A stretch of 63,984 bases of DNA, the filler included, from a bacterium (GTDB taxonomy: Bacteria; UBA9089; CG2-30-40-21; SBAY01), in assembly GCA_040757115.1 (NCBI GenBank). It is 8 parts of 8 records of this genome, joined end to end, with 100 filler letters (N's around TTAATTAATTAA, not from the genome) between each part and the next. Parts side by side here need not be neighbours in the genome. Positions count along the whole stretch, not along the records: positions 5,247 to 10,381 come from JBFLYA010000266.1; 7 more parts are not named here. One strand, given 5' to 3'. Below are positions 1 through 63,984 of this stretch, in pieces (within the stretch, counting starts at the first letter, position 1; each line of letters begins with the position of its first letter). The translations under genes and the position numbers were made by a program. The notes under the pieces were generated by a model. That model saw only the letters and a list, made by a program, of their open reading frames with translations. It ran no database searches and was not told where the DNA came from.

Positions 1-557
1 GGGGGATAAAATATGCTTTCTTTAGGAATTTTTAGCGGTTCTTTAAAGCCTTTCTCAAATTTGCTAAGAATTATGGATGACAAATCAGAAATAGTAATTT
101 TCTCTTTACCTGTCCAAATAGCTAATAGACACCGCGTAGTCAAATCTACTCCTTTAACTTTATCAAAACCATATTCATCAAGAGCTGTATCAAAGACACT
201 AATACTTATATACCAATAAGCAAAAATTTCCGCCCTCATTAAGTGAAAATAGAATTCAAAGATAGAGTTATCATATCTGCTTATAAAGTATCCCCTACAA
301 GCTATAATTATAAATCTACCTTTAAATTTCCAACTTCTAAACTTTTTAGAAATTTTAATTCTTTCTTTATTTACACTTTTAAGGAATTCTTCATATCTCC
401 ATGTATAAATACAACCAAGATAAAATGAGAGGAAATATCTTTTAAACCACTGTAATTTCCACCAAAATGAGGTTCTTAAGAACATCTGGGTTCTTATAAA
501 TCTCCATAATACTAAAAATGGTCTTTCCGACTCTTTAAGATTAAGAAATAATTGCAT
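1..557 (-). CDS. Hypothetical protein, runs off the window start (not in ORF track)
   Basis: Manual translation from ATG 557 gives about 185 open codons (MQLFLNLKESERPFL...KIPKESIFYP); GGAGG lies somewhat far upstream; no family recognised. Confidence 0.55.
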   Translation of the reverse strand, partial: MQLFLNLKESERPFLVLWRFIRTQMFLRTSFWWKLQWFKRYFLSFYLGCIYTWRYEEFLKSVNKERIKISKKFRSWKFKGRFIIIACRGYFISRYDNSIFEFYFHLMRAEIFAYWYISISVFDTALDEYGFDKVKGVDLTTRCLLAIWTGKEKITISDLSSIILSKFEKGFKEPLKIPKESIFYP

Positions 558-652
558 AAATATTTAATCATTCCTCCTTCTATAGTTTCGTCATTTTTTA
601 ACAACCTTGGCTCATCATATATGTTAGTAAGTAAAGTATGTCTTCGATACTT

Positions 653-817
653 GTCACCCTGAACTTGTTTCAAAGTCTCATAAAACACTTTAGTTAAAGA
701 GGCTTAGATTCATTTATTAAGTAGTAGATGCTGAAAACAAGTTCAGCAGGACAAAACTATCGTTTCTGGATTAATCCTCACCTGTCCTCAACTTGATTCA
801 GGACGAGGACAGGTTTA
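653..817. repeat. REP-like palindromic pair plus CCTGTCCT...AGGACAGG hairpin
   Basis: GTCACCCTGAACTTGTTT and AAACAAGTTCAGCAGGAC are inverted; a related hairpin recurs at about 48105-48184. Confidence 0.55.
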
Positions 818-859
818 TTTTTTGACAATTCTACTTTGAAGGTTGAGATGGAAAAAATT

Positions 860-2075
860 CTAGTGTCGTGTTGAGCAAATTTCGCACCATTTTTACCATT
901 AAGTTTTGGTCGTTTTTTGCCGCTATATTATATAAGGAGGTATTGGCAATGCGAGGACCAAAACCGAGAACAGTTGTTATCTCGTTGGAACAAGTTGAAT
1001 CTCTTAAATAGCACCTTCGTTCCGGCAAAACTCAGTACCGTGTGGCTCGTCGTGCACGTATGTTACTTCATCTTCTCTGAAGAAATGTCCCCTTCGCAAA
1101 TTGGTCAACACATTGATTGCGAGCGGACCACTGTCTCGCGTATCTGCCGGCGATTCGAAAAACGTGGTCTTGACGCCTTACACGATGCTCCACGGTTGGG
1201 TGCTCCCCGCCGTTTTTCCCCCCTTGCAGAGAGCACAGATTCAGGCAATTGTTTGTGCACCCCCTGCTGACTACAACCTCAATATTATACACTGGTCTGT
1301 CCGGGATCTGGCTACGACTATTGTTGAGAAAAATGTTGTTACATCCATTCATTACAGCACAGTATGTCTCATTCTCCAAGCCTCTGAATTCCAACCACAC
1401 CGCTCCCGCTACTGGATGACCAGTATGGACCCAGAATTTGTCTCCAAATCAGCCAAGGTGCTTTGGTGCTACGAACGGGCTAAATCTCTCGCCAATAAAG
1501 GAGAGGCAGTCCTCTGCGTAGATGAGAAACCCGCCCTCCAAGTGTTTGAACGTGCCGCCCCCACTATCCCCATCTCCCCAAGACATATTGAACGTCAGGA
1601 GTTCCATTATATCCGCCATGGTACCGTGAATTGGTTTGCAGCTCTTAGAGTCCATGATGGCAAAGCATGGGGGAACGCCCTCAAGTCCAATAACCACCAG
1701 TACTTTCTCGAGGCAATGGATCGTTTGTTGTATGAGCACCGTGACTGGTCTCGAATTCATGTCATCATGGATAATGGCCCAAGTCATATCCATCATGAAG
1801 TTTCTGAGTGGGTACAACAGCAAGGAAGACGCATACGCCTTCTCTATTTTCCCACTCACGCTTCGTGGTTGAATCAAGCCGAGATTCTCCTCCATGTCTT
1901 CGCATCGAAATACATTAGAAGAAGCTCATGGGACAGCCCAGAAACGTTTGTTGACCATCTTTATAAAAGTAACGATGAGTACAATCAGCGGCTCGCAGAA
2001 CCATTTAATTAGTCGTTTACTCGTCACAAAATGCGTGACTGGTATTGTTGCAAAATTTCTTCAACTTGACACTAG
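860..2075 (+). mobile_element. IS630-family element bounded by CTAG
   Basis: Imperfect IRs TAGTGTCGTGTTGAGCAAATTTCGCA / TGCAAAATTTCTTCAACTTGACACTA; CTAG at 860 and 2072. Confidence 0.85.
949..2069 (+). pseudogene. IS630 transposase, degenerate
   Basis: AAGGAGG then ATG 949; HTH half ends APRRFSP; DDE half has VDEK, IMDN, SWLNQAE; in-frame TAG at 1009 and 2010 plus an extra frameshift near 1075. Confidence 0.85.
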
Positions 2076-2222
2076 TGCTCTGTCGCCATTCAAATGATTG
2101 ATTGGCCGTTGTCCCCGCTGGCGGGGGTAGGGGGGTGGATTCTTCTATTTCAGATTTCATATTCCACCCCCTTAATCCCCCCGCCAGCGGGGGACATCAA
2201 TTGAGTAGCGACAGAGCACTAG
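2072..2222. mobile_element. MITE with CTAGTGCTCTGTCGC termini (IS630-derived)
   Basis: Terminal IR CTAGTGCTCTGTCGC / GCGACAGAGCACTAG; same end as the IS630 remnant at 4969; both ends recur at 48545-48660. Confidence 0.8.
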
Positions 2223-2736
2223 TGTCGTGTTGACTATACTGGACACTGCCATTAACTGAGATATTTAGGGACGGATCATTTTCATCGTTTTTCCTGTAAT
2301 TTCTTTTGAAAATTAGAAATTGGAAATTAGGTCTTCACTTCTTTCCCCAATTTCTAATTTCATATCCATTTTTAACCGCAAGCTTTCATGCTAAAGTGAA
2401 CCGTCTCTAAAATCGCAATTTGTAACGGTGTTGAGTATAAATTTCGCACGAATTTTTACTAAAGTTTTGGTTCGCAAAATCCGATAATAATAATAGAGAA
2501 ACATTTTTAAAGGAGAGCTCTCTCAACATCTCCAGAGCTCGGATTTGACTAGGGTTTAAAACCAACCATTTTTTATCTTCCCCCCAATTTTTACCATCAC
2601 AACATCACCAATTCCTGATTTATTCCAGGGCTGGCACCATTTTTTTCTTGACTTTCTCCCATTTTTTTGTTTTGCTTATTTGTATATTAGCTATTAACAA
2701 CTAAACAAAATTAAAAAACATGGGAGGTGTATTTTT

Positions 2737-4591
2737 ATGTTGCCAGCCCTTCGCTCACATAAAAAATATAAAAAATTTGTCAAAAAACATATAAAAAATC
2801 TCCAACTATCAGAAAAAGATAACGAAGTTTGCGAAAAACTAAAACTCCTTAATCTGGAGCCTCTCCGCCCAATAGTTGAACCTCTATACAGTCCTTCAAA
2901 AGGTTCTACGGCCAGAGCTCCTGAAGACATCCTCCGCTCTTTTGTAGGAATGTCCCTTTATGATTTCATTTCCATTGACCACTGGTATGATTTCCTCTCT
3001 GATAAGAAAAATATCGCCTCTGTCTATATTATAGGACAATCTCCTAATACCCTTATTAGCGTAGGAACACATTATCACTTTATTGATCGACTTTGGCAAA
3101 ATACCTCCAAAACAGAACAAATAGTCAATCTAAAGAACAAAAAGAAAAAATCCGTCAAATCACACAAAAATAAAGATGAAGAGGACATAGAAACGTTGAG
3201 AAAAAAACACCATCATATCTTGGCAAAAATCGAAGAAAGAATCAAAACCCGTTATCCTGACCCCTCTATCGTCCCAATGGACAAAAGACATGAAGCTGTC
3301 ATAGATGCTATATTCCACACAATTGCTGTCCAACCTTCCATTGAAAAAGGTCTGGTGGCTGACAATCAATTCAATGGTGATAGCACTAAAGTAGCAACTT
3401 TCGCTAACCCAAACGGACATAAAGTCTGTTTCGGCAAAGATAATTGCCACTGCCCATGTAAAAAATGCAAAGAAGGTAATTGTGACTGCTCTAAAGAAAA
3501 ATGCTCCTGCAACGGAACTTCCCCCAGAAAACAAACAAAAATTTCGAGCTAACCTATTGTTAATTAAGGAGATATGTTGAAAGTGATTTTGAGACTTTCG
3601 TAGCTACAATTGAACAGACAAGTTTATTTCTAATCCTTCATAAAAAATATTATCTCATAAATTGTAAGAATTGTCAAGTATTTTTTTTAAATATTAAAAA
3701 TATTCGTAGGCACACTTTTAAAATATATTTTGGTCGTATCCTCTTGATACTCATAAACTTAAATTTACTTTTTAGATGATTTTTAGGGGGAAGTTCCGCT
3801 GCAATTATAGAAAATTACACGATCCTGATGCCGCCTGGGGTTATGACTCTTACCATGACCGCTTTGTTTATGGTCACAGTATCCACCTACTCTCTGATAG
3901 TAAAAATGATTTACCTGTTCTAATTAAACTTACCCCCGCTAACCGCCATGATAGCGTCATTACTCCTCTTCTCCTCTTTAGCGCCAAAAACATCCATCAA
4001 TACTCATTTACAAATGCAGCTTTTGATACCGCAAGCGATAATTACCCTACTTACAGACTCGCAACTGACTACTGGAAAATTAACTTATTCATCCCTCTTA
4101 GAGAAACGACTAAGTCCTCGCAGATTAAATTACCTCGTTCTATAATCAAATTCACCGATAAAGGCACTCCTGTCTGCCTTAATAATATGGAGATGTATTG
4201 CTGGGGGTTCTGTAAGGACAGATCCAGAATTAAATGGCGTTGTCTCCTTGTAGCCTTGAAATCTACTCCCGATCTAAAATCCTGCCCTCATCATCTACAA
4301 TGTTCCACATCTGATTATGGGAGAGTAGTTTTTACTAAACCAGAATGGGATTATCGCCTCTTTACTCCTATCCCAAGAGAAACTCCTTTATGGGAAAAAT
4401 ATTATGATGAACGGTCAGGTTGTGAACGACTAAACAAACGACTGACTAAAGACTACAAATTGGATGAGATAAAAACTACTGGGACTAAACGATGGTTCTT
4501 CCGAGCAACAATAGCATCTATTTGTATCCACATAGATGCTTGGTGGACACAACTCAATAGGGAAAAATCTAACACACAACTAAAAGAGTGA
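2737..4591 (+). pseudogene. DDE transposase (IS1182/ISNCY-like) split by a MITE
   Basis: Motifs GDST, DPDAAWGYDS, ANRHDS, RSGCERLNKRL; ORFs 2737-3552 and 3776-4591 rejoin in frame when 3513-3804 is removed. Confidence 0.85.
3513..3798. mobile_element. 286-bp MITE with 6-bp target duplication
   Basis: IR CGGAACTTCCCCC / GGGGGAAGTTCCG; CTGCAA at 3507-3512 and 3799-3804. Confidence 0.9.
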
Positions 4592-4982
4592 ACCTCCAAA
4601 AGAATATCTCCTAATATTTTTTTCTGAAAAACACCTTCCTTTTACCTACAAGGGAATAATGCGCCCTTTTAACCCCAAAAAATCTCCCTTCTGGGTTGTC
4701 AAAGAACCTTTTTCTTCCCAAACTACTTTTCGCTCTCTCCTAATATATTGTTATCAACCTTACCTATCCATTTGTTGAGAAAGCTCAATAATCTAAAAAA
4801 GGTTACGGGTTATGGTTAGGAAACCCGTCTGGAAGTTAGGTTAGGAGGTTGGTGAAAGAGAAAGCCTGACTTCTTAACCCCTAAACCAAACTGGCATCTT
4901 AACCCTTTTACCAAAAATCCCTTAAGTGATACTCTCTGAAAATGTTGCGAAATTTGCTCAACACGACACTAGTGCTCTGTCG

Positions 4983-5146
4983 CTACTTAATTGATGGATA
5001 AAGTCGTTTCAGTTTAATCCTTGCATCTGGGGTCGTAAATTGCCAATCCACTTTAGCCCCTGCATCATTTCTTTCTGATTCCCAAGCCGCTACTTCTCTT
5101 TTCATCTCAGTAATGTTTTCAATTCTTCGTGACAAACACTGCTGGC
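4983..5146 (-). CDS. IS630 transposase C-terminus, cut by contig end
   Basis: QQCLSRRIENITEMKREVAAWESERN...VDWQFTTPDARIKLKRLYPSIK*, a typical IS630 tail, followed by the IR and CTAG. Confidence 0.85.
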
Positions 5147-5246
5147 NNNNNNNNNNNNNNNNNNNNNNNNNNNNNNNNNNNNNNNNNNNNTTAATTAATT
5201 AANNNNNNNNNNNNNNNNNNNNNNNNNNNNNNNNNNNNNNNNNNNN
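5147..5246. other. Artificial contig spacer (also 10382, 15552, 20715, 48771, 53922, 59052)
   Basis: Identical 100-nt N44-TTAATTAATTAA-N44 blocks. Confidence 0.95.
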
Positions 5247-5364
5247 ATATTTAAAAAATTCACTTGTATCCGAACATACTATTTTTGTGCCTTTTTAGGG
5301 ATATAAGTCAAGAAAAATATTTTTAAAAAAACTTAATTTTTTACTTGACATTTCACCATAAGAC

Positions 5365-5915
5365 TTTGTGAGTTGCAGACTCATGAGCGTTCTCCTGAAA
5401 ATGAATAGAATACGGATGACACGGATTAGACGGATGAGCACGGATTTTTTATTTTTTAGTAATCGGATTGAGCGGATTAATCGGACTTCTTTTCTGTTTT
5501 TTTATCTGCTCAATCCGCTAAATCCGCTTACTACTTATTTCCCTTATTGTAACCGTTCAGGTAATCCTTTACCGCAGAGACGCAGAGAAACAGAGAAGAA
5601 AATATCTTTTTTTCGTGTTTTTCGGTATTTAAAAAGGCTTAAAAACAGTTAGTCGAAAGTAAGTATTAAAAGATTATAAACAACGAAAGCCCCGAAATGC
5701 ACAAAAAAAGGGAATTTCTGTTTCTGGTGAATAGATTTTAATTTTTTCTCTGCGTCTCTGTGTCTCTGCGGTGAACGGTTACCCCTTATTTCCCTTTGCG
5801 TTCTTTGCGTGCTTGGCGTGAAACTTCCTTTCCCCTGAAAATCGGGGTTCGGGGATTCTTTTATTCCCGAGCCCCGAGTCCCGAGCCCCGAGCCCCGAGT
5901 CCCTTTATTTTCATT
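5365..5915 (-). repeat. Array of AGGAG/hairpin cassettes with nested MITE
   Basis: TTCTCCTGAAAAT at about 5390 and TTCCCCTGAAAAT at about 5830; hairpin ATG-AGT-ctgca-ACT-CAC; (CCGAGCC)n cargo. Confidence 0.7.
5549..5782. mobile_element. GTAAC...GTTAC MITE with 8-bp TSD
   Basis: CCCTTATT on both sides; arms CCGCAGAGACGCAGAG / CTCTGCGTCTCTGTGTCTCTGCGG. Confidence 0.85.
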
Positions 5916-6690
5916 CCCCTTGTTGTGTTTCTATTTTCTCACTATGTTGACGAAGTGCCTCTTTAAATCGTTCAGCCGCTTCATTATTTTGAAATTCGTC
6001 TAATCCTTGTGCTGATTCACCAAATGGATTTTTTTGCAAATTAGGCGAAGAAGGCTGTGGTGGTAACCCTTTTGAAAATTCCTGCTGAGCCTTTTCACTT
6101 TGTGATTGAAGTGCCTGGATAAATTTATCTCTTGCCTCTTTTTCTTTCTCAGTCATCGTGGTTGCTGAAGAGCCTGAAAATCCCTTATTTTTTTGCACGG
6201 CGACTTCAAAAGGATTACTTGGAGGAGATACCTCTCTTTGTGGTTTAATCTCAGGCACCCATTTTTGAGCCCATTGCTGTTCAAGCCAGGGAACAAACTC
6301 CTTATACTGAAACGGGGTCAAAGTTTGTTCGACATCTATTTTTGTCTTCTCTACAATTTCCACTGTTTTCTTATCCATATTATTTTTTTCGTCTTGCTTC
6401 TTCTCCATAGATAGTTTTTCATCTTTGAGTATCTCCTGCCATTCTTGTTGAAGGGTTTCTAATGCCTCTTTTTCTGCTTTAATAATCATCATCATCTTTT
6501 GGGTTTGCTGGGGAGTTAATGATAATCTCATCGTCATCTCATCCAAAAATGTAAAATCCGTAGCGAAATAACTAATCATTGGTCTTGTCCCAAAGCTATC
6601 TTTTTCTACCTTTTCACCTTCTTTAGCTAAAATCTGCTGTGCCATCCCCATGCTAATCATTAAAATAACCGTTACCATTATTTTTTTCAT
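5911..6690 (-). CDS. Exported helical hypothetical protein
   Basis: AGGAGG RBS, signal peptide, LSLTPQQ/LTPFQ repeats reminiscent of Spy/CpxP-like proteins. Confidence 0.75.
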   Translation of the reverse strand: MKKIMVTVILMISMGMAQQILAKEGEKVEKDSFGTRPMISYFATDFTFLDEMTMRLSLTPQQTQKMMMIIKAEKEALETLQQEWQEILKDEKLSMEKKQDEKNNMDKKTVEIVEKTKIDVEQTLTPFQYKEFVPWLEQQWAQKWVPEIKPQREVSPPSNPFEVAVQKNKGFSGSSATTMTEKEKEARDKFIQALQSQSEKAQQEFSKGLPPQPSSPNLQKNPFGESAQGLDEFQNNEAAERFKEALRQHSEKIETQQGE

Positions 6691-6720
6691 TTCAAATTCC
6701 TCCTTTAATTTAGTAATTTA

Positions 6721-6975
6721 GTAACTATTCACTACGAAGAGCACGAAGGACACGAAATGGAATTTAATGTCTTGTAATTTTCGGTAGTGTCTGACAATAA
6801 CTACAATTCTTTTAACCACAAAGCTCACAAAGAGTTTCACAAAAGAGTCAAAGATTTTTGAGAGAATAAATTTTTCCCTTTATTTCTTTGTGTATTGTTT
6901 GTGTAATTTGTGGTTAATTTCAGAGACCATCTAATTTTCTTCGTGTCCTTCGTGTTCTTCGTGGTGAATAGTTAC
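6721..6975. mobile_element. GTAAC hairpin element with nested GGT(A/G)GTGTCTGA MITE (6783-6931)
   Basis: Outer IR GTAACTATTCAC / GTGAATAGTTAC; inner element flanked by TAATTTTC direct repeats. Confidence 0.8.
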
Positions 6976-6978
6976 CTT

Positions 6979-7647
6979 TTATTTAGTTGCCACTATAGCC
7001 AGATGTCTAACAAATTGTCTTGGGAATTTTCTCGTTATCATCATAGCTAATTCATAAATCCCGGTTTTACTAAGGACAGGAATCCTATTAATAATACCAC
7101 CTAATTTGAACAAGTTAGTCGTAACCGGTTCGATTTTTACTATTTTAAACCTTCTTGACACTAAATCAATAAATTCTTGATATTTAAAATATCCTGGTAA
7201 AATAGGGACAGAAATCAGGATATATCCATCTTTTTTTAAAAGGGTATATAAATTATCAACTATTTCTAAGAGGAAATTTCGTGGAGGATAATATATTACT
7301 TCTAAACAAGTTATTAAATCAAAACTTTCAGGTTCAAATTTCAATTCGATAATATCTTGGACTGAAAAAATTACCTTGTCCCCAAATTCACTAAAATAAG
7401 TCTTACATCGATTAATAGCTATTTCAGAAATATCTACTGCATAAATTTTATCGCCGATATTTAATAATTTACTGGTAAATGCACCTTCACTACAACCTAA
7501 TTCTAATATCTGTGGATAATGTCCATGCGGAATCAGTTTAAATGAATTTTCTAATCTCACCTTTTCGGCATAGACATTTTTTGTTCCCCATGGATCCCCT
7601 TTTTTTGAATACATATCGTCAAATTTCTCTTGTTGTAATAAATCCAT
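6979..7647 (-). CDS. Class I SAM-dependent methyltransferase (NodS-like)
   Basis: DPW, ILELGCSEG, VDIS, FDLITCLEVIYY. Confidence 0.85.
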   Translation of the reverse strand: MDLLQQEKFDDMYSKKGDPWGTKNVYAEKVRLENSFKLIPHGHYPQILELGCSEGAFTSKLLNIGDKIYAVDISEIAINRCKTYFSEFGDKVIFSVQDIIELKFEPESFDLITCLEVIYYPPRNFLLEIVDNLYTLLKKDGYILISVPILPGYFKYQEFIDLVSRRFKIVKIEPVTTNLFKLGGIINRIPVLSKTGIYELAMMITRKFPRQFVRHLAIVATK

Positions 7648-7654
7648 AATAAAA

Positions 7655-7683
7655 ATTATATCAAAAATTTAATACCCTGTCAA
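7655..7683 (-). promoter_or_regulatory. Sigma70 promoter, probably leaderless transcript
   Basis: TTGACA-17-TATAAT, ATG 7 nt downstream. Confidence 0.75.
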
Positions 7684-7792
7684 CTGAATTGTAAGAATTT
7701 GTTAAAATTTTCCTTGCCTTTTTTTTAAATATATTATATAATTCAGAGGTGAAAAAGTTTTCTGACTACTATCTACTATTTTGGAGGTTGTA

Positions 7793-8674
7793 ATGAAAGG
7801 TATTATTCTTGCCGGAGGAAGTGGAACAAGGCTTTATCCCATAACGCTGGGTATTAGTAAACAACTTTTGCCGATTTACGATAAACCGATGATTTATTAT
7901 CCTCTATCCGTGCTGATGTTGGCGGGGATAAGAGAAATTTTGATCATTTCAACTCCCCATGATTTACCAAGATTTAAAGAACTCTTCGGTGATGGTTCAC
8001 AGTTAGGACTAACATTTTCTTATAAAGAACAACCTTTTCCCAATGGTCTGGCTGAGGCATTTATATTAGGGAAAGAATTTATAGGTGATGATGATGTGTG
8101 TCTCATTTTAGGAGATAATATCTTTTATGGTGATAGCTTAATTCAGTTACTAAGGAATATCGTTCAAGATATTACTACCTCAGGAGGAGCTACGGTTTTT
8201 GGTTATTATGTGAGTAATCCTCAACAATATGGAGTAGTGGAATTTGATAAAGAGGGAAAGGTTTTATCTATTGAAGAAAAACCTAAAATACCTAAATCTC
8301 ACTATGCAGTTACAGGCCTGTATTTTTATGATAATAATGTTGTTGAGATTGCTCATGGTATTAAACCTTCCTGGAGAGGAGAGTTGGAGATAACCGATGT
8401 AAATAAAAAATATTTGGAAGATAATAAACTTAAGGTTGAACTTTTAGGTAGAGGATATGCCTGGCTTGATACAGGAACCCATGAAAGTCTTCTTGAAGCG
8501 GGAGAGTTTATGGCGACTATAGAAAAAAGGCAGGGTTTGAAAATAGCCTGTATAGAAGAAATTGCCTATTCCTTAGGATACATAGACAAAGAACATTTAT
8601 TAAAGATTGGTGAACTTTTGAAAAATAGTCAGTACGGACAATATGTTTTGAGGATAATTAAAAATGAACAATGA
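7793..8674 (+). CDS. rfbA: Glucose-1-phosphate thymidylyltransferase
   Basis: [38 protein letters not shown]; start moved to ATG after GGAGG. Confidence 0.97.
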
Positions 8675-8957
8675 CCTCATTTAACTAATTCACCAATGCT
8701 CAAATGTCTACTTTAACTTATCCACCCCTTCTTTGTTGCCTAACTCTGTATAACCTGCCTACCTACCTGAACGGTTACAATAATCTTTTATGTGCTCTAA
8801 TTTATTTCTATGTCCTCTCTGTTCCTCTGCGTCTCTGCGGTAAAGGATTACTTGAACGGTTACGGATATTTTTATCCGAAAGTCTTCTTGTTTCTGTAAA
8901 CTAATTATATCAAAATTTTAATGCCCTGTTAATAGAAAAATTTTCTTCAAATGTGCA

Positions 8958-10145
8958 TTACTCATATCGAAGTGCCTCAACAGGATTAAGTTTAGCCGCC
9001 AGATGTGCGGGATAGACACCAAAAAATATCCCGACCAGACAGGAAAAAGAAAAACCAAGCATAATCGCCCAAAATGAGAGAAAGATATCTAAATTCACCA
9101 TCTTTACTATTAATAAAATCATACCCATTGCCGCACCAATCCCGATTATTCCGCCGGTAAGACAGAGTATCAGGCTTTCAATCAAAAACTGCCAGAGTAT
9201 ATCTTTTTTAGTGGCACCAACCGCCTTTCTGATACCAATTTCACGCGTCCGCTCTCGCACTGCTACTAACATAATATTCATAATCCCAATTCCTCCAACC
9301 AACAAAGAAATAGCCGCAATACTACTAATCACAATAGAAATGATATTCGTTATCGTAGAGAGCATTTCAATCATTTCATCCAGGGTAACAACTTCCCATA
9401 CCTTTCTATTAGAAAAGGTTTTAAACAGATAGTTTTCTACTCGCTCTTTGAGTCCAGAGACACTCACTCCATTCCTGGCTTTAAAGAATACCAGATATAT
9501 TTCTTGTGCACCAAGTAGCCGTTTCACACAAGAAGATGGTAAAAGTAAGGCATTGTTAGGGTCCATTGGTCCCATCTTTAACTTAAAACCCATTAACCCA
9601 ATGACCTTGAAATATGTCCCTTCTATATTTATCTCTTGTCCCAAATTTTTTTGCTTTCCAAAAAGTGAATTAAAGAGTTGATGACCGACGACGCAGACCT
9701 TTTCTGATGATTTAACCTCATTATCGGTGAATTTTCTACCTTTTATAATCAGGTCTAATCCTCGCACCTCAAACCAGTTGGCTGGCACACCAATCACCGT
9801 AATCAGTTTATTTTCACCCCGAACCTTCATTGGAGTAGATAAAAAATACTGGGGGGCTAAATCAGCAATTCCCGGGATGTCCTTTTTCATTGTTTCAAGT
9901 TGAGTTTCAGTCAGATAGGCAAATTTATCCACCCGAGTTTCCATCATCTGGTCATTATGGGCAACGACGAGATTAGTTCCAGAACCAGTAATTTCACGAA
10001 TAATTAGCCTTTTCCCTTCCTCACCAATGGTAATAATTGCCACAATCGAAAAGACACCAATAGTAACCCCTAAAATCGTTAGAAAGGAACGCAGTTTGTA
10101 TTGCCTTAAACTCTTTAATGAAGACAAAATATAATCTACGAACAA
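8958..10145 (-). CDS. MacB/FtsX-family ABC transporter permease
   Basis: RSFLTILGVTIGV, GGIGIMNIMLVAVRERTREIGIRKAVGA, PVEALRYE; likely TTG start at 10145, upstream ORF extension is repeat DNA. Confidence 0.92.
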   Translation of the reverse strand: MFVDYILSSLKSLRQYKLRSFLTILGVTIGVFSIVAIITIGEEGKRLIIREITGSGTNLVVAHNDQMMETRVDKFAYLTETQLETMKKDIPGIADLAPQYFLSTPMKVRGENKLITVIGVPANWFEVRGLDLIIKGRKFTDNEVKSSEKVCVVGHQLFNSLFGKQKNLGQEINIEGTYFKVIGLMGFKLKMGPMDPNNALLLPSSCVKRLLGAQEIYLVFFKARNGVSVSGLKERVENYLFKTFSNRKVWEVVTLDEMIEMLSTITNIISIVISSIAAISLLVGGIGIMNIMLVAVRERTREIGIRKAVGATKKDILWQFLIESLILCLTGGIIGIGAAMGMILLIVKMVNLDIFLSFWAIMLGFSFSCLVGIFFGVYPAHLAAKLNPVEALRYE

Positions 10146-10148
10146 GGT

Positions 10149-10299
10149 TCCTCCTGAAAATGAGGAAGTAGAAAGTAGAGAGTAGAAAGTAAAGAAAACA
10201 TCACTGCTCACGCTTATCTCCCCATCTCCCACCTTCTATCTCCTACCTACTATTTTCATCCTCCTATGTGCCGAGTTGTCGGCATGGCCGTTTCTCCTA
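10149..10299 (-). repeat. Single AGGAG/hairpin cassette supplying the RBS of the permease
   Basis: Minus strand AGGAGAAACGGCC ATG-CCGA-caac-TCGG-CAC...ATGAAAAT-cargo-ATTTTCAGGAGG-aacc-TTG. Confidence 0.8.
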
Positions 10300-10491
10300 C
10301 AATTAGATTATATCATACCTAATCCATTATGTCAAAAGGATTTTGTGTCAATATTCAGAATCCCGTGTTTCAAAATTCTATNNNNNNNNNNNNNNNNNNN
10401 NNNNNNNNNNNNNNNNNNNNNNNNNTTAATTAATTAANNNNNNNNNNNNNNNNNNNNNNNNNNNNNNNNNNNNNNNNNNNNTAAAATTTTT

Positions 10492-10853
10492 CGACCTGTG
10501 AAATAGGAATATTTTGATCGTAGTTAGTATAAGAAGGGGGATAAGGGGATAAAGGGGATATGGAGATATCAGAGAAGAATATCAAGAAAATCTACTTACT
10601 GAGATAATAATTCAATGTATTATCAAGGTACACCAGACACTGGGGCCAGGTTTTCTGGAGAGTATTTACCGCTTTAAAAGCTGCAGGTGTAAAGGTGGCT
10701 ATTCTTGTAAACTTTGCTAAAGAAAAGGCAGATTTTAGAAGAGTGGAATTAGAATAATATCCCCTTATCTCCTTAATCTCCCTATCTCCTTTTCTTACAC
10801 CAAGCAGTGGAGTATAATTTTGTTTTTCCCTCGTTGACCTATTTCACAGGTCG
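10492..10853. mobile_element. MITE with CGACCTGTGAAATAGG ends and 8-bp TSD, carrying GxxExxY remnant
   Basis: 16-bp perfect IR; AAATTTTT on both flanks. Confidence 0.88.
10565..10757 (+). pseudogene. Internally deleted GxxExxY (PD-(D/E)XK) protein
   Basis: LTEIIIQCIIKVHQTLGPGFLESIYR joined out of frame to LKAAGVKVAILVNFAKEKADFRRVELE*. Confidence 0.85.
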
Positions 10854-11305
10854 AAATTTTTTGGTGTCTTAATCTAGCATAACAGGTTGAAATAGTGTAA
10901 GAAAAGGAGATATGGGGATTATGGAGATAAGGAGATAAATTCATTCTAAAATTTTGCAAATTACAATGAATAATCTCCATCTCTCCCTTTATCTCCTTAT
11001 CTCCTTTTGGACACCAAATCTGCATAGATTTCATTATTAGCGTTATTTTCAGACACCACCAAATTTTCGACCTGTACGGTTAGATTTAGGCTACGAATTT
11101 GATATCTCTATGCACCAAAGGTGCAAAGGAATTTATTAGCCCGTAGGTTTCAATCTACGGAATGGATTATTCCATAAAATCAAGCCCCGACGGGGCACAG
11201 GAAGATTACCATCTATTCAAACCAGACAGATTTGCAAGAATATTTACCAATAATCTGAATTTTTGCAAACTTGTTGTGGATGAGTATATATAGTTCATTG
11301 AATAG

Positions 11306-13402
11306 TTACGATTTAATAATATGTGGTGTGATAAATATCATTACCTCTGTTTCCTCGGTAATAGTCTTAACCTGTTTAAAGAAGAAACCAATAATAGGAA
11401 TACTTCCTAAAACAGGTATTTTGACTAATGAATTTTTTTTCTTCTTTTGAGTTAGTCCACCAATAATAATAGTTTCTCCTTCCTTGACCCTAACTTTTGT
11501 TTCTACATTCCGTTTATTAATGATAGGTAATCCTTGTGGTGTTCCTTCACCAGCAACATCACCTACTTCAGAAATAATCTTAACAGTAATTTCTCCTTTT
11601 TGGGAAATATACGGTGTAATATCAAGGATAATTCCTGATTCAATCGCTTTGAGTGTTACCGATTCATATCCTACCCTGCCACTTAATAATTGATAAAATT
11701 CTTCTCTGGACAATTTGATTTTAGCCTGTTGTCCAGTTAATGTAACTACTTTTGGATTAGCTTTAATTTCTGCCTTTCCTTCCTTAACTAACATATCGAT
11801 GAATGTAATTAGAGCCTGAGAGGTAAGGTCATTAGTAATTGTGTAGGAAATTTTTGAGGTTTTATCCGTTTCCTTTTTGAGCGTCACCGAAGAATCCTTC
11901 CATTTAAAATTCCAATTTGTGCCAATATTCCTTATTCCTTCTTTAGATATTTCTGCAATAAGGGATTCAATGACAACCTGTTGTGGTGGGATATCAATCA
12001 AAGCGATATCATTTTTAATACGCTCAATAAGGGGATCTGGGGCAGTGATAGTCACCAGATTCTTTCCCTTATTTACCTGGATAAAGGATAAAAAGGATTG
12101 CGGTATGAGGGTTAGTAAATCTTCTGCTTGCAAATAGTTCAAATTAAGAAATTCTGTTGAGGTAAGTTTAGCAAATGACGGACCAGTTGGATCAGCTAAT
12201 CCTACCAGATAGTAATTATCAAATTTACAAAACATATATCCTTTTGGAGCAAGAACCATCTCTAATGCTTTTGATAAAGGGACATCCTGGAGTTCTACCG
12301 TAATAACTCCTCGAACAGTATCATCGGGGATAATTGGTATTTTTGCCTGAGTTGATATATCTCGAAGCACTTGAGAGATATCTGTTTCAAAGAAGACATT
12401 AGTGATTAATGGTTCTTCTTTTTTCGGCTCTTCTTTGACCTGGATTTCTCCTCTTTTTACAGAAGCAGGTATTGAAGATTCAAGTGATTTAGCCTCCTTT
12501 TTTATGGTTTCTATTGTTGAGGCTCCTACTTCTTTCTCTGGCAATATCTGTTGAGGGCTAACCTGAGATTTCTTCTTTTCTACACTCTCCTCTTTTATTA
12601 CTACTTCAACTTGATTGATTCCTGAAGTAATCTGTGATACTAAGGATGGTTCCATTAACCCAATGGTTATTCTACTTATATGTGTAGGAGTAGTAAGCAA
12701 TTGGATAATGGAAATGAAAGAAATATAAGAATTTTTCTTTATCTTTTTTCTTGTGTATTCACATTTACATTCTAAAAAGTCTATAACTATTAAAGAAGGG
12801 TCTTCTGTGCGAAAATGTTTTAGAATAGGGGTATTAGAAGTTTTTATTATTACTCTTATTTGTCCTTCTTCTTCTTTGATATCAATATCTTTTATCTGAT
12901 ATAATTCCTTACTTTCCTTCTCCTTTTGTAGATATTCTTCTTGCTTTAGAGTAGGAACAGCTGTAAGGACAACTGTGTTATTAACTGACTCCACTAAGGG
13001 AATAACAGGAATTCGGAATTCTATTTCGGCAATAGTAGTAAAATCTCTTCCTTCAACGACATTAATCTTTTTTATTATGCCTTGTTCATAGAATTCTGTA
13101 TCCGACAACCAACTATTTATTGTATCCTCAAAGATTATTTTTGCTGAAAGATTATTAAAGGCACGGATAAGCGAATAATTGGCTTGTTGCTCGGTGATAA
13201 AGATAACCTTTGTTTTATTCTTCTCATCTCCTTCTTTTACATCAATATCTAAGAGTTGTGTGTGTTGTGCCCCAAAAGCTGGGCTGAATAAAAATAGATA
13301 AAATATCAACCAGAGATAGATTTTTGCTTTTTTACTTAACTGTAAGTTTTTGTTTTTTAGAGATTGGTTCTTTAGCGCCAAAATCGAGTTCCGCAACTGC
13401 AT
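11306..13402 (-). CDS. Secretin (PilQ/GspD-like) with AMIN-like N-terminal domains
   Basis: IPPQQVVIESLIAE, ANPKVVTLTGQQA, GETIIIGGL, KIPVLGSIPIIGFFF; true start uncertain. Confidence 0.9.
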   Translation of the reverse strand: MQLRNSILALKNQSLKNKNLQLSKKAKIYLWLIFYLFLFSPAFGAQHTQLLDIDVKEGDEKNKTKVIFITEQQANYSLIRAFNNLSAKIIFEDTINSWLSDTEFYEQGIIKKINVVEGRDFTTIAEIEFRIPVIPLVESVNNTVVLTAVPTLKQEEYLQKEKESKELYQIKDIDIKEEEGQIRVIIKTSNTPILKHFRTEDPSLIVIDFLECKCEYTRKKIKKNSYISFISIIQLLTTPTHISRITIGLMEPSLVSQITSGINQVEVVIKEESVEKKKSQVSPQQILPEKEVGASTIETIKKEAKSLESSIPASVKRGEIQVKEEPKKEEPLITNVFFETDISQVLRDISTQAKIPIIPDDTVRGVITVELQDVPLSKALEMVLAPKGYMFCKFDNYYLVGLADPTGPSFAKLTSTEFLNLNYLQAEDLLTLIPQSFLSFIQVNKGKNLVTITAPDPLIERIKNDIALIDIPPQQVVIESLIAEISKEGIRNIGTNWNFKWKDSSVTLKKETDKTSKISYTITNDLTSQALITFIDMLVKEGKAEIKANPKVVTLTGQQAKIKLSREEFYQLLSGRVGYESVTLKAIESGIILDITPYISQKGEITVKIISEVGDVAGEGTPQGLPIINKRNVETKVRVKEGETIIIGGLTQKKKKNSLVKIPVLGSIPIIGFFFKQVKTITEETEVMIFITPHIIKS

Positions 13403-14948
13403 AATAATTACCTCTTTTTAATTCTCCCTTATATAAAGATGAGATTATCCTTTTCTGGTTAGGTAAGAGAGGTTCTATTTCTTCCATCAACGGAATGTTA
13501 AGTATTTCTTTCCTCTTCTCTTCTTCATATATCCTTAAATTCCCTTTTGGACGGAGATGAATATTCCCTAAATTAACGAAAGTAATAGAGAAAGATAATG
13601 AATTATCTTTATTCTTCTGATAGGAGATATTTTCAATTTCAGCCTTTTTTACTGCCGTGTTAGGAATTTCTACAGTAATTGATACCTCTGAGGTAACGGT
13701 TGCTTTTTTATCTTTCGTAAGACCGGCAAAACACAACTTAGCATATTTTCCACCATTAACTTCGCGGGGAACCCGAATAGAAAAAGAAAGATTTCGTTTA
13801 TCTTTTGGAGAAAGGTTAAATTTAGATTGATTAATAGATATCCATTTAGCACAAGAATAAGGTTGGTTACCAGCAGGTAAATAGGAAATTTGGCCATCCT
13901 CGTTAACAGCATAATCTTGGGGAAAAACCTCAACCTCTAATTCCGATTGACCTTCATTACGCACTAATATAGAAAAGCTTCGCATCCCTCCAGGAGGTGA
14001 GATTAAGTCAATAAAAGATGGTTCAATCCATAGTTTTTCTTTCTTCTGTGCTTCTTTACTGACAGCAATTAATTCCTCTTCCTTCAATTCTTCAATTTTA
14101 CCCTTAGAAACTTTTATCTTCTTACTTTTGGTTTTTTCTCTCTTCCCTCCATAAACAAATTTAGTTTCTATTATATAGATTCCATCACGGATGTTAGATC
14201 GAAAATCTCCTTTAAAATCTCTAATTCCTTCTGGTAAAACAGTCCCTTTCCCTGCGGTAAGAGTAATTGGCTCTCCTCTAAGTTTATATCCTTGTTCATT
14301 CTTCAATACCGCTTCACCATTAGCAATAATATGAATATTCCCTGTATTTTTTAACGAGGCTATAATCTCATATCCTGAATAATTTTTAGAGGGCTTTAAT
14401 TGAATATCTTCTATAACTGCATTGGTAGTAAGTCCATATCCTTTAATCGTCACCAGTAAGAGTGAGGCTAATCGATAGTAGATTGGTGTAGATTTCTCTA
14501 TCTTCTCAGGAACAATTTCGACCATAATTGCAGAATATCTTCCGCCTAATTCCCCTTTGGGGACAGAAAGTTTACACATCACTTGAATGGCTTCATTCCC
14601 GCGCAGCACCTTTTCTTTTGGTAGAATAGTTAACCATTGGGTACAAGAATATTTAGAGGTACCTGGCTTAGGAAATAACACCTTTCCTTCTCTCTCTAAA
14701 ACTAAGTCTGTGGCATATAATTTTATCTGCAAATCATTCTCACCATTATTTGTCAATAATAAAGGAAATGTTTTAACTGCTCCCTGGACGGTAGATAATT
14801 CTATGATTGGTGGAGTTAAAGTAAGTTTAAGCTCTGAATTTGAAACAGCAGGAAAAGTAGATAGAGCACAAAATATACATATCCACTTTATTAACTGATA
14901 GGAATTTGTTTTTTGAGCATTTTTGATGTTACCTTCACTTTTACTCAT
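13332..14948 (-). CDS. Exported protein with two tandem chaperone-like (PapD/DUF916-like) modules
   Basis: Signal peptide; duplicated motifs YSCTQW/YSCAKW, VPKGELGGRY/VPREVNGGKY, NTGNIH/NLGNIH. Confidence 0.7.
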   Translation of the reverse strand: MSKSEGNIKNAQKTNSYQLIKWICIFCALSTFPAVSNSELKLTLTPPIIELSTVQGAVKTFPLLLTNNGENDLQIKLYATDLVLEREGKVLFPKPGTSKYSCTQWLTILPKEKVLRGNEAIQVMCKLSVPKGELGGRYSAIMVEIVPEKIEKSTPIYYRLASLLLVTIKGYGLTTNAVIEDIQLKPSKNYSGYEIIASLKNTGNIHIIANGEAVLKNEQGYKLRGEPITLTAGKGTVLPEGIRDFKGDFRSNIRDGIYIIETKFVYGGKREKTKSKKIKVSKGKIEELKEEELIAVSKEAQKKEKLWIEPSFIDLISPPGGMRSFSILVRNEGQSELEVEVFPQDYAVNEDGQISYLPAGNQPYSCAKWISINQSKFNLSPKDKRNLSFSIRVPREVNGGKYAKLCFAGLTKDKKATVTSEVSITVEIPNTAVKKAEIENISYQKNKDNSLSFSITFVNLGNIHLRPKGNLRIYEEEKRKEILNIPLMEEIEPLLPNQKRIISSLYKGELKRGNYYAVAELDFGAKEPISKKQKLTVK

Positions 14949-14996
14949 TATGGAGATATTTTACCATAGATTTTATTTCCTGTCAACAAAAAAATT

Positions 14997-15551
14997 CGAC
15001 CTGTGAAATAGGAATATTTGAGAGCGTTGCGTAGGACATAAAGTTATATCTCTGGTCCCTGGCATTGTGTTACCTCATTTCTTGCCATCTTTTTGTATTT
15101 CTTGACATTTTGGAGTCCCAAAAGACAACCCAGAGGGTCATTAACCAGTCGATATAGCAGTTATTATTCAAAACTTTACTTACAATTAAATACTCGTAAC
15201 TACTCGTAGTGAATTAACAAGTTATGCGTGAACCATTACTACACTATGTCAAATTAATGCTATAACTCTCTATATTTTTAGACAATTAGGGATGGTTTCT
15301 TTTATCGTTTTCCCTATGATTTTTGTTGGAAATTGGAAATTAGAAATTGGGCTTTTGTCTCTCTCCCTAATTTCCAATTTCTAATTTCAATCCGCAATTT
15401 TTCAAACAAAAGTGAACCGTCCCGAGAATTCTACCTCATCCTTCATTTAATGTCCCATAGGGACAACATATCGGTAGAAATAAATATCACACAAATAATG
15501 TCCCATAGGGACAATATATCGGTAAATGGCTTTCCATAAATTTTCTACTAC
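14997..15551. mobile_element. Nested MITE cluster at contig end
   Basis: CGACCTGTGAAATAGG end, TATAGCAGTTATTA element (copy of 32326), TAGGGA(T/C)GG...CCGTCCC insert (like 2266-2409), GTCCCATAGGGAC REPs. Confidence 0.75.
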
Positions 15552-15792
15552 NNNNNNNNNNNNNNNNNNNNNNNNNNNNNNNNNNNNNNNNNNNNTTAAT
15601 TAATTAANNNNNNNNNNNNNNNNNNNNNNNNNNNNNNNNNNNNNNNNNNNNATGCCCTGGAGTTACCTTATCAACCAGGGAAAACAGTCAAATCATTTTG
15701 TGGGGATTCATACTGTAGTGCCAAAACTCAACCTCTCTGCTCTGTAAGTTGTTGATAATACAAGACTTATTTTTTTAAACGGCGAACTTGGG

Positions 15793-15941
15793 TTACCGTA
15801 TTTCTCGGATAACTCTGCTATCTTGCGCAGTTGCTCTGGAGTAACATTACCTCCCAGAATTCTTACTCGAACGCTAAACAGATTCTTCTGCCGCTGGGCA
15901 ATAATTCCACCGGCTTTTACTTCTTCAAGATTTAATGCCAT
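15793..15941 (-). pseudogene. Nitrite/sulfite reductase ferredoxin-like N-terminus, truncated
   Basis: MALNLEEVKAGGIIAQRQKNLFSVRVRILGGNVTPEQLRKIAELSEKYG then an abrupt IS-like end CCCAAGTTCGCC. Confidence 0.75.
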
Positions 15942-15949
15942 CTGATATT

Positions 15950-16243
15950 CCTTCTGAAAATAAGGAAGTAGAAAGTAGAGAGTAGAAAGTAATGAAAACA
16001 TCATTCCTCACGCCTATCTCCTTACCTCCCACCTTCTATCTCCTACCACTATTTTCATCCTCCTTTCTCCTAAAAATAGCCGTGAGAATAGAACACGGAT
16101 GACACGGATTTAACGGATTTTCGCTGATTTTTTTCTCTTTTTTCTATCTTATATCTATCCGCGAATATCCGCATCATCAGCGTGCTATTATTTTTCATCG
16201 TCATTTGTGCCCACTCCCTGTGGACATGGCCGTTTCTCCTAAA
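15950..16243 (-). repeat. Two AGGAG cassettes in tandem
   Basis: ATG-TCCAC-aggga-GTGGG-CAC hairpin; cargos shared with 34260, 10160 and 63300. Confidence 0.75.
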
Positions 16244-16279
16244 AAAAGACCAAAGACCAACTTACCTACTCTCTACTTT

Positions 16280-16495
16280 CTACTCCCTACTCTCTATTCT
16301 CTTCAAGTCTTCTAACGGCTTTGTGATTTCTATATCTTTCAAATTCACACCTTCTTTTAATTCCTGAGTTGCTTTCCTGAACTCTTTTATTCCTCGACCT
16401 ATTGCCTGTCCTAATTCAGGTAATTTCTTAGGGCCAAAGATAACCATTGCTATGATGAGAATAAGTATCAATTCTGGCATCCCTATTCCAAACAT
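16280..16495 (-). CDS. tatA: Twin-arginine translocase TatA/E
   Basis: [29 protein letters not shown]. Confidence 0.95.
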
Positions 16496-16535
16496 AATTA
16501 ACCCTCCTTCCTTCGGTTATAGTCTATAGTCTATA

Positions 16536-16753
16536 TAGCACTTATTAATCGAAATTTGACATAGATATGGTTCTGAAATTCCAAATCACAAATTCCAAAT
16601 TCCAAATAAATTCAAATAACCAAAATTCAAAACATTACTTCCATAGTTTGTATTTAGGACTTGAAATTTGGTGTTTATTTGAGATTTGGTGCTTGTGATT
16701 TGGGATTTTTTTTACTTATCCACTCTGAGTAAAGTTTTGACTAATAACTGCTA
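16536..16753. mobile_element. TA-flanked MITE with AAATTCC/GATTTGG heptamer arms (copy at 44416-44628)
   Basis: Ends TAGCACTTATTAATCGAAATTT / TTTGACTAATAACTGCTA shared with the second copy. Confidence 0.75.
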
Positions 16754-16772
16754 TAGTCTATGGTCTATGGTT

Positions 16773-16952
16773 CTATGTATTAGCAGTCTTTTGTTTTTCC
16801 TTTTCCTCATCACTATTAGATGATACTGATTGTTTAAATCCTTTAATCCCTTCTCCTAAGGATTTACCAAGTTGTGGTAATTTATTCACCCCAAAAATAA
16901 TGACCACAATTAGTAAGATAACTAATAATTCCGGCATACCAAGTCCAAACAT
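16773..16952 (-). CDS. tatA: Second TatA/E paralog, 59 aa (not in ORF track)
   Basis: [45 protein letters not shown] and AAGGA upstream. Confidence 0.93.
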
Positions 16953-17428
16953 TCCTTATTCACCTCCTTTATCTCATCACCTATCTTAATCATACCACCT
17001 TTTAGAACTCGGGCAAAGATTCCTTCCTTAGGCATAACGCAGTCCCCTGCCTGATAGTAGATAGCGCATCTGGTATGGCAGACCTTGCCTATTTGACTTA
17101 CCTCCAAAATGACATCATTACCTACCTGAATCTGGCTACCCACGGGTAAAGAAAGCAAATCTATACCTGAGGTAGTGATATTTTCGGCAAAATCTCCTGG
17201 GGAAACATCAAGTCCCATCTGCCGCATCTTTTCAATTGATTCTTGAGCCAAAAGGCTAACCTGGCGATGAGAGGTTGCAGTCTGTTCCTCTATGCTGAGA
17301 TTAGCATGGCCATTGGCTTTAAGCCCACACCCTGCTATTACTTCCCAGCTCCCATCTACCGGCTTCTTCCGCTGCCCCTTGTTCTTGCTGATATTAACAG
17401 ACACCACACAAGCTATCTCTTCCTCCAA
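16922..17428 (-). CDS. MOSC domain protein
   Basis: [44 protein letters not shown]. Confidence 0.92.
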
Positions 17429-17526
17429 AAAGCGGTTATCGTCTATCGTTGATGGTTTATAGTTTATAGTGTATAGTTGATGGTTGATAGTCTATAAACT
17501 ATAAACGATAAACTATAAACGATGTT

Positions 17527-18501
17527 CTACCCACCAATTGCTACCATCTGGCGATTGCCTTTTAAATTAAAGTTGCCAGAGATAGGCTTTGATTTTATTG
17601 CCTGAATGATGATTTGCGTCAATTCATTATCACTGGCACCTTCTCGCAATGGACCCTTTAAATCAAATTCCGTTGTTTGGCCCAGGCAAACCCGCAAATG
17701 CCCATCAGGGGTTAAACGCAGGCGATTACACCTCTGACAAAAATGGTCACTTATCGACGAGATAAATCCCAGCTTGCCGCAAGCCCCCTTTATCTGGTAA
17801 TATTCTGCAGGACCGTTACCTGCTTCTACCTTAGCGGGAACAAGGTGGAAGTATCTTGCCAGTCTTTCTTTTACTACCCAGTTAGGCAGATACTCCCTCT
17901 GCCATTCAAGCTTGTCTTGCCTGCCAATAGGCATAAACTCGATAAATCTAACCTCAAGTGCTCTATCCAGGGTTAGCCAGGCAAAATCCTCTACCTCATC
18001 AGCATTTATCCCATTCATTACTACCATATTTACCTTTACTGGTTTTAAGTTGGCTCTTAATGCCGCATCAATCCCGGATAAAACAGCCTTAAGATTACCG
18101 CCTCCGGTAATTAGGGTATAACGCTGTTCATCTAAGGAATCCAGGCTGATATTAACCCTCTTGAGACCTGCCTGTTTCAATAAGGGGGCAGATTGGGCTA
18201 AGAGTGTCCCGTTGGTGGTTAATGCTAAATCCTCTAACCCTTCAATCCGGAATAGTTTTTCAATCAAATGGTTAACATCCCGTTTAATCAAGGGCTCACC
18301 ACCGGTAATCCGTATCTTTTTTACCCCCAGCCGCACCATTAAAGAGGCAATCCGCACAATCTCTTCATACCTTAAAACCTCAAAATGGCTCTTCTTACCA
18401 ATCTCTTCAAAAGGACGGCAATAAAGACACCTGAGGTTACACATATCCGTAATCGAAAGTCGTAAATAATCAATCTGGCGATGATAATTATCTATGAGCA
18501 T
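17527..18501 (-). CDS. moaA: GTP 3',8-cyclase
   Basis: CNLRCLYC radical SAM motif, FCQRCNRLR, C-terminal IGG. Confidence 0.97.
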   Translation of the reverse strand: MLIDNYHRQIDYLRLSITDMCNLRCLYCRPFEEIGKKSHFEVLRYEEIVRIASLMVRLGVKKIRITGGEPLIKRDVNHLIEKLFRIEGLEDLALTTNGTLLAQSAPLLKQAGLKRVNISLDSLDEQRYTLITGGGNLKAVLSGIDAALRANLKPVKVNMVVMNGINADEVEDFAWLTLDRALEVRFIEFMPIGRQDKLEWQREYLPNWVVKERLARYFHLVPAKVEAGNGPAEYYQIKGACGKLGFISSISDHFCQRCNRLRLTPDGHLRVCLGQTTEFDLKGPLREGASDNELTQIIIQAIKSKPISGNFNLKGNRQMVAIGG

Positions 18502-18516
18502 AAAACCTCTTCACTA

Positions 18517-19694
18517 TCAAGACCTGCCAATCACAAGTTGTGAATAGCGCCTAATCCATTCCAAAATCATTCCAAAACCACAGGCAATGGCTAAGTTATT
18601 GGTAAAGACAGCAATTATTCCAATTAGACAGGCTAATAGAAATCCCTTTTCTCCGATTAAGTCGCTAATCAAGAGACAATGTTTTAAACCTACATACATT
18701 ACCATTATACCAAGAATAGCTGGAGAAATCAACTTAAATATTTCACCCATTCCTTTGCCGAAGAAGAAAGCCAATCCTATATAAATGCTACCGATGATGA
18801 TGCAGGCTATCCCTGTGCGTGCTCCGAAGCTATAATGGGCAGTTAAACCACCTGAACCATGACAAATAGGCATTCCCCCAGACAACCTATGACCATATTA
18901 GCGGTGCCTAATCCAAGACACAAAGAGGTTTCAGTAACTCGCCTGGCTTGCTGACCAAAGTATTTTCTAGCTACATCTGTTGTAGAAATAATTGAATTGC
19001 CTAATGTTAAAGGTAATTGTGGAATGACTAAAAGAAAAAAGGCGTTAATAAAATCGTCAATCTTAGGAATAGATAGACTGAATTCTGGCATATTAAACAT
19101 TTGGATGGCAGAATGCTCCATTCCTCTGGTTAACAAATTTAGCCCTATTCCCCAGATTAATATGGCAATTGTAGCAGGAAACCCTTTATTCCAGAGAAAA
19201 ATAGATATAATCACTAATCCCCCAAAAATCATCAGCAGTTGGAAAGGTATTCCTCCTGATAAACCACAACTACCCTCGGAGATGATTGATTTAGTAATCA
19301 TCTTCCAACTTGTATTTACTAACATCAACCCTATTCCTAACTGTATTCCTTTTATTATTGGCGGGCTAAACAGACAAGTCAAAAGTCTGGTTAATCCAGT
19401 TATTGCCAGTAACAATAAGATTATCCCCATTAATATCCCTGCGGCATAAATTAATGAAGGGCTGAGACTATTAGCAATAGCAATAGCCGCTAAGGCTTTT
19501 AAGGGTTGAACAGGCATCGGTAGTTTATAATAAAAACCAGCAATTATATATACCAATCCAACCATCAATAAACTCACTGTGGCATTCAATCCATTTATAG
19601 CGATAAGAGATACATAGATTGGGAGGAGTGTGGGAATATCTCCTAAGGCACCAGATAATTCAGTTAAGAATGTTTTTTTATTATTTTCTTTCAT
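18517..19694 (-). pseudogene. MOT1-type molybdate/sulfate transporter with one frameshift
   Basis: ELSGALGD, PMPVQPLKA, PQLPLTLGNS; conserved GGMPICHGSGG split at a G5 run near 18875. Confidence 0.8.
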
Positions 19695-19748
19695 TATATC
19701 TCCTGAAAATGGGCTGTCTGACCTGTCGGACAATCCCCTATGTTTTCC

Positions 19749-20591
19749 TCAATCCAGCAAATATGCCTCAACCTCTATTCCTTGTTTCAACTCCGTTACC
19801 TCTTCAGGCACTACCACTAAAGCATTGGCTAAGACGAGAAATTTCAATATCCCGGAACCCTGCGGTCCGGTTGGGAAGGCTTGATAATGATTATCTTTCC
19901 TCTCTATTCGGACCCGCAAAAAGAATTTTCTACCTGGTTTTTTTCTGAAGTCCTGCATCAATTCTGCCTTGACCACTGTTCGATAAATATCTTTATGCCC
20001 CATCATCTTAAGCAAGGCAGGTCGAACAAAGATCTCAAAGCAAATTATGGCAGAAACAGGGTTACCTGGTAAGCCAAAAATAGGTTTAGTATTATGCAAG
20101 GCAAAGGTAATGGGTTTGCCAGGCTTTATAGCAACCTTAGTAAATTGGACCTCTGCACCTATATCTTCAAGCACCTTCCCTACTAAATCATAGTCCCCCA
20201 TAGAGACTCCGCCGGAGAGAATGACAACATCAGATAATACTAATGCGTTAAGTATAGCCTCTTTTATCCTCTGGCTATTATCCGGAACAATCCCCAGTTG
20301 CACAGGTTTTGCCCCCACCTGCCTTACCTGAGCCTCTAAGGCATAGCCATTGCTATTTCTCTTTTTGCTCCAGGTTAGTTCCTCATCTAAATCTATCAAT
20401 TCATCGCCTGTAGAAATTACACTTACATAAACCTGTCGGATAACATCTATTTCTTTGCTACCCAGAGCTGACAGCATACCTATCTCTTGAGGTCGAATAA
20501 CGCTATCTTTTTTTAATTACCAGCTCTCCTTGAATTACATCCTCACCCTTTAACCTAACATTTTCACCCTTCTCAACAGGGTAAAATATTT
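19749..20591 (-). pseudogene. moeA: Molybdopterin molybdotransferase, 5'-truncated and frameshifted
   Basis: STGDEL, SGGVSMGDYD, KPGKP, GLPGNP; upstream ENVRLKGEDV lies in another frame (A7 run near 20510) and stops at an element end at 20592. Confidence 0.85.
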
Positions 20592-20714
20592 CGACCTGTG
20601 AAATAGGTCTATCCTTTTTATTTATGCAGCCTTTTTTAGCTCAAAGAGTATCTGCCTCTTCTTAATCCAATTATCTTGTTCATTGTTTTGGTGCAAGGTA
20701 ATAACTGAAGCCAA
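20592..20714 (-). mobile_element. IS right end with probable transposase C-terminus
   Basis: LASVITLHQNNEQDNWIKKRQILFELKKAA* followed by CCTATTTCACAGGTCG IR. Confidence 0.6.
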
Positions 20715-20814
20715 NNNNNNNNNNNNNNNNNNNNNNNNNNNNNNNNNNNNNNNNNNNNTTAATTAATTAANNNNNNNNNNNNNNNNNNNNNNNNNNNNNN
20801 NNNNNNNNNNNNNN

Positions 20815-21082
20815 AAAGGAGGCATTTGAAATAGCCAATACAGCGGGGATGAGTGAAAAGGAGTTAGAAATTCAATATAAGCGGCACGATTTTATCCGAA
20901 TGCAAAGAGGTGCGATAGAGTTTGCCTTAAAACAAGGGTTACAACAAGGAATACAACAGGGAATACAACAAGGTAAAATAGAAGTAGCGAAAAGTCTTTT
21001 GAAATTAGGGGAGAAAGTTGAAAAAATATCCCAGGCAACGGGATTAACAATCGAGGAAATTAAGGGTATTAATTTATACTGA
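20815..21082 (+). CDS. Rpn/PD-(D/E)XK family C-terminus (partial)
   Basis: QGLQQGIQQGIQQGKIEVAKSLL...ISQATGLTIEEI. Confidence 0.85.
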
Positions 21083-21126
21083 AAGACATTAAAGTGTCCC
21101 ACGATTTGCGATGATTACCTGAATAT

Positions 21127-22176
21127 TTACACCTGTGAACGGTTACCATTTACGGTTACTTGAATTGGAAGGAGGAAATTTTTTGCCTCTTCCTTAAAAA
21201 ATAATAGTCGAGGTCTTGTTGTTCCAAAATTATACTCGGCAAAAGGTTTTTTTGTAAGAAATTCTTGAGTTTTATCGGGAGAGATGATAATTACGGGCCT
21301 GAATATTGCCTCAAAACCTGTTCTGAGTGCTTTATACATTTTTTCTAATGAAACGATTCTGGTTTCATCACCAAATTGCTCTGCAAATGAATGAGTTCCC
21401 GTTCTTATTCCTAAATATACGGTTAAATGAGTCGTATATTTTTCTGGATAATGAGTAGCATAATACTTGCCGGTAAGTATATCTCCTGGTAAGACTAAAT
21501 TAATTGCATTTTCATCTAAGGGTAGATAATCTTTTTTCTCCTTCCAGAAGTCTATTGCCTTTTTTCCAGTAGGGTCTTGTTTTTGATATAAGGCATAGCC
21601 GTTATTTAACATCAATTCAACTACTTCCCAGGTGGATGATTTCCAATCACTATCATCAATTAACCCAATCTCTATTAGAAATTTATCTATGGCATCATAC
21701 TCACCCAATTTGCCATACCAACTTGAATTTAATATCTGATAAATTTCAGGGGAAACTTCAGGGAAAATGTCTGGAGTCTGATTCCATGATTGAATCGTAG
21801 TATCCATTATTTCTTTAACCCTGGTAACCCGTAATGAATAATCCAGCATCTCATTTACACTTGTATAACCTAATTCTGTAGATAGTTTTTTAAACCAGAC
21901 TGCATAAAGCATCTGGATAGTGGCCGTGCAATTATATTTTTCGCCATTATTTGGTATTTCATCTACTGTTAGTTTTTTCCAGAATTTACTTATGTATATA
22001 GGAATGGTATTTTCTTCATTCTTAAGGATATGATTTGAGATATTCTCTCCTGTGGTTCGAAGTGCACCTATTTCCTGAGAATAAGAATTTAATATTATCA
22101 ACACAAATGCAAGAGAAATGACATAAATGACCTTTTTGAATAAGTTGTTATCCTCTATATTTTTTACTTTACCCAT
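21127..22176 (-). CDS. Membrane-anchored hypothetical protein, possible divergent NlpC/P60-CHAP fold
   Basis: N-terminal TM; YNCTA, LPGDIL, THLTVYLG, AEQ. Confidence 0.6.
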   Translation of the reverse strand: MGKVKNIEDNNLFKKVIYVISLAFVLIILNSYSQEIGALRTTGENISNHILKNEENTIPIYISKFWKKLTVDEIPNNGEKYNCTATIQMLYAVWFKKLSTELGYTSVNEMLDYSLRVTRVKEIMDTTIQSWNQTPDIFPEVSPEIYQILNSSWYGKLGEYDAIDKFLIEIGLIDDSDWKSSTWEVVELMLNNGYALYQKQDPTGKKAIDFWKEKKDYLPLDENAINLVLPGDILTGKYYATHYPEKYTTHLTVYLGIRTGTHSFAEQFGDETRIVSLEKMYKALRTGFEAIFRPVIIISPDKTQEFLTKKPFAEYNFGTTRPRLLFFKEEAKNFLLPIQVTVNGNRSQV

Positions 22177-22340
22177 TTTTAGATTTCCCTTTTCAAGAAG
22201 GTTAAGATTGAGGGAGCAAAAGAAGTTGAGATTTCTCATCCTCTCACCTTCTAATCCTCCCAACTTCTTCTCTTTCTTAACCGTAACCTTTCCTTAACTA
22301 TATATATCGACAAATTTATTGATTTTCTTAATAATTTTTG

Positions 22341-22369
22341 TTGACAATAGGTGAAAATAGATGTAAAAT
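22341..22369 (+). promoter_or_regulatory. Sigma70 promoter of hisI-trpE
   Basis: TTGACA-17-TAAAAT with extended TG. Confidence 0.7.
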
Positions 22370-22390
22370 CTAACTAATGGAGGTAAATAA

Positions 22391-22714
22391 ATGGAATTAA
22401 AATTTGATGACCGTGGATTAATCCCGACAATAATTCAGGATGAGGCGACAAAGGACATTTTAATGCTTGCTTATATGAATAAAGAATCATTACAGAAGAC
22501 CATAGAAACAGGTAAAACACATTTCTGGAGCAGGTCAAGACAATCACTCTGGTTAAAAGGAGAAACCTCCGGCCATTTTCAATTAGTTAAAGAAATCTGG
22601 TATGATTGTGATGAGGATACCTTATTGGTTAAAGTAGAACAAATAGGTAATGTGGCTTGCCATACTGGCGAGCGAAGTTGCTTTTATCGAAAGTTGTATT
22701 CTGCAGATGAATAG
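22391..22714 (+). CDS. hisI: Phosphoribosyl-AMP cyclohydrolase
   Basis: [35 protein letters not shown]. Confidence 0.97.
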
Positions 22715-22799
22715 AACGCAGATGACGCAGATTTAACAGATAGATGCTGATTTTATTGGTCTTTGGTCTATGGTCTGTGGTCTATTTCGGGGAGAATTT

Positions 22800-24278
22800 A
22801 TGTATTATCCAACTAAAGAAGAATTTAGACAAAAATCTAAGCAAGGTAATTTAATACCTGTTTATAAAGAGATTCTGGGGGATCTGGAAACCCCTCTTTC
22901 TGCTTTCTACAAGATTAGTCAATCAAAATACGCCTATCTTTTAGAAAGTGTAGAGAAGGGAGAAAAGTTGGGCAGATACTCATTTTTAGGTGCAAATCCT
23001 TCAATAATTTTTAAATCCAAAGGCAAGAACGGAGTGATTATTAGAGATGGTCAAGAGGAAACTTTTGATGTTGGTGAAGACCCATTAATTCAACTCAAAA
23101 AACTAATGAGTCAGTTTAAACCAGTCAAGGTTGATGGGCTACCAAGATTTTATGGAGGAGCAGTGGGTTATTTAAGTTATGATTATGTTAGATTTATTGA
23201 GAATCTGCCGGATAAAAATCCAGATGACCTTAATCTACCCCATACATTTTTTGCTATCACCGATACGATTATTATCTTTGACCACCTCCTTCAAACAATA
23301 AAAGTAGTCTCAAATGCTCACATAGATAATGACCCGGCTTTATCTTATGAGAAGGCAATAGAACAAATTGAAGGGATAATCACTAAATTACGCCAATCTT
23401 TACCAAATCCGAAATCCGAAATCCGAAATCCGAAATCCGAAATCCGATTAGAATCTAACTTTACTAAAGATGGATATGAGAAAATAGTGCGGCAGGCAAA
23501 GGAATACATCAAGGCAGGAGATATATTTCAAGTTGTCCCTTCTCAAAGGTTTAGTGGTAAGATTTATTGTGACCCTTTAACTATCTATCGTGCACTAAGA
23601 AAGATAAATCCTTCGCCTTATATGTATTATCTAAAATATGATGAGGTTGCAATTGTGGGTTCATCGCCAGAGATTTTGGTGAGATTAGAGGATGGGGAGG
23701 TAGAGACAAGACCTATTGCTGGGACCCGACCTCGAGGCAGTAATAAAGAGGCAGATAATGAATATGCTAAAGAGCTATTGGCAGACCCAAAGGAAAATGC
23801 AGAACACATTATGTTAGTTGACCTCGGTCGCAATGATATTGGACGGGTTTGTAAATATACAACAATTCACTTGCCTGAATTTAAAGTCATAGAAAAATAT
23901 TCACATGTTATGCACATTGTTACTTCCGTAAAAGGAAATCTTTTACCTCAGTTCGATGCCTTTAGTTTAATCAGGGCTTGTTTTCCTGCAGGGACAGTTA
24001 CAGGTGCTCCTAAAGTCAGGGCAATGGAAATAATTGATGAGTTAGAACCTACAAGAAGAGGACCTTATGCTGGTTGTGTTGGATACTTCAGTTTCTCGGG
24101 CAATTTAGATACCTGTATTACGATTAGAACTATTGTCATTAAAGATGGTAAAGCATACCTGCAAGCTGGAGGAGGAGTTGTAGCCGATTCAAATCCAGAA
24201 ACCGAATATTATGAGACAAAAAATAAACTTAAATGCTTAATTGATGCGATTGAATTGGCAGAGAAAGGATTGGAATAA
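22800..24278 (+). CDS. trpE: Anthranilate synthase component I
   Basis: [50 protein letters not shown]. Confidence 0.96.
23405..23446 (+). repeat. (AAATCCG)x6 in-frame tandem repeat inside trpE
   Basis: 42 nt encoding [14 protein letters not shown]. Confidence 0.95.
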
Positions 24279-24334
24279 ATTTTAAATCTAAAATCTGCAA
24301 TCTAAAATCAAAAATAATTAGAGGAGGATAAATT

Positions 24335-24700
24335 ATGAGTGTATTGAAGGTTGCTATTAGTAAAAAATATAAGGATATTTTGGAACCTTTCGGAGACTTT
24401 CAAGGAGTGGTCAATAACGCTTTAAGAAGATATGTATTAGATATAAGTAGCGAGCGAGTTGAAAAATGTGAGACAGAAATTAAAAAATTAGAGGGAAAGT
24501 ATCATTGCTCATTTAAAACATTTCTTTCTAAGGTAGGTACAGATAAAGATATTACATTCCTACAACAAATAGAAGAAAAATATCCTATGTGGGAAAGCGA
24601 TTTTAACCTATGGGAATCCTATATCACGGAGTTGAATAAATGGAAGGAAAAGATGAGTATTATTTTGAAAGGTTATAGGTATAAGAAAGGACTACAATGA
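24335..24700 (+). CDS. Hypothetical protein, antitoxin-like
   Basis: GAGGAG RBS; LEGKYHCSFKTF...ESDFNLWE pattern. Confidence 0.65.
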   Translation: MSVLKVAISKKYKDILEPFGDFQGVVNNALRRYVLDISSERVEKCETEIKKLEGKYHCSFKTFLSKVGTDKDITFLQQIEEKYPMWESDFNLWESYITELNKWKEKMSIILKGYRYKKGLQ

Positions 24701-26373
24701 TGAAAACAAAAAACAACCAACTTATCAAAAAAATAGAAGAATTGAAACTCCTCACTAAAATTAGCCAGATTATCAATTCTACCTTAGATCTGGAAAAATT
24801 ACTTAAAATAGTTATGGAATTAGTCACACAGATGTTACCTGTGGAATCTTCCTCTTTGATGCTTTTAGATAAAGAAAAGAACGAACTTGTTTTTGAAGTA
24901 GCAATTGGTGAGAAGAGTAAGGAGGTAAAAAGGATTACATTCCCTGCAGATAAAGGAATTGCCGGGTGGGTAGTTACAAATCGCAAACCTCTCATAGTTA
25001 ATAATGTTAGTCAGGATTCACGATTTTATTCAGAAATTGATACTGTTACCCATTATAAAAGTAAATCTATATTATGCGTGCCATTGAAGATAAAACAAAG
25101 GATAATTGGTGTTCTGGAGGCAATTAATAAGATTGATGGCGATTTTACAAAGGAGGATGTCCAATTACTCAACACCATTGTTAATCAAATCGCGGTGGCG
25201 GTTGAAAATGCACAATTGTATAAAAAACTTGAAAAAAAGGTAGAATTAGCCAATCAGGAATTAATCCATGCTAATAGATTATTACTCCTTGAAAAGGATA
25301 AAGTTAAAGCCGTTATTGAAGGGATGGATGACGGTGTTTTTGCTACGGATAACAGTGGTAAGGTAATTTTGTTAAATCATAAATCTGAAAAACTATTAGG
25401 AAAAAAGATAGGTTGTTCCCTTAAAGATTTAATCAGAGACGAAGGATTTATTCAAGCATATCAAGAGGCGGGAAGAAAAGGGAGAGTGATAGAAAAAGAA
25501 CTTAGTTTTAACTTACAACAAATATATAGCGTGATTATTACGCCGATGAAAGAAAAAGGTAAAACAGTTGGTCAGATAGCGGTCATGCGAGACATTACCA
25601 AACAAAAAGAAATGGAACGACTAAAGACTAATTTTATTTCCGTTGCCTCACATGAATTAAAAACACCATTAACCTCGATTAAATCTTTAGCCGAGATGCT
25701 ATTAGATGAAGAATTGGAGCCACAGACACAAAAGGAGTTCACCCAGATTATTAATGATGAGGCAGATAGACTTGCTCGCCTATTAGGAGATTTGATGAAT
25801 ATTTCAAAGATTGATTCAGGGAAAAGAAAAATTAATAAACAACCTCTAATCATAACGGATATATTAGAATCAGTTCGCATAAGATTTAAAGAATTAGCCC
25901 GGCGCAATGGGGTGATAATGAATTTTGAGATAGAGGATGATTGTCAAGAAATAGTCGCGGATAAAGATATTATTGATGAAATTTTTATAAATTTAGTCTC
26001 AAATGCCATTAAATTTTCTCCAAAAGGTGGAGAGGTAAAAATAGAGGTGAAGAAAATCGAATATGAAAAGTTACCTGAGACGATAAAACACCAATTAGCA
26101 CTACTTCCATATATCTTGATATCTATAGCGGATACAGGGATTGGTATTGCCAAACAGGAAATGAAACATCTTTTTGTCGATGAGTTCTTCCGGTCAGAAA
26201 GAAAAGAGGTTCGTGAAGTAAGTGGAACAGGACTTGGACTAACTATTGTTAAAAGATTAATTACTCGACTTGGCGGAGATATTTTTGTTGAAAGTAAAAT
26301 TGGTAAAGGAAGTAAATTTTCCTTTGTTCTGCCAGTTATTGGTGGTAAAGGGGTAACACCCTCGGATGGTTGA
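24697..26373 (+). CDS. GAF-PAS sensor histidine kinase
   Basis: GIAGWV, SILCVPL, ASHELKTPL, NLVSNAIKF, DTGIG, GTGLGL. Confidence 0.95.
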   Translation: MMKTKNNQLIKKIEELKLLTKISQIINSTLDLEKLLKIVMELVTQMLPVESSSLMLLDKEKNELVFEVAIGEKSKEVKRITFPADKGIAGWVVTNRKPLIVNNVSQDSRFYSEIDTVTHYKSKSILCVPLKIKQRIIGVLEAINKIDGDFTKEDVQLLNTIVNQIAVAVENAQLYKKLEKKVELANQELIHANRLLLLEKDKVKAVIEGMDDGVFATDNSGKVILLNHKSEKLLGKKIGCSLKDLIRDEGFIQAYQEAGRKGRVIEKELSFNLQQIYSVIITPMKEKGKTVGQIAVMRDITKQKEMERLKTNFISVASHELKTPLTSIKSLAEMLLDEELEPQTQKEFTQIINDEADRLARLLGDLMNISKIDSGKRKINKQPLIITDILESVRIRFKELARRNGVIMNFEIEDDCQEIVADKDIIDEIFINLVSNAIKFSPKGGEVKIEVKKIEYEKLPETIKHQLALLPYILISIADTGIGIAKQEMKHLFVDEFFRSERKEVREVSGTGLGLTIVKRLITRLGGDIFVESKIGKGSKFSFVLPVIGGKGVTPSDG

Positions 26374-26410
26374 CAAATTAAGATAACATATAGTATACTA
26401 TTTTCAGGAG

Positions 26411-28762
26411 GTGAACAAAATGAGGTTAATATGGTTCATTATAATAAGTATTGGCTTAATTGGGCAGGCTTTTTCTGAAGAGATAACCGAAGATTATAAA
26501 GCAGAGGCACAATGGCATTATGAAATGGCTTGTGATTGCCTGAAAAAAGAAGACAAAAATCTTACCGAGGCAATCAGAATACTTCACGAGATTGTTGATT
26601 ACTATGACCCTGACCACTTGCAGGCTTATGAATTACTTATTAAATGTTATGAAGAACTTAAGAATGAGGATAATTTAAAAAGTATCCAGCAAAGATACAC
26701 CCAAAGGTTACAAATTCAAAAAGAACAGAAACCAAAGAAAGACCAAATCACTGAATATTACACTGGAGGGACGGAAACAAACCAGATTAATGAATTAATC
26801 CAAAATCTTAAATTAGCGGATGCAGAAAAACGATATAATGCGGCTGAAAAATTAATCAATAAAGGGGATTTAGTCGTTTCAGCTTTAATTAAGGCACTTG
26901 AAAGTAATGATTTGGTTTTGCAAGGTATGGCGTGCTATATCTTAGGGAAAATAGGAAATAACCAGGCAGTAGAGCCACTTATTAATTTATTAAAGCAAGG
27001 TGTGCCAGCCAGCAAAATTACCTCAGCAAAGGCATTAGGAGATATTCAGGATAAAAAGGCTATTGTGGAGCTTATCAATGCCTTATCAGAGCCTTATTTT
27101 AATCATTACGAAGGGAAATATAAGATAAGGGAGGCGGCGGCAGATGCCCTGTCTAAATATGGTGAAAAGGCACTACCAAAACTTATCCACTCAGCCAGAA
27201 GTGATAATGAGGCAACACGCTGGTTCTCCTTAGAGGCATTGCAACGGATGGAATCTATCCCACAAACAGCTACATTGACCTTTATAAATGCCCTGATAGA
27301 TAAAAATGACCAGGTCAAATTGACCGCAGTTAAGGCACTTGGAAAAATAAGAGATGAAAACTCTATCCCTTCGCTTGCCCGCACACTAAAAAGTAACAAT
27401 GCAACTATCCGATATTTTGCTGTTCAATCTCTTGGTGAAATTAATTCAAAAGAGTGCATAATGCCTCTTCTGGGAGCATTAAATGATGAGGATACTCAAG
27501 TAGTCAATGAGGCAATCAAGGTTTTGGTAAAACTTGGGGCAAAAGACGCTATTAATTCCATTCTGGTGATTGCTCAGGATGAAAAACGACCTGTGACCTC
27601 AAGATGGTATGCTATTCGGGCTATTGGGCAGTTGTATGCTCTTGAAGGAATGCCAATTTTAATCAAGGCATTATCAGATGAAAATGAGTGGATAAGAAGT
27701 GCGGCCGCAACGGCTTTAAACATTCCAAAAACAATCGAGGATAAAGAATTATTAGAAAAGAAAAAAAAGGCACTGACTTCACTTGGACTTAAATTCGCCC
27801 TCACCTCTTCTGCGACCTACGAAGAGGCACGAAAGGCAAGTATTTCAAAGGCACTAAAATTCCTTGTTGCCAATCAACACGAAGATGGCCATTTCCAGAG
27901 TGATATTTTCCCATTAGGCGTAACTCAATTAGCACTTTTATGCCTTTTAAAAGAAAGAATAAATGAAGAAGACCCGGTAGTTAAAAAAGGTATTGAATAT
28001 ATGCTCAAACATGCAAACCCAGATGGTAGTTATCTCTCAATAAGTGAGCCGGAAAAGATAAAATGCTCGTATAATACCTCGTTAGCGATAATGGTTTTAT
28101 CGGCAACTGAAAACCCAATGTATAAAAATCTGGTTGAAAAAAGTATATCCTGGCTTTTGAGTATTCAAGATAAAGATGGCGGTTTTGGGTATGTTGCAGG
28201 TGGCAGGTCAGATTTAAGTTCAACAGAGTTTGCCTTAATGGCATTAGATTCTGGATATAAATTCTTAGGACGAGCCAAAACCGATGATGTCTGGATACGG
28301 GCATTGGATTACTTAACTCAGCAACAAAATTCAGATGGTGGGTTTGGATATATCAAAGAAAAAGGCACTGTATCTTATGGAAGTATGGGTGCGGCGGGTT
28401 TAATTGGGTTTTTACTTTGTAATTTAGACACCGCGGACATTCGAGCAAAAAATGCCCTGCACTGGATTAGCCAGAATTATACCTTAAATGAAAATCCATA
28501 CGGACCGGCTAAATGGTACGAATATTATATTCATAGCCTGGCTTTTGCACTTGAATTGACTAAAAAAGAAATCATAATTGATAGATATGGTAAGGTGCAT
28601 TATTGGTATCCAGAGATAGTCAATAAATTGATAAGAATGCAGGATAAAGAAGGTTTTTGGGTAATCTCGCAAGACTGCCTTTTTACAACATATTTTACCC
28701 AGGTATTACAAATAAAACCTATGCCAGAAAGCATTGAGTTAAAATTAGAAAATGAAAATTAA
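26411..28762 (+). CDS. Exported TPR + HEAT-repeat + prenyltransferase/squalene-oxidase-repeat protein
   Basis: Signal peptide; ALGKI-type HEAT repeats; QDKDGGFGY, QNSDGGFGY, QDKEGFW repeats. Confidence 0.85.
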   Translation: MNKMRLIWFIIISIGLIGQAFSEEITEDYKAEAQWHYEMACDCLKKEDKNLTEAIRILHEIVDYYDPDHLQAYELLIKCYEELKNEDNLKSIQQRYTQRLQIQKEQKPKKDQITEYYTGGTETNQINELIQNLKLADAEKRYNAAEKLINKGDLVVSALIKALESNDLVLQGMACYILGKIGNNQAVEPLINLLKQGVPASKITSAKALGDIQDKKAIVELINALSEPYFNHYEGKYKIREAAADALSKYGEKALPKLIHSARSDNEATRWFSLEALQRMESIPQTATLTFINALIDKNDQVKLTAVKALGKIRDENSIPSLARTLKSNNATIRYFAVQSLGEINSKECIMPLLGALNDEDTQVVNEAIKVLVKLGAKDAINSILVIAQDEKRPVTSRWYAIRAIGQLYALEGMPILIKALSDENEWIRSAAATALNIPKTIEDKELLEKKKKALTSLGLKFALTSSATYEEARKASISKALKFLVANQHEDGHFQSDIFPLGVTQLALLCLLKERINEEDPVVKKGIEYMLKHANPDGSYLSISEPEKIKCSYNTSLAIMVLSATENPMYKNLVEKSISWLLSIQDKDGGFGYVAGGRSDLSSTEFALMALDSGYKFLGRAKTDDVWIRALDYLTQQQNSDGGFGYIKEKGTVSYGSMGAAGLIGFLLCNLDTADIRAKNALHWISQNYTLNENPYGPAKWYEYYIHSLAFALELTKKEIIIDRYGKVHYWYPEIVNKLIRMQDKEGFWVISQDCLFTTYFTQVLQIKPMPESIELKLENEN

Positions 28763-29918
28763 AGCAGTTTTAACTTCGGATAATCATTTAAATAATTATT
28801 ATGCAAAGATGTCGCCGGTGCGGTTAGAAGAGCGTCGGGCGATAATTCGTCAGGCATTTCAACAAACGATTGAATTTAGCCTCGAAAAGCAAGTGAATTT
28901 ATTTTTACATGCCGGTGACCTGTTTGATATGCCTGACCCTAAAAATACTGAATTAATCTTCATTGCTCGCCAATTCCAGAGGCTAATCAAGAATAATATT
29001 CAGGTGTTTTTAATTGGTGGCACACACGATGTCCCTAAAACACGCACCGTGACCACAGAAGGTATTCCACAGCGTATCTTCCATGAAACAGAACAGGCGC
29101 ATCTTTTATATGATGCCACACAAATCCAGACAGTCAAAACTAAAATTAAGGATTTAGAAATAGTCGTAGGAGGATTGTCATATAATCCTAAACTCATCAA
29201 AGGAGATGACCCATTAAGTAATCTCACCTTTCCAGCAATTGGTGATATAAATATTCTTCTCCTTCATTATGGCATTGAAAATCATATACCAGCGGATGTT
29301 AATGAACCATTACTAAGATATTCGAGTATTTCCAAATTAGATGGGGTAAATTATGTCTTCGTCGGACATCAACATCGAACAGAGGTGTTTAAAATAGAAG
29401 ATAAACAGGTTATTATCCCGGGTGCTACGGAACGAATGAGTTTTGGAGAATTATCTAATCCAACGGGATTTTATTATTTAGAGTTAGAAAAAAGTGGTCT
29501 ATCAAGCCTGGAATATATTAAAATAGAACCTCAGCCAATGATTGAATTTAAGATTTCTTTAGCTACCTTTTCATCATCAGGCGACCCAACCCCATATCTC
29601 ATCGAAAGATTTTTACCCGTATGTACTCCAGAAGGTATTTTAAAATGTAAAATTATTGGGAGTATCTCTCGGGAGCTTTTTCATAAACTTAGACTTAATG
29701 AAATCTGGCAGTTTGGAATGTCACACAACTTCCATTTTGACCTGGATACAAAGGACCTGTTTATTGAAGATGAAATGATAAAGCTAAATTCTTCTAACAG
29801 TATAAGTCAGCGAGATGAAATCACTAATGTGGTTGCGGCACTAATTGATGAGGTTCAAGAAGAGGATGAAAAAAGGATAATTCACGAGGCAAAAAATCTT
29901 ATCTTTTCAAGCATTTGA
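28752..29918 (+). CDS. SbcD/Mre11-family metallophosphoesterase
   Basis: SDNH, AGDLFD, GTHD, GHQH, PGATER. Confidence 0.88.
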   Translation: MKIKAVLTSDNHLNNYYAKMSPVRLEERRAIIRQAFQQTIEFSLEKQVNLFLHAGDLFDMPDPKNTELIFIARQFQRLIKNNIQVFLIGGTHDVPKTRTVTTEGIPQRIFHETEQAHLLYDATQIQTVKTKIKDLEIVVGGLSYNPKLIKGDDPLSNLTFPAIGDINILLLHYGIENHIPADVNEPLLRYSSISKLDGVNYVFVGHQHRTEVFKIEDKQVIIPGATERMSFGELSNPTGFYYLELEKSGLSSLEYIKIEPQPMIEFKISLATFSSSGDPTPYLIERFLPVCTPEGILKCKIIGSISRELFHKLRLNEIWQFGMSHNFHFDLDTKDLFIEDEMIKLNSSNSISQRDEITNVVAALIDEVQEEDEKRIIHEAKNLIFSSI

Positions 29919-29930
29919 GGAAAACGCTCA

Positions 29931-29968
29931 TTCGAAAGCAGAATTAAACAAGTTAATTCTGCTTTCGA
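29931..29968 (+). terminator. Strong hairpin after SbcD-like gene
   Basis: TCGAAAGCAGAATTAA / TTAATTCTGCTTTCGA; no U-tract. Confidence 0.5.
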
Positions 29969-30070
29969 GGTCTAACCCCACCATCTTTTCCATTTTCCCT
30001 TCATTACATCCTGAACACTTACCATTATTTTTAGTTGACAAAAATAAGGATGTAGGATAGAATAAATTTG

Positions 30071-31105
30071 ATGAAAATCAATCCTGATAAAATATTACTC
30101 ATTCAATTAAGGAGAATAGGTGATGTTTTGATGACTACGCCGGCGGTTAAATCACTTAAAAAACGATTTCAAGAGACAAAAATTACATTCTTGACCGAAC
30201 CGCCATCTGATGAAATCTTTCGTCACAATCCTTATGTAGATGAAATCTTACTCCATAATCGCCATTTTAAAGCAAAGGATTATCTGAAATTCATCCAAGA
30301 ATTACGCAAAAGGCGATTTGATTTAGCCATAGATTTTTTTAGTAATCCTCGCAGTGCACAGATAGCCTTTTTTAGTGGGGCAACACATCGAATTGGATTT
30401 AACTTTCGTGGTCGAGCCTGGTTATATACCTCAAATGTAAATTTACCTCAGGATAAAAATCTTTATTCCGCCATTCATAAATTACATCTGTTAAAACCAC
30501 TGGGAATAGATGTAGAAGATTGTCAAATTGAGTTTTTTTGTTCATCACAAGATTATGAATATGCCAGGGAACTAACAAGAAAGTTAGGAATTACGGCTAA
30601 TGATTTCGTTATCGCCCTTTGTCCAGTTTCAAGGCGAGAATATAGAGTTTTGCCAGCAGAAAAATTTGCCTGGATTTCAGATAGTTTAATTAAAAAATAC
30701 AACGCTAAAATTCTATTTATGTGGGGTTATGATGAAAAGGGTTTTATTGATAAGGTAAAGTCCCGGATGAAGTATGCCGAGAGGACATTCGATGATTATG
30801 AAATCCCAACGATTAGTCAGGTTAGGGCTCTTTTTGAAAAAGTCAATCTTTACATCGGAAATGATAATGGCATCAGACATATTGCGATTGCCGCTGGAAC
30901 TCCAACGGTAACTGCTTTTGGACAATCAAACCCTTTTAACTGGACACCACCTGAGAGTAAATTCCACCAGTTTGTAGATTATGACCCCGGTTGTAAAGAA
31001 AAGTGTAATGCTGCCAGATGTAAAGTCTATCGCTGTATCACTGAGATAAGTGAGATAGAGTATCTTAAAAAGATTGAAGAGTTGATACAACGCATTGGTC
31101 ATTAG
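30071..31105 (+). CDS. GT9 LPS heptosyltransferase-family glycosyltransferase
   Basis: RRIGDVLMTTP, GNDNGIRHIAIAAGTP; TTGACA-17-TAGAAT at 30035-30063. Confidence 0.92.
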   Translation: MKINPDKILLIQLRRIGDVLMTTPAVKSLKKRFQETKITFLTEPPSDEIFRHNPYVDEILLHNRHFKAKDYLKFIQELRKRRFDLAIDFFSNPRSAQIAFFSGATHRIGFNFRGRAWLYTSNVNLPQDKNLYSAIHKLHLLKPLGIDVEDCQIEFFCSSQDYEYARELTRKLGITANDFVIALCPVSRREYRVLPAEKFAWISDSLIKKYNAKILFMWGYDEKGFIDKVKSRMKYAERTFDDYEIPTISQVRALFEKVNLYIGNDNGIRHIAIAAGTPTVTAFGQSNPFNWTPPESKFHQFVDYDPGCKEKCNAARCKVYRCITEISEIEYLKKIEELIQRIGH

Positions 31106-31130
31106 TTATTTGGCTAAACACTTACGATTT

Positions 31131-31448
31131 GAGGAAAAACGGGCATGAGTCTGCGACTCACAAAGGGGGATGAAAATTAAGGGACTCGGGACTCGGGGCT
31201 CGGGATTCGGGAATAAAAGAATCCCCTAACCTCTTAATCTCCCGCCAGCGGGGAGATAAAAAAATAAAAATCTGTGTCCTCTGCGAAATCTGCGGATTAT
31301 TTTCAGGGGAAACGGACATGAGCTAGGGCTCACAAAGGGCAATGAAAATGGGAGAAGGACAACCCCCTAACCCCCTTTATTAAGGGGGAATTGCTGAGAG
31401 TTTCTTTCTTCCCGAATCCCGAGTCCCGAGTCCCGATTTTCAGGAGGA
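31131..31448 (+). repeat. Two AGGAG/hairpin cassettes in tandem, ending in the RBS of the next gene
   Basis: ATG-AGTC-tgc-GACT-CAC and ATG-AGC-tagg-GCT-CAC; terminal TTTTCAGGAGG then ATG 31456. Confidence 0.85.
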
Positions 31449-31455
31449 AGTAAAA

Positions 31456-32043
31456 ATGTTTGATGTAATGTTAATAAAGGAATTTTATACTGATTATCTG
31501 GTTAAATGGCATCAGGATGAGTATCTTGAGATTGAGAATTACGAAGAAATTTATCAGATTATTTATAACTTGCATTTGACTAATTATCGTTTGTGGCATC
31601 AAGAAGATATTGCTCGGAGAACAGATGTGGCTGATAGGGTTATTGCAGATGTAAAGCAGAAGATTGATAAGTTAAATCAGAATAGAAATGATACTATTGA
31701 AAAGATTGATGAATATCTATGCCAGATATTACACCCACAAAACCTTTCTTTGCCAATGAATTCAGAAACCCCGGGAAGTATTCTGGACAGAATGTCGATA
31801 CTTTCGCTTAAGATATACCATATGACTGAGGAGACAAAAAGGATAGATGTAGATTCTGAACATATAAAAACCTGCCAGGAAAAAGTCCATATCTTGAAAG
31901 AACAATTCGATGATTTAAAAAATTGCCTTGAGGTTTTGCTTGAGGAAATTTTTACTGGTAAGAAAAGACTTAAAGTCTATCGCCAATTTAAGATGTATAA
32001 TGACCCACGGCTAAATCCACAACTTCGAGAAATTACCCACTAA
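31456..32043 (+). CDS. DUF4254 family protein
   Basis: LWHQEDIAR, IDKLNQNRND, NSETPGSILDRMSI, YRQFKMYNDP. Confidence 0.9.
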   Translation: MFDVMLIKEFYTDYLVKWHQDEYLEIENYEEIYQIIYNLHLTNYRLWHQEDIARRTDVADRVIADVKQKIDKLNQNRNDTIEKIDEYLCQILHPQNLSLPMNSETPGSILDRMSILSLKIYHMTEETKRIDVDSEHIKTCQEKVHILKEQFDDLKNCLEVLLEEIFTGKKRLKVYRQFKMYNDPRLNPQLREITH

Positions 32044-32070
32044 TCTTCTCCTTTCGGCTAATCAAAAAGT

Positions 32071-32929
32071 GTAACCGTTCAGGTAATCCTTTACCGCAGA
32101 GACGCAGAGAAACAGAGAAGACATAGAAATAAAGTAACTATTCAGCCACTGATTAACACGGATTAGCACGGATAAAAAAATAAAATCAGTGTTTCATCTG
32201 TGTCCATCTGTGGCTGAATAGTTATCAATAAATTTTAATTTTTTCTCTGCGTCTCTGTGTCTCTGCGGTGAACGGTTACGAGGAAAATATCTTTTTTTCG
32301 TGTTTTTCGCGTTTTTCGGTGTTTATAGCAGTTATTATTCAAAACTTTACTTAGAATTAAATACTCGTAACTACTCGTAGTGAATTAACAAGTTATGCGT
32401 GAACCATTACTACACTATGTCAAATTAGTGCTATAACTCTCTATATTTTTAGACAATTATGTCCATTTGGCTTGCCTTCCCCTATTTCTTATGATAAAAT
32501 GGGAAAAAACAGAATGTGAAAATTCTACCTCATCCTTCATTTAATGTCCCATAGGGACAATATATCGGTAGAAATAAATATCATACAAATAATGTCCCAT
32601 AGGGACAATATATCGGTAAATGGTTTTCCATAAATTTTCTACCAATATATCGTTCCTACGGAACTGATTGATTTATCTATCTATTCCTACCGATATTATG
32701 ATCCTAACGGAACGATTATTCTCATGCCTTATTTATGGGTATTATCTTATGTAAACTTCCAGTTAATAACCGCTATAAAAAGGCTTAAAAACAGTTAGTC
32801 GAAAGTAAGTATTAAAAGATTAATAAACAACGAAAGACCCGAAATGCACAAAAAAAGGAAATTTCTGTCTCTGGTGAATAGATTTTAATTTTTTCTCTGC
32901 GTCTCTGTGTCTCTGCGGTGAACAGTTAC
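32071..32929. mobile_element. GTAAC MITE with 8-bp TSD containing nested elements
   Basis: CAAAAAGT at 32063-70 and 32930-37; internal GTAAC hairpin at 32134-32225; TA-flanked 450-bp insert at 32326-32775. Confidence 0.88.
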
Positions 32930-33370
32930 CAAAAAGTCCAATAATTGAACAAAAATTTATCAGTAGTTTAAAATTTAATCATAGTTGTTTAAAAGTTAGA
33001 AAAAAGGTTTGAAGTGAGTTTTTAATTTACCGAAAGAGCATCTTTCTATAACTTTAGTTGTATCAATATGTTAGATATGAAGTAGTGGTCAGGGGCTTTA
33101 GTTAGCATAAGATTTGCTCCTCTATATTATTGTAAAATCCCTTTCAATCGTCAACCCTATCGTAAAAGGGAAATGGGGCAAAATAAAGATGTTAAATACC
33201 CTAAATAAGGTGGTCAAATAGAAAAATTGACACAGATTTTTGCCCCAGGACTAATTAAAATTGGTAACTGGTTAAATGGTAAGTAATTACCATTCACCAG
33301 TTATCATTACCAAATTAAAGGAGGTGAAAAAGGAGGTCCTTCTTAAAAAAATTAAAGGAGGAAAGAAAAA

Positions 33371-34054
33371 ATGAAAAGATTAATTATTGGGTTAGTAAGT
33401 ATTTTAGGACTGCTATGGGCAACCAGTGCCATAGCCGATGTGGAAGACAAAACAGTTCAGGTGAAATTAGTGGTTCTCCAGATTATCGACTTAGAGGTAA
33501 CAGCACCAGATACGGTTGTCCCCACAGCAGAAGATTATGCAGTGGATGCGGCACATGATCAGAAATATAGCTGGGTGGCAGATTGTGACCCATCACCAGA
33601 TTCGATGGGATTTGCAGACAGAGCAGATGCGCTACAAGTAACGATATTCACAAATGCGAAAAGTGGAGCGACAGTTTATTTCTACGGTAATCCCAATCCT
33701 GTTCATAACGAATCTCTACAGAATAAAGATGTTTATTTATCCGTGAACCGCGAGAAAACCTATGTGTTAATGAACGCGCCAGACGGAACACCAGCCGCAG
33801 AGGATGATTTAGATGTAACTGAGGGTATAGATGGTGCATGGGCAAATGCTAATACAGCAATTGATGGGACTCACAAGTGCAAGTGGATACAAACCCACAA
33901 TGAAGCTAAAGAGTTTTTTGGAGTTACAGAAGCTACGGAAGCAGCAAGACTTTGGTCCCTCCAATTAGGAATTGCCTGTTTATCCGAATATACGGAAAGT
34001 ACAGACGCTGGCTACACGATGGACCTAACATTTATCTTGATGCCTCGTGTTTAA
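33371..34054 (+). CDS. Exported beta-rich protein, pilin/WxL-like subunit candidate
   Basis: Strong RBS, signal peptide, N-terminal VQVKLVV strand, C-terminal AGYTMDLTFIL strand. Confidence 0.65.
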   Translation: MKRLIIGLVSILGLLWATSAIADVEDKTVQVKLVVLQIIDLEVTAPDTVVPTAEDYAVDAAHDQKYSWVADCDPSPDSMGFADRADALQVTIFTNAKSGATVYFYGNPNPVHNESLQNKDVYLSVNREKTYVLMNAPDGTPAAEDDLDVTEGIDGAWANANTAIDGTHKCKWIQTHNEAKEFFGVTEATEAARLWSLQLGIACLSEYTESTDAGYTMDLTFILMPRV

Positions 34055-34102
34055 TTTAACTCAACTTCTCAACATAAAAAAGGACCTCCTTTTCATAAAA
34101 AT

Positions 34103-34134
34103 AAAGAGGGAGAAAAAATATTCTCCCTCTTTTT
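34103..34134 (+). terminator. Rho-independent terminator
   Basis: AAAGAGGGAGAA / TTCTCCCTCTTT followed by T-tract. Confidence 0.75.
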
Positions 34135-34209
34135 ATTTTTTTCCCCATATAATCTCCATATTTCCTTCAGACACACGGAAAAAGGTTACCTGCTTTTATT
34201 ACCCCCCAG

Positions 34210-34506
34210 TCAGGAAAAACGGTCATCTCCACGACGTGGACACAAAGAACAATGAAAATAGCACGCTGATGACGCGGAGGTCGCGGATATTTCGCGGATA
34301 AAAAATATATTATAGAAAAATCCGCTAAAATCCGTTAAATCCGCGTTATCCGTGTGCTATTTTAACATTATTTTTCAGGAGAACGCTCATGAACCGTAGG
34401 TTCACAACAGGAGAATGAAAATAGGGGAAAAACAGGGTGGAGGAAAGATTTTCTCTCTACTCTCTACTCTCTACTTTCTACTCTCTACTTCCTATTTTCA
34501 TGAGAA
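34210..34506 (+). repeat. Two AGGAG/hairpin cassettes in tandem
   Basis: TCCAC-gac-GTGGA-CAC and ATG-AACC-gta-GGTT-CAC hairpins, ATGAAAAT...ATTTTCA brackets. Confidence 0.8.
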
Positions 34507-34584
34507 TTCCCTATTTCACTAACGCATTACCTTCACCCTATTTTTATTATTGACAAACTGTAAAGTAAATGGTATAGTTTAATT

Positions 34585-35544
34585 ATGCCAAATAATTATG
34601 AACAGATTGATTTAAGTAAAATAAAGACATATCCAATAAAAAACCGTAAAAATCTGGTCAAACTAAAAGATTTTGTTAGACTTCTACCCAGAGATGCTGC
34701 TCTTAAAGAGTTTATTGATTCCCTGCCCGATATTTTAAAAGGGGCTGATTTGAAGGAATTAATAAAGTCTATCTGCCAGGCATATCACCAAAAGAGACCT
34801 ATTTTATGGGCTTGTGGAGCCCATGTAATAAAATGTGGGTTGTCACCCCTGATTATTGAACTAATGAAAAAAGGTTTAGTAAATTGTCTTTCGCTAAATG
34901 GTGCCGGGATTATTCATGATTTTGAGATTGCCTTGATAGGTGAAACATCAGAGGATGTCTCAAAAAGTCTTTTAGATGGTTCCTTTGGTATGGCAAAGGA
35001 AACCGGTGAACTAATTAATGAGGCAATTATTGATGGGGCAAGACATAATCTTGGGATTGGCAGGGCAGTTGGTAAGATGATTTCAGAACAAAAACTTAAA
35101 TATCGAGAATATAGTATTTTATATCAGGGGTTTGAATTAAATATCCCTATTACAGTCCATGTGGCTATTGGCACGGATATTATTCATCAACATCCAAATG
35201 CCTCAGGTGAGGCAATTGGTAAAGGCAGTATGATTGATTTTCACATTTTTACTAACCAGGTGGCTAATTTAGAGGGTGGGGTGTTTATAAATATAGGTTC
35301 GGCGGTAATCATCCCGGAGGTATTTTTAAAGGCATTAACGATTGTTCGAAATTTAAACTACACGGTGGAAGATTTTGTCACTGCTAACTTTGATATGATG
35401 ATACAATATCGACCAATGTCCAATATCGTTAAAAGACCAACGCTAAAAGCCGGAAAAGGATATTCATTTATTGGTCATCATGAAATAATGATGCCACTTT
35501 TGGCTTATGGGATATTGGCGGAAATTCAGAGCAACGAAGGTTGA
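34585..35544 (+). CDS. Deoxyhypusine-synthase-like (DHS-fold) protein
   Basis: GAHVIKCGL, NGAGIIHDFE, TVHVAIGTDIIH, GSAVIIPEVFLKA, GHHEIM; TTGACA-17-TATAGT just upstream. Confidence 0.75.
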   Translation: MPNNYEQIDLSKIKTYPIKNRKNLVKLKDFVRLLPRDAALKEFIDSLPDILKGADLKELIKSICQAYHQKRPILWACGAHVIKCGLSPLIIELMKKGLVNCLSLNGAGIIHDFEIALIGETSEDVSKSLLDGSFGMAKETGELINEAIIDGARHNLGIGRAVGKMISEQKLKYREYSILYQGFELNIPITVHVAIGTDIIHQHPNASGEAIGKGSMIDFHIFTNQVANLEGGVFINIGSAVIIPEVFLKALTIVRNLNYTVEDFVTANFDMMIQYRPMSNIVKRPTLKAGKGYSFIGHHEIMMPLLAYGILAEIQSNEG

Positions 35545-35622
35545 TATTAACTGCGTTTACCCTGTGTCTATGCATAAAAATTAATTGCATTTTATTTAGT
35601 AATATGTTATAATGTGAGGTAA

Positions 35623-36060
35623 ATGAATAAAATATTGGTTATCCACGGTCCTAATCTAAATTTATTAGGGAAAAGAGAACCCGAAGTCTATGGGAATATA
35701 ACCCTTGCGGAGATTAATCAAAGATTAAAAGAATTAGCCAATGAAAAGCAAATAGACCTGAAAATCATTCAGAGTAATCATGAAGGTGAGATTGTAGATG
35801 AGATTGGCAAGGCAGACGCTAAATTTATTATAATTAATCCCGGGGCATTTACGCATACAAGTATTGCTATTCGTGATGCCATCGCCGCCACAGGTATTCC
35901 AACGATAGAGGTGCATCTATCTAATATTTATAAAAGAGAGGAATTCAGGCATAAATCCCTGATTGCACCTGTTTGTATTGGACAAATTAGTGGTTTTGGA
36001 GTGACTGGTTATCTGTTAGCCTTCCAGTCTGCTATTGAATTGATGAAAAGTGGAGGGTAG
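35623..36060 (+). CDS. aroQ: Type II 3-dehydroquinate dehydratase
   Basis: [28 protein letters not shown]. Confidence 0.97.
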
Positions 36061-36062
36061 AT

Positions 36063-36494
36063 GTGAAGAAAGAAAAAGAATATGATAAGAAATCTTTAGC
36101 CTCAGATTATTTTAATGAGGCAGTTAGATTCTATAAGAATGGAAAAGAGATATTAAAAAATGTCCCGATTGTATATAAAAGTTACGAGGATTCAAAACCC
36201 GTAGCAGAGGCAGCCGGAATATGTTATCTTAGTATGCTGAAAGCTTTAGATGGGTATCTTATTCTAAAAGGGATAGATAAGGCTAATTTACCTACTTCTT
36301 ATCAGGGCTATTGGCAAACATTATCTAAAGATATGGTTCATAATGGTAAGGTAAAATCTGCCATAAAAATTGCTTACGAGAACCTTCATATCTTTGGTTA
36401 TTATCGAGGTGGAACTGGAGTTTCAATGATAAAAGAAGGTTTTCAGTGTGCTAAATTTGTGATTGAACATCTATCTCATAAAAAAATTACCTAA
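36063..36494 (+). CDS. DUF5618-like (HEPN-like) protein
   Basis: EAVRFYKNGKEIL, AYENLHIFGYY; inserted in the aroQ-pepP operon. Confidence 0.65.
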   Translation: MKKEKEYDKKSLASDYFNEAVRFYKNGKEILKNVPIVYKSYEDSKPVAEAAGICYLSMLKALDGYLILKGIDKANLPTSYQGYWQTLSKDMVHNGKVKSAIKIAYENLHIFGYYRGGTGVSMIKEGFQCAKFVIEHLSHKKIT

Positions 36495-36495
36495 C

Positions 36496-37563
36496 ATGGA
36501 TAGAATCAACAAATTACAAACGATATTATCAAAAAAGAAATTAGATGGATTATTGGTATCTAATATCACCAATGTTCAGTATCTAACAGGATTTACAGGC
36601 TCTTCGGCTGATTTGTTGGTTACTTCCCAAAAGATATACTTTATTACGGATTCAAGATACCTTGAACAGGCACAAAAAGAAGTCCATCAGGGTGTTGAGT
36701 TCATTAAAGAAGAAAAAGGGTTAGTTAAGACCTTAAAAAAACTCCTGCCAAAACAAAAACTTAAAAATTTAGGTTTAGAAACTGATTACCTGACTTATAC
36801 TCAATATCAAAAACTCGTTAAAGAATTAACATTTGTAGAATTAGTTCCAACCGAAGGATTGGTTTATAAGTTAAGATTAATCAAAGAGAAAGATGAAATA
36901 CAGAAGATAAAATATGCCTGTCAAATAGCAGAAGATGCCTTTAAAGTCCTATTACCGTTTATCAATGAGGGTATGAGTGAGCATGATGTTGCCATTGAGT
37001 TAGAGTATTTAATCAAGAAAAAAGGCGGCGAGATTGCCTTTGAGACAATTGTTGCTTCAGGCTGGCGTTCAAGTCTGCCGCATGGAAAACCATCTCATAA
37101 AAAATTAAAGATGGGTGATTTTGTTATATTTGATTTTGGGGCGAGATTTAAAGGTTATAATTGCGATTTAACTCGCACTTTAATCCTTGGTAAGCCATCG
37201 CCAAGACAAAAATTAGTTTATCAATCTGTCAAAAACGCACAAGAAAAGGTATTAGAGAATTTAAGAGCCGGGGTAGAATTTGCTGAGGTAGATAAAATTG
37301 CCCGTGAAAAAATTGCCGAAAACGGTTTAAAACGATTCTTTGGACATAACTTAGGACATGGTATAGGCATTGAGGTTCACGAAATACCTCATATATCTTC
37401 TTCAAATAAAACCTTAATGAAATCAGGTATGGTTGTAACCATTGAACCGGGTATCTACATTCCAAACTTCGGTGGAGTAAGAATCGAAGATACAGTGCTG
37501 ATAACTGAGAATGGGCATAAGGTATTAAGCGATAATGTGTCTAAAGAATTGATTGCATTATGA
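36496..37563 (+). CDS. Xaa-Pro aminopeptidase (M24)
   Basis: YLTGFTGS, DLTRT, HNLGHGIGIEVHE, TIEPGIY, GVRIED. Confidence 0.95.
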   Translation: MDRINKLQTILSKKKLDGLLVSNITNVQYLTGFTGSSADLLVTSQKIYFITDSRYLEQAQKEVHQGVEFIKEEKGLVKTLKKLLPKQKLKNLGLETDYLTYTQYQKLVKELTFVELVPTEGLVYKLRLIKEKDEIQKIKYACQIAEDAFKVLLPFINEGMSEHDVAIELEYLIKKKGGEIAFETIVASGWRSSLPHGKPSHKKLKMGDFVIFDFGARFKGYNCDLTRTLILGKPSPRQKLVYQSVKNAQEKVLENLRAGVEFAEVDKIAREKIAENGLKRFFGHNLGHGIGIEVHEIPHISSSNKTLMKSGMVVTIEPGIYIPNFGGVRIEDTVLITENGHKVLSDNVSKELIAL

Positions 37564-37598
37564 ACTGATAACTAATTACCATTCACCAGTTACCAATA

Positions 37599-37852
37599 GG
37601 GTTCTGCAAAATAGGATTTGGGGGAGACAATAAATAAATATTAAATATTAAATATCAAAATGCAAAATTACAAATCAAATTTCAAGTTGATAGTTGATAG
37701 TTTATAGTTGATAAGTTGAAGGACTATAGACTATAAACTATAAACCATAAACTATAAACGAGTTTTGCATTTTGCTCTTTGGAGGAAATTGATAAAAATA
37801 GAGGTTTTAAATACCCGCTTAAAAACTACAGTTTCTTAGTTTTGCAGGACTC
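37599..37852. mobile_element. TA-flanked MITE with heptamer arms
   Basis: GGGTTCTGCAAAA / TTTTGCAGGACTC ends; (GATAGTT)n and (CTATAAA)n inside. Confidence 0.65.
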
Positions 37853-37885
37853 TACAGTTACCAATTTTAAGGAGGGTTAAAATAA

Positions 37886-38449
37886 ATGATTGGTGCAAAT
37901 GATTTAAGACCAGGAATGACGATTGAATTGAATGGAGAGATTTTCTCCTGCACAGAATTCCAGCATATCAAGCCGGGTAAAGGAGGGGCATTTGTCCGAT
38001 TAAAATTAAAAAATTTTAGTACCGGCGCGGTTATAGATAAAACCGTTAGACCAGAGGAAAAATTCCCATTAGTCAGAATATCCCGCAAACCTATGCAATA
38101 TCTTTATCAGGAGGGAGGTAATTACTACTTTATGGATACCGAATCTTATGAACAATTCGGGCTCTCAAAAGATATACTAAGTAGTAATGTCAATTACCTG
38201 AAAGAGAATATGGAGGTAACGGTTTTATTCCATGATGAGACGATAATCGGCATAGAATTACCAGTAACGATAGAACTAAAGGTTATCACCACTGAACCAG
38301 GTTTTAAAGGAAATACCGTTTCAGGTGCAACTAAACAGGCAGAATTGGAAACAGGATTAAAGGTCCAGGTGCCTTTATTTGTAGAGGAAGGTGAAATCCT
38401 TAAAATCGATACTCGCACTGGAGAATATATAGAGAGGGTAAGAGGTTAG
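37886..38449 (+). CDS. efp: Elongation factor P
   Basis: HIKPGKGGAFVR, VPLFVEEGE, IDTRTGEY. Confidence 0.97.
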   Translation: MIGANDLRPGMTIELNGEIFSCTEFQHIKPGKGGAFVRLKLKNFSTGAVIDKTVRPEEKFPLVRISRKPMQYLYQEGGNYYFMDTESYEQFGLSKDILSSNVNYLKENMEVTVLFHDETIIGIELPVTIELKVITTEPGFKGNTVSGATKQAELETGLKVQVPLFVEEGEILKIDTRTGEYIERVRG

Positions 38450-38503
38450 AAGTAAAGTAAGTATTTAGCCATCTAAAGTGAAACAACAGGCAGTGGTTGT
38501 TAG

Positions 38504-39255
38504 GTTTCAGGAGAAACGGTCATGAGCCTGCGGCACACAAAGGGGGATGAAAATTAAGGGACTCGGGACTCGGGGCTCGGGATTCGGGAATAAAAGAATC
38601 CCCTAACCTTTTAATCTCCCGCCAGTGGGGAGATAAAAAAATAAAAATCTGTGTAATCTGCGAAATCTGCGGATATTTTTAGGAGAAACCAGGTATGAAC
38701 CTGCGGTTCACAAACGAGGATGAAAATTGAGCATAGAGATTAGAGATTAGCAAGAGTGCAGGTTCTAATTCACTAATTCTCTAATCTCTAATTAACTATT
38801 TTCAGGAGAAACGGACATGAGCCAAGGCTCACAAAGGGCAATGAAAATGGGAGAAGGACAACCCCCTAACCCCCTTTATTAAGGGGGAATATGTGTTCTA
38901 AACCAGAGGATACGAGTCTGTGGATACTATACTAATTCGCTAATCTCTAATTCACTAATTCGCTATTTTCAGGGGAAATAGTGGTAGGAGATAGAAGGTG
39001 GGAGGTAAGGAGATAAGCGGGAGGAGTGATGTTTTCTTTACTTTCTACTTTCTACTCTCTACTTTCTACTTCCTATTTTCAGGAGAAACGGACATGAGCC
39101 AAGGCTCACAAAGGGCAATGAAAATGGGAGAAGGACAACCCCCTAACCCCCTTTATTAAGGGGGAATATGTGTTCTAAACCAGAGGATACGAGTCTGTGG
39201 ATACTATACTAATTCGCTAATCTCTAATTCACTAATTCGCTATTTTCAGGGGAAA
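38504..39255 (+). repeat. Five-unit head-to-tail AGGAG cassette array
   Basis: Repeated TTTTCAGGAGAAACGGACATG...CACAAA...ATGAAAAT junctions separated by four different cargos; units 3 and 5 identical. Confidence 0.9.
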
Positions 39256-39620
39256 TGTATAACTGAAAGGTAATGAGTCTTGCGAAGGACTAAAATTTCC
39301 CATTTTTCATTTCCTATTTTACATTTTACATTTATTTTTCCTTTGCGTCTCTGCGATGAATTAGTCTAATCGCACAGGTGGGGATTTTTCCGTGTTTCAT
39401 CCGTGTCCATCTGTGGCTGAATAGTTACGATTTAGTTTATAATTCTTCGTGCCCTTCGTGTTCTTCGTGGTTTTAAAAGATGTGAGAAAGGTTAATCTAA
39501 CCGCACAGGTGGAAAAAATTACCTTTGCATCCTTTGCGTCCCCAAAAATTTATAAAAATTTTCTATTGACTTTTGGGAGAAAAGTATGATATACTATAAT
39601 TAGAATGAAACACAGGTGTG

Positions 39621-39816
39621 AGTCCCTACCGTGTTTGTGATGAAATGGTTTTTTTTTGAGCTAGCACCTTTTTATAGGGAGCTTTACAACTCTGAGTGTG
39701 GCATGCAGACTGCCTTTTAAAAAGGTGTAAGTAGAAGCATCAAAGCACTTAGGTGAGCACCCACTTACACAAAAGGGTTCAAAAATTCCATTTCACACGG
39801 CATTATGGTGGGGACT
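39621..39816 (+). ncRNA. ssrS: 6S RNA
   Basis: About 195 nt with closing stem GTCCC...GGGAC; motifs GGGAGCTTT, GCACCCAC, GGGTTCAAAA, CACGGCATT as in Firmicutes-type 6S; TTGACT/TATACT promoter upstream. Confidence 0.8.
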
Positions 39817-39884
39817 TTTTTTGTGGGGACAAATAGGGTCAAACCAATACTGTTTGGAATGATTTTTGGCAGGATTCAAATCAG

Positions 39885-40108
39885 GACAGGTGAAACTTCC
39901 ATGCCCCTGTAGGGCACAAATGACGATGAAAATGTAGTTTTGTAACTCAAATAATTACAATAACTTACGAACATTTTCAAGGGAAATCGAACTGGATTCG
40001 TGGTTCGGGAAAGTATAGGACGCAGATAAACGCAGATTTTCAGGATTTTTAAATATACATCCTGATAATCTGCGAAAATCTGCGTCCCATAACCTATTTT
40101 CAGGAGAA
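39885..40108 (+). repeat. AGGAG cassette pair
   Basis: ATG-CCC-ctgta-GGG-CAC...ATGAAAAT; ends ATTTTCAGGAGAA. Confidence 0.7.
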
Positions 40109-40537
40109 TTACTTTGTCACCTTATTCCTGAGTGGACTTGGTCCCAGTTCTTGTATTTTATTTGTCATTTCTCGGGCGACTTCAGCGAATTTTGGTCCCA
40201 TTGAGGCACTCATATTGAACATTTCAAGGCGATTACCACCAATACCGGTTTCATCCAGTAGTTTTTTTGCTCTGGCAACACGGCGTTTTGCCTTGATATT
40301 GCCATCAATGAAATGGCAGTTTCCTTCCAGGCAACCCGCCACATAGACACCATCTGCCCCATCTTCAAATGCCTTCAACAGATACAAAATATCTACCTTG
40401 CCAGTGCAGGGCAATTTGATAATTTTAACATTAGCTGGGTAATTAAGTCTCATTGACCCAGCCAGGTCTGCCGCCCCGTAAGCACAATAATGACAGCAAA
40501 AAGCTACAATCTCGGGCTCAAAATTGTTATTAGTCAT
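40109..40537 (-). CDS. mvhD: Hydrogenase iron-sulfur subunit delta (MvhD/FlpD family)
   Basis: FCCHYCAYGAADLAG, PCTGKV, GCLEGNCHF. Confidence 0.92.
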   Translation of the reverse strand: MTNNNFEPEIVAFCCHYCAYGAADLAGSMRLNYPANVKIIKLPCTGKVDILYLLKAFEDGADGVYVAGCLEGNCHFIDGNIKAKRRVARAKKLLDETGIGGNRLEMFNMSASMGPKFAEVAREMTNKIQELGPSPLRNKVTK

Positions 40538-40568
40538 CTTTACGGACTCTCCTTATCACATCATTCCA

Positions 40569-42623
40569 TCACTCCAATCTCAACTCTACTCCCAGCCTAT
40601 TTTTAAGTTCTATGATAATCTTATTATGTCGTTCATTAACCTCTTCATCGGTAAGTGTTATTTCTTGCTTACGATAAGTAATGGAATACGCTAAACTTTT
40701 ATATCCTGTGGGTATTTTATCCCCTTGATATAAATCAAATAATTTAATCCTTTCGATTAAGCCTTCGCCAACTTCTTCAATTATCTTTGTTATCTGAGAT
40801 GAATCAATCTCGTCTTTGACCAAAATAGCCATATCACGAACTACAGCCGGGAATCTATGTAATGGTTTAAATCTCTTTTCAAGATTAATTAAAGAAAGGA
40901 GTTTATCCCAATTAAGTTCAAATAAGTAAATGTCTTCGGGTAGTTTTAGTTCCGCTGCAATTTGTGGATGTAGTTCGCCCATTATTCCAATGGGAGTGTC
41001 TTGATAGACTAATTTTGTTTGTCTTGTGGGATGAAGGCTGGCGTGGTCTCCAGTAAGGAATTCATATCCACTTATGCATAGTTCTTGAAGCAATTTTTCA
41101 ATCACCCCTTTTAAATCATAAAAGTTAGCCAAAATAGTTGTTTTATGTCGCCAGTTAGCTTCATGGTAATTCCCGGCAATCGCCCCAATTAAAACATTTT
41201 GTTCTTTTGGAAGGGGTTTGTCAGTGGAAAAAACCTTTCCTAATTCAAATACCTTTAAATCATAGTTATCCCGATTGATATTCCATTGCAACACTTTCAA
41301 AATATTAGGGATTAAAGAAGGACACATTAAATTCTCATCCCCTCTCAATGGGTTACTAATAATCACTTCGTTGGTTAGGGGTATTTTAGTTTTTGCCAGA
41401 AAATTTGGTGAGGTAAATGAGTAGGTAATGACTTCGTAAAAGCCACAGCTAACCAGAATTTGTTTTGCCTTATTGGATAGTTCATACTCATAATCCATTG
41501 CTACTTTAAAAGAGCCTGCCGGCAGTGTAATCGGGATTTTTTCATAACCATATATTTGGGCTATTTCTTCGATTATATCAATTTCACGGGTAATATCTAA
41601 ATGTTTAAACGAAGGGACTTCAATAAGGAAAATCCCTTTTTCTTCCTCTTTAATCCCATAACCGAGTGATTGTAAAATATCTTTCACCTCATTTCCCTTA
41701 ATGCTTGTGCCCAGAATCCGATTAATTCTATCAATTCTTAAATTGATAATTGTCTTTTTAAATTTCTTTGGATAAACATCTATTATTGGCGAGATAGATT
41801 TTCCACCGCATATTTCTGTAATCAGTTGAGTCGCACGGTTTTGAACTAAAATTAAATCCTCCGGGTCAACACCGCGTTCAAATCTATAAGAAGATTCTGT
41901 TTGAATTTGTAGTTGTTTTGTGGTTTGTCGGATATTTTGAGGGTTAAAGTAAGCACATTCTAATAAAATAGTCGTTGTTTCTTCTTTAACGCGGCTATCT
42001 TCTCCGCCAATTATCCCGGCTAAGGCAATAGGTCTTTCTGCATCAGCAATGATAAGCATTTCTTGAGAAAGTTCATAAATTACTCCATCTAAAGTCAGGA
42101 TTTTCTCATGCGGCGCGGCACGACAAATAATAACTTTCTTACCCATCAATGTCTGGTAATCAAAGGCATGAAGTGGATGTCCTAACTCCATCATCACAAA
42201 ATTGGTAATATCAACAATATTATTAATCGAGCGAATGCCTACCTTCTCAAGCCGTTCTCGGAGCCAGACAGGAGAGGGAGCAACCTTGACCCCTTCAATT
42301 ATCCTGCCAGTATAACGCGGGCATAATTTAGGGTCAACTATTAAGATATTAACCATCTGGGTTAGTTTTTTAGATAAATTAAATGCAGGTGGGGAAGGAA
42401 TTTTTAGTTTAGTCTTATTCAAAGCAGATATTTCCCTGGCTATCCCAATCATACTCAAGCAATCTCCACGATTAACCGTTATCTCCAAATCTATCATCGT
42501 ATCATCCCCAACTCTTTCCACATTAGCTGTTTCAAACCCAAGATTAGTTAATTTATCTGCTAATTCTGTGGGAGAAAAGTCAAAATCAACATATTCTTTT
42601 AGCCAGTTATACGAAATTAACAT
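40569..42623 (-). CDS. pheT: Phenylalanyl-tRNA synthetase beta subunit (short form)
   Basis: MLISYNWLKEY, NRGDCLS, RFERGVD, C-terminal FDX-ACB domain. Confidence 0.96.
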   Translation of the reverse strand: MLISYNWLKEYVDFDFSPTELADKLTNLGFETANVERVGDDTMIDLEITVNRGDCLSMIGIAREISALNKTKLKIPSPPAFNLSKKLTQMVNILIVDPKLCPRYTGRIIEGVKVAPSPVWLRERLEKVGIRSINNIVDITNFVMMELGHPLHAFDYQTLMGKKVIICRAAPHEKILTLDGVIYELSQEMLIIADAERPIALAGIIGGEDSRVKEETTTILLECAYFNPQNIRQTTKQLQIQTESSYRFERGVDPEDLILVQNRATQLITEICGGKSISPIIDVYPKKFKKTIINLRIDRINRILGTSIKGNEVKDILQSLGYGIKEEEKGIFLIEVPSFKHLDITREIDIIEEIAQIYGYEKIPITLPAGSFKVAMDYEYELSNKAKQILVSCGFYEVITYSFTSPNFLAKTKIPLTNEVIISNPLRGDENLMCPSLIPNILKVLQWNINRDNYDLKVFELGKVFSTDKPLPKEQNVLIGAIAGNYHEANWRHKTTILANFYDLKGVIEKLLQELCISGYEFLTGDHASLHPTRQTKLVYQDTPIGIMGELHPQIAAELKLPEDIYLFELNWDKLLSLINLEKRFKPLHRFPAVVRDMAILVKDEIDSSQITKIIEEVGEGLIERIKLFDLYQGDKIPTGYKSLAYSITYRKQEITLTDEEVNERHNKIIIELKNRLGVELRLE

Positions 42624-42709
42624 TCTGGTTATCTCCTGTTTAAACCACTGAGAACACAAAGATGATGTACTAAACTCTGGCAAATTTGCAAACTTCTTTG
42701 AAAAACTTA

Positions 42710-42872
42710 TGATAGTAGATAGTTTATAGTAGATAGTAGATAGTTGATAGTTGATAGTTGAAGGACTATAGACTATAGACTATAGACTATAAACCATAAA
42801 CCATAAACCATAAACTATAAACCATAAACTATAAACCATAAACTATAAACTATAAACCATAAACTATAAACG
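42710..42872. repeat. Heptamer tandem-repeat palindrome between pheS and pheT
   Basis: (GATAGT[A/T])n facing (C[C/T]ATA[A/G]A)n; smaller copies at about 17440-17523 and 37686-37760. Confidence 0.85.
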
Positions 42873-42877
42873 AGATT

Positions 42878-43906
42878 TTAAAATTGCTCTAAAAACCGAA
42901 TATCGTTTTCAAAAAATAATCTAATGTTATTGATGCCGTATTTTAGCATAGCAATTCTTTCTACGCCGACGCCGAAGGCAAAACCGGTGTATTTTGTTGA
43001 ATCATAATTAACTATTTTAAATATCTCCGGGTCAACCATCCCGGCGCCTAAAATCTCTATCCAACCGGTATATTTACAAAGCCCACATCCTTTTCCTTCA
43101 CATATTACGCAAGAAATGTCTATTTCTGCCGAAGGCTCAGTAAAAGGGAAGAAACTCGGTCTAAACCGAAGATTAGTTTGTTCCCCAAAGATAAGATGGA
43201 TAAATGATGAAAGCACTCCCTTTAAATCACTAAATGTCGTCCATTCATCAACTAATAAACCTTCTACCTGATGAAACATAGGTGAATGAGAAATATCAGC
43301 ATCTTTACGATAGACCCTGCCAGGAACAATTATTCGCAAAGGCGGTTGTTGTTTTTCCATAACACGAATTTGAACCGGGGAGGTATGTGTGCGTAAAATC
43401 ACATCTTCAGAATCGCTTTTGACATAAAAGGTATCATGCATATCCCGTGCCGGATGATGAAGTGGGATATTCAAGGCATCGAAATTATAATAACTTAATT
43501 CTACCTCAGGCCCTTCGGCTATTTGAAAACCTAATCTAACAAAAATATCTACTATTTGGTTTAATATAATCGTTATGGGATGAAATTTACCTATTTGAGG
43601 TCCAATACCAGGCAAGGTTATATCAATCTTTTCTAAAAGTAATTTCTCTTGCTGGGTTTTAGATTTTAATAGTTCTGTTTTTTCGGTAAGTAATTGGGTA
43701 ATTTTATTCTTTATCTCATTAATTAATTTCCCGATTTTAGGTTTTTCTTCGGCAGAAAGACTTCCCATCCGGGTTAGAAGTTGGGTAATCAACCCTTCTT
43801 TTCGTCCTAAATATTTTACCCGCAGTTTTTCTAATACCTCAAAAGAAATGGCTTTTTTAATCTCATTTTCTGCCTCTATCATTAGAGACTTAATTTTTTC
43901 TTCCAT
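42878..43906 (-). CDS. pheS: Phenylalanyl-tRNA synthetase alpha subunit
   Basis: HPARDMHDTF, LRTHTSPVQ, FPFTEPS, GFAFGVGVER. Confidence 0.98.
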   Translation of the reverse strand: MEEKIKSLMIEAENEIKKAISFEVLEKLRVKYLGRKEGLITQLLTRMGSLSAEEKPKIGKLINEIKNKITQLLTEKTELLKSKTQQEKLLLEKIDITLPGIGPQIGKFHPITIILNQIVDIFVRLGFQIAEGPEVELSYYNFDALNIPLHHPARDMHDTFYVKSDSEDVILRTHTSPVQIRVMEKQQPPLRIIVPGRVYRKDADISHSPMFHQVEGLLVDEWTTFSDLKGVLSSFIHLIFGEQTNLRFRPSFFPFTEPSAEIDISCVICEGKGCGLCKYTGWIEILGAGMVDPEIFKIVNYDSTKYTGFAFGVGVERIAMLKYGINNIRLFFENDIRFLEQF

Positions 43907-43926
43907 TGTTTCCAGACTCCAAATTT

Positions 43927-44379
43927 TTACAATGCGGTAATTCCTAAGGCAACTAATATCCCCAGTCCGGCGCCGACAAAGACTTCTACCGGCGTATGAC
44001 CTAATAATTCCTTTAATCTCCGCTCACTTATTGTTCCTTTTTCATAAAGTTCATCAACCATAATATTCAAAATCCGTGCTTGTTGACCAACTGCCCGCCG
44101 GACACCAACCGCATCGGTCATAATAATAAATGCAAATATCAGAGTGACAATAAAAAGTGGTGTATCCCAGCCGTGTATTTTACCAACAGCAGTAGATAAA
44201 GCCATCACGGTTGCTGAATGAGAGCTTGGCATCCCACCTGAACCTAACAGCAGTCTAAAATTTATTCGTCTATTCTTGCGGGCATAGATAATAATCTTTA
44301 AAACCTGGGCAATTAACCAGGCTAAAACCGACGCTAAAAATATCTTGTTTTGTAATATTGTGATAATCGCAGTTACCAT
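43927..44379 (-). CDS. Divergent PAP2 family protein (DUF212)
   Basis: GGMPSSHSA, DAVGVRRAVG, LKELLGHTP. Confidence 0.93.
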   Translation of the reverse strand: MVTAIITILQNKIFLASVLAWLIAQVLKIIIYARKNRRINFRLLLGSGGMPSSHSATVMALSTAVGKIHGWDTPLFIVTLIFAFIIMTDAVGVRRAVGQQARILNIMVDELYEKGTISERRLKELLGHTPVEVFVGAGLGILVALGITAL

Positions 44380-44674
44380 TATTCTTGCACCTCAGTCTGA
44401 AATCACTGAACAGTATAACACTTATTAATCGAAATTTGACCCAGATATGGCTATGAAATTCCAAATTCCATTTAGTGAATTAGTGAATTAAGCGAATTAG
44501 CGAATTAGTAAAATCTAATCTCTAATTCACTAATCTCTAATTCGCTTTTTGGTATGTGGAATTTGGTGCTTGGGATTTGGGATTTTTTACTTATCCACCC
44601 TGAGTAAAATTTTGACTAATAACTGCTATAGGCTACTGATTAGTCTTCACGGTTCACTCTTCACTGCTAAATGC

Positions 44675-45676
44675 TTACTTTTTGCCAAATATCTCTTCGC
44701 TCTCCGGACATTCGATAAATCTCGTGGCATCTTTGGTCAAATCTATATCTTTAACCTTTGAAAATGGTATTAGTTCGCCTTTAGCATCAATCAATACTCT
44801 AATCACTGGTCTGACAATTGCCCGCTCATTTACTTTAACGACTAATCCTATTTCTCCGGTATTAAGCTTAACCAGGCTTCCAAGAGGGTAGATAGACAAA
44901 GTCCTCAAAAAAGCACGGACAACATCTATGGCAAAATCACTATAAGTTTGACTAATAATAATTCTCATTGCGTCATGAGGGAGTAACCCTTTTCGATATG
45001 GTCTATCCGTTGTCAGGGCATCATAGACATCGGCAATTGAGGTCATTACGGCAAATTGTGGAATTTCAACACCGACTAATTTCCGTGGATACCCTCGCCC
45101 ATCATATCTTTCATGATGGGCATAAGCAACCATTCTGGGAACTTCACTTATATCTTTTTCTCTCGAAAGGATATTATAGCTATAAATAGGATGTTTTTTC
45201 ATTTCCTCAAATTCTTCTGGGGTTAATCTTCCGGGTTTATCTAATATCTCATGCCTGATCAGTATTTTACCTACATCATGAAGCAACGAACCAATAGCTA
45301 AATCTTCTAAATCTTTCCTTTTTAATTTCTGTTTTAGACCGATGAGTGTGGATAAGGTGCAAACATTGATTGAATGTGAGAAGGTATATTTATCATAGGT
45401 TCTAATATCCATAAGATTTATCAAAGAATCTTCATAGTTTGAGATAACTTCTTCAATTAATTTAGTAACCACCTCCCGCACGGTCATTTTATCAATCATC
45501 CTCCCTGCTCTTGCCTCTTGAAGACTGGTATAGACGACTTTTATTGCCTCTTCTTTTGTCTGGTTAGAAAGCAAAACAGGGATGTCTTGAATCAATTTTT
45601 TGGCTTCTGCATTTTTTAGTATTTTATCATCAAAAACTTCTATTTTTGGAGGTTCTGCTACAAAATATCCTGGCAT
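44675..45676 (-). CDS. HD-GYP phosphodiesterase
   Basis: HSINV, LHDVGK, HHERYDGRGYP; start moved to ATG 45676 because the longer ORF runs through repeat DNA; TTGACT-17-TATAAT at 45683-45711. Confidence 0.92.
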   Translation of the reverse strand: MPGYFVAEPPKIEVFDDKILKNAEAKKLIQDIPVLLSNQTKEEAIKVVYTSLQEARAGRMIDKMTVREVVTKLIEEVISNYEDSLINLMDIRTYDKYTFSHSINVCTLSTLIGLKQKLKRKDLEDLAIGSLLHDVGKILIRHEILDKPGRLTPEEFEEMKKHPIYSYNILSREKDISEVPRMVAYAHHERYDGRGYPRKLVGVEIPQFAVMTSIADVYDALTTDRPYRKGLLPHDAMRIIISQTYSDFAIDVVRAFLRTLSIYPLGSLVKLNTGEIGLVVKVNERAIVRPVIRVLIDAKGELIPFSKVKDIDLTKDATRFIECPESEEIFGKK

Positions 45677-45771
45677 ATCTTTATTATACTTACCTATTGT
45701 TAAAAAGTCAATTAAAAAATAAGGGTAACTGTGATTCAGACACTGGACATCAGACACAAGACTATAGACTC

Positions 45772-46376
45772 TATAGCGGTTATTAACTGGAAGTTTACAT
45801 AGGATAATACCCCATAAATAAGGCATGAGAATAATCGTTCCGTTAGGAACATAATATCGGTAGGAATAGATAGACAAATCAATCAGTTCCGTAGGAACGA
45901 TATATTGGTAGAAAATTTATGGAAAGCCATTTACCGATATATTGTCCCTATGGGACATTATTTGTATGATATTTATTTCTACCGATATATTGTCCCTATG
46001 GGACATTAAATGAAGCAAAACTCAAAACTACAACTAAAAACTTCTCCATCAGTCGCAATAAATCTCAATGAATCTATTAGTTTTAAGGTTTTGAGATGAG
46101 GTTTTGAGTTTTGACATTTGAGTTTTGAGTTGATATTGTCCCATCTGATGGACACGGCTGAACGCTTACGAGATAATTTTACATTTTGATATGTAATTTT
46201 TATATTTGCTTTTTGCATTTTGCTCTTTGGAGGAAATCCCTTTTGGACACCAAATCTGCATAGATTTCATTATTTAGAGTTATTTTCAGACACCACCGAT
46301 TTTCCGTGTTTTATCCGTGTCCATCTGTGGCTGAATAGTTACTATTTTTCTTTGTGACTCTGTGGTGAACGATTAC
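45772..46376. repeat. Cluster of MITE/REP fragments
   Basis: Reverse copy of 32540-32775 (GTCCCTATGGGAC, TTCCGTAGGAA), GTTTTGA heptamer hairpin, TCAGACACCACC end, GTTAC ends. Confidence 0.75.
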
Positions 46377-46387
46377 ATATTCAGAGG

Positions 46388-48064
46388 CTACGCTGTAGTT
46401 TCTTTTATGTTCCTGGATAATGTTTTAATCGCTTCAATGATAAGCATTATACTTAGAAGCAAAAGGACAACCCCACAAATACCCGAAATCAAAACATCCG
46501 GGACAACACTGCTACCCTGAAGTATTTCTGGTAAAGAAGTGATGAAAGGTAAGGTTAAAGTTACCAATGACCATAAAGTCATCAGTAACATAAATATCAT
46601 TGGTAGGATGGTATAAATGGCATTTTTACCAGTCTTTATCAACCAGACAGAAATTCCAAGTAAGGTTAAAGAAGCAAGTAATTGATTGCTTGTGCCAAAG
46701 ATTGGCCAGGCAACTAAATATCCCTTTTCTTTGGTCAACATTAAAAATAATAAAGGAACAAATAAGCTGATTAAGGCACATATTATTCCGCCAATTTTTG
46801 ATTTCCACCCAATTAGTTCCTGGAGGATATAGCGGGCAAGCCTTGTTGAGACATCAAGGGTATCATAGACAAAGGTTGAAAAAGCAAGTAAGGCAAATGG
46901 GAAGGCAAAACTAAACGCTATTCCAATTAACCCCATGTATTGAGCAATACCATTAGCATAGATAAGATTTGGGTCGGATTTAAGCATCTCTGCCCCTTTT
47001 GGTAGCATTATGACGGTTATCATTGCCAGCACTGCGATTAAACCTTCAAGTAACATTGCCCCGTAACCAACTGACACCGCATCTTTTTCGCGGGAAAGTT
47101 GTTTTGAAGTCGTTCCCGAACTGACAATTCCGTGAAATCCTGAACACGCACCACAAGCAACCGTAATAAATAAAACAGGGAAGAGTAATTTTCCATTAGC
47201 CAGACTTTTTAATCCTTCAAGATTAAATGCCGGGTATTGTATGGTAAATCCTCCAAATATTGCGCCAATCAACCCAATGATAATTATAAGATATAAAAAC
47301 CAACCACCAAGATAGCCACGAGGTTGAAGCAATAACCACATTGGGATGACTGCGGCAATAAAGCAATATATCAACAAGATTATATCCCATTGTTTTACAG
47401 ATAATGAACCAAGTATTTCTATGGGTAATCGTGGTCCAACCCAGATTATTAATAATACTATTGGCAAAAATATCACGGTTGCTAACCACAGTTTAATCTT
47501 AAATTTGTATAAAAGGATTCCCATAAGCACTGCCGCAAGAAGATAAAGGAAGGATGACGCCGCCACGCCAGGACCAAATGCCTCTTCTTTAACGACTGTC
47601 TTAAAGGTATGAGCTGTAATATCTGTAAAGGCAATAATGACATAAATCAAGGCAAGCCAGACAAAAATCAGGAACAGGATATGAGAGGTCGGGGACATAT
47701 ATTGTTTAACAATCTCACCAATAGATGCGGCTTTATGTCTAATTGAAGCAACTAAACTTGAGAAATCATGGACACCACCAATGAATATTGCCCCCAGAAC
47801 TATCCAGAGAAGTGCCGGTGCCCAACCAAACCATAAACATCCAAGAATGGGCCCGACAATCGGTCCGGCGGCCGCAATTGCCGAAAAATGCTGTCCCAAT
47901 AATAACATAGGTTTTGCCGGAACAAAATCTCTTCCATCATTCATCTCCTGTGCCGGCGTAAGAACTGAATCATCTAATTTCATCTGTTTTTGCAAAAACC
48001 GACCATAAACACAATAACCCGCTAAAAAAATGAGCATAACTATTAAAATTAATAAACTAATCAT
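46388..48064 (-). CDS. cstA: Carbon starvation protein A family transporter
   Basis: HFSAIAAAGPIVGP, LLQPRGYL, ACGACSGFH, WPIFGTSNQLLA. Confidence 0.93.
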   Translation of the reverse strand: MISLLILIVMLIFLAGYCVYGRFLQKQMKLDDSVLTPAQEMNDGRDFVPAKPMLLLGQHFSAIAAAGPIVGPILGCLWFGWAPALLWIVLGAIFIGGVHDFSSLVASIRHKAASIGEIVKQYMSPTSHILFLIFVWLALIYVIIAFTDITAHTFKTVVKEEAFGPGVAASSFLYLLAAVLMGILLYKFKIKLWLATVIFLPIVLLIIWVGPRLPIEILGSLSVKQWDIILLIYCFIAAVIPMWLLLQPRGYLGGWFLYLIIIIGLIGAIFGGFTIQYPAFNLEGLKSLANGKLLFPVLFITVACGACSGFHGIVSSGTTSKQLSREKDAVSVGYGAMLLEGLIAVLAMITVIMLPKGAEMLKSDPNLIYANGIAQYMGLIGIAFSFAFPFALLAFSTFVYDTLDVSTRLARYILQELIGWKSKIGGIICALISLFVPLLFLMLTKEKGYLVAWPIFGTSNQLLASLTLLGISVWLIKTGKNAIYTILPMIFMLLMTLWSLVTLTLPFITSLPEILQGSSVVPDVLISGICGVVLLLLSIMLIIEAIKTLSRNIKETTA

Positions 48065-48104
48065 TTTTCATTTCCCTCCTTAATTTTGGTAAACGCTCTC
48101 GGAT

Positions 48105-48770
48105 AAAACCTGTTCCTGTCCCTGATTAAATCAGGGATTCAGGAATTGAGCGTTGATTCTTGACCTGTCGTCAGGACAGGTTTATTAGTCTTCACACACC
48201 TTGAATTTTTCCTTCACCCACAGTATTCCCCTCTTGAGAGCTTATCCTTACCCACATCTTTTACTGGACAATGTTATTAACTATGCATTCATTCACAATT
48301 CACCATTCACAATTCACAATTTTTTCCCTAAATTTCCTTAATAATGGTGAATGGTGAATTGTGTAACCGTTCAGGTCTTGAGTTACTAATATTGATTGAG
48401 ATTTCAGAACACTTACAAAATATTGAATGTAGAATGTTCAAAGTATAAAAACGGCCAAACAGAAAAATCCAGAAACTTCATCATTCTACATTCAGTATTC
48501 TACATTCGATATTCAATATTATTCCTGTTACCTGAACGATTATGAAATCTGAAATAGAAGAATCCACCTCCTACCCCCGCCAGCGGGGGACAACGGCCAA
48601 TCAATCACTTGAATGGCGACAGAGCACTAGTGCTCTGTCGCTACTCAATTGATGTCCCCCCTTGGCCTAATCATTACCCACATCTTTTAGTGGACAGATT
48701 AGATAGAAATTCCAAATTCCAAGCACCAAATTCCAAATAAATTCCAAATTCCAAGCACCAAATCCCAAAC
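48105..48770. repeat. MITE/heptamer cluster including CTAG end-to-end junction
   Basis: GCGACAGAGCA-CTAG-TGCTCTGTCGC at about 48616-48641; TTCACAA and AAATTCC arrays; GTAAC element at 48363. Confidence 0.7.
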
Positions 48771-48880
48771 NNNNNNNNNNNNNNNNNNNNNNNNNNNNNN
48801 NNNNNNNNNNNNNNTTAATTAATTAANNNNNNNNNNNNNNNNNNNNNNNNNNNNNNNNNNNNNNNNNNNNGAGGATGTGG

Positions 48881-50578
48881 CTATTTTGCGACGATGTCCA
48901 AAAGAAATCGAGATAACGGTTGGGTATTAATGATTATGTCTTTAGTCAGTCCTGCCCTTCTGGCTACCCCTACTCCTAATTTCATCATCCATAATTGTTG
49001 GAAGTGATGGGCATCGGTATCAATTACAAATTTACAGCCAAATTCTTTTGCCCTTCGGCAGTTTATATCATTCAAATCCAGCCGTTCATAATAAGAATTT
49101 ATCTCAAGCACAGTTTGAGTTTGGCTTGCCTTTTGTAAAATCTTCTCCAGGTCAATTTCATATCCTTCCCGAGTGCCAATTAATCTTCCGGTTGGATGAG
49201 AGATTATATCGACTAAAGGATGCTCCATTGCCCGACAGATTCTCTCGGTTACATTATGTTTGAATCCCATATGAATTGCGGCAACAACTATATCTAACTG
49301 CTCTAATATTTTATCTGGATAATCTAAAGTTCCATCGGGTTTTATATCTACTTCATTGCCGGCTAAGATTTTAATTCCGCCAATCTTTTCGTTTAATCTT
49401 CTAATTTCCTCAATCTGATGTAATAATTCATCGGCGGTCAAGCCACCGGCATATTTAACCGATTGAGAATGGTCACAGATAGCGATATATTTATATCCAA
49501 GGCTTTTCGCATAACGGGCAATATCTTCAATTGAAGAAGAACCATCAGAATAATTTGTATGAATATGAATATCTCCTTGAATATCATCAAGTTGCACTAA
49601 TTGGGGTAGATTGCTTGCTTGTTCTATCTCTCCTAAATCTTCCCGTAATTCTGGAGGTATCCAGGGTAAATCCAGTGAAAGATAAACATCCTCTTCGTTT
49701 TTCCCACCAATCCTCTCCTCACCTTTAAATACACCATACTCATTTATTTTCAATCCCTTTTTCTTTGCCATTTCACGAAGTTTAATATTATGAGCCTTTG
49801 AACCAGTAAAGTATTGCAGTGCCGCACCAAAAGACTCCTCCTCAACTACACGCACATCTACCTGTATTCCATCTTCAGTAATTATTGAACCTTTAGTCTC
49901 ACCAGCGGCTAAGATTTCTTTCACCTGCGGTAAATGGACGAAATAATCAATTATCTTTCGCCCATTTTTACCTGTAACTAAAATATCAATATCGCCAATC
50001 GTTTCTTTTAATCGACGCAGACTTCCCGCGGGTGAAATTTTAGAGACCTCAGGTAATTTCTGTAATTTTGTAATTAATTCCTCTACCAGAGGCAAGGCAA
50101 ATCCCAGTAAGATTCTTTCTCTGCTTGCCTGAAATAATTTAATCCCTCTTTTGATGTTTTCTATCTTTTTCTCACCCATTTGAGGTAATCTGGCTAAAAA
50201 ACCATTTTCAATTGTTCGTTGCAGGTCTAATAGATTTTTAACCCCTAATTCTTTAAAAACAAGGGCTAAAGTTTTTGGTCCTAATCCCTGGATACCAAGT
50301 AATTCTATCAAACTATCCGGGACATCAGCCTTAATTTCCTCGTATTTTGTCATCATCCCTGTTTTTATGTATTCATCAATTTTCTTTGCAATCCCTTCCC
50401 CTACCCCATCAATTTCCATTAATTTCCCTTGTTTTGCCAGTATTTCAATATCATCCGTTAGGTCTTCAATTACGCGTGCCGCTTTACGGTAGGCATTAAC
50501 CTTAAATGGATTTTCTCCTTTAAATTCTAAAATATCCGCCATATGATTGAAGATATTCGCAATCTGGGTATTTTTAAT
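48881..50578 (-). CDS. polX: DNA polymerase X / PHP-domain protein
   Basis: AGSLRR, GDIDIL, YFTGSKAHN, HIHTNYSDG, DTDAH; probable ATT start at 50578. Confidence 0.95.
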   Translation of the reverse strand: MKNTQIANIFNHMADILEFKGENPFKVNAYRKAARVIEDLTDDIEILAKQGKLMEIDGVGEGIAKKIDEYIKTGMMTKYEEIKADVPDSLIELLGIQGLGPKTLALVFKELGVKNLLDLQRTIENGFLARLPQMGEKKIENIKRGIKLFQASRERILLGFALPLVEELITKLQKLPEVSKISPAGSLRRLKETIGDIDILVTGKNGRKIIDYFVHLPQVKEILAAGETKGSIITEDGIQVDVRVVEEESFGAALQYFTGSKAHNIKLREMAKKKGLKINEYGVFKGEERIGGKNEEDVYLSLDLPWIPPELREDLGEIEQASNLPQLVQLDDIQGDIHIHTNYSDGSSSIEDIARYAKSLGYKYIAICDHSQSVKYAGGLTADELLHQIEEIRRLNEKIGGIKILAGNEVDIKPDGTLDYPDKILEQLDIVVAAIHMGFKHNVTERICRAMEHPLVDIISHPTGRLIGTREGYEIDLEKILQKASQTQTVLEINSYYERLDLNDINCRRAKEFGCKFVIDTDAHHFQQLWMMKLGVGVARRAGLTKDIIINTQPLSRFLLDIVAK

Positions 50579-50618
50579 GGTAATTCACCTCTGTTGTAAG
50601 ATGTAGGCATTCTGTATT

Positions 50619-51035
50619 TTATCTTTCCCCTGATAGATTCCGATATGCCTCCTGTATCTGAACAAACTTTTCATGAGCTAATTCTTTAAATTCATCACCC
50701 AGATGATTAACCTTATCCGGATGATACTTAGCGGCTAAATTAAGATAAGCCTTCTTTATCTCCTCTTGAGTGGCGTGTCGTGATACTCCAAGAATAGTAT
50801 ATGGATCTTCATCTATGTTCTCTTTTCTATCCTCTCTCTTCTGTCCTTTGTTTTCTGTCCTCTGATATGAAGTATATCTCCGAGGCAAATAAACATTAAT
50901 AAACCAATATGTTAATCCTAAGACTATGAAATCATCTATGAGACTTATGAAATGAAAACCTGGCAGAAGGTCAATCGGACTGATAAGATAAAGGATAGCG
51001 CCTCCATAACATAATATTTTCCAGAACCAATTCAT
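50619..51035 (-). CDS. DUF1232 + DnaJ-domain protein
   Basis: [10 protein letters not shown]...DD and DPYTILGV...HPD. Confidence 0.9.
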
Positions 51036-52240
51036 CTTTGTTGCTCTCCTTTTACTGAATACTTACTTACTGGCAAACTAAAGGTAAAAGTAGCTCCCCC
51101 TTCCGGCGGGCAATCTACCCAAATTTTGCCTTGATGATGGTCAATAATCTCCTTACAAATAGCCAGACCAAGCCCCATACCTGTTGGTTTATCAGATAAA
51201 ATATTATCTTTTATCTGATAAAATTTATCAAATATTTTCTCTTGTTCCTCTGTCCTAATTCCAATTCCTGTATCACTAACTGAAATCCAAATTTCATCCT
51301 GAGCATTCGTTGCCGTAATCTTTATCTCTCCTCCAGAAGGAGTAAAATTAACAGCATTATTTATCAAATTAATTAGGACTTCTACCAATTTATCCTCATC
51401 ACCATAAACATAAGGCAGATTATCTGAAACTTCCATTTTTAATTCTACCCCTTTTTTATTAGCCACGACACTCATTTTAGACACGGTATCCTCTATTATT
51501 TTATCAATAGAGATATTCCTTTTTTCCCATTTCAGTTTACCTATTTCGATTCGTGATAGAGTTAATAAATTATTAATTAACCGACCTAATCTCTCACTTT
51601 CGTCATTAATAATCCGGAGAAATTCCATTCTTTCATCTGGCTCTATCTGTTCATCCAATAGTATTTCTGCTAATCCTTTTATTGAAGTCAGCGGAGTTCT
51701 TAGTTCATGAGAGACCGTTACCAATAAATCAGATTTTACTTTGTTTAATCTCTCCAATTCTTTATTGAGTATTTCTAACTCATTGCGTTCTTTTTCCACC
51801 TCCATCAGAGAAGTTCTCAAGACTCTGGTAGTTTTCTCCCATTCGTCATAGGCATGTTCTGCATCTTTATCGACCGTCTCGAGTTCTCTTTTTGTTTTTT
51901 TTAATTCTTCAGTCAAGCGGATTTTCTCAAAAATTTTCTTTAGTTTAAATTGCAGGATTTCTAAAAAAATTGGTTTAGTAATAATATCCAGGTATTGAGG
52001 GTTAAATTTACTCAGAATGGTCGTAGGTTCACCGAGAGCAATAATGGGAACATTTTCACCAATGTCTTTTATTTCCAGGGTATTATCTAAATCCATGATA
52101 ACTAATGGACATTTATCTTTAGTAATTCTGAATTCCTCGGATGTAGAAATAACCTGTGGTAAAAATCCTTCCTGTTCACAAAGTTTTTTTAGAACAGATA
52201 TTATCTGGCTATCTTTGGATACAAGAATAATAGAATCCAT
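51032..52240 (-). CDS. Histidine kinase with degenerate receiver-like N-terminus
   Basis: [27 protein letters not shown]. Confidence 0.92.
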
Positions 52241-52246
52241 TTTTTA

Positions 52247-53431
52247 TTATCCTAAGACGACAATAGCATCAGTCAAATTATGGAAGGTGCTGATTTTAAA
52301 GATTTTACCTTCTTTTTCTTGCTGAATTGGAGCAATTTCACCATAGGTATAAAATCCTATGAGAGGGACATTTTCACCTAAAATGCCCTGGATAGCATCA
52401 ATTTCTTTTTGTGTTCTGCGACCAAAGACTTTTTTCCGGGCACAGCAGTCAAAAACAAAGATAGCCGCTGGCGTGGTATTTTTTCCTAAATTTGACAAAG
52501 CGTATTCTGAGGCATCCCTGGCGGCTTTAATCGCATCAATCGTTGTTCCAGTAGTCATTTTGACAGTAGCACCTTGAGGAACCTTGCCAGCAAAAGTAAC
52601 TGTTCCTAATTTTCTATCGACAGCCACCGGACAACGAAGATATCGTTGATTATTTTCATCAATTACGCCAAAGGGAAATTCAAACGCCACCTGGGGTAAC
52701 TCATCTGCCCTTTCCCCCAGATATTCTTCATAGAGTTTAAAGACACTTTCTCCATCAAGTTCATAAACAACATTTCCTTCTGCCTTAGTTACTATTCTAT
52801 CACGACCAATAAATGTCCAGCCATGTTTTACACCAGTACTTACTTTTACATTCCCGGAGATTAAAAGCCCAACTGCACCATTGGTTATAACCTGATTATC
52901 ATAGTATTGATATGTTTTTTGAAATTCAAACCCATCGCCGGCTAAACCACCGACAATGTGAAATTCCTCTCCTAAAACTTCCTGTGCACCTCTAACCAAA
53001 TCCACTCCATTGGCTTTAACTCCATCTCCAAACAAAAAGAAAACAGATATTTTTTTTTCATTACCACGATTATCCATAGCCATTTGAGCCGTCATCAAAC
53101 CTGTTTTTTTTGCATCTATATTTGCCTCAAGCCCATATCCCATTGAAAATGATAGGGCATCTGAATTTAGTATCATTAGAGAAACAGAATCTTCCATATA
53201 ACCAGTGGTAAGTATTTCTCCATCCGTAGAACAACCTACCAGAGGAGCATTTTTAATAACTGAATTTACGCCATTAAGCATTTTCTCCTGGTCATACTTA
53301 ATTGCACTAAAGACAAAGACAGCATCTGCCCTTCCATTAGTTTTTTCCATAGCCATTTCAGCCGCCTTAATCCCAGCGGTAAAGGCATCTTCTGAACTGT
53401 GACAATATCCTACTGCGGCTTCTATTCCCAT
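52247..53431 (-). CDS. FIST N/C domain sensory protein
   Basis: GCSTDGEI, GGLAGDG, FDCCAR, GFYTYGEI. Confidence 0.92.
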   Translation of the reverse strand: MGIEAAVGYCHSSEDAFTAGIKAAEMAMEKTNGRADAVFVFSAIKYDQEKMLNGVNSVIKNAPLVGCSTDGEILTTGYMEDSVSLMILNSDALSFSMGYGLEANIDAKKTGLMTAQMAMDNRGNEKKISVFFLFGDGVKANGVDLVRGAQEVLGEEFHIVGGLAGDGFEFQKTYQYYDNQVITNGAVGLLISGNVKVSTGVKHGWTFIGRDRIVTKAEGNVVYELDGESVFKLYEEYLGERADELPQVAFEFPFGVIDENNQRYLRCPVAVDRKLGTVTFAGKVPQGATVKMTTGTTIDAIKAARDASEYALSNLGKNTTPAAIFVFDCCARKKVFGRRTQKEIDAIQGILGENVPLIGFYTYGEIAPIQQEKEGKIFKISTFHNLTDAIVVLG

Positions 53432-53691
53432 GATGTTTTACCTCCTTGTATTTGGTAATTGTGCCTTTCACGAAATTCACAACATGTTGATTTGCTTGTA
53501 GTTACAGATACACTCTTTTTCTTATTGCCCTCCTGTCATCTAACTCCTTGATTTCAAAAGAGTTGCAAACGTCAATTTCTTGCTTTTTCTTGATTTTCAC
53601 CCCTTTTAAATAGGGGTGGAGGGCAATTTTACTTTTTTCCCTCTACCCAGAGGGAGGCTACACTTACCCCGGGTTTGCAGGCAATTCCCCC

Positions 53692-53921
53692 TTAATAAAG
53701 GGGGTTAGGGGGTTGTGATTGTTCAATCCATCCTTCAATTGCCCTTAAAACATTGTCTATATCTTTCTTTACATCACTATCATTGAATCTTATGAGAGTT
53801 AAACCCATAGACTTTAATTTCCATCCCCCTTAATAAAGGGGGCATAGGGGGTTGTTTCTTTCCATATCGTACTCAAATCTACTCTCGTTGTGGGTTTCTC
53901 CATCAATTTCAATTACCAGTT
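53692..53921 (-). pseudogene. DUF559/Vsr-like endonuclease C-terminus, interrupted
   Basis: LVIEIDGETH...YDMER then KLKSMGLTLIRFNDSDV; split by CCCCCTTTATTAAGGGGG hairpin. Confidence 0.8.
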
Positions 53922-54221
53922 NNNNNNNNNNNNNNNNNNNNNNNNNNNNNNNNNNNNNNNNNNNNTTAATTAATTAANNNNNNNNNNNNNNNNNNNNNNN
54001 NNNNNNNNNNNNNNNNNNNNNCAAAGAATTACAACTACTTTATTTATAAATGGTTATACTCTTGTTCCTCAATAGTTGAGCATTTTCATTTGACCTAATC
54101 TTTAACTCTATATGCTTTAGTCTGTTCTGTAAATTTAGGAATTATCAGGTTTCATAAAAATAGGTTATCATATAAGGAGAGTATTTGTCAACAAATTTTT
54201 ATGTTTTTAGGAGGGTTGTTT

Positions 54222-57200
54222 ATGTGCCGGAGTAGATGGCTTTTCATTATCCTTTCCTGTATCATTGTTCAGATAGCCTATGCCGAACCTATCCAGATTG
54301 GTATCTTCCTGGGCGATAGCTATTCCAAAACCGGCCTTAAGGCAATTAAGGAGATAGAAAAGGAGTATCCCACCATAAAAGAGCAGGTCTGTTTTCATCT
54401 TTATACCAGCCGCAGGATTAAGGATAAAAAGGATATTAGCAATATTGCTTCCTCAAAGACCATTTTTTTCTTCTACATTCATGATAGCCAGATAGTTGAA
54501 ATAGCAAAGCCCGATATTGAGACGGTAATAAAAAAGGGAGGACGAGTCTATGCTGTAAGTGGGCCATATAAAAAGGAACATCAGGATATGGGGCTTATCG
54601 ATGATGAAAGGATCACCGCTTACTATAAAGAGAATGGGATAGCAAATATAAAGAATATGATGCTCTTTACCCTCCATAGGGACTTTGGGATTGACCTGCC
54701 GTACAAAGAGCCGGTTCCGGTTGTTATCTTTGACTTCGGCATATATCTACGGCACAGAGGCACAGAGGCACAGAGGGAAATAAATCCTGGCACCAACACT
54801 GACACCGACTCTCAGATTGTAGAGACACTTGAGGACTTCTTGAGGTTATACCATCCCCAGTCGCAGGACAAATGGATAGCCCTTACCTTCTATAAAACCT
54901 CCTTTTACTCAGGCAATCTAAGCCACATCAACGCCATAATTGACGGGCTTGAAAAAGGTGGATTCAATGTCCTGCCAGTATATGGCTATCCACCGCAAGC
55001 GGTCATAGAGAGGTATCTTCTTCCTATGCAAGGAAAGCTTCGGCTTATCATCGGACTTTCGTTGAAGATGGGTATAGACCCAAAGGTATTAAATCCATTG
55101 CTTGAAAAGATAGGCGTGCCGGTGATTAATGCCATAACCCTATATACCCAATCAGCGGATGAATGGAGAAAGTCGTCGGTTGGTCTTGATATACTTGAGC
55201 GGGTATGGCTGGTTGCTTTGCCTGAAATACCAGGAATCATCCAGCCAACGGTTATTGCCACAAAGGAAAAGATGGTAGATGCAGAAACCGGGATGGAGTA
55301 TGTAGAGGAAAAACCATTACCAGAAAGGATAAATCAGCTTGTTAATCGGGTAAAGGCATGGATAAACCTTCAGGATAAACCAAACAGGGACAAGCGGGTA
55401 GCGATTATCTATTACAACTATCCGCCAGGTAAGCAAAACATCGGTGCCTCTTATCTGAATGTGCTTCCGCAGAGCCTTTGGGAGATACTTAATAGGCTAA
55501 AGGCTGAAGGTTATGATACAGGTGCTGATGAGATTACCAAAGAGCAACTCTTTCATGATATCCATAGATACGCAAGGAACATCGGCAATTGGGCACAGGG
55601 TGAGCTGGATAGACTTGTAAAAGCAAGGGCGCCAATCCTCATTCCCATTTCTACCTATAAACAATGGTTTAAAGAATTGCCCGAAGGCTTTAAGAAAGCA
55701 GTGATAAAAGATTGGGGAGAACCAGAAGAATGTAAGATTATGACCTGGGTAAATCCTGATGGGAAGAAATTTATCGTTATCCCTGCTGTCCAATACGGAA
55801 ATATACTCTTTACCCCGCAGCCCTCACGCGGCTGGGAGCAGGATATCAAAAAACTCTATCACGATGTTACCCTTAGCCCACATCACCAGTATGTTGCCTT
55901 TTATTTGTGGCTCAAAAAGGTTTTTTCGCCAGATGCAGTGGCACATATCGGCACTCACGGAACACATGAATGGCTTAATGGTAAAGAGGTAGGTTTTACT
56001 GATTGCGACCCACCAGAGGTGTTGATACAAGATTTGCCTAATATCTATCCATATATTGTTGATGATGTAGGAGAAGGGCTTCAGGCAAAGCGTCGGGGTA
56101 TGGCGGTGATTATCGACCATATGACCCCACCATTTAATAAGGCCGGTCTGAATAAAGAACTCAAAGAACTGGCTGCCGTTATCAATGACTATAATGTAGC
56201 CATTGACAAAAGCCCCTTGCTTGGCCAGGCCAGGTTGTCGGAGATAAACAAGATGGCTAAGCAGATGGGGCTGTTAACTGATTTAGGACTAAAAGGGATA
56301 AGCTCAGAGGAGGAGATAGAGATGATAGAGCACTACATCAAGGAGATAGCCGAGAAGCAGACACCTTTTGGCTTACATACCTTTGGGAGGTCACCTGAGG
56401 AAAAATATCGGAAAACAACCGCTGAGGCGATTATCTCCATTGAGCAAAATCTGACTGATGAGGAAAAACACAAGCAGATAGCCGAGATTGAAGAGAGAAT
56501 AGTTAAGTCTGGACAGAGGGAACTTGATTCCTTTATTGCCGCACTCTCAGGGAAATACATCCCTGCCGGACAGGGCAATGACCCCATCAGAAATCCCAAT
56601 TCCCTCCCTACTGGCAAAAACTTCTATTCCTTTGACCCAACAAGGATTCCTGCAAAATCTACTTATGAAATAGGGGTAAGGTTAGCCCAAGAGCTTATTG
56701 AGGGCTATAAACAGAGGCATGGGACATATCCAGATAAACTTACCTTCAACCTCTGGTCAGTTGAGACCATAAGGCAGGAGGGTGTAATGGAGTCCCAGAT
56801 TATGTATCTTATGGGTATAAGACCAAAATGGGACGAGCGGGGAAGGGTCGTTGGGGTCGAAGCAATACCAAGAAGTGAACTTGGCAGACAGAGGATAGAT
56901 GTAACCATTGTTCCAACAGGACTCTACAGAGATTTGTTTTCCAATCTTATGGTACTCCTGGACAAGGCGGTAACATTGGCAAAGGAACAAATTGAGGATG
57001 ACAACCTCATCCGGACTAATGTGCTGAAGACAAAAAAGATGCTTGTAGAAAAGGGGATAGAGGAAGACAAGGCAGAACGGCTTGCGTCTGTGAGAATCTT
57101 CACGGAGCCTTCAGGTGCTTATGGCACTAATCTGAGTAATGTCATCCCCTTATCCAACACATGGGAGAATGAAAGACAAGTGGCGGATGTCTATTTTATG

Positions 57201-58232
57201 CGGATGAGTTATCTTTATGGTCAAGGGTTTTGGGGAGACAAAGGACAAATTGCGGATTGCGGCTTGCAGATTGCAAATTTGAACCCCGAGTCCCGAGTTT
57301 GGACAGAGGATATCAGCCTGACCCTCTTCAAGAATGCCTTATCCGGCACAAAGATAGCAATTCACGGCCGCTCGAGTAATGTTTATGCTACTCTGGATAT
57401 CGATGACGTCTTTCAGTATCTTGGCGGGACAGCAATGGCAATTCGTGTAATTGATGGAAAGACCCCTGAGGTTTATATTACCAATATGTCCAATCCCAAG
57501 TATCCAAAGCAGGAAACGCTGGAAAAATTTATGGGCAGGGAGATGCGGACAAGGTATCTCAACCCCGAATGGATTAAGGAAATGATGAAAGAAGGGTATG
57601 CCGGTGCAAGGTTTATAGATAAGATTGTTGAGCATCTGTGGGGTTGGCAGGTTACTGTGCCAGAGGCAGTTGATTCTGCTAAATGGAATGAGATGTATGA
57701 AACCTATGTTCTGGATAAGAATGGGTTGGGAATAAAGGATATGTTCAGGCAGGCAAAGAATATGTGGGCATATCAATCAATAGTAGCTCGAATGCTTGAG
57801 ACGGTAAGGAAAAATTATTGGAAACCCGATAAAGAGGTTATAGAGACTCTGGCAATAGAATATGCAGATACTGTTCGAGAGGTTGGACTTGCTTGCTGTG
57901 ACCACACTTGCAATAACCCATTACTGACGAAGTTTACCTCATCTGTGCTGGTTTCTGTGCCAGGTCTCTCATCACAGGTTCAAGGGCTGGCAAAGGCATT
58001 AAAGTCAATCCAGCAACCAAACTCACCACAAGTCAATAATAGCCAGAGGACAAAATCAGAGGTAAAGATAATTGTGCCTGACAATAAAGGAAAGGCAGTG
58101 GAGGGCTACGAGATGAAGAATGTTAGCGATTCTGGTGGGGCATCTTCAGCACCCATTCCGTATTTATTTATCACCGGGTTTCTGGCCTTTCTCGGACTTA
58201 TTATGTGGGGTTGGAAAAGCAAAGGTAAATAA
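54222..58232 (+). CDS. CobN/ChlH-family chelatase subunit, exported and C-terminally anchored
   Basis: YNYPPGK, HIGTHGTHEW, LPTGKNFY, RYLNPEWI; N-terminal signal peptide and C-terminal TM helix. Confidence 0.92.
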   Translation: MCRSRWLFIILSCIIVQIAYAEPIQIGIFLGDSYSKTGLKAIKEIEKEYPTIKEQVCFHLYTSRRIKDKKDISNIASSKTIFFFYIHDSQIVEIAKPDIETVIKKGGRVYAVSGPYKKEHQDMGLIDDERITAYYKENGIANIKNMMLFTLHRDFGIDLPYKEPVPVVIFDFGIYLRHRGTEAQREINPGTNTDTDSQIVETLEDFLRLYHPQSQDKWIALTFYKTSFYSGNLSHINAIIDGLEKGGFNVLPVYGYPPQAVIERYLLPMQGKLRLIIGLSLKMGIDPKVLNPLLEKIGVPVINAITLYTQSADEWRKSSVGLDILERVWLVALPEIPGIIQPTVIATKEKMVDAETGMEYVEEKPLPERINQLVNRVKAWINLQDKPNRDKRVAIIYYNYPPGKQNIGASYLNVLPQSLWEILNRLKAEGYDTGADEITKEQLFHDIHRYARNIGNWAQGELDRLVKARAPILIPISTYKQWFKELPEGFKKAVIKDWGEPEECKIMTWVNPDGKKFIVIPAVQYGNILFTPQPSRGWEQDIKKLYHDVTLSPHHQYVAFYLWLKKVFSPDAVAHIGTHGTHEWLNGKEVGFTDCDPPEVLIQDLPNIYPYIVDDVGEGLQAKRRGMAVIIDHMTPPFNKAGLNKELKELAAVINDYNVAIDKSPLLGQARLSEINKMAKQMGLLTDLGLKGISSEEEIEMIEHYIKEIAEKQTPFGLHTFGRSPEEKYRKTTAEAIISIEQNLTDEEKHKQIAEIEERIVKSGQRELDSFIAALSGKYIPAGQGNDPIRNPNSLPTGKNFYSFDPTRIPAKSTYEIGVRLAQELIEGYKQRHGTYPDKLTFNLWSVETIRQEGVMESQIMYLMGIRPKWDERGRVVGVEAIPRSELGRQRIDVTIVPTGLYRDLFSNLMVLLDKAVTLAKEQIEDDNLIRTNVLKTKKMLVEKGIEEDKAERLASVRIFTEPSGAYGTNLSNVIPLSNTWENERQVADVYFMRMSYLYGQGFWGDKGQIADCGLQIANLNPESRVWTEDISLTLFKNALSGTKIAIHGRSSNVYATLDIDDVFQYLGGTAMAIRVIDGKTPEVYITNMSNPKYPKQETLEKFMGREMRTRYLNPEWIKEMMKEGYAGARFIDKIVEHLWGWQVTVPEAVDSAKWNEMYETYVLDKNGLGIKDMFRQAKNMWAYQSIVARMLETVRKNYWKPDKEVIETLAIEYADTVREVGLACCDHTCNNPLLTKFTSSVLVSVPGLSSQVQGLAKALKSIQQPNSPQVNNSQRTKSEVKIIVPDNKGKAVEGYEMKNVSDSGGASSAPIPYLFITGFLAFLGLIMWGWKSKGK

Positions 58233-58299
58233 TATTTTTCTTACTTTTTCCCCTTGACACCATTTATCAGCTGTGATAAAATCGTCTATTGGTGGTTAA

Positions 58300-58557
58300 A
58301 TGAAAAAAATATATCTTATTGGAATTGGCCCTGGCGGTCCTGATTATCTTACTATTCAGGCAATAAATATAATGAAAAAGATAGATGTATTCTTCATCCT
58401 TGAGAAGGAAGGAAATATTGAGTTTCCCAAGATGAGGCTGGAGATACTAAAAAGGTATCTGGATAAAGACACATATCGAGTCGTGACGGCAAAAGTCCCA
58501 AAGCGTCCAAAGAGTAGTCCGTATAAAGAAGGGGTTGAACCCTTACGTCCACTTTAA
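58300..58557 (+). pseudogene. cobF: Precorrin-6A synthase/tetrapyrrole methylase N-terminus, truncated
   Basis: IYLIGIGPGGPDYLTIQAI...DVFFILEK; ends at a GTAAC-element remnant. Confidence 0.7.
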
Positions 58558-58654
58558 ATGCTACTTTGATAATCTCTTCTCTAATTTTCTCATATTTTAA
58601 ACCCCTTCTATTTTATCCGTGTCAATCTGTGTTAATCCGTGGCTGAACAGTTAC
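58549..58654 (-). mobile_element. Left arm of GTAAC element with GxxExxY N-terminal remnant
   Basis: GTAACTGTTCAGCCACGGATTAACAC then LKYEKIREEIIKVAFKV. Confidence 0.65.
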
Positions 58655-58656
58655 AA

Positions 58657-58872
58657 CTACGCAGGGGATTTTTCGGGTATTTTTTGTTGACGGACAATCT
58701 TATTTTCGCGTAATTCTTTTATGGCAATTGTGTTAACTCTTTCCCCTTCAGCCTCATCAATTAGCGGGGTTGCACCATCCAACAATTGAATAGCCCTTTT
58801 AGCGACTAAATTCACTAATTCATAACGATTATCTACCTTTTTTAAAAGCTCTTCCAATGGAATTAAACTCAT
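58657..58872 (-). CDS. rpoZ: RNA polymerase omega subunit
   Basis: KVDNRYELVNLVAKRAIQL; GGAGGG RBS. Confidence 0.93.
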   Translation of the reverse strand: MSLIPLEELLKKVDNRYELVNLVAKRAIQLLDGATPLIDEAEGERVNTIAIKELRENKIVRQQKIPEKSPA

Positions 58873-59351
58873 CTACCCTCCTTAAAAGATTATAGTGATT
58901 TTTTTATTATGTCAAGAAATTTTAGTAAGCGTTCAGGTAGTGTAACAAAAGGAGATGTGGAGATTAAGGAGATAGGGAGATATTATTAAAAAAATTGAAA
59001 TTAATAGAAACTAATAGAAATTTATGGAAATTTGTTGTTTTCCACAATCAANNNNNNNNNNNNNNNNNNNNNNNNNNNNNNNNNNNNNNNNNNNNTTAAT
59101 TAATTAANNNNNNNNNNNNNNNNNNNNNNNNNNNNNNNNNNNNNNNNNNNNGAAATTTATAGAAATAGGTAGAAATTGATTGTGGAAAACAACAAATTTC
59201 CATAAATTTCTATTAGTTTCTATTAATTTCAATTTTTTTAATAATATCTCCCTATCTCCTTAATCTCCATATCTCCTTTTGTTACACCACCTGAACGCTT
59301 ACAAGTTTCTGAATTGACTTTGGCGAAAAAAAGAATATGAGGTAAATATCT

Positions 59352-60266
59352 ATGTATGATGTTGTTATTATTGGTGGTGGTCCTGCAGGCTTGACTGCAG
59401 GATTATATACGAGCCGGGCAAGGCTTAAAACCTTATTGATTGAAAGTTATACCCTACCCTCTCAAGCAGTAACTACCGCCTTTATCGAAAATTACCCGGG
59501 CTTTCCTGAAGGAATTGGCGGTTTTGAATTAATAGAAAGGTTTAGAAAACAGGTAGAAATATTCGGATTAGAATCTACAATTGGGGATGTCCGAGGTATT
59601 CATAGCGTAGATAACACCTGGCGAGTAGAAGTGGGAGATAAAGTATATGATTGCCGATGTTTAATTATTGCCACTGGTGCAAGGCCTAAAGAATTAAATG
59701 TGCCTGGTGAGGTAAAATTTCGCGGGAAAGGAGTATCTTATTGTGCCACCTGCGATGGCGCGCTCTTTAAAAATAAAGATATAGTCGTAGTTGGCGGCGG
59801 CGATACCGCCGTAGAAGAGGCACTATTTTTGACCAGATTTGGCAAAAAAGTTACCTTGATTCATCGAAGAGATACCTTGCGGGCAACAAAAATCCTCCAG
59901 GAAAGAATATCAAAACATGAAAAAGTAGATTTTCTCTGGAACTCAGTCGTGGTTGAAATATCAGGCAACGAAAATGTAGAAGCAATCAAGGTAAAAAATA
60001 CCACAACCCAGCAAGAATCAAAGATATTTTGTGATGGCGTTTTTATCTTTGTTGGACTTATCCCTAACACTGCCTTTCTTAAAGGAATCATAGAATTAGA
60101 TGAGGAAGGATACATTATTACTGATGAAGGGATGAAAACATCAAATGAGGGAATTTTTGCCTGTGGTGATTGTCGGAAGAAATCTTTGCGTCAGATAATT
60201 ACTGCCTGTGGAGATGGTGCATCTGCCGCCTTTTCTGCCCAAAAATATCTGGAAAGAGGTGGTTAA
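59352..60266 (+). CDS. trxB: Thioredoxin reductase
   Basis: GGGPAGLTA, CATCDG, GGGDTAVEEA. Confidence 0.96.
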   Translation: MYDVVIIGGGPAGLTAGLYTSRARLKTLLIESYTLPSQAVTTAFIENYPGFPEGIGGFELIERFRKQVEIFGLESTIGDVRGIHSVDNTWRVEVGDKVYDCRCLIIATGARPKELNVPGEVKFRGKGVSYCATCDGALFKNKDIVVVGGGDTAVEEALFLTRFGKKVTLIHRRDTLRATKILQERISKHEKVDFLWNSVVVEISGNENVEAIKVKNTTTQQESKIFCDGVFIFVGLIPNTAFLKGIIELDEEGYIITDEGMKTSNEGIFACGDCRKKSLRQIITACGDGASAAFSAQKYLERGG

Positions 60267-61337
60267 ATGCGGACAGGAATTGCTAATTTACCACTGCATT
60301 ATGGCAAAGCACCTGCCTGGCTTTTTCAACGAATGAAAAGGTTATCGCGTGAAATTGCTATCTGGGTGGTGAGTGAATTTGGGACAGAAGAACTATTGCG
60401 GAAATTATCTGACCCATTTTGGTTTCAGGCGTTTGGTTGTGTATTAGGGTTTGACTGGCATTCAAGTGGTTTGACCACGACGGTTTGCGGGGCATTAAAA
60501 GAAGGAATTAAAGGATTAGAGCACGAATTAGGGCTATTTATTGCGGGTGGAAAAGGGGCGGCTTCACGAAAAACCCCTACCGAAATCGAATCAAAAGGAA
60601 CAGAATTAATTATAAACCCCAATAAATTAATCTATGCCAGCAAAATGGCGGCGAAGGTTGATAGTGCCGCTTTACAAGATGGCTATCAACTTTATCATCA
60701 TGTTTTTATCTTTACTAAAACAGGTTTATGGTGTGTTGTTCAACAAGGGATGAATGAGAGTAACCGCTATGCCAGACGGTATCACTGGTTAAGTGATGAG
60801 ATGAGAGATTTTGTCTGCGAACCACATACCGCTATCTGCTGTGATAACAAATCTAAGGTGTTAAATATGGTGGCGATTGAAAGCCAAAAGGCAAGAGAGG
60901 CAACTACTTTTATCGCTAAAGAAATGCCAGATAAAGTCATTTTTGATTTAAAAAAACTACAAAACTTAAATTTGCCATCCCATCATCAAGTTTGGCTTAA
61001 GGACATAAATTCCTCTAAATTAAATAAGATTCTTTTGACCACCTACGAGGCACAACCAGCAAATTTTGAGCAACTATTAGGGATAAAAGGTGTAGGAGCA
61101 AAGACTATCCGGGCATTAACTCTAATTTCCGAATTAATTTATGGCACGCCAGCCAGCTTTCGCGACCCGGTAAGATACAGCTTTGCCCATGGTGGAAAAG
61201 ACGGACATCCATATCCCGTCAATAAAGCCACTTATGATATCTCAATTCACATTCTCCATCAAGCAATCTCTGCGGCTAAAATTGGTGAAACAGAAAAAAG
61301 GGATGCCCTCAGACGATTAACTAACTGGTGGGGATAA
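60267..61337 (+). CDS. DUF763 family protein
   Basis: LPLHYGKAPAWL, DWHSSGLTT, FAHGGKDGHPYPV. Confidence 0.92.
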   Translation: MRTGIANLPLHYGKAPAWLFQRMKRLSREIAIWVVSEFGTEELLRKLSDPFWFQAFGCVLGFDWHSSGLTTTVCGALKEGIKGLEHELGLFIAGGKGAASRKTPTEIESKGTELIINPNKLIYASKMAAKVDSAALQDGYQLYHHVFIFTKTGLWCVVQQGMNESNRYARRYHWLSDEMRDFVCEPHTAICCDNKSKVLNMVAIESQKAREATTFIAKEMPDKVIFDLKKLQNLNLPSHHQVWLKDINSSKLNKILLTTYEAQPANFEQLLGIKGVGAKTIRALTLISELIYGTPASFRDPVRYSFAHGGKDGHPYPVNKATYDISIHILHQAISAAKIGETEKRDALRRLTNWWG

Positions 61338-61347
61338 CTGGTTCCTT

Positions 61348-62121
61348 TTACCTGCTTTCTACCTCTTTCTTAATTATTTCTCGAGCTAAATTTATATACG
61401 CCTCGGCACCTGTAGAATTAATCTCATAAAGAATAATTGGCTTACCAAAACTCGGTGATTCTGAAAGTCTAACATTGCACGGGATAACCGTTTGATATAC
61501 CTTACTCGTAAAACACTTTCTAATTTCAGCGGTAATTTGTTGTGAAAGATTAGTCCGGGCATCAAACATAGTCAAAAGTATTCCTTCAATAGCGAGTTTA
61601 GAATTAAGTCTATTTTGAACCAGGGTAATTGTCCCTAAAAGTTGTCCTAATCCTTCTAAGGCGTAATATTCACATTGAATAGGAATTAGAACCGTATCCG
61701 CCGAAACAAGGGAATTTAATGTCAGTAATCCTAATGAAGGTGGCGTATCAATAAAAAGATATTGATAATTATCCTTGATTTCTGCAATCGCCTCTTTTAA
61801 TTTTAATTCACGGCCTTCGATATTGACTAATTCAATTTCAGCGCCAGTTAAAGTTACATTCGCCGGAACTAAATCCAAATGTTCTAATTCTGTCTTACAG
61901 ATAGCCTTCGTAATTGGCTCTTTTCCAATTAACACCTCATAAACATTTGGGTTACACTTATGTTTATCAAATCCTAATCCACTTGTGGTATTCGCCTGAG
62001 GATCCATGTCAATAAGGAGGCAATGTTGACCTAACATTGCAAGGCAGGCGGCGAGATTTATCGCGGTTGTTGTTTTTCCTACCCCTCCTTTCTGATTGGC
62101 AATAGTAATTATTCTACCCAT
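61348..62121 (-). CDS. parA: ParA/Soj chromosome partitioning ATPase
   Basis: NQKGGVGKTTT, DPQAN, QCEYYALEG, NVRLSESPSFG. Confidence 0.96.
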   Translation of the reverse strand: MGRIITIANQKGGVGKTTTAINLAACLAMLGQHCLLIDMDPQANTTSGLGFDKHKCNPNVYEVLIGKEPITKAICKTELEHLDLVPANVTLTGAEIELVNIEGRELKLKEAIAEIKDNYQYLFIDTPPSLGLLTLNSLVSADTVLIPIQCEYYALEGLGQLLGTITLVQNRLNSKLAIEGILLTMFDARTNLSQQITAEIRKCFTSKVYQTVIPCNVRLSESPSFGKPIILYEINSTGAEAYINLAREIIKKEVESR

Positions 62122-62171
62122 AACATTATCCTCCTGATTATTGGTAATTGGTTACCCATTTTTAATTTCGT

Positions 62172-62463
62172 GTAACTATTCACCGCAGAGACGCAGAGGA
62201 ACAGAGAAAAAAGGATTTAAATTAGATTGTGGATACCGGATAGATCTTTTAGTTGAAGAAAAAGTTATCGTAGAATTAAAAGCAGTCGAGCAACTACTTC
62301 CGATTCACGAAGCTCAACTTTTAACCTATCTAAAAATGATGAATAAAAGGATAAGTTTATTGATCAATTTTAATGTTTCTGTTCTAAGAGATGGAATTAA
62401 GCGTATAGCCAATAGATTTTAATTTTTTCTCTGTGTCTCCGCGTCTCTGCGGTGAATAGTTAC
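62172..62463 (+). mobile_element. GTAAC MITE with 8-bp TSD carrying GxxExxY C-terminal half
   Basis: AATTTCGT on both flanks; IR GTAACTATTCACCGCAGAGACGC; cargo GYRIDLLVEEKVIVELKAV...HEAQLLTYLK...LLINFN. Confidence 0.92.
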
Positions 62464-62487
62464 AATTTCGTGAAGTCCTATTCAAAA

Positions 62488-63207
62488 TTAAGTTATTGGT
62501 TTTCTCTCTGGCACACCTACTCTTCGGGGATACTCTACAGGTGTTGGTTTTATCTTTTCTATAATGACTAAATTCCTCTCTTGATGAACAATGGGCAAGG
62601 TTATCCGTTTTTGTTCTTTAATCCTTCCCCCTAAAATATCTATCGCCTTTTGTGCATAGATTAATTCATCTTGTAGAAAACTTCCTTTCTGGGAGATGAA
62701 TAGCCCTCCTATTTTTAAAAAAGGCAATGTATATTCCACTAATGTATTTAATTTAGCAACTGCTCTTGATACTACTAAATCATATCTTTGGCGATATTCT
62801 TCTTTATTCCCAAATTCTTCGGCTCTACCCTGTAAAATCTCGAATTTTATCCCCAGGTGATTTTTAAGTTGATAAAGGAATTCGACATATTTTCCCTTTG
62901 AATCTAATAAAATCAAATTGACTTGCGGGTAACAAATCTTTAAAGGTATCCCTGGAAATCCTGCTCCAGTTCCTACATCGATTATCTTCATCTCATTAAT
63001 CGGACAAAATCCCAGGGCGCAAGTTAATGAATCAAGAAAATGATTCACAATAATACCATCAGAAGTCTTAATTCCTGTAATATTAACCTTCTGATTATAG
63101 TCTTTAATTATCTTTAAATAAATAGAGAACAATTTTAGTTGAGCATCATTTAAAGCAATTCCTAACTCCTTTGTTCCCTGTTTGAATAACTCTTCTAACT
63201 GATACAT
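62488..63207 (-). CDS. rsmG: 16S rRNA m7G527 methyltransferase
   Basis: HFLDSL, DVGTGAGFPGIPL, SRAVA, YPRRVGVP. Confidence 0.96.
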   Translation of the reverse strand: MYQLEELFKQGTKELGIALNDAQLKLFSIYLKIIKDYNQKVNITGIKTSDGIIVNHFLDSLTCALGFCPINEMKIIDVGTGAGFPGIPLKICYPQVNLILLDSKGKYVEFLYQLKNHLGIKFEILQGRAEEFGNKEEYRQRYDLVVSRAVAKLNTLVEYTLPFLKIGGLFISQKGSFLQDELIYAQKAIDILGGRIKEQKRITLPIVHQERNLVIIEKIKPTPVEYPRRVGVPERKPIT

Positions 63208-63292
63208 TAATGCTTCTATTATTCTACTATATTTCAGTTTAGATGTCAAGGATAAATCAAAAGTAGGAGTAATGGGTCAGTGAAATGGGGGA

Positions 63293-63545
63293 TTCTCCTG
63301 AAAATAAGGAAGTAGAAAGTAGAGAGTAGAAAGTAGAAAGTAAGGAAAACATCACTCCTCACGCCTATCTCCTTACCTTCCACCTTCTATCTCCTACCTA
63401 CTATTTTCATCCTCATTTGTGAACCCACGGTTCATGAGCGTTCTCCTGAAAATAGTTAATTAGAGATTAGAGAATTAGAACCTGCACTCTTGCTAATCTC
63501 TAATCTCCAATCTCTAATCTCTATGCCCGATTTTCATCCTCCTCG
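63293..63545 (-). repeat. Two AGGAG cassettes in tandem
   Basis: ATG-AACC-gtg-GGTT-CAC hairpin; cargos match those at 38730 and 38978. Confidence 0.8.
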
Positions 63546-63659
63546 TATAATATATATTGTTGGTCATTTTGAATGCCACAATCTTAATTCCTTATTAAAT
63601 CCCCCACGATTGGGGGTTGGGGGTTGAAAATAAAATTAAAAAATTAATTATTAGTACTG

Positions 63660-63820
63660 GTAGTGATGTGGAGAGTGTGGGTAACTCCAAAGGAGTTATC
63701 CAAGCAATTGTGGATAACTCAAAGACTTATCCAAGCGATTGTGGGTAAGTTGTGGACAACTCTGCTGTCCATCAACTTATCCACATGAGCGTCAATTGCG
63801 TCACTATCCACATCTTTCCA
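63660..63820. other. Cluster of DnaA-box-like 9-mers (IS110 leader or origin-like)
   Basis: Perfect TGTGGATAA at 63709 and TTATCCACA at 63777 plus about six 1-2 mismatch copies. Confidence 0.55.
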
Positions 63821-63833
63821 CTTGACTTTTTAG

Positions 63834-63984
63834 GATGTCCCTGTCATAATATCCAGTAATATTCGCACTATGGAAGCTCAACTTAAAAAAATAGATCAAT
63901 CTATCGCCAAAGAGATTTCTGGAATTGAACACACTCTTTTGTCTATTCAGGGCATCGGACCTGTCTTTGCTGCTGGCATAATCG
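63834..63984 (+). pseudogene. IS110-family recombinase fragment lacking N-terminal DEDD domain
   Basis: EAQLKKIDQSIAKEI...LLSIQGIGPVFAAGII; in-frame TAG directly upstream. Confidence 0.75.

Follow-up and report, generated by a model that had tools for sequence, protein, structure and literature searches.

Intergenic DNA is a known landing place for small bacterial repeats. The locus described here raises the question of whether a repeat can use a signal for translation initiation as its point of entry and then supply that signal again from its own end. The window, meaning the entire 63,984-nucleotide stretch of DNA that was analysed (eight parts of eight records of GenBank assembly GCA_040757115.1, joined by filler), contains on its minus strand a MacB/FtsX-type ABC permease gene (8958..10145; Pfam MacB_PCD 8.1e-35, FtsX 4.8e-22). 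This gene is preceded by a hairpin-rich cassette (10149-10298, minus strand) that has AGGAGAA at one flank and AGGAGGA at the other. An initial annotation of this DNA proposed that such cassettes target and rebuild Shine-Dalgarno (SD) sites, and that an AGGA(G) core is found at both of their junctions.

When the permease locus is read on the minus strand towards the gene, the first recognizable element is a promoter-like site (10307..10335), which is a consensus match only, with TTGACA and TATAAT separated by 17 nt, a TG before the second hexamer and 12 of 12 positions in agreement. This site sits 8 nt upstream of the left AGGAGAA and outside the cassette, and therefore the cassette is expected to be within the 5′ leader. 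The left, promoter-side AGGAGAA (10292..10298) is followed by a 26-nt small hairpin module (10266..10291), which makes up the 5′ portion of the unit and has a covarying stem between CATG and CACA flanks. Next come an internal AGGAGGA (10259..10265) located directly 5′ of TGAAAAT, and the large hairpin cassette itself (10156..10258), a member of the CTACTTY heptamer family (families D7 and D13) with the 7-bp inverted ends TGAAAAT and ATTTTCA, whose predicted fold is −46 kcal/mol for the sense strand and −34.9 kcal/mol for the antisense strand. Finally, the right AGGAGGA (10149..10155) is followed by ACC and the TTG start codon (10145-10143), such that the GGAGG end is 4 nt from TTG and serves as the Shine-Dalgarno sequence of the permease gene. 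The left and internal motifs were read directly from the sequence, and the AGGAG core is indeed present at both junctions as well as at the internal joint. Use of TTG 10145 as the start codon is supported by an orthologue with 67% identity, whose alignment runs from residue 1 (residues 1-395) and whose ATG matches this TTG.

The permease cassette is one of hundreds of small non-coding hairpin elements in the genome of this uncultured groundwater bacterium. Each unit spans approximately 110-170 nt and is composed of the small hairpin, an AGGAGGA-like joint, TGAAAAT, the large hairpin, ATTTTC and an AGGRG motif of its own. The small hairpin begins 7-8 nt from the left junction and has 275 instances genome-wide with 66 distinct cores, and in 215 of the instances the terminal stem is 4 bp or longer. 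At least six compensating stem sequences occur inside the constant CATG and CACA flanks, and thus its shape is conserved. The large hairpins belong to many families, most of which are inverted runs of 7-nt repeats; in 180 units they are bounded by TGAAAAT and ATTTTCA, and the seven-mers that precede TGAAAAT in these units follow the pattern A-G-G-A-G-G-A. Units are joined head to tail in direct orientation, with neighbours from different families and no inverted doublet of the REPIN type, and they are dispersed among approximately 90 or more separate arrays. Each linker between units carries an AGGAG and an ATG at native spacing, which together form a mini-frame. The spacer and start codon at the gene side vary from gene to gene and belong to the individual genes. 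For genome-wide counts, cassettes were masked by 16-mers seen at least four times, since a mask built on 12-mers covered 57% of this AT-rich genome and was useless. A definition based on hairpins with perfect arms was likewise abandoned after recovering only eight cassettes, because the arms pair through G-T.

Five start sites in the window had been listed, two of them as probable, as examples in which a cassette right end provides the ribosome-binding site, and the assignment holds for three of these. In addition to the permease gene, the DUF4254 start (ATG 31456) is reached by a 7-nt spacer from the TTTTC-AGGAGGA end (31437-31448) of a two-unit array on the plus strand (31132..31455), whose left copy is AGGAAAA (31132-31138). 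Similarly, the ATG at 15941 of a gene with a NIR_SIR domain follows a minus-strand cassette of the CTACTTCC family (15942..16078), which a short linker lacking the small hairpin connects to the cassette before it; here the spacer is again 7 nt (15948-15942), although the motif has degraded to TTTTC-AGAAGGA (15960-15949). At the remaining two sites, ATG 19694 (MFS_MOT1 molybdate transporter) and the gene at 26411, TTTTCAGGAG(G) indeed precedes the start codon, but the DNA upstream is unique in the genome and so these are not cassette ends. The latter gene likely starts at ATG 26420 instead of GTG 26411. The window also includes a long plus-strand array of at least four units with a 277-nt duplication (family D3; 38700..39256), and a minus-strand array with a CTAATCTC-family unit followed by a CTACTTTC-family unit (63295..63560), which has no long-ORF start behind its right end and a predicted fold of −58.9 kcal/mol in the sense versus −39.3 kcal/mol in the antisense orientation. 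A search of the whole window against Rfam at the gathering score returned only 6S RNA and matched no cassette to a family, and one array searched at E values up to 1 gave four weak hairpin-like matches far below threshold.

An enrichment of right ends 4-12 nt upstream of start codons was one of two tests set in advance for the proposed preference. Using a simple rule rather than a gene finder, in which ATG, GTG or TTG must open an ORF of at least 60 codons, we examined the 316 TTTTCAGG[AG]G sites in this 462-contig draft genome, where many contigs start or end inside cassettes. Repeat DNA lies upstream of 236 of these sites. Among the 113 repeat-preceded sites with unique DNA downstream, 67 have a start located 2-12 nt 3′ of GGAG (most often 6-7 nt), compared to a mean of 13.75 when the same sites are shifted by 15-200 nt (maximum 23 in 200 trials) and a mean of 7.1 for random positions (maximum 15). 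After removal of internal ends, a start is located at 2-12 nt for 61 of 93 terminal cassette ends and at 13-40 nt for 8, whereas 24 have none. Cassette ends therefore occur before starts far beyond chance. By comparison, 13-16% of AGGAG (1207/7772) and AGGAGAA (146/1084) sites outside repeats are adjacent to starts. Even among non-coding, cassette-free AGGAGAA sites, 61 of 230 are at an SD position, and therefore sequence preference alone falls short of the 66% observed. The safe-harbour effect that had been suggested may thus reflect selection as well as targeting.

The second advance test concerned empty alleles, which were expected to carry AGGAG at the insertion point. We compared approximately 370 kb of the 4.7-Mb genome of a sister species, and bulk comparison over 325 kb revealed many insertion differences. 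Those recovered with an empty partner from gaps between aligned segments all came from other repeat families, and empty sites specific to the cassettes were located by a search seeded with flanking sequence. This yielded three clean empty/occupied pairs, two orthologous and one paralogous, and in all three the empty allele carries one AGGAGAA, placed precisely where the insertion lies in the occupied allele, as anticipated. One is the atpF-atpH junction, which is empty here (GACC-AGGAGAA-GATACC) but occupied by two units in the sister species; at the second orthologous site, contig C167 is empty and the sister species has three units. The paralogous pair comprises an empty site on C25 and an occupied site on C178, the latter with AGGGGAA on both sides where the empty allele has AGGAGAA, so that an extra substitution is needed under any model. 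Two further insertions are nested inside AGGAGAA-like motifs of two other repeat families. Their junctions lack 3-5 nt relative to what either a simple 7-bp duplication or a simple insertion 3′ of AGGAG would give.

These sites bear on the idea that cassettes insert into intergenic DNA at random, carry an SD-like end with them, and are retained by selection wherever that end happens to be well spaced, with no specificity for a target. Such a process would suit a gene-side motif that is borne by the element, and also the fact that spacing at cassettes is unlike that of native genes (a motif-to-start mode of 6-7 nt compared to 8-9 nt for native SDs). At rplN, moreover, the motif is 5 nt from the ATG here but 8-9 nt away in cassette-free relatives, which have a plain (G)AGGAGA before this gene, and so the old distance is not exactly rebuilt. 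However, random entry does not predict AGGAGAA precisely at the junction of every clean empty site, one of which has no gene start behind it, nor GGAG at the upstream flank of 26 of 27 units where no selection is obvious, nor nested inserts within AGGAGAA-like motifs of other repeats. We consider random entry disfavoured and very improbable.

If the motif is rebuilt by the element, then its state at the gene side should be inherited with the cassette, and this is the case. The A/G state of the gene-side AGGRG shares information with hairpin family (mutual information of 0.358 versus 0.216 ± 0.031 after shuffling, a value reached in 1 of 1000 trials), whereas the upstream copy exhibits no such link (0.198 versus 0.215). 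For example, the rightmost copy is GGGG in 17 of 20 members of the TAATTCGC family and GGAG in 17 of 20 members of the CTACTTCC family. In the 27 units for which both ends were compared, the leftmost copy is GGAG in 26, although AGGGGAA accounts for approximately one-third of comparable native sites (579/1658), whereas the right copy is GGGG in 8. Given this constancy and the lack of a family link, the AGGAGAA at 10298-10292 of the permease locus is most likely the native target motif. The hexamers at 68 gene-adjacent cassette ends are GGAGAA (41), GGGGAA (9), GGAGGA (8), GGAGAG (7) and others (3). GGAGGT, which leads among native SDs (177/716), is found at none of the 68.

The same data are relevant to a mechanism that would share this targeting and differ in chemistry, namely that the cassettes are MITEs moved by cut-and-paste through a DDE-type transposase. 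Such MITEs would bear terminal inverted repeats of 7 bp and generate a 7-bp duplication of the target at AGGAGAA. The sequences TGAAAAT and ATTTTCA form perfect inverted ends, and in the three clean pairs 7-nt direct repeats flank the insert where the empty allele has one copy, with identical AGGGGAA on both sides of the paralogous insertion. Left and right seven-mers also match more often than shuffled pairs do (4.72 versus 4.55 ± 0.04; 0 of 2000 reach this value). On the other hand, a duplication would treat both copies alike, yet the right copy is inherited with the family and the copy before the small hairpin is not, and the excess of GGGG among right copies opposite almost uniform left copies runs against it as well. 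Furthermore, the inverted ends enclose the large hairpin only and leave the co-inherited small hairpin outside, and a non-exhaustive search turned up no full-length element with these ends. We therefore judge such a transposon origin to be unlikely.

Our preferred reading, to which we assign a probability of roughly three in four, is that the cassettes represent mobile, non-coding DNA that inserts specifically at the SD-like sequence AGGAG(AA). Insertion would occur immediately 3′ of a chromosomal AGGAG, such that the old motif remains on the upstream side and the AGGRG at the 3′ end of the element takes over its spacing to the start codon. Entry 3′ of AGGAG and replacement of the motif by the element's own are what the pairs and the family data reveal, with nested junctions and the rplN spacing departing from an exact fit. 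Arrays would arise because the element's end resembles its target, which would permit new units to settle beside earlier ones in head-to-tail order. Insertions inside genes would presumably be lost, and those at a genuine ribosome-binding site would preserve translation initiation and persist. The inserted structure might also alter expression, as the initial annotation suggested.

The chemistry of this targeted insertion can be proposed only tentatively. Gene-less IS200/IS605 derivatives (PATEs) and REP/REPIN elements are moved by Y1 HUH transposases (TnpA, RAYT). Like those elements, the cassettes are small, non-coding, rich in hairpins and associated with clean empty sites. They likewise appear to have a fixed orientation and a short asymmetric target that is kept on the left flank, their covarying stems suggest recognition of subterminal hairpins by shape, and Y1_Tnp/RAYT-like genes are present in the genome. 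The best-fitting chemistry is a single-strand 'peel and paste' reaction performed in trans by an HUH tyrosine enzyme of the IS200/IS605 or RAYT-like type, which we view as possible though short of an even chance, and which would also explain the clean empty sites and fast turnover. The differences include the SD target, the right end that repeats the target, and the mixed-family head-to-tail arrays. In addition, cassette ends do not flank the Y1 genes: within 1.5 kb of each of the seven Y1_Tnp matches in this genome there is no cassette right end, and one cassette-free relative has nine such matches. Indeed, neither Y1_Tnp nor IS110-type DEDD nor reverse transcriptase genes track with cassettes, as all are also found in cassette-free relatives.

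Pairing between a guide and the cleavage site is a feature of IS200/IS605 ends. By analogy, one could imagine a self-contained system in which a guide within the element recognizes the ribosome-binding sequence, frequent excision and re-insertion make the leaders of some 60 or more genes hypervariable through integron-like shuffling, and the mini-frames of SD and ATG relay ribosomes and so diversify translation rates within a population. We regard this combination as improbable.

Turnover of the cassettes is rapid: of 10 orthologous starts compared between genomes that share 97-99.7% identity in coding DNA, 7 have a different proximal cassette. The pattern recurs in the sister species, with 13 of 37 ends flagged in 20 loci (two of the flagged ends are linker-like), and in a second genus, where 7 of 31 ends lie directly against starts. 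Some cassettes are intercistronic, as at atpF-atpH in the sister species and before rplN. This variability must be weighed against the possibility that the cassettes are not selfish DNA at all, but host leader modules that regulate translation or mRNA stability, are kept for tuning expression and are spread by recombination. Conservation of hairpin shape by compensating changes would be expected of such modules, as would the AGGAG and ATG at native spacing in each linker. The commonest family folds approximately 13 kcal/mol better as sense RNA, and at the permease locus a 6-bp stem is predicted between the last repeat and the SD (10167-10148). However, although 95 of 142 units have the more stable predicted fold on the sense strand, this bias stems from one family group and is neutral or reversed in others, and so we dropped sense-strand RNA structure as a general property. 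Predicted SD accessibility is no different from that of native genes (0.47 for 68 cassettes versus 0.40 for 200 native genes; p = 0.17), the terminal ends include the 24 that serve no gene, and the genes that are served have little in common (ATP synthase, ribosomal protein L14, transporters and a DUF protein). Together with the replacement of cassettes above nearly identical coding DNA, these findings make a regulatory origin quite improbable in our view.

Given the fragmented nature of the metagenome bin, it also seems appropriate to ask whether repeats were simply misjoined to gene starts during assembly. Many of the contigs begin or end in repeats, and public contigs from three DNA runs of one groundwater study, when compared to positions 30000-36000, break at every repeat, have other repeat copies at their joints and yielded no readable empty allele. 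Nevertheless, the shared sequence between unique spacer and family-specific arm is only approximately 13 nt, so single reads span the junction, and the same junctions recur in three separate assemblies. We give misassembly almost no weight. When metagenomes were scanned with a 16-mer from the linker, the full linker was present in none of the at least 120 loci listed, so these are chance matches.

Several known systems resemble these cassettes in part. Integrons hold head-to-tail arrays of exchangeable cassettes bounded by attC imperfect palindromes, with content that differs sharply between close relatives. The arrays described here share this arrangement and divergence, but their cassettes appear non-coding, their boundary motifs are different, and they occupy many dispersed locations instead of one platform. 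The small dispersed repeats (SDR) of Nostoc and its relatives, reportedly characterized by Elhai et al. in Genome Research in 2008, are said to be hairpins of 21-27 nt whose shape is kept by compensating changes, and to be embedded in tandem heptamer repeats and mini-transposons, with one family confined to a specific 8-mer target. To our knowledge they have no link to ribosome-binding sites. The cassettes share shape-conserved hairpins and heptamer repeats with SDR as so described, and are set apart by phylum and apparently by sequence. The genome has only three HIP1 sites.

Closer functional precedents are the Neisseria REP2 and Borrelia IR-A/IR-B repeats, dispersed stem-loop elements of 120-150 bp that lie immediately upstream of unrelated ORFs and supply their ribosome-binding sites (PMC3184786). 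REP2 also carries a promoter and an ATG (Delihas 2011, PMC3184786). As with REP2, the end of the repeat acts as the ribosome-binding site directly upstream of ORFs, here at 61 of 93 terminal ends; unlike in REP2, the spacer and start codon are gene-specific and the promoter-like site of the permease gene is outside the cassette. Target specificity, empty sites and mixed-family arrays are absent from the portion of that source that describes REP2 and IR-A/IR-B. The mycobacterial interspersed repetitive units (MIRUs) are 40-100 bp units in operons that are co-transcribed with flanking genes and can be tandem (Delihas 2011, PMC3184786), with empty and filled sites, short direct repeats, and small reading frames that touch neighbouring genes (PMC3184786). 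However, their arrays repeat one unit where adjacent units here are from different families, and their direct repeats are tetranucleotides and not the SD motif, with no SD targeting in the same source's description of them.

In open-licence PubMed Central papers and bioRxiv preprints, we found no description of a small element that targets the Shine-Dalgarno sequence. If true, a family that targets ribosome-binding sites and whose end replaces the motif would have a neat way to insert near genes without killing them. For genome annotation, long structured leaders in genomes of this kind need not be regulatory RNAs. Array content would be a very fast-evolving marker for strain typing, given that it differs between genomes whose genes are 97-99.7% identical. 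The cassettes, which add approximately 110 to 560 bases to a leader and retain the start signal, would also offer a natural experiment on the tolerance of a Shine-Dalgarno site for upstream structure.

The cassette under study is on the minus strand, towards the end of contig C186 (window 5247-10381). A promoter-like TTGACA-17-TATAAT site, predicted from a perfect match to the consensus (10335-10307), is followed by an 8-nt spacer, the left AGGAGAA (10298-10292), a 26-nt small hairpin module (10291-10266), an internal AGGAGGA (10265-10259), a heptamer-repeat hairpin framed by TGAAAAT and ATTTTC (10258-10156) and the right AGGAGGA (10155-10149). The trinucleotide ACC then leads to the TTG start of a MacB/FtsX permease at 10145. 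This start is supported by an orthologue (67% identical, and lacking the cassette) that can be aligned from residue 1 and whose ATG lies opposite TTG 10145. An AGGAG core is thus present at both junctions, as the initial annotation had stated. On this layout, the cassette would occupy a 5′ leader that is otherwise very short, and a short stem is predicted to be able to pair its last heptamer repeat with the Shine-Dalgarno (SD) sequence.

The genome is a 462-contig draft of 4.32 Mb (36.8% G+C) that is highly repetitive, with 16-mers present at least 4 times covering 14% of it. The TTTTCAGG[AG]G sequence occurs at 316 sites genome-wide, and the commonest continuations of ATTTTCA are GGAGAA (145) and GGGGAA (87). 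Units are arranged head to tail, joined by linkers of about 50 nt that comprise ATTTTC, AGGRGAA, the small hairpin, an AGGAGGA-like 7-mer and TGAAAAT. There are many families of large hairpin, whose arm ends include CTACTTCC, CTAATTCGC, CCCGAGTCCC, CTAATTAAC and CTGCGGAT, among others. The small hairpin has 275 copies genome-wide with 66 distinct cores, and in 215 of the 275 the terminal stem is 4 bp or longer. Six or more stem sequences are fully compensating (AACC/GGTT in 49 copies, AGCC/GGCT in 44, CCCAC/GTGGG in 38, TCCAC/GTGGA in 21, AGTC/GACT in 19 and CCGAC/GTCGG in 5), while the flanks CATG and CACA are constant. This pattern indicates that its shape is kept and its sequence is not. 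No Rfam family matched the cassettes in searches of the whole window and one array. Linkers such as those at 63420-63452 (-) and 38799-38850 (+) have a conserved ATG 7-8 nt after AGGAG, which is native spacing, and, in frames read by eye, this ATG opens about 10-21 codons into the next hairpin. Since every linker has AGGAG and such a frame, each unit resembles a small translation start.

The proposal that cassette right ends lie preferentially upstream of genes proved strongly right genome-wide. Repeat DNA lies upstream of 236 of the 316 ends, and 113 of these have unique DNA downstream. In 67 of the 113, an ORF of 60 or more codons has its start codon 2-12 nt past GGAG, compared with a mean of 13.75 (maximum 23) when the same sites are shifted by 15-200 nt and a mean of 7.1 (maximum 15) for random positions. 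Non-repeat AGGAG precedes starts in 1207 of 7772 cases (15.5%), and non-repeat AGGAGAA in 146 of 1084 (13.5%). The spacings, which total 68 because one end with repeat DNA downstream is included, are 4 nt (6 ends), 5 (12), 6 (18), 7 (18), 8 (6), 9 (3), 10 (2), 11 (1) and 12 (2). Sorted more strictly, the 236 ends comprise 92 internal ones with a full linker and 3 with a short linker, 46 that precede another repeat, 2 at contig ends and 93 terminal ones. A start is found at 2-12 nt for 61 of the terminal ends and at 13-40 nt for 8, several of which have a second, native SD in between; the other 24 have none. Even of the non-coding AGGAGAA sites that lack a cassette, just 61 of 230 are in SD position. 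Gene starts were called by a crude ORF rule, but comparison with the sister species genome puts the switch from conserved gene to variable cassette exactly at the motif.

Among five gene starts originally named as bearing such an end, three do follow cassette right ends, but the genes at 19694 and 26411 have unique upstream DNA. Both of the latter are preceded by the 10-14-mer TTTTCAGGAG(G), at 19700-19709 (-) and 26401-26411 (+). Genome-wide, 13 non-cassette TTTTCAGGAG(G) sites abut start codons, and these may be either native sequences that resemble cassette ends or traces left by cassettes that have since been lost.

Empty and occupied alleles point to the target itself. The atpF-atpH junction is empty in this genome (contig C150, GACC-AGGAGAA-GATACC), whereas in the sister species (locus L010) it holds two units, with AGCAGAA on one side and AGGAGAA on the other. 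There, the final codons of atpF are replaced by cassette sequence, which is read as far as the TGA of TGAAAAT. At a second site, a single AGGAGAA in contig C167, with no gene start behind it, corresponds in the sister to 390 nt of cassette DNA, three units long, with an AGGAGAA at either side. A paralogous pair offers a third case, in which the empty copy, C25, reads AGGAGAA and C178 has one unit with AGGGGAA on both sides. Units have also been inserted at AGGAGAA-like motifs within two other repeat families, where the junctions fall 3-5 nt below what a simple model predicts. Among the clean pairs found, every empty allele has the motif at the insertion point, and the AGGAG-less empty alleles that would have counted against the initial annotation's proposal did not turn up among them. 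An untidy comparison was excluded from these pairs: sister locus L017 has, relative to C95, a 1.1-kb insertion with a small coiled-coil/membrane ORF plus cassettes that ends in TTTTCAGGAGAA before the gene, and the empty C95 allele lacks AGGAG. The cassettes could also, though less probably, be DDE-type elements that make a 7-bp duplication.

The two motif copies nevertheless differ in how they relate to the element. In a set of 102 complete units, whether the copy after ATTTTC carries A or G tracks hairpin family (mutual information 0.358, against 0.216 ± 0.031 in 1000 shuffles and reached by 1 of them), whereas the copy before the small hairpin shows no such link (0.198 against 0.215, reached by 666 of 1000). 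GGAG is present in 26 of 27 leftmost copies, although about one in three native sites of this kind is AGGGGAA (579 of 1658); the binomial estimate for this outcome is about 1 in 10,000. The hexamers next to genes are GGAGAA or differ from it by a single transition; GGAGGT, the commonest native SD, occurs at 0 of 68 cassette-adjacent starts versus 177 of 716 native ones. The motif also stands about 2 nt closer to the start codon than native SDs do, and (G)AGGAGA lies 8-9 nt from the rplN ATG in four cassette-free relatives versus 5 nt here. These observations together argue that the chromosome's original motif survives as the upstream copy and that the gene-side AGGRG is contributed by the element, in agreement with the earlier suggestion that SD sites are both targeted and rebuilt.

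On the preferred reading, the cassettes belong with the known small non-autonomous elements but have an unusual target, one that regenerates itself. The comparisons indicate sequence-specific insertion at AGGAG(AA) in a single orientation, with the gene-side motif supplied by the element itself. Insertions within genes would presumably be removed by selection. A single-strand HUH enzyme acting in trans might move the cassettes, which would explain the shape-recognised hairpins, the asymmetric target, the clean empty sites and the fast turnover. Searches of the genome and its relatives for Y1_Tnp, IS110-type and reverse transcriptase proteins revealed no enzyme tied to the cassettes. The best Y1_Tnp match, at C119:1846-2208 (-) outside the window, scores 151.8 bits in an open frame of 1120 residues; a normal IS200-type transposase is far shorter.

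Counts of the right-end 14-mer are 175 for this genome, 161 for the sister species, 24 for a second genus belonging to the same family and 0-3 for each of 28 other relatives. A 16-mer spanning the linker is found in 3 of the 25 species genomes of the phylum in the collection examined. The start-codon position recurs in the sister species and the second genus, and one gene has a cassette in both genera. Twelve gene starts matched the sister DNA examined; two were dropped (a repeat match and a 72% paralogue), and each of the remaining 10 has a cassette in both genomes. At 7 of these 10, the hairpin family nearest the gene is not the same in the two, even though the coding DNA is 97-99.7% identical. 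Array turnover thus appears to be far faster than point substitution, and so excision would be needed as well as insertion.

As regards a possible effect on expression, predicted SD accessibility is equal for cassette and native genes, and sense-RNA folding is predicted to be better in the commonest hairpin family and not in the others. REP/REPIN and IS200/IS605 derivatives, as well as the small dispersed repeats of Nostoc, are among the nearest described systems. Searches of open-licence PubMed Central papers and bioRxiv preprints turned up no SD-targeting small element. One account (PMC3184786) adds MIRUs, together with Neisseria REP2 and Borrelia IR repeats, which supply a ribosome-binding site but, unlike the cassettes, also a promoter and the ATG.

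The window is made of eight contigs separated by N runs with a TTAATTAATTAA linker in the middle (5147-5246, 10382-10481, 15552-15651, 20715-20814, 48771-48870, 53922-54021 and 59052-59151), so no feature may be read across these joins. Public sequencing runs that match this genome come from a single groundwater metagenome study and are all of DNA. One array contains an exact 184-nt repeat at 277-nt spacing (38796-39256, +), where a pair of units was recently duplicated in tandem. Some 350 nt beyond the downstream end of a long cassette array is a 6S RNA gene (39620-39818, +; Rfam RF00013, 79.2 bits). A second miniature-element family, with GTAACCGTTCAGG-type inverted ends and CGCAGAGAC-type arms, is present at 5548-5783, 32070-32280, 32823-32930 and 62159-62464 and at loci L037 and L031; its site occupancy differs between this genome and the sister, and one copy is nested within a cassette hairpin. 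Long palindromic runs of 7-nt repeats (CTATAAA-type and complement) that lack the TGAAAAT/ATTTTC frame are found at 17436-17550 and 42703-42890, and the sister genome shows an expanded heptamer palindrome of similar kind immediately upstream of an SD (L039 versus C159).

Follow-up and report, generated by a model that had tools for sequence, protein, structure and literature searches.

Recombinases of the IS110 family that use a bridge or seek RNA have an RNA-guided mechanism which has been described (PMC11208160, PMC11187229). In IS621 the RNA lies in the left end, the core has 2 nt and REP elements are the targets (PMC11208160). The IS1111 group is recognised by a short left end, a long right end, in which the RNA is encoded, and an inverted repeat of 7-17 bp in subterminal position (PMC11208160), and an IS1111-type transposase together with its seekRNA moves in trans a mini-IS with a left end of 84 bp and a right end of 71 bp (PMC11187229). 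Small relatives have also been described. MITEPpu9, a MITE-like element associated with the IS110-family element ISPpu9, contains an sRNA gene and is present in 8 copies (PMC12288879), and tandem non-coding units have been reported beside IS110 transposase genes (bioRxiv 10.64898/2026.08.14.744561).

The arrays described here were found in a stretch of 63,984 nucleotides, filler included, which was analysed as a whole and is called the window. They are probably miniature non-autonomous elements stacked head to tail, which either derive from insertion sequences of the IS110 family with an IS1111-like architecture or parasitise them. Complete elements with the same ends occur in other genomes and resemble the IS1111 group with its seekRNA or bridge RNA (ISEc11, ISKpn4, ISPa11; PMC11187229, PMC11208160) in having a recombinase with DEDD and PF02371 domains, a short left and a long right end, an RNA region downstream of the gene, a subterminal inverted repeat, short RNA sequences matching junction or target, and a core shared by both junctions. 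The ends-only mini-elements that can be moved in trans in that group (PMC11187229) are a further parallel. Unlike in the IS1111 group, a conserved module with a covarying hairpin occupies the outer part of the left end, with the left inverted repeat found about 40 nt inward, the donor joint is nearly the same as the target, and the window contains only units without ORF and without guide. The only recombinase found intact is 405 aa long, compared with 330-350 aa for IS1111-type enzymes (PMC11187229).

The likeness to IS621 (PMC11208160; structure 8wt6) lies in the covariation of guide and junction, in the presumed RNA-guided recombination of a donor circle with a target at a short core, and in a recombinase (from locus L122) that matches the IS621 transposase. 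The elements here differ from IS621 in carrying the RNA region at the right end, in having a repeated GAAA as core and in being targeted to ribosome-binding or start-codon sequences. The units are short and non-autonomous like MITEPpu9, with shared ends and extra copies that are sometimes in tandem (PMC12288879), but there are more than 100 copies with interchangeable hairpins, arranged in arrays and spread across phyla. With the tandem units of bioRxiv 10.64898/2026.08.14.744561 they have in common the tandem build-up, the retained donor-arm matches and the lack of target immunity; those arrays adjoin a transposase, whereas the present ones are dispersed, lie far from any transposase and have junctions resembling the target. 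Our literature search found neither the left-end module nor the arrays; ISfinder and the supplements of PMC11208160 and PMC11187229, which lay outside the search, may list members of this subgroup.

Repeated units in the window

The window contains 13 good copies of a module of about 42 nt, designated module A, which consists of GAAAC-N3-CATG, a covarying hairpin and CACAAA-N5-ATGAAAAT. The modules alternate with an interchangeable hairpin, the cargo, which is terminated by ATTTTCAG-NN. Units are 110-180 nt long, are devoid of conserved ORFs and keep only module A, the variable hairpin and the right tip. The cargo hairpin is closed by a 7-bp subterminal inverted repeat, TGAAAAT/ATTTTCA. Throughout the window each right tip runs into a GAAA core, and each module A begins with one. 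In all 37 joints between tip and module that were counted the sequence is NN-GAAAC, one of them reading AAAAC. The features are as follows.

38504..38512, plus strand: left junction of the main array, GTTTCAG-GA directly before the first GAAA core
38513..38554, plus: module A copy 1, GAAAC-GGT-CATG, hairpin at 38523-38537, CACAAA-N5-ATGAAAAT (R1 74.4 bits)
38549..38682, plus: cargo 1, composite hairpins whose repeat arms are ACTCGGG and ATCTGCG, opening with GAAAAT and closing with ATTTTTAG
38685..38727, plus: module A copy 2, stem AACC/GGTT, GA and GAAA core ahead (R1 65.9 bits)
38722..38805, plus: cargo 2, hairpin whose heptad arms are TAGAGAT, from GAAAAT to ATTTTCAG; recurs at about 63460-63540 on the minus strand
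38808..38848, plus: module A copy 3, stem AGCC/GGCT (R1 72.0 bits)
38843..38972, plus: cargo 3, CCCCCTAACCCCC/GGGGG hairpin and CTAATTC-repeat arm, ending with ATTTTCAG; recurs at 31342
38975..39082, plus: unit without module A, GAAA core joined straight to a GGTAGGAGATAGAAGG/CTTTCTACTCTCTAC hairpin (G.U-rich on the plus strand), ending with ATTTTCAG
39085..39125, plus: module A copy 4, with the same sequence as copy 3 (R1 68.2 bits; within an exact 181-bp duplicate)
39120..39255, plus: cargo 4, identical to cargo 3, right tip ATTTTCAG-GG-GAAA, end of the array
39887..40109, plus: second short array, downstream of 6S RNA, opening with CAG-GT-GAAA (R1 61.0 bits); module A copy 5 (39892-39933, plus, stem CCCC/GGGG) is followed by a small cargo ending with ATTTTCAA and a module-less hairpin unit ending with ATTTTCAG-GA-GAAT
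31122..31458, plus: two-unit array (R1 72.3 and 70.9 bits); its last tip, ATTTTCAG-GAGGAA, provides the ribosome-binding site for an ORF starting at 31456
34202..34507, plus: two-unit array between a terminator and a promoter, one module A weak and with ATC instead of ATG (R1 29.3 and 63.2 bits)
5346..5973, minus: degenerate units, with a weak module A (5346-5407), a partial one (5903-5973) and right tips at 5842 and 5402 (R1 28.6 and 17.8 bits)
10148..10308, minus: single unit, stem CCGA/TCGG, scaffold gap just upstream (R1 46.7 bits); its tip, ATTTTCAG-GAGGAA, lies 8 nt ahead of a 395-codon ORF with a TTG start
15948..16250, minus: two units, the first with stem TCCAC/GTGGG, the second with a module shrunk to AGGAGAAAGGAGGATGAAAAT (R1 60.2 and 20.8 bits); the tip, ATTTTCAG-AAGGAA, lies 12 nt ahead of an ATG ORF
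63292..63545, minus: two hairpin cargos, one module A (63399-63458), right tip ATTTTCAG-GAGAAT (R1 66.4 bits)

R1 is a covariance model of module A built from 9 copies. It gave 13 matches in the window at E <= 0.001 (positions 5346, 10248, 16187, 31122, 31295, 34202, 34366, 38499, 38672, 38794, 39071, 39878 and 63399) and, with the cut-off relaxed to E <= 1, a further 4 weak ones, which brings the total to 17. When up to two mismatches were allowed, the pattern ATTTTCAGGNGAAA was found 29 times, compared with 6.1 matches expected, and none of 100 shuffled sequences reached this number. A preliminary description of the window, made from the sequence alone, had proposed such a unit, and the model matches fall at the loci it listed. 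All the stem pairs it had given (AGCC/GGCT, AACC/GGTT, AGTC/GACT, CCGA/TCGG, TCCAC/GTGGA and CCC/GGG) were found, and its observation that the same few cargos reappear in differing orders at distant loci was borne out.

The same description had suggested a covariance model as a check that pairing in the stem is kept while its sequence varies, and covariation exceeded all shuffled controls. In 104 copies from this family of genomes, aligned by fitting to the model, which biases toward the structure, 92.1% of the cells were paired compared with 73.0% after shuffling (0 of 500 shuffles as high), and 103 cells showed changes on both sides of the stem. For 48 copies from other phyla, aligned with the same bias, the values were 94.7% and 63.4% with 81 double changes, again with 0 of 500 shuffles as high. 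Without any alignment, at least 5 consecutive Watson-Crick pairs were present in 70 of 115 distinct foreign copies and in 54 of 2300 shuffled inner sequences.

Two further pairings were considered and rejected. Pairing of the N3 after GAAAC with the N5 before ATGAAAAT showed no covariation when an alignment of the copies was inspected by eye. A closing stem ATTTTC/GAAAAT around module A would compete for the same bases with the closure of the cargo hairpin, and the upstream ATTTTC is missing from the first units of arrays; these bases are therefore treated as the inverted repeat of the element.

The units have a consistent relation to genes. All 13 module A copies of the window, at 7 loci, are co-directed with the upstream gene. 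Exact matches to ATTTTCAG number 87 in the window and 20 stretches of the nearest genome taken together; 40 of them lead into module A, and after 15 an ORF begins no more than about 20 nt away. The genes downstream of module A are unrelated to each other. No recombinase ORF was found in or beside the arrays, in keeping with the earlier statement that the window contains no enzyme, and the units are for this reason classified as non-autonomous relatives rather than as copies of an insertion sequence. In an Rfam search of the window only 6S RNA reached the threshold, and module A had no match at E <= 10 within 38400-40200.

Complete elements with the same ends

An exact-pattern scan of genome contigs located module A in at least 120 stretches from many phyla, including, among the matches listed, Nitrospirota, Syntrophales, Bacteroidota, Cloacimonadota, Nitrospinota and Planctomycetota. 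In 9 of the 127 pattern matches (among those listed) an IS110-type ORF begins about 35-80 nt past the module. The ORFs behind the module matched PF01548 and PF02371, or PF01548 alone where the ORF was truncated. The NCBIfam model 'IS110 family RNA-guided transposase' gave 224.5 and 202.2 bits (cut-off 140), and the L122 recombinase matched the sequence of the IS621 transposase in PDB (E 3.6e-11). Both the DEDD domain (PF01548) and PF02371 are present in the recombinases of the related complete elements L122, L145, L157 and L200. One metagenome-assembled genome (MAG) contains three identical copies of 1495 bp, each beginning at the module and each with different flanks. Copies with a full recombinase ORF as cargo, which the preliminary description had proposed to look for, thus exist in other genomes, where the module stands directly ahead of IS110-family genes.

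When metagenome contigs were scanned for the conserved core of the RNA region, 7 loci were obtained, 5 of which are matched by R1. All five loci that are not cut off upstream have the order module A, ORF, RNA region, ATTTTCAG, and one ORF, of 405 aa with both Pfam domains, is intact. The layout of a complete element is GAAA core, C-N3-CATG, hairpin, CACAAA-N5-ATGAAAAT, DEDD recombinase gene, a non-coding region of about 107 nt, ATTTTCAG-NN and GAAA core. In L157, L200, L196 and L198 the left end measures about 110-120 nt and the right end, including the RNA region, about 250-330 nt; the 7-bp repeat TGAAAAT/ATTTTCA is present as well, with its left copy at an unusual distance of about 40 nt from the terminus. 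The related elements thus have the short left end, the long RNA-bearing right end and the subterminal inverted repeat of the IS1111 architecture.

The non-coding RNA region of the complete elements contains two segments that copy the element's own junctions and co-vary with them. At the right end, CAG and GAAA are separated by a dinucleotide that is identical to the one in segment 2 in 9 of 10 elements, with six different dinucleotides represented. The 3 nt to the left of the core agree with segment 1 in 6 of 8 elements and at two of the three positions in the remaining 2. In L199 the core has changed to CAAA in the element and in the guide alike. L077, an ORF-less derivative from the same MAG as the full element L157, has guides of its own that match its own junctions. 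Module A belongs to the mobile unit and not to the target, since what segment 1 copies is the outer left junction. Rfam gave no match to the guide regions of L053, L199 and L200.

The units of the window share with the complete elements both module A and the ATTTTCAG-NN tip; with common ends, no ORF and many copies they are of the MITE type. An IS110-like system had been among the options of the preliminary description, and this option is strengthened by the recombinase genes headed by the module and by the guide-RNA region that copies the junction sequence. Its view that the units belong to no described family has to be revised, as the enzyme family and the RNA-guided mechanism are described (PMC11208160, PMC11187229). 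One observation speaks against our main reading: the cargo hairpins have nothing in common with the interior of the full elements, so the window units are not simple deletion derivatives.

Related genomes and competing explanations

In the nearest genome, G001, the genes flanking the main array are 97-99% identical to those of the window. One of its contigs, C572, contains the last codons of an IS110-type ORF, the RNA region, ATTTTCAG and then three module A units. The guide segments of C572 are AGGAGAAAC and CAGGAGAAA, which correspond to the window junction ATTTTCAGGAGAAAC. The element is present only as a 3' stump at the contig end. Its right tip and 29 of 37 unit junctions in G001 read CAGGG-GAAA while segment 2 reads CAGGA-GAAA, a mismatch of one nucleotide that counts against the main reading. 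At least 137 copies of module A, many of them at contig ends, were counted in G001, and 35 and 37 in the related genomes G003 and G004. Since G001 has a single guide region for its 137 or more modules, and since its guides match the window junction, we read the window arrays as mini-elements without ORF and without guide.

Models R2 and R3, which represent the guide region, had no match in the window, and across 24 genomes of the phylum they detected the region only in G001:C572. It was not seen in G003 and G004 despite their dozens of units, with 150 of several thousand first-look candidates scored per genome and assemblies that are 93-94% complete. A search of G001-G005 for homologues of the 405-aa recombinase found no close one; the best, with 36% identity, belongs to a different IS110 element. 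Matches to PF01548 and PF02371 in G001 were considered as the missing N-terminus and rejected, as the IS110 elements they come from are different ones that lack module A. The arrays of the window and G001 differ at all three comparable loci by complex deletions and replacements, and none of these loci provides a clean empty site or a filled and empty pair. The G001 site orthologous to the left junction of the main array reads GTTTCAGAAGAAAC and has no array behind it, and the G001 spacer orthologous to 34202..34507 is without an array.

The strongest competing explanation is that the units are dead relics, of IS-family origin, whose arrays now change solely by homologous recombination, slippage or gene conversion between repeats. 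We regard this as unlikely, but several of the above observations favour it: searches of G001-G005 gave no cognate recombinase in intact form, the only guide region lies at a contig end and has one mismatch to most junctions, the differences between window and G001 are complex rather than clean gains of units, and the window contains an exact duplicate of 181 bp (38798-38978 and 39075-39255). It fits less well with the very large number and wide dispersal of the copies, with units placed precisely at ribosome-binding and start sites, and with a conserved junction that corresponds to the guide segments of an element stump in the same genome. Copy number, precise sites and guide match require site-specific insertion in the past; the relic explanation therefore concerns the present state of the arrays and not their origin.

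It is much less probable still that module A is first and foremost an RNA element of the host (a 5' leader, processing signal, ribozyme or protein-binding decoy) which IS110 elements use as a landing site or have captured. Such a role would agree with the covarying hairpin and with units that are co-directed with genes and often located in 5' leaders. The cargos point in the same direction, as the sense strand folds better in 40 of 51 and 260 of 1811 pairs are G.U, indicating selection or tolerance at the RNA level. The stem of module A, however, is nearly free of G.U (3 of 284 cells), which is unusual for an RNA helix. Furthermore, no Rfam family matched, guide segment 1 places the module inside the mobile unit, the downstream genes have nothing in common, the AGGAG of this genus becomes AGATG in G004, and short ORFs from the conserved ATG, inspected by eye, stop at varying places.

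Particular functions of this kind were also considered and discarded. A hammerhead or hairpin ribozyme did not fit the core consensus when compared by eye, and Rfam was empty for module A. A leader peptide was rejected on the ORFs from the conserved ATG, some of which end after 2-4 codons (by eye). With AGATG in place of AGGAG in G004, a role as Shine-Dalgarno mimic or CsrA-type GGA decoy is not conserved.

REP/BIME sequences with their RAYT enzymes and BOX-type repeats are, like the present units, abundant, modular, hairpin-forming, intergenic and transcribed with their neighbours. Integron attC sites have a GTTRRRY-type core, with an IntI integrase nearby. The preliminary description had allowed for integron-like or HUH-like cassettes, and one could accordingly think of palindromes of the REP/BIME type, or derived from IS200/IS605, that are moved by a Y1 (HUH) transposase, or of cassettes moved by an integrase. 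Hairpins in the units and Y1_Tnp matches in G001 (9), G004 (9) and G003 (2, one below the cut-off) would suit this idea, which we nevertheless consider highly improbable. Module A was present at none of the four Y1_Tnp loci fetched; the junction CAG-NN-GAAAC has no attC-type core; the adjoining enzyme is of the IS110 type in 9 of 127 foreign matches listed and in all five complete elements; and the GAAA core at unit boundaries together with the guide-RNA matches is a signature of IS110 and not of HUH or integron systems. Enzyme association and junction logic differ from those of REP/BIME and RAYT.

The order of the units has been read from assembled sequence. None of the contigs from three DNA runs of one study, aligned to the stretch, spans the main array, so the number and order of its units are without independent verification. 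These contigs break at every unit, with many alternative joints that represent modules combined differently elsewhere; their depth values add up over all repeats and did not enter the copy numbers. A run of N adjoins an array at about 10382-10400. That the tandem order is an artefact of short-read assembly stringing together scattered repeats could be argued from the exact 181-bp duplicate, from this gap and from the breaking contigs, but it is hardly credible given that tandem units were assembled independently in G001, G003, G004 and unrelated MAGs such as L090, L120 and L139, and it would touch order and number alone, not the nature of the units.

Proposed mechanism and significance

How might mini-elements of the IS110 type come to form such arrays? 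If the published mechanism of the family applies, the recombinase would join the two ends of the element, right tip to left end, across the GAAA core, the guide RNA would pair with this donor joint and with the target, and the element would be inserted there. The donor joint, TTTCAG-GA-GAAAC, is nearly the same as the proposed target, a ribosome-binding sequence resembling CAG/AGG-GA-GAAA or an ATGAAA start codon. As a result of this likeness each insertion would recreate a usable site at both new junctions, and the earlier suggestion that insertion regenerates its own target is supported. With the site regenerated, repeated insertion would stack tandem arrays just upstream of genes while translation signals are spared. 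In tandem arrays the joint of an excised circle is indistinguishable from a joint between units.

The sequences show the common ends, the type of enzyme, the covariation of guides with junctions, the numbers of copies and the turnover between strains. Activity of the units in this lineage, their mobilisation in trans, a part for the hairpin of module A and the manner in which cargos are exchanged are inferred from these. A bolder proposal, which we put forward tentatively and think may well be wrong, is that of an IS110/IS1111-type lineage spanning phyla whose donor joint equals its own target (a GAAA core at ribosome-binding sites and ATGAAA starts). Insertions that spare the start and recreate the site would pile guide-less cassettes into self-extending arrays and rewrite 5' leaders genome-wide, and the module A hairpin, with pairing maintained almost free of G.U, would be a hitherto unrecognised DNA signal, specific in structure and read by the recombinase at the left end.

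Recombinases guided by bridge or seek RNA are under development for programmable genome writing, and their natural behaviour is still being mapped. The present findings point to a widespread subgroup with a compact left-end module and a hairpin conserved in structure, not in sequence. Guide-less mini-elements in about 100 copies per genome against a single guide locus would be a case of natural mobilisation in trans, and targets at translation start signals that are rebuilt by the element would mean that repeated insertion is tolerated or even promoted. The repeated units account for the breaking of assemblies of this group into hundreds of contigs. The units also offer a concrete annotation for abundant intergenic repeats in groundwater and anaerobic bacteria.

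Structure of the units and their arrays

The main array lies within a 1.65-kb spacer between efp and a minus-strand gene ending at 40109, in which unit arrays lie on both sides of a 6S RNA gene. A promoter-like pair, TTGACT ... TATACT, can be seen by eye about 25-55 nt upstream of the latter.

Features of the array spacer
37886-38449, plus strand: efp, left border of the spacer
38504-39255, plus strand: main array, units head-to-tail (sequence reading)
38975-39082, plus strand: unit without module A (sequence reading)
39620-39818, plus strand: 6S RNA gene in mid-spacer (Rfam RF00013, 79.2 bits)
39887-40109, plus strand: second short array, past the 6S gene (sequence reading)

Four parts make up a full unit: a GAAA core, a left-end module (module A), a cargo and a right tip. 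Module A consists of C-N3-CATG, a small hairpin with U-A and G-C closing pairs, and CACAAA-N5-ATGAAAAT. The cargo is a variable hairpin that starts with GAAAAT and ends with ATTTTC, and the tip is AG-NN, with the next GAAA right after it. Positions 38798-38978 are exactly duplicated at 39075-39255. No public contig from three DNA runs of one study spans the array.

The preliminary description had proposed a unit repeated at several loci, with a stem that varies in sequence while its pairing is kept, and both proposals are borne out. The repeated feature is real and abundant: a covariance model of module A placed 13 good copies in the window at seven of the named loci, and the junction pattern matched 29 times where 6.1 matches were expected, a count reached in none of 100 shuffles. 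In 104 copies from the window's family of genomes 92.1% of the hairpin cells were paired, compared with 73.0% after shuffling; in 48 copies from other phyla the values were 94.7% and 63.4%, with 81 double changes. None of 500 shuffles was as high in either set. Because both alignments were fitted to the model, perfect stems were also counted free of alignment, and at least five consecutive pairs were present in 70 of 115 foreign copies among the matches listed and in 54 of 2300 shuffled controls.

The two hairpins differ in kind. Module A stems had G.U in 3 of 284 cells and were otherwise Watson-Crick, while cargo hairpins, read on the sense strand, had 260 G.U in 1811 pairs; in 40 of 51 cases this strand gave the more stable fold (mean gain 6.1 kcal/mol). 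Since the copies are related and the counts thus non-independent, this is only a hint that the constraint on module A is one on DNA or on a strict helix, possibly in the role of a recombinase signal, and that RNA hairpins formed by the cargos are tolerated or put to use within leaders and trailers.

The tip, as ATTTTCAG-GAGGAA, is the source of the ribosome-binding site for the open reading frames at 31456, 10161 (minus strand) and 15961 (minus strand). Solo right tips at 26400 (plus strand, ATTTTCAG-GAGGTG...) and 19710 (minus strand, ATTTTCAG-GAGATATAATG) lie directly 5' of long open reading frames with no module A near, and may be scars or minimal remnants at ribosome-binding sites. Other repeat families, at 39286-39520, 5550-5780 (minus strand) and 46282, consist of short tandem repeats (7-9 nt) and fold into long hairpins, as with CAGAGAC/GTCTCTG arms or in the CCGTGTCCATCTGTGGCTGAATAGTTAC family. 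Their summed depth in public-run contigs reached about 96,000, whereas unique DNA had about 300, and the IS110 model discussed below gives no explanation for them. The N run at about 10382-10400, which adjoins the single unit at 10148-10308 on its upstream side, was read as a scaffold gap; these positions fall in the filler between two joined records.

Copy number and turnover in the nearest genomes

In the genes flanking the main array, the window shares 97-99% identity with G001, the nearest genome. G001 carries at least 137 copies of module A, many at contig ends; repeats like these units seem to break assembly, and G001 is in 770 contigs. The copy numbers in two further genera of the family are 35 and 37. 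The efp-6S spacer of G001 lacks the array and reads GTTTCAGAAGAAAC at the window's array start, its equivalent of the 34.1-34.5 kb spacer has wholly different content, and a complex deletion separates the two versions of the 31.4 kb array. Between close strains the arrays therefore show rapid turnover, and comparison of these spacers yielded no clean empty site. With 24 species-level genomes the phylum is small and little-sampled; the habitat of the run is groundwater.

An IS110-family recombinase and its guide region

A scan for the exact pattern in one genome per species found module A in at least 120 stretches from many phyla, among the matches listed Nitrospirota/Thermodesulfovibrionia, Syntrophales and Smithella, Bacteroidota, Cloacimonadota, Nitrospinota, Planctomycetota, Synergistia and others. 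An ATTTTC tip followed within 250 nt downstream in 64 of the 115 distinct copies listed (upstream in 13), often with the ATGAAA or GTGAAA start of a real gene directly 3' of it. In 9 of the 127 matches listed the open reading frame after module A was an IS110-family recombinase, an identification supported by domains PF01548 and PF02371, a score of 224.5 bits against the NCBIfam model 'IS110 family RNA-guided transposase' (cut-off 140) and a match in sequence to the IS621 transposase structure. One Bacteroidales MAG holds three identical 1495-bp copies, running from module A to ...ACATGAAAA, in different flanks, the right flank being a gene start. A deltaproteobacterial copy starts TA/GAAAC... 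and ends ...ATTTTCAG/AAGAAAG, and the same MAG contains a derivative that lacks the reading frame but retains module A plus about 220 nt of right-end sequence.

The recombinase frame is broken in L122, L162 and L169 (loci of one Bacteroidales MAG) and in L145. The L122 frame breaks off after 310 codons, past nine consecutive A, and the conserved C-terminal motif goes on in a different frame. Programmed slippage or an assembly homopolymer error could account for it. G001 also has, on contigs C586 (L183) and C212 (L186), two IS110-family elements with a long left end and no module A, and the left end on C586 holds GAGAAAC, the word at the units' junction. Five Bacteroidota mini-elements (L060, L071, L074, L089, L090) end in CATG-N-GTTCCAT..., for the most part the complement of module A's 5' ATGAAAC-N3-CATG (with a G.A/A.G step), and have an AT-rich stretch between this end and the gene's ATGAAA. 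No such extra long-range pairing was found in the window's lineage.

The right ends share a conserved non-coding region of about 107 nt, in the order GGTCG, stem-loop, segment 1, TGACC, AATGTTGCCATAGAGCACG, segment 2, TTTT. Its invariant core was found at 7 loci in metagenome contigs, and the 5 with intact upstream sequence are complete elements with module A (matched by the covariance model), reading frame, guide region and ATTTTCAG; one of the reading frames is intact, at 405 aa. The right-end dinucleotide in CAG-NN-GAAA, which was AA, AG, AT, GT, GG or GA, agrees with the one in segment 2 in 9 of the 10 elements (nine distinct, two being copies of one IS). To the left of the core, segment 1 agrees with all three neighbouring bases in 6 of 8 elements and with 2 of 3 in the remaining pair, and where the core is CAAA (L199) it likewise has CAAAC. 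Both segments copy their own element's junctions and change along with them. Published bridge/seek RNAs bear this signature: short segments of the RNA match target and donor (PMC11187229, PMC11208160).

The link to the window is contig C572 of G001, which carries the last codons of such a reading frame, the guide region, ATTTTCAG and then three module A units. Its segments, AGGAGAAAC and CAGGAGAAA, are the window's junction ATTTTCAG-GA-GAAAC. Guide-region models found this single copy among 24 genomes of the phylum and none in the window, a weak negative because 150 candidates were scored per genome.

Mobile units or relics

The most likely explanation of the units is that they are miniature, non-autonomous relatives of an RNA-guided element of the IS110/IS1111 type. 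The main alternative is that they may be relics in the window's lineage, now reshuffled by ordinary recombination. Several observations weigh against the first explanation and suggest this one: no cognate recombinase was found in G001-G005; G003 and G004, of other genera of the family, have units, and no guide region was found in these genomes among 150 candidates scored per genome; the guide of G001 differs by one base from most of G001's own junctions (29 of 37 are GG, not GA); the cargos bear no relation to the interior of full elements; and array differences between strains are messy.

If the units are relatives of an RNA-guided element, then on the model of the published mechanism the recombinase would join right tip and left end around the core, the guide RNA would pair with this joint and with the target, and the element would be inserted there. 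In the window's lineage the donor joint TTTCAG-NN-GAAAC is nearly identical to the target, xxx-GAAA at a ribosome-binding site or ATGAAA start codon. Both new junctions would therefore look like targets again, so that further copies could land and build head-to-tail arrays, and the displaced sequence would be restored by the element itself, as by the tips that supply ribosome-binding sites in the window. At L202 (BLAB01000001.1) the empty site was reconstructed as ATGAAAGAA..., with an ATG start; the occupied site reads ...CAGGT/GAAAGAA..., and the gene starts with GTG, partly from the element's right tip. The window's units have neither gene nor guide and would have to be moved in trans, as has been achieved by experiment with a mini-IS of such kind (PMC11187229); they may still be active in this way. 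Observed directly are the shared ends, the enzyme family, the covariation of guide and junction, the copy numbers and the turnover, while movement in trans, present activity, stacking through renewed insertion and the part played by module A are inferred.

The full elements resemble the IS1111 group in their short left end, long RNA-bearing right end and subterminal inverted repeat (PMC11187229, PMC11208160), which here is 7 bp, TGAAAAT/ATTTTCA. The intact recombinase of 405 aa, however, is longer than the 330-350 aa given for that group in the same papers. There are two precedents for the units: MITEPpu9, a MITE-like partner of an IS110-family element (PMC12288879), and tandem non-coding units that adjoin IS110 genes (bioRxiv 10.64898/2026.08.14.744561). 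The enzyme family and the RNA-guided mechanism are already known. A literature search that left aside supplements and ISfinder found no description of the following, which seem to be new: a structured left-end module conserved across phyla, a donor joint nearly identical to its target at translation starts, and guide-less hairpin units standing in arrays genome-wide.

Follow-up and report, generated by a model that had tools for sequence, protein, structure and literature searches.

A 292-bp element lodged between the parA and rsmG genes of a bacterial genome is a mobile unit—the nearest genome has an exact empty site at the same position, and 10 distinct elements with ends of this type are bounded by perfect 8-bp duplications. 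We consider it probable that the unit is a chimeric MITE/mobile insertion cassette moved in trans by an IS66-type transposase. The element occupies positions 62172-62463 of the window (by which we mean the whole 63,984-nt stretch of DNA that was analysed), within the spacer separating a parA-type ATPase gene (61348-62121, minus strand) from an rsmG/GidB gene (62488-63249, minus strand). Its inverted arms, at 62171-62212 and 62423-62464, are 42 nt (41-42 nt) long and 93% complementary, and the direct repeat AATTTCGT(G) flanks the element at 62164 and 62464, the two copies of the target-site duplication AATTTCGT spanning 62164-62171 and 62464-62471. The left inverted repeat (62172-62212, plus strand) opens with the IS66-type terminus GTAACTATTCACC and continues with the octamer units CGCAGAGA, CGCAGAGG and AACAGAGA; the right inverted repeat (62423-62463, minus strand) terminates in ...GGTGAATAGTTAC. 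Enclosed between the two arms are 69 codons plus TAA from the C-terminal part of a GxxExxY gene (62213-62422, plus strand), which has kept the D..E.K core and is devoid of both a start codon and the N-terminal GxxExxY helix. In HMM searches, this fragment matched positions 51-117 of the 117 in PF13366 (E 3.3e-22; 79.5 bits against a cut-off of 22) and positions 54-115 of the 116 in TIGR04256 (80 bits against a cut-off of 35). The incomplete domain is the sole coding remnant of the element, which has no transposase gene; a mobile insertion cassette is defined by an intact passenger gene, and the gene of the window copy is truncated. These results confirm the first-pass annotation, which had described a 292-bp element with long inverted repeats and an 8-bp duplication, carrying the C-terminal half of a GxxExxY gene between rsmG and parA. 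No Rfam family was found on the element; the single match, a sub-threshold one to the hsp17 RNA thermometer, lies just outside it at 62119-62159 (minus strand; 29.1 bits against a gathering score of 45), directly upstream of the parA start codon.

Genome-wide work was carried out in the nearest genome, G001, which has 38% of sampled 31-mers in common with the window and is 99% identical to it in the parA/rsmG flanks. On contig C269 of G001, the orthologous parA-rsmG spacer reads ...TTTTAATTTCGTGAAGTCC... unbroken, with a single AATTTCGT—the exact empty site. A different GTAAC-ended element of 280 bp, with the duplication CAAAATTA, was found 11 bp further on in G001, at a point where the window is empty. 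Since the 292-bp element is present only in the window and the 280-bp element only in G001, the two alleles record two reciprocal insertions. An integron attC-type cassette was also considered and ruled out, as an exact 8-bp duplication distinguishes the filled site from the empty one. The long TGGTAAC/TGGTAAT heptamer array, followed by its inverse, that lies upstream of parA in G001 (locus L032, C269, 115-240) is represented by one or two units in the window, at 62140-62160.

The duplication test covered the window together with G001 loci L001-L051 (200,660 b), in which 44 candidate end pairs were compared with a control consisting of the next 8 nt outward. Duplications identical at 8 of 8 positions were present at 13 of the 44 pairs—10 distinct elements after two duplicated loci had been dropped—and none of the 44 control pairs agreed with one mismatch or fewer. 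The 292-bp element itself is represented in G001 by 11 full-length copies, 94-99% identical, and by partial ones at contig ends; among eight distinct copies examined, five had a perfect duplication and three (L022, L024 and L028) did not. First-type ends number 116 in G001, against 0 for the reversed pattern, and GTAAC-plus-octamer ends were detected in six of 30 relatives, with 116 in G001, six in G003, four in G006 and one each in G004, G011 and G024 (controls, 0). The copy on contig C30 of G001 occupies a paralogous target, offset by two bases and with the duplication TTTCGTGA; this copy and that of the window each lie 8-10 nt from another GTTAC end, and their placement hints at a preferred target. 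Altogether, three independent GTAAC-ended insertions lie no more than about 30 bp from the same target or from a paralogous one (window 62150-62500; L032; L033, 1470-1850), two of them (AATTTCGT and TTTCGTGA) only 2 bp apart, which marks an insertion hot spot.

Further copies and remnants were identified elsewhere in the window, where GTAACNNTTCA occurs 19 times against 0.54 expected (100 shuffles, maximum 3) and the 23-nt end has five matches against 0 expected. A gene-less relative of 234 bp with the same arm type (5549-5782, plus strand) is bounded by the duplication CCCTTATT at 5541-5548 and 5783-5790; its left flank is repetitive in G001, and the region itself has 42 matches there at E<=1e-30, about 20 of which cover most of the element at 86-100% identity. 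The second, a composite element at 32071-32929 (plus strand) with the duplication CAAAAAGT (32063-32070 and 32930-32937), shows three further features: an additional right arm, internal and ending at 32279; a mini element of the second type, nested at 32134-32225; and a repeat insertion of about 450 bp. The composite is found at the orthologous place in G001 and is not polymorphic. That each of these two copies has an 8-bp duplication of its own, as had been proposed, is thus borne out. The companion claim, that both keep the last codons of the gene beside the right arm, stands in part: AATAGATTTTAATTTTTT adjoins the right arm as in the 292-bp element, but the identity runs over 12-18 nt and is suggestive only, the 5549 element and the 292-bp element having nothing in common beyond their arms and the 18 nt that immediately precede the right one. 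Plausible, too, is the proposal that 58549-58654 (minus strand) keeps only the N-terminus, for it comprises a solo second-type arm (GTAACTGTTCAGCCACGGAT...), an ATG and about 14 codons resembling the start of a GxxExxY protein, although this stub, too short to register, gave no HMM match at E<=10.

A second GxxExxY remnant (10537-10795, plus strand), placed between GGGGATAA and TATCTCCT repeat arms, matches profile positions 2-27 and 88-115 in two frames, and is thus internally deleted; it has no GTAACYRTTCA ends and no IS66-type tips. An arm-only version lies downstream of it, at about 10886-11010. We also found a 255-bp element with GTAACTATTCA ends and CACGAAG-type arms (6721-6975, plus strand), which has no target duplication (5 of 8 positions differ), and a 378-bp element with GTAAGCGTTCAGG ends and AAGGAGAT-type arms (58925-59302, plus strand), whose flanks match at 5 of 8 positions. 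Short repeats are common throughout the window: Tandem Repeats Finder returned 141 rows, mostly with 7-9-nt units, and many of the arrays are intergenic and inverted back to back (TGATAGT x7.4 beside ACTATAA x15.3, for instance), as at 42710-42871, 37685-37759, 17436-17523 and 46016-46131. Two runs of N at 10382-10481 fall in a 1-kb repeat-rich spacer between FtsX-type permease and secretin genes. Separately, the MFS_MOT1 molybdate-transporter domain is split across two overlapping ORFs of 122 and 296 aa (18517-19733, minus strand), which may reflect a frameshift or a sequencing error.

Elements that have these termini and do encode a transposase were found, namely IS66-family ISs of G001 and its relatives. 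G001 encodes an IS66-family transposase (PF03050, E 6e-24, plus zf-IS66), and the right end of the corresponding element, ...GAGCAGTTAC, abuts three different flanks on three contigs, with an unbroken allele of one of these sites on C154. The contig bearing the N-terminal part of the transposase begins with GTAATTGTTTACC, presumably the left end of the element; the search for its left junction matched only this contig, which starts at the presumed end. A complete transposase gene was not seen in G001, the N-terminal part stopping at a contig end and the C-terminal part opening another contig. Across loci L047 (C113), L048 (C129), L049 (C624) and L050 (C154), the element occupies at least three insertion sites, and the unbroken allele of one, on another contig, suggests a polymorphic population within this metagenome-assembled genome. 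In G007, a member of the same order, we identified a 1505-bp IS in which both ends read GTAACCGTTCAC and a single 468-aa ORF matches PF03050 (E 4.5e-39), and other IS66-family ends in the phylum are GTAACTATTCAGCA (G018), GTAACTACTCAGG (G008), GTAACCGTTCACAGGGG (G002) and GTAACTATTTAC (G024). Over the terminal 11 nt, 9-11 of 11 positions match in the IS66-family elements of G001, G002, G007, G008, G018 and G024. The likeness between ISs and MITEs is confined to the terminal 11-13 nt (GTAACYRTTCA), and the subterminal parts are unrelated.

One report describes IS66 inverted repeats as beginning GTAAGCG, with 8-bp direct repeats (PMC11946415), and another gives the end of ISDge4, a member of the single-ORF ISBst12 group of the IS66 family, as GTAACTGCTCAGCA with an 8-bp repeat (PMC12898284). 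Taken with the IS66-family ends in G001 and its relatives, these published features identify the tips and the 8-bp duplication of the MITEs as those of the IS66 family. Since IS66-family ISs share the ends, these are best regarded as borrowed IS66-type termini, and the transposase, rather than the GxxExxY protein, as the likely motor. PF03050 was detected in 16 of the 30 relatives searched, all within the phylum. Several observations qualify the role of this transposase. The 8-bp duplication was absent at all four complete IS66-family elements inspected in relatives (L040/L139, L042/L138, L044 and L140). G003 carries six GTAAC-plus-octamer ends, yet no PF03050 match was obtained in this genome at 94% completeness. 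The IS66-family transposase is put forward as the presumed motor of the 292-bp unit. That some other transposase family with 8-bp duplications moves 292-bp-type elements is highly improbable, for although only the first 11-13 nt match IS66-family ends and the window contains the transposase-like ORFs DDE_3 (1101-2012) and DDE_Tnp_1 (3776-4591), no GTAACNNTTCA stands beside either ORF—its first occurrence is at 5549—and 9-11 of 11 end positions agree with several IS66-family elements. A further transposase-like ORF of 271 aa, unassigned to a family, lies at 2737-3552; the ORF at 3776-4591, whose DDE_Tnp_1 match is weak, is of the same length, and both of these, as well as the DDE_3 ORF, are unrelated to the 292-bp element.

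To what extent the 292-bp element descends from a gene-bearing unit can be judged from the GxxExxY genes of G001. PF13366 has 71 matches in this genome, of which 17 are full length without stops and the remainder are fragments falling into recurring classes, such as profile positions 50-53 to 117, 2 to about 40, and 83-89 to 117. The 292-bp element aligns with the intact 464-bp unit L001 save for a 12-nt gap in the left arm and an internal gap of 167 nt, which takes out the start codon and about 55 codons. Another unit, L008 (563 bp), has an intact TIGR04256 gene, GTAAC ends and a perfect 8-bp duplication, and accordingly qualifies as a mobile insertion cassette. GTAAC-type tips, exact or near and on at least one side, accompany five of the 17 intact genes (L001, L002, L008, L016 and L017), with a perfect duplication only in L008. 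Inverted arrays of short tandem repeats stand on either side of all 17, with a unit that varies by GxxExxY subfamily (CGCAGAG, CACGAAG, CACAAAG, CACAGAT, CACGGAT, GACAGGAT and others). GTAAC-type ends occur on at least four types of arm, and the GxxExxY subfamilies to which these belong share only 38-62% identity, so capture was not a single event.

The first-pass annotation had read these elements as a deletion series of a nuclease-carrying mobile unit. The mobility, the existence of a series derived from gene-bearing units and the intact gene in L008 all agree with that reading, but the general form of the claim does not hold, because 12 of the 17 intact genes in G001 have no GTAAC-type ends and none of 80 relatives from other phyla has them on both sides. 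The direction of the series, from longer to shorter units, is the one we infer. The annotation had also envisaged an ordinary IS with these ends in which a GxxExxY gene was captured only once; the ISs do exist, in the form of the IS66-family elements, and the single capture is contradicted by the variety of arms.

MITEs and mobile insertion cassettes are portrayed in PMC3129680 as IS derivatives moved in trans by a cognate transposase. Judged by its features, the 292-bp unit is a non-autonomous MITE, which would derive from a small mobile insertion cassette and have a long inverted repeat of chimeric origin. In this scheme, its outermost 11-13 nt (GTAACYRTTCAcc) would copy the termini of the IS66-family ISs of the lineage, and the next ~28 nt would represent the octamer-repeat arms between which a GxxExxY gene is normally found. 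Both ends would be bound by a DDE transposase of the IS66 family, encoded elsewhere in the genome, which would insert the unit by means of an 8-bp staggered cut. The internal 167-nt deletion would have removed the start and the first ~55 codons, with the crippled unit then multiplying, and the GxxExxY sequence would be a passenger relic that is not needed in cis. Supply of the GxxExxY protein in trans is conceivable because 17 intact genes are present in G001.

We also examined the GxxExxY cassette outside the window's lineage, in 80 loci from public genomes with 58-74% protein identity; these represent only the subfamily nearest the gene in the window, a 4-sequence alignment having served as the query. 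The loci come from Acidobacteriota, Planctomycetota, several proteobacterial classes, Bacteroidota, Chloroflexota, Verrucomicrobiota, Omnitrophota, Methanothrix and a Methanophagaceae record. Of the 77 loci with sufficient flanking sequence, 59 have the gene between the arms of a significant inverted repeat (0 of 40 shuffles reaching the score, z>=3), and nearly all of the arm repeats, across phyla, are built from units of the form (T)TCACC-R-C-R-GAG-R-C-R-C-R-GAG. The two-unit motif (ACC-R-C-R-GAG...) was found facing inward within 200 nt at 47 of 74 loci upstream and at 47 of 74 downstream, and on both sides in 38 loci. The control, 143 far-flank segments that were each scanned in the two orientations, gave 10 hits. 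The arms stand directly before the start codon and after the stop codon, and in 52 of 59 loci they keep a fixed orientation with respect to the gene. GTAACYRTTCA was present on both sides in none of the 80 relatives, with a near match on one side in two (control, 0). Duplications were not evident in the 21 relatives' loci inspected, save for a 7/8 match in one Syntrophobacteraceae record. In that record (L057), GTAAGATT and GTACCCAT precede the arms and the outside 8-mers match at 7 of 8 positions; these may be independent IS66-like tips outside the lineage of the window.

Several cassettes occupy orthologous sites with common flanks in different genomes (L072, L074, L094 and L119 in Terriglobia; L053, L086 and L096 in Burkholderiales; L064 and L069), and in those lineages they look stably inherited. 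The gene plus its arms is thus a conserved unit, and the IS66-type tips are an addition found in the lineage of the window. TTCACC, the sequence with which natural arms begin, is similar to positions 8-13 of the IS66-type end, and grafting of about 7 bases may have sufficed to create such tips. The GxxExxY/PF13366 family, widespread and present in many copies per genome, gains a concrete genomic identity from these comparisons—that of a gene inherited with conserved octamer-repeat inverted arms across phyla, archaeal records included.

A similar arrangement surrounds an unrelated gene family, PF05635, the four-helix-bundle family of 23S rRNA intervening sequences. PF05635 has 39 matches in G001, with the same mix of intact and fragmentary genes as GxxExxY, and 15 of the 16 full-length genes (loci L147-L168) lie between inverted arrays of 7-9-nt tandem repeats whose units are unlike those of GxxExxY. 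A GTAAC-type end was found at one of the 16, on one side only, and none of the 16 is located in rRNA. Literature searches of the main articles returned no description of repeat arms around GxxExxY or PF05635 genes and nothing linking intervening-sequence proteins to repeat arms. A broader proposal, which we regard as possible but speculative, is that GxxExxY and, in parallel, PF05635 form the cores of pan-prokaryotic small selfish cassettes, in which the inverted 7-9-nt arrays would be cis sites for the enclosed protein, and that repeated grafting of IS66 tips in this lineage would have hijacked a DDE transposase, leading to a burst to more than 100 ends per genome.

The arms might alternatively act at the RNA level, with a 5'/3' stem that insulates, processes or silences the enclosed gene in the manner of rRNA intervening-sequence stems, their presence in a MITE being a by-product. 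This explanation, which is compatible with IS66-driven movement, appears unlikely to us. It is consistent with the folding of the 292-nt element into a 41-bp terminal stem (-100.6 kcal/mol, z -9.8), with the placement of the arms immediately outside the start and stop codons, and with the same layout around genes of PF05635, a family named in Pfam for 23S rRNA intervening sequences. However, G-U-compatible transitions between the arms are not in excess (58 against 49 incompatible ones), the arm sequence itself is conserved across phyla beyond what pairing requires, and no Rfam family was matched. That conservation of arm sequence would fit recognition by the co-inherited GxxExxY protein.

The properties of this protein bear on a further alternative. 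A table in PMC3424549 lists GxxExxY/PF13366 as being of unknown function and as having undergone multiple transfers; mobility is not dealt with in the GxxExxY literature examined. In an alignment of 16 sequences that includes the window fragment, D64, E74 and K76 of the PD-(D/E)XK core are invariant. Structure prediction for an intact relative (pLDDT 94.9) gave a minimal PD-(D/E)XK domain, whose nearest folds are Cas4 (the nearest), RecB-type nucleases, lambda exonuclease and Hjc, all at TM <=0.54. Sequence similarity to Cas4 is weak (PADLOC, best E 7.7e-5), a sequence search retrieved no solved structure for GxxExxY, and PHROGs gave no match.

With such a fold, intact GxxExxY paralogues could themselves recognise the octamer-repeat arms and mobilise any cassette, intact or truncated, that lies between such arms; the IS66-like tips would then be incidental. 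RAYTs, which are HUH/Y1 (IS200-like) transposases, act in this way on REPINs. The inverted arrays around all 17 intact genes of G001 and in 59 of 77 relatives, the excess of inward-facing motifs over controls, the fixed arm orientation, the correspondence between arm type and gene subfamily, the loss of similarity at arm ends between paralogous copies and the confidently predicted nuclease fold would all be expected from such a role. We nonetheless judge it improbable. The 8-bp duplication is the signature of a DDE-type staggered cut and not of a 120-aa nuclease, the tips are common to real IS66-family elements, and the cassettes that lack tips have no duplication, recur at the same site in several related genomes and look stable; moreover, the sharing of the architecture by 15 of 16 unrelated PF05635 genes means that the arms are not special to the nuclease. 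It is on account of the DDE-like tips and duplication, the spread of a truncated copy and the PF05635 parallel that we do not regard GxxExxY as the motor here. The first-pass annotation had left GxxExxY proteins as either passive cargo or part of the mobility machinery; the spread of the truncated copy and the IS66-type ends favour a passenger relic, and the second role is argued against.

Under the preferred reading, that of a chimeric unit mobilised by an IS66-type transposase, the reciprocal filled and empty sites would document a selfish cassette parasitising the transposase of another element via about a dozen terminal bases. Such elements would also account for the heavy fragmentation of the G001 assembly (770 contigs).

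Among known systems, the genes of the four-helix-bundle family associated with 23S rRNA intervening sequences (PF05635) resemble GxxExxY cassettes in being small ORFs between inverted repeats, and differ from them in their unrelated fold and their other repeat units. The REPIN-RAYT system, the subject of PMC3116915, likewise combines a small nucleic-acid enzyme gene between inverted short repeats with gene-less repeat doublets scattered around the genome. Here, however, the central gene is PF13366, with a PD-(D/E)XK fold rather than an HUH/Y1 one, and the copies that spread have IS66-type tips and 8-bp duplications. The ISBst12 group of the IS66 family, with ISDge4 as an example (PMC12898284), is matched in the GTAAC..TCA ends and the 8-bp duplication, and single-ORF relatives with the same ends are found in the same order and phylum; unlike these ISs, the window element encodes no transposase, and would be moved by that enzyme. 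With MITEs and mobile insertion cassettes, the 292-bp element shares its small size, inverted ends, target duplication, lack of a transposase, multiple copies and IS-shared ends, L008 of G001 providing the intact passenger. From textbook MITEs, which are simple internal deletions of an IS, it departs in that IS-like sequence is confined to the outer 11-13 nt and the remainder of each arm comes from a separate, widespread gene cassette.
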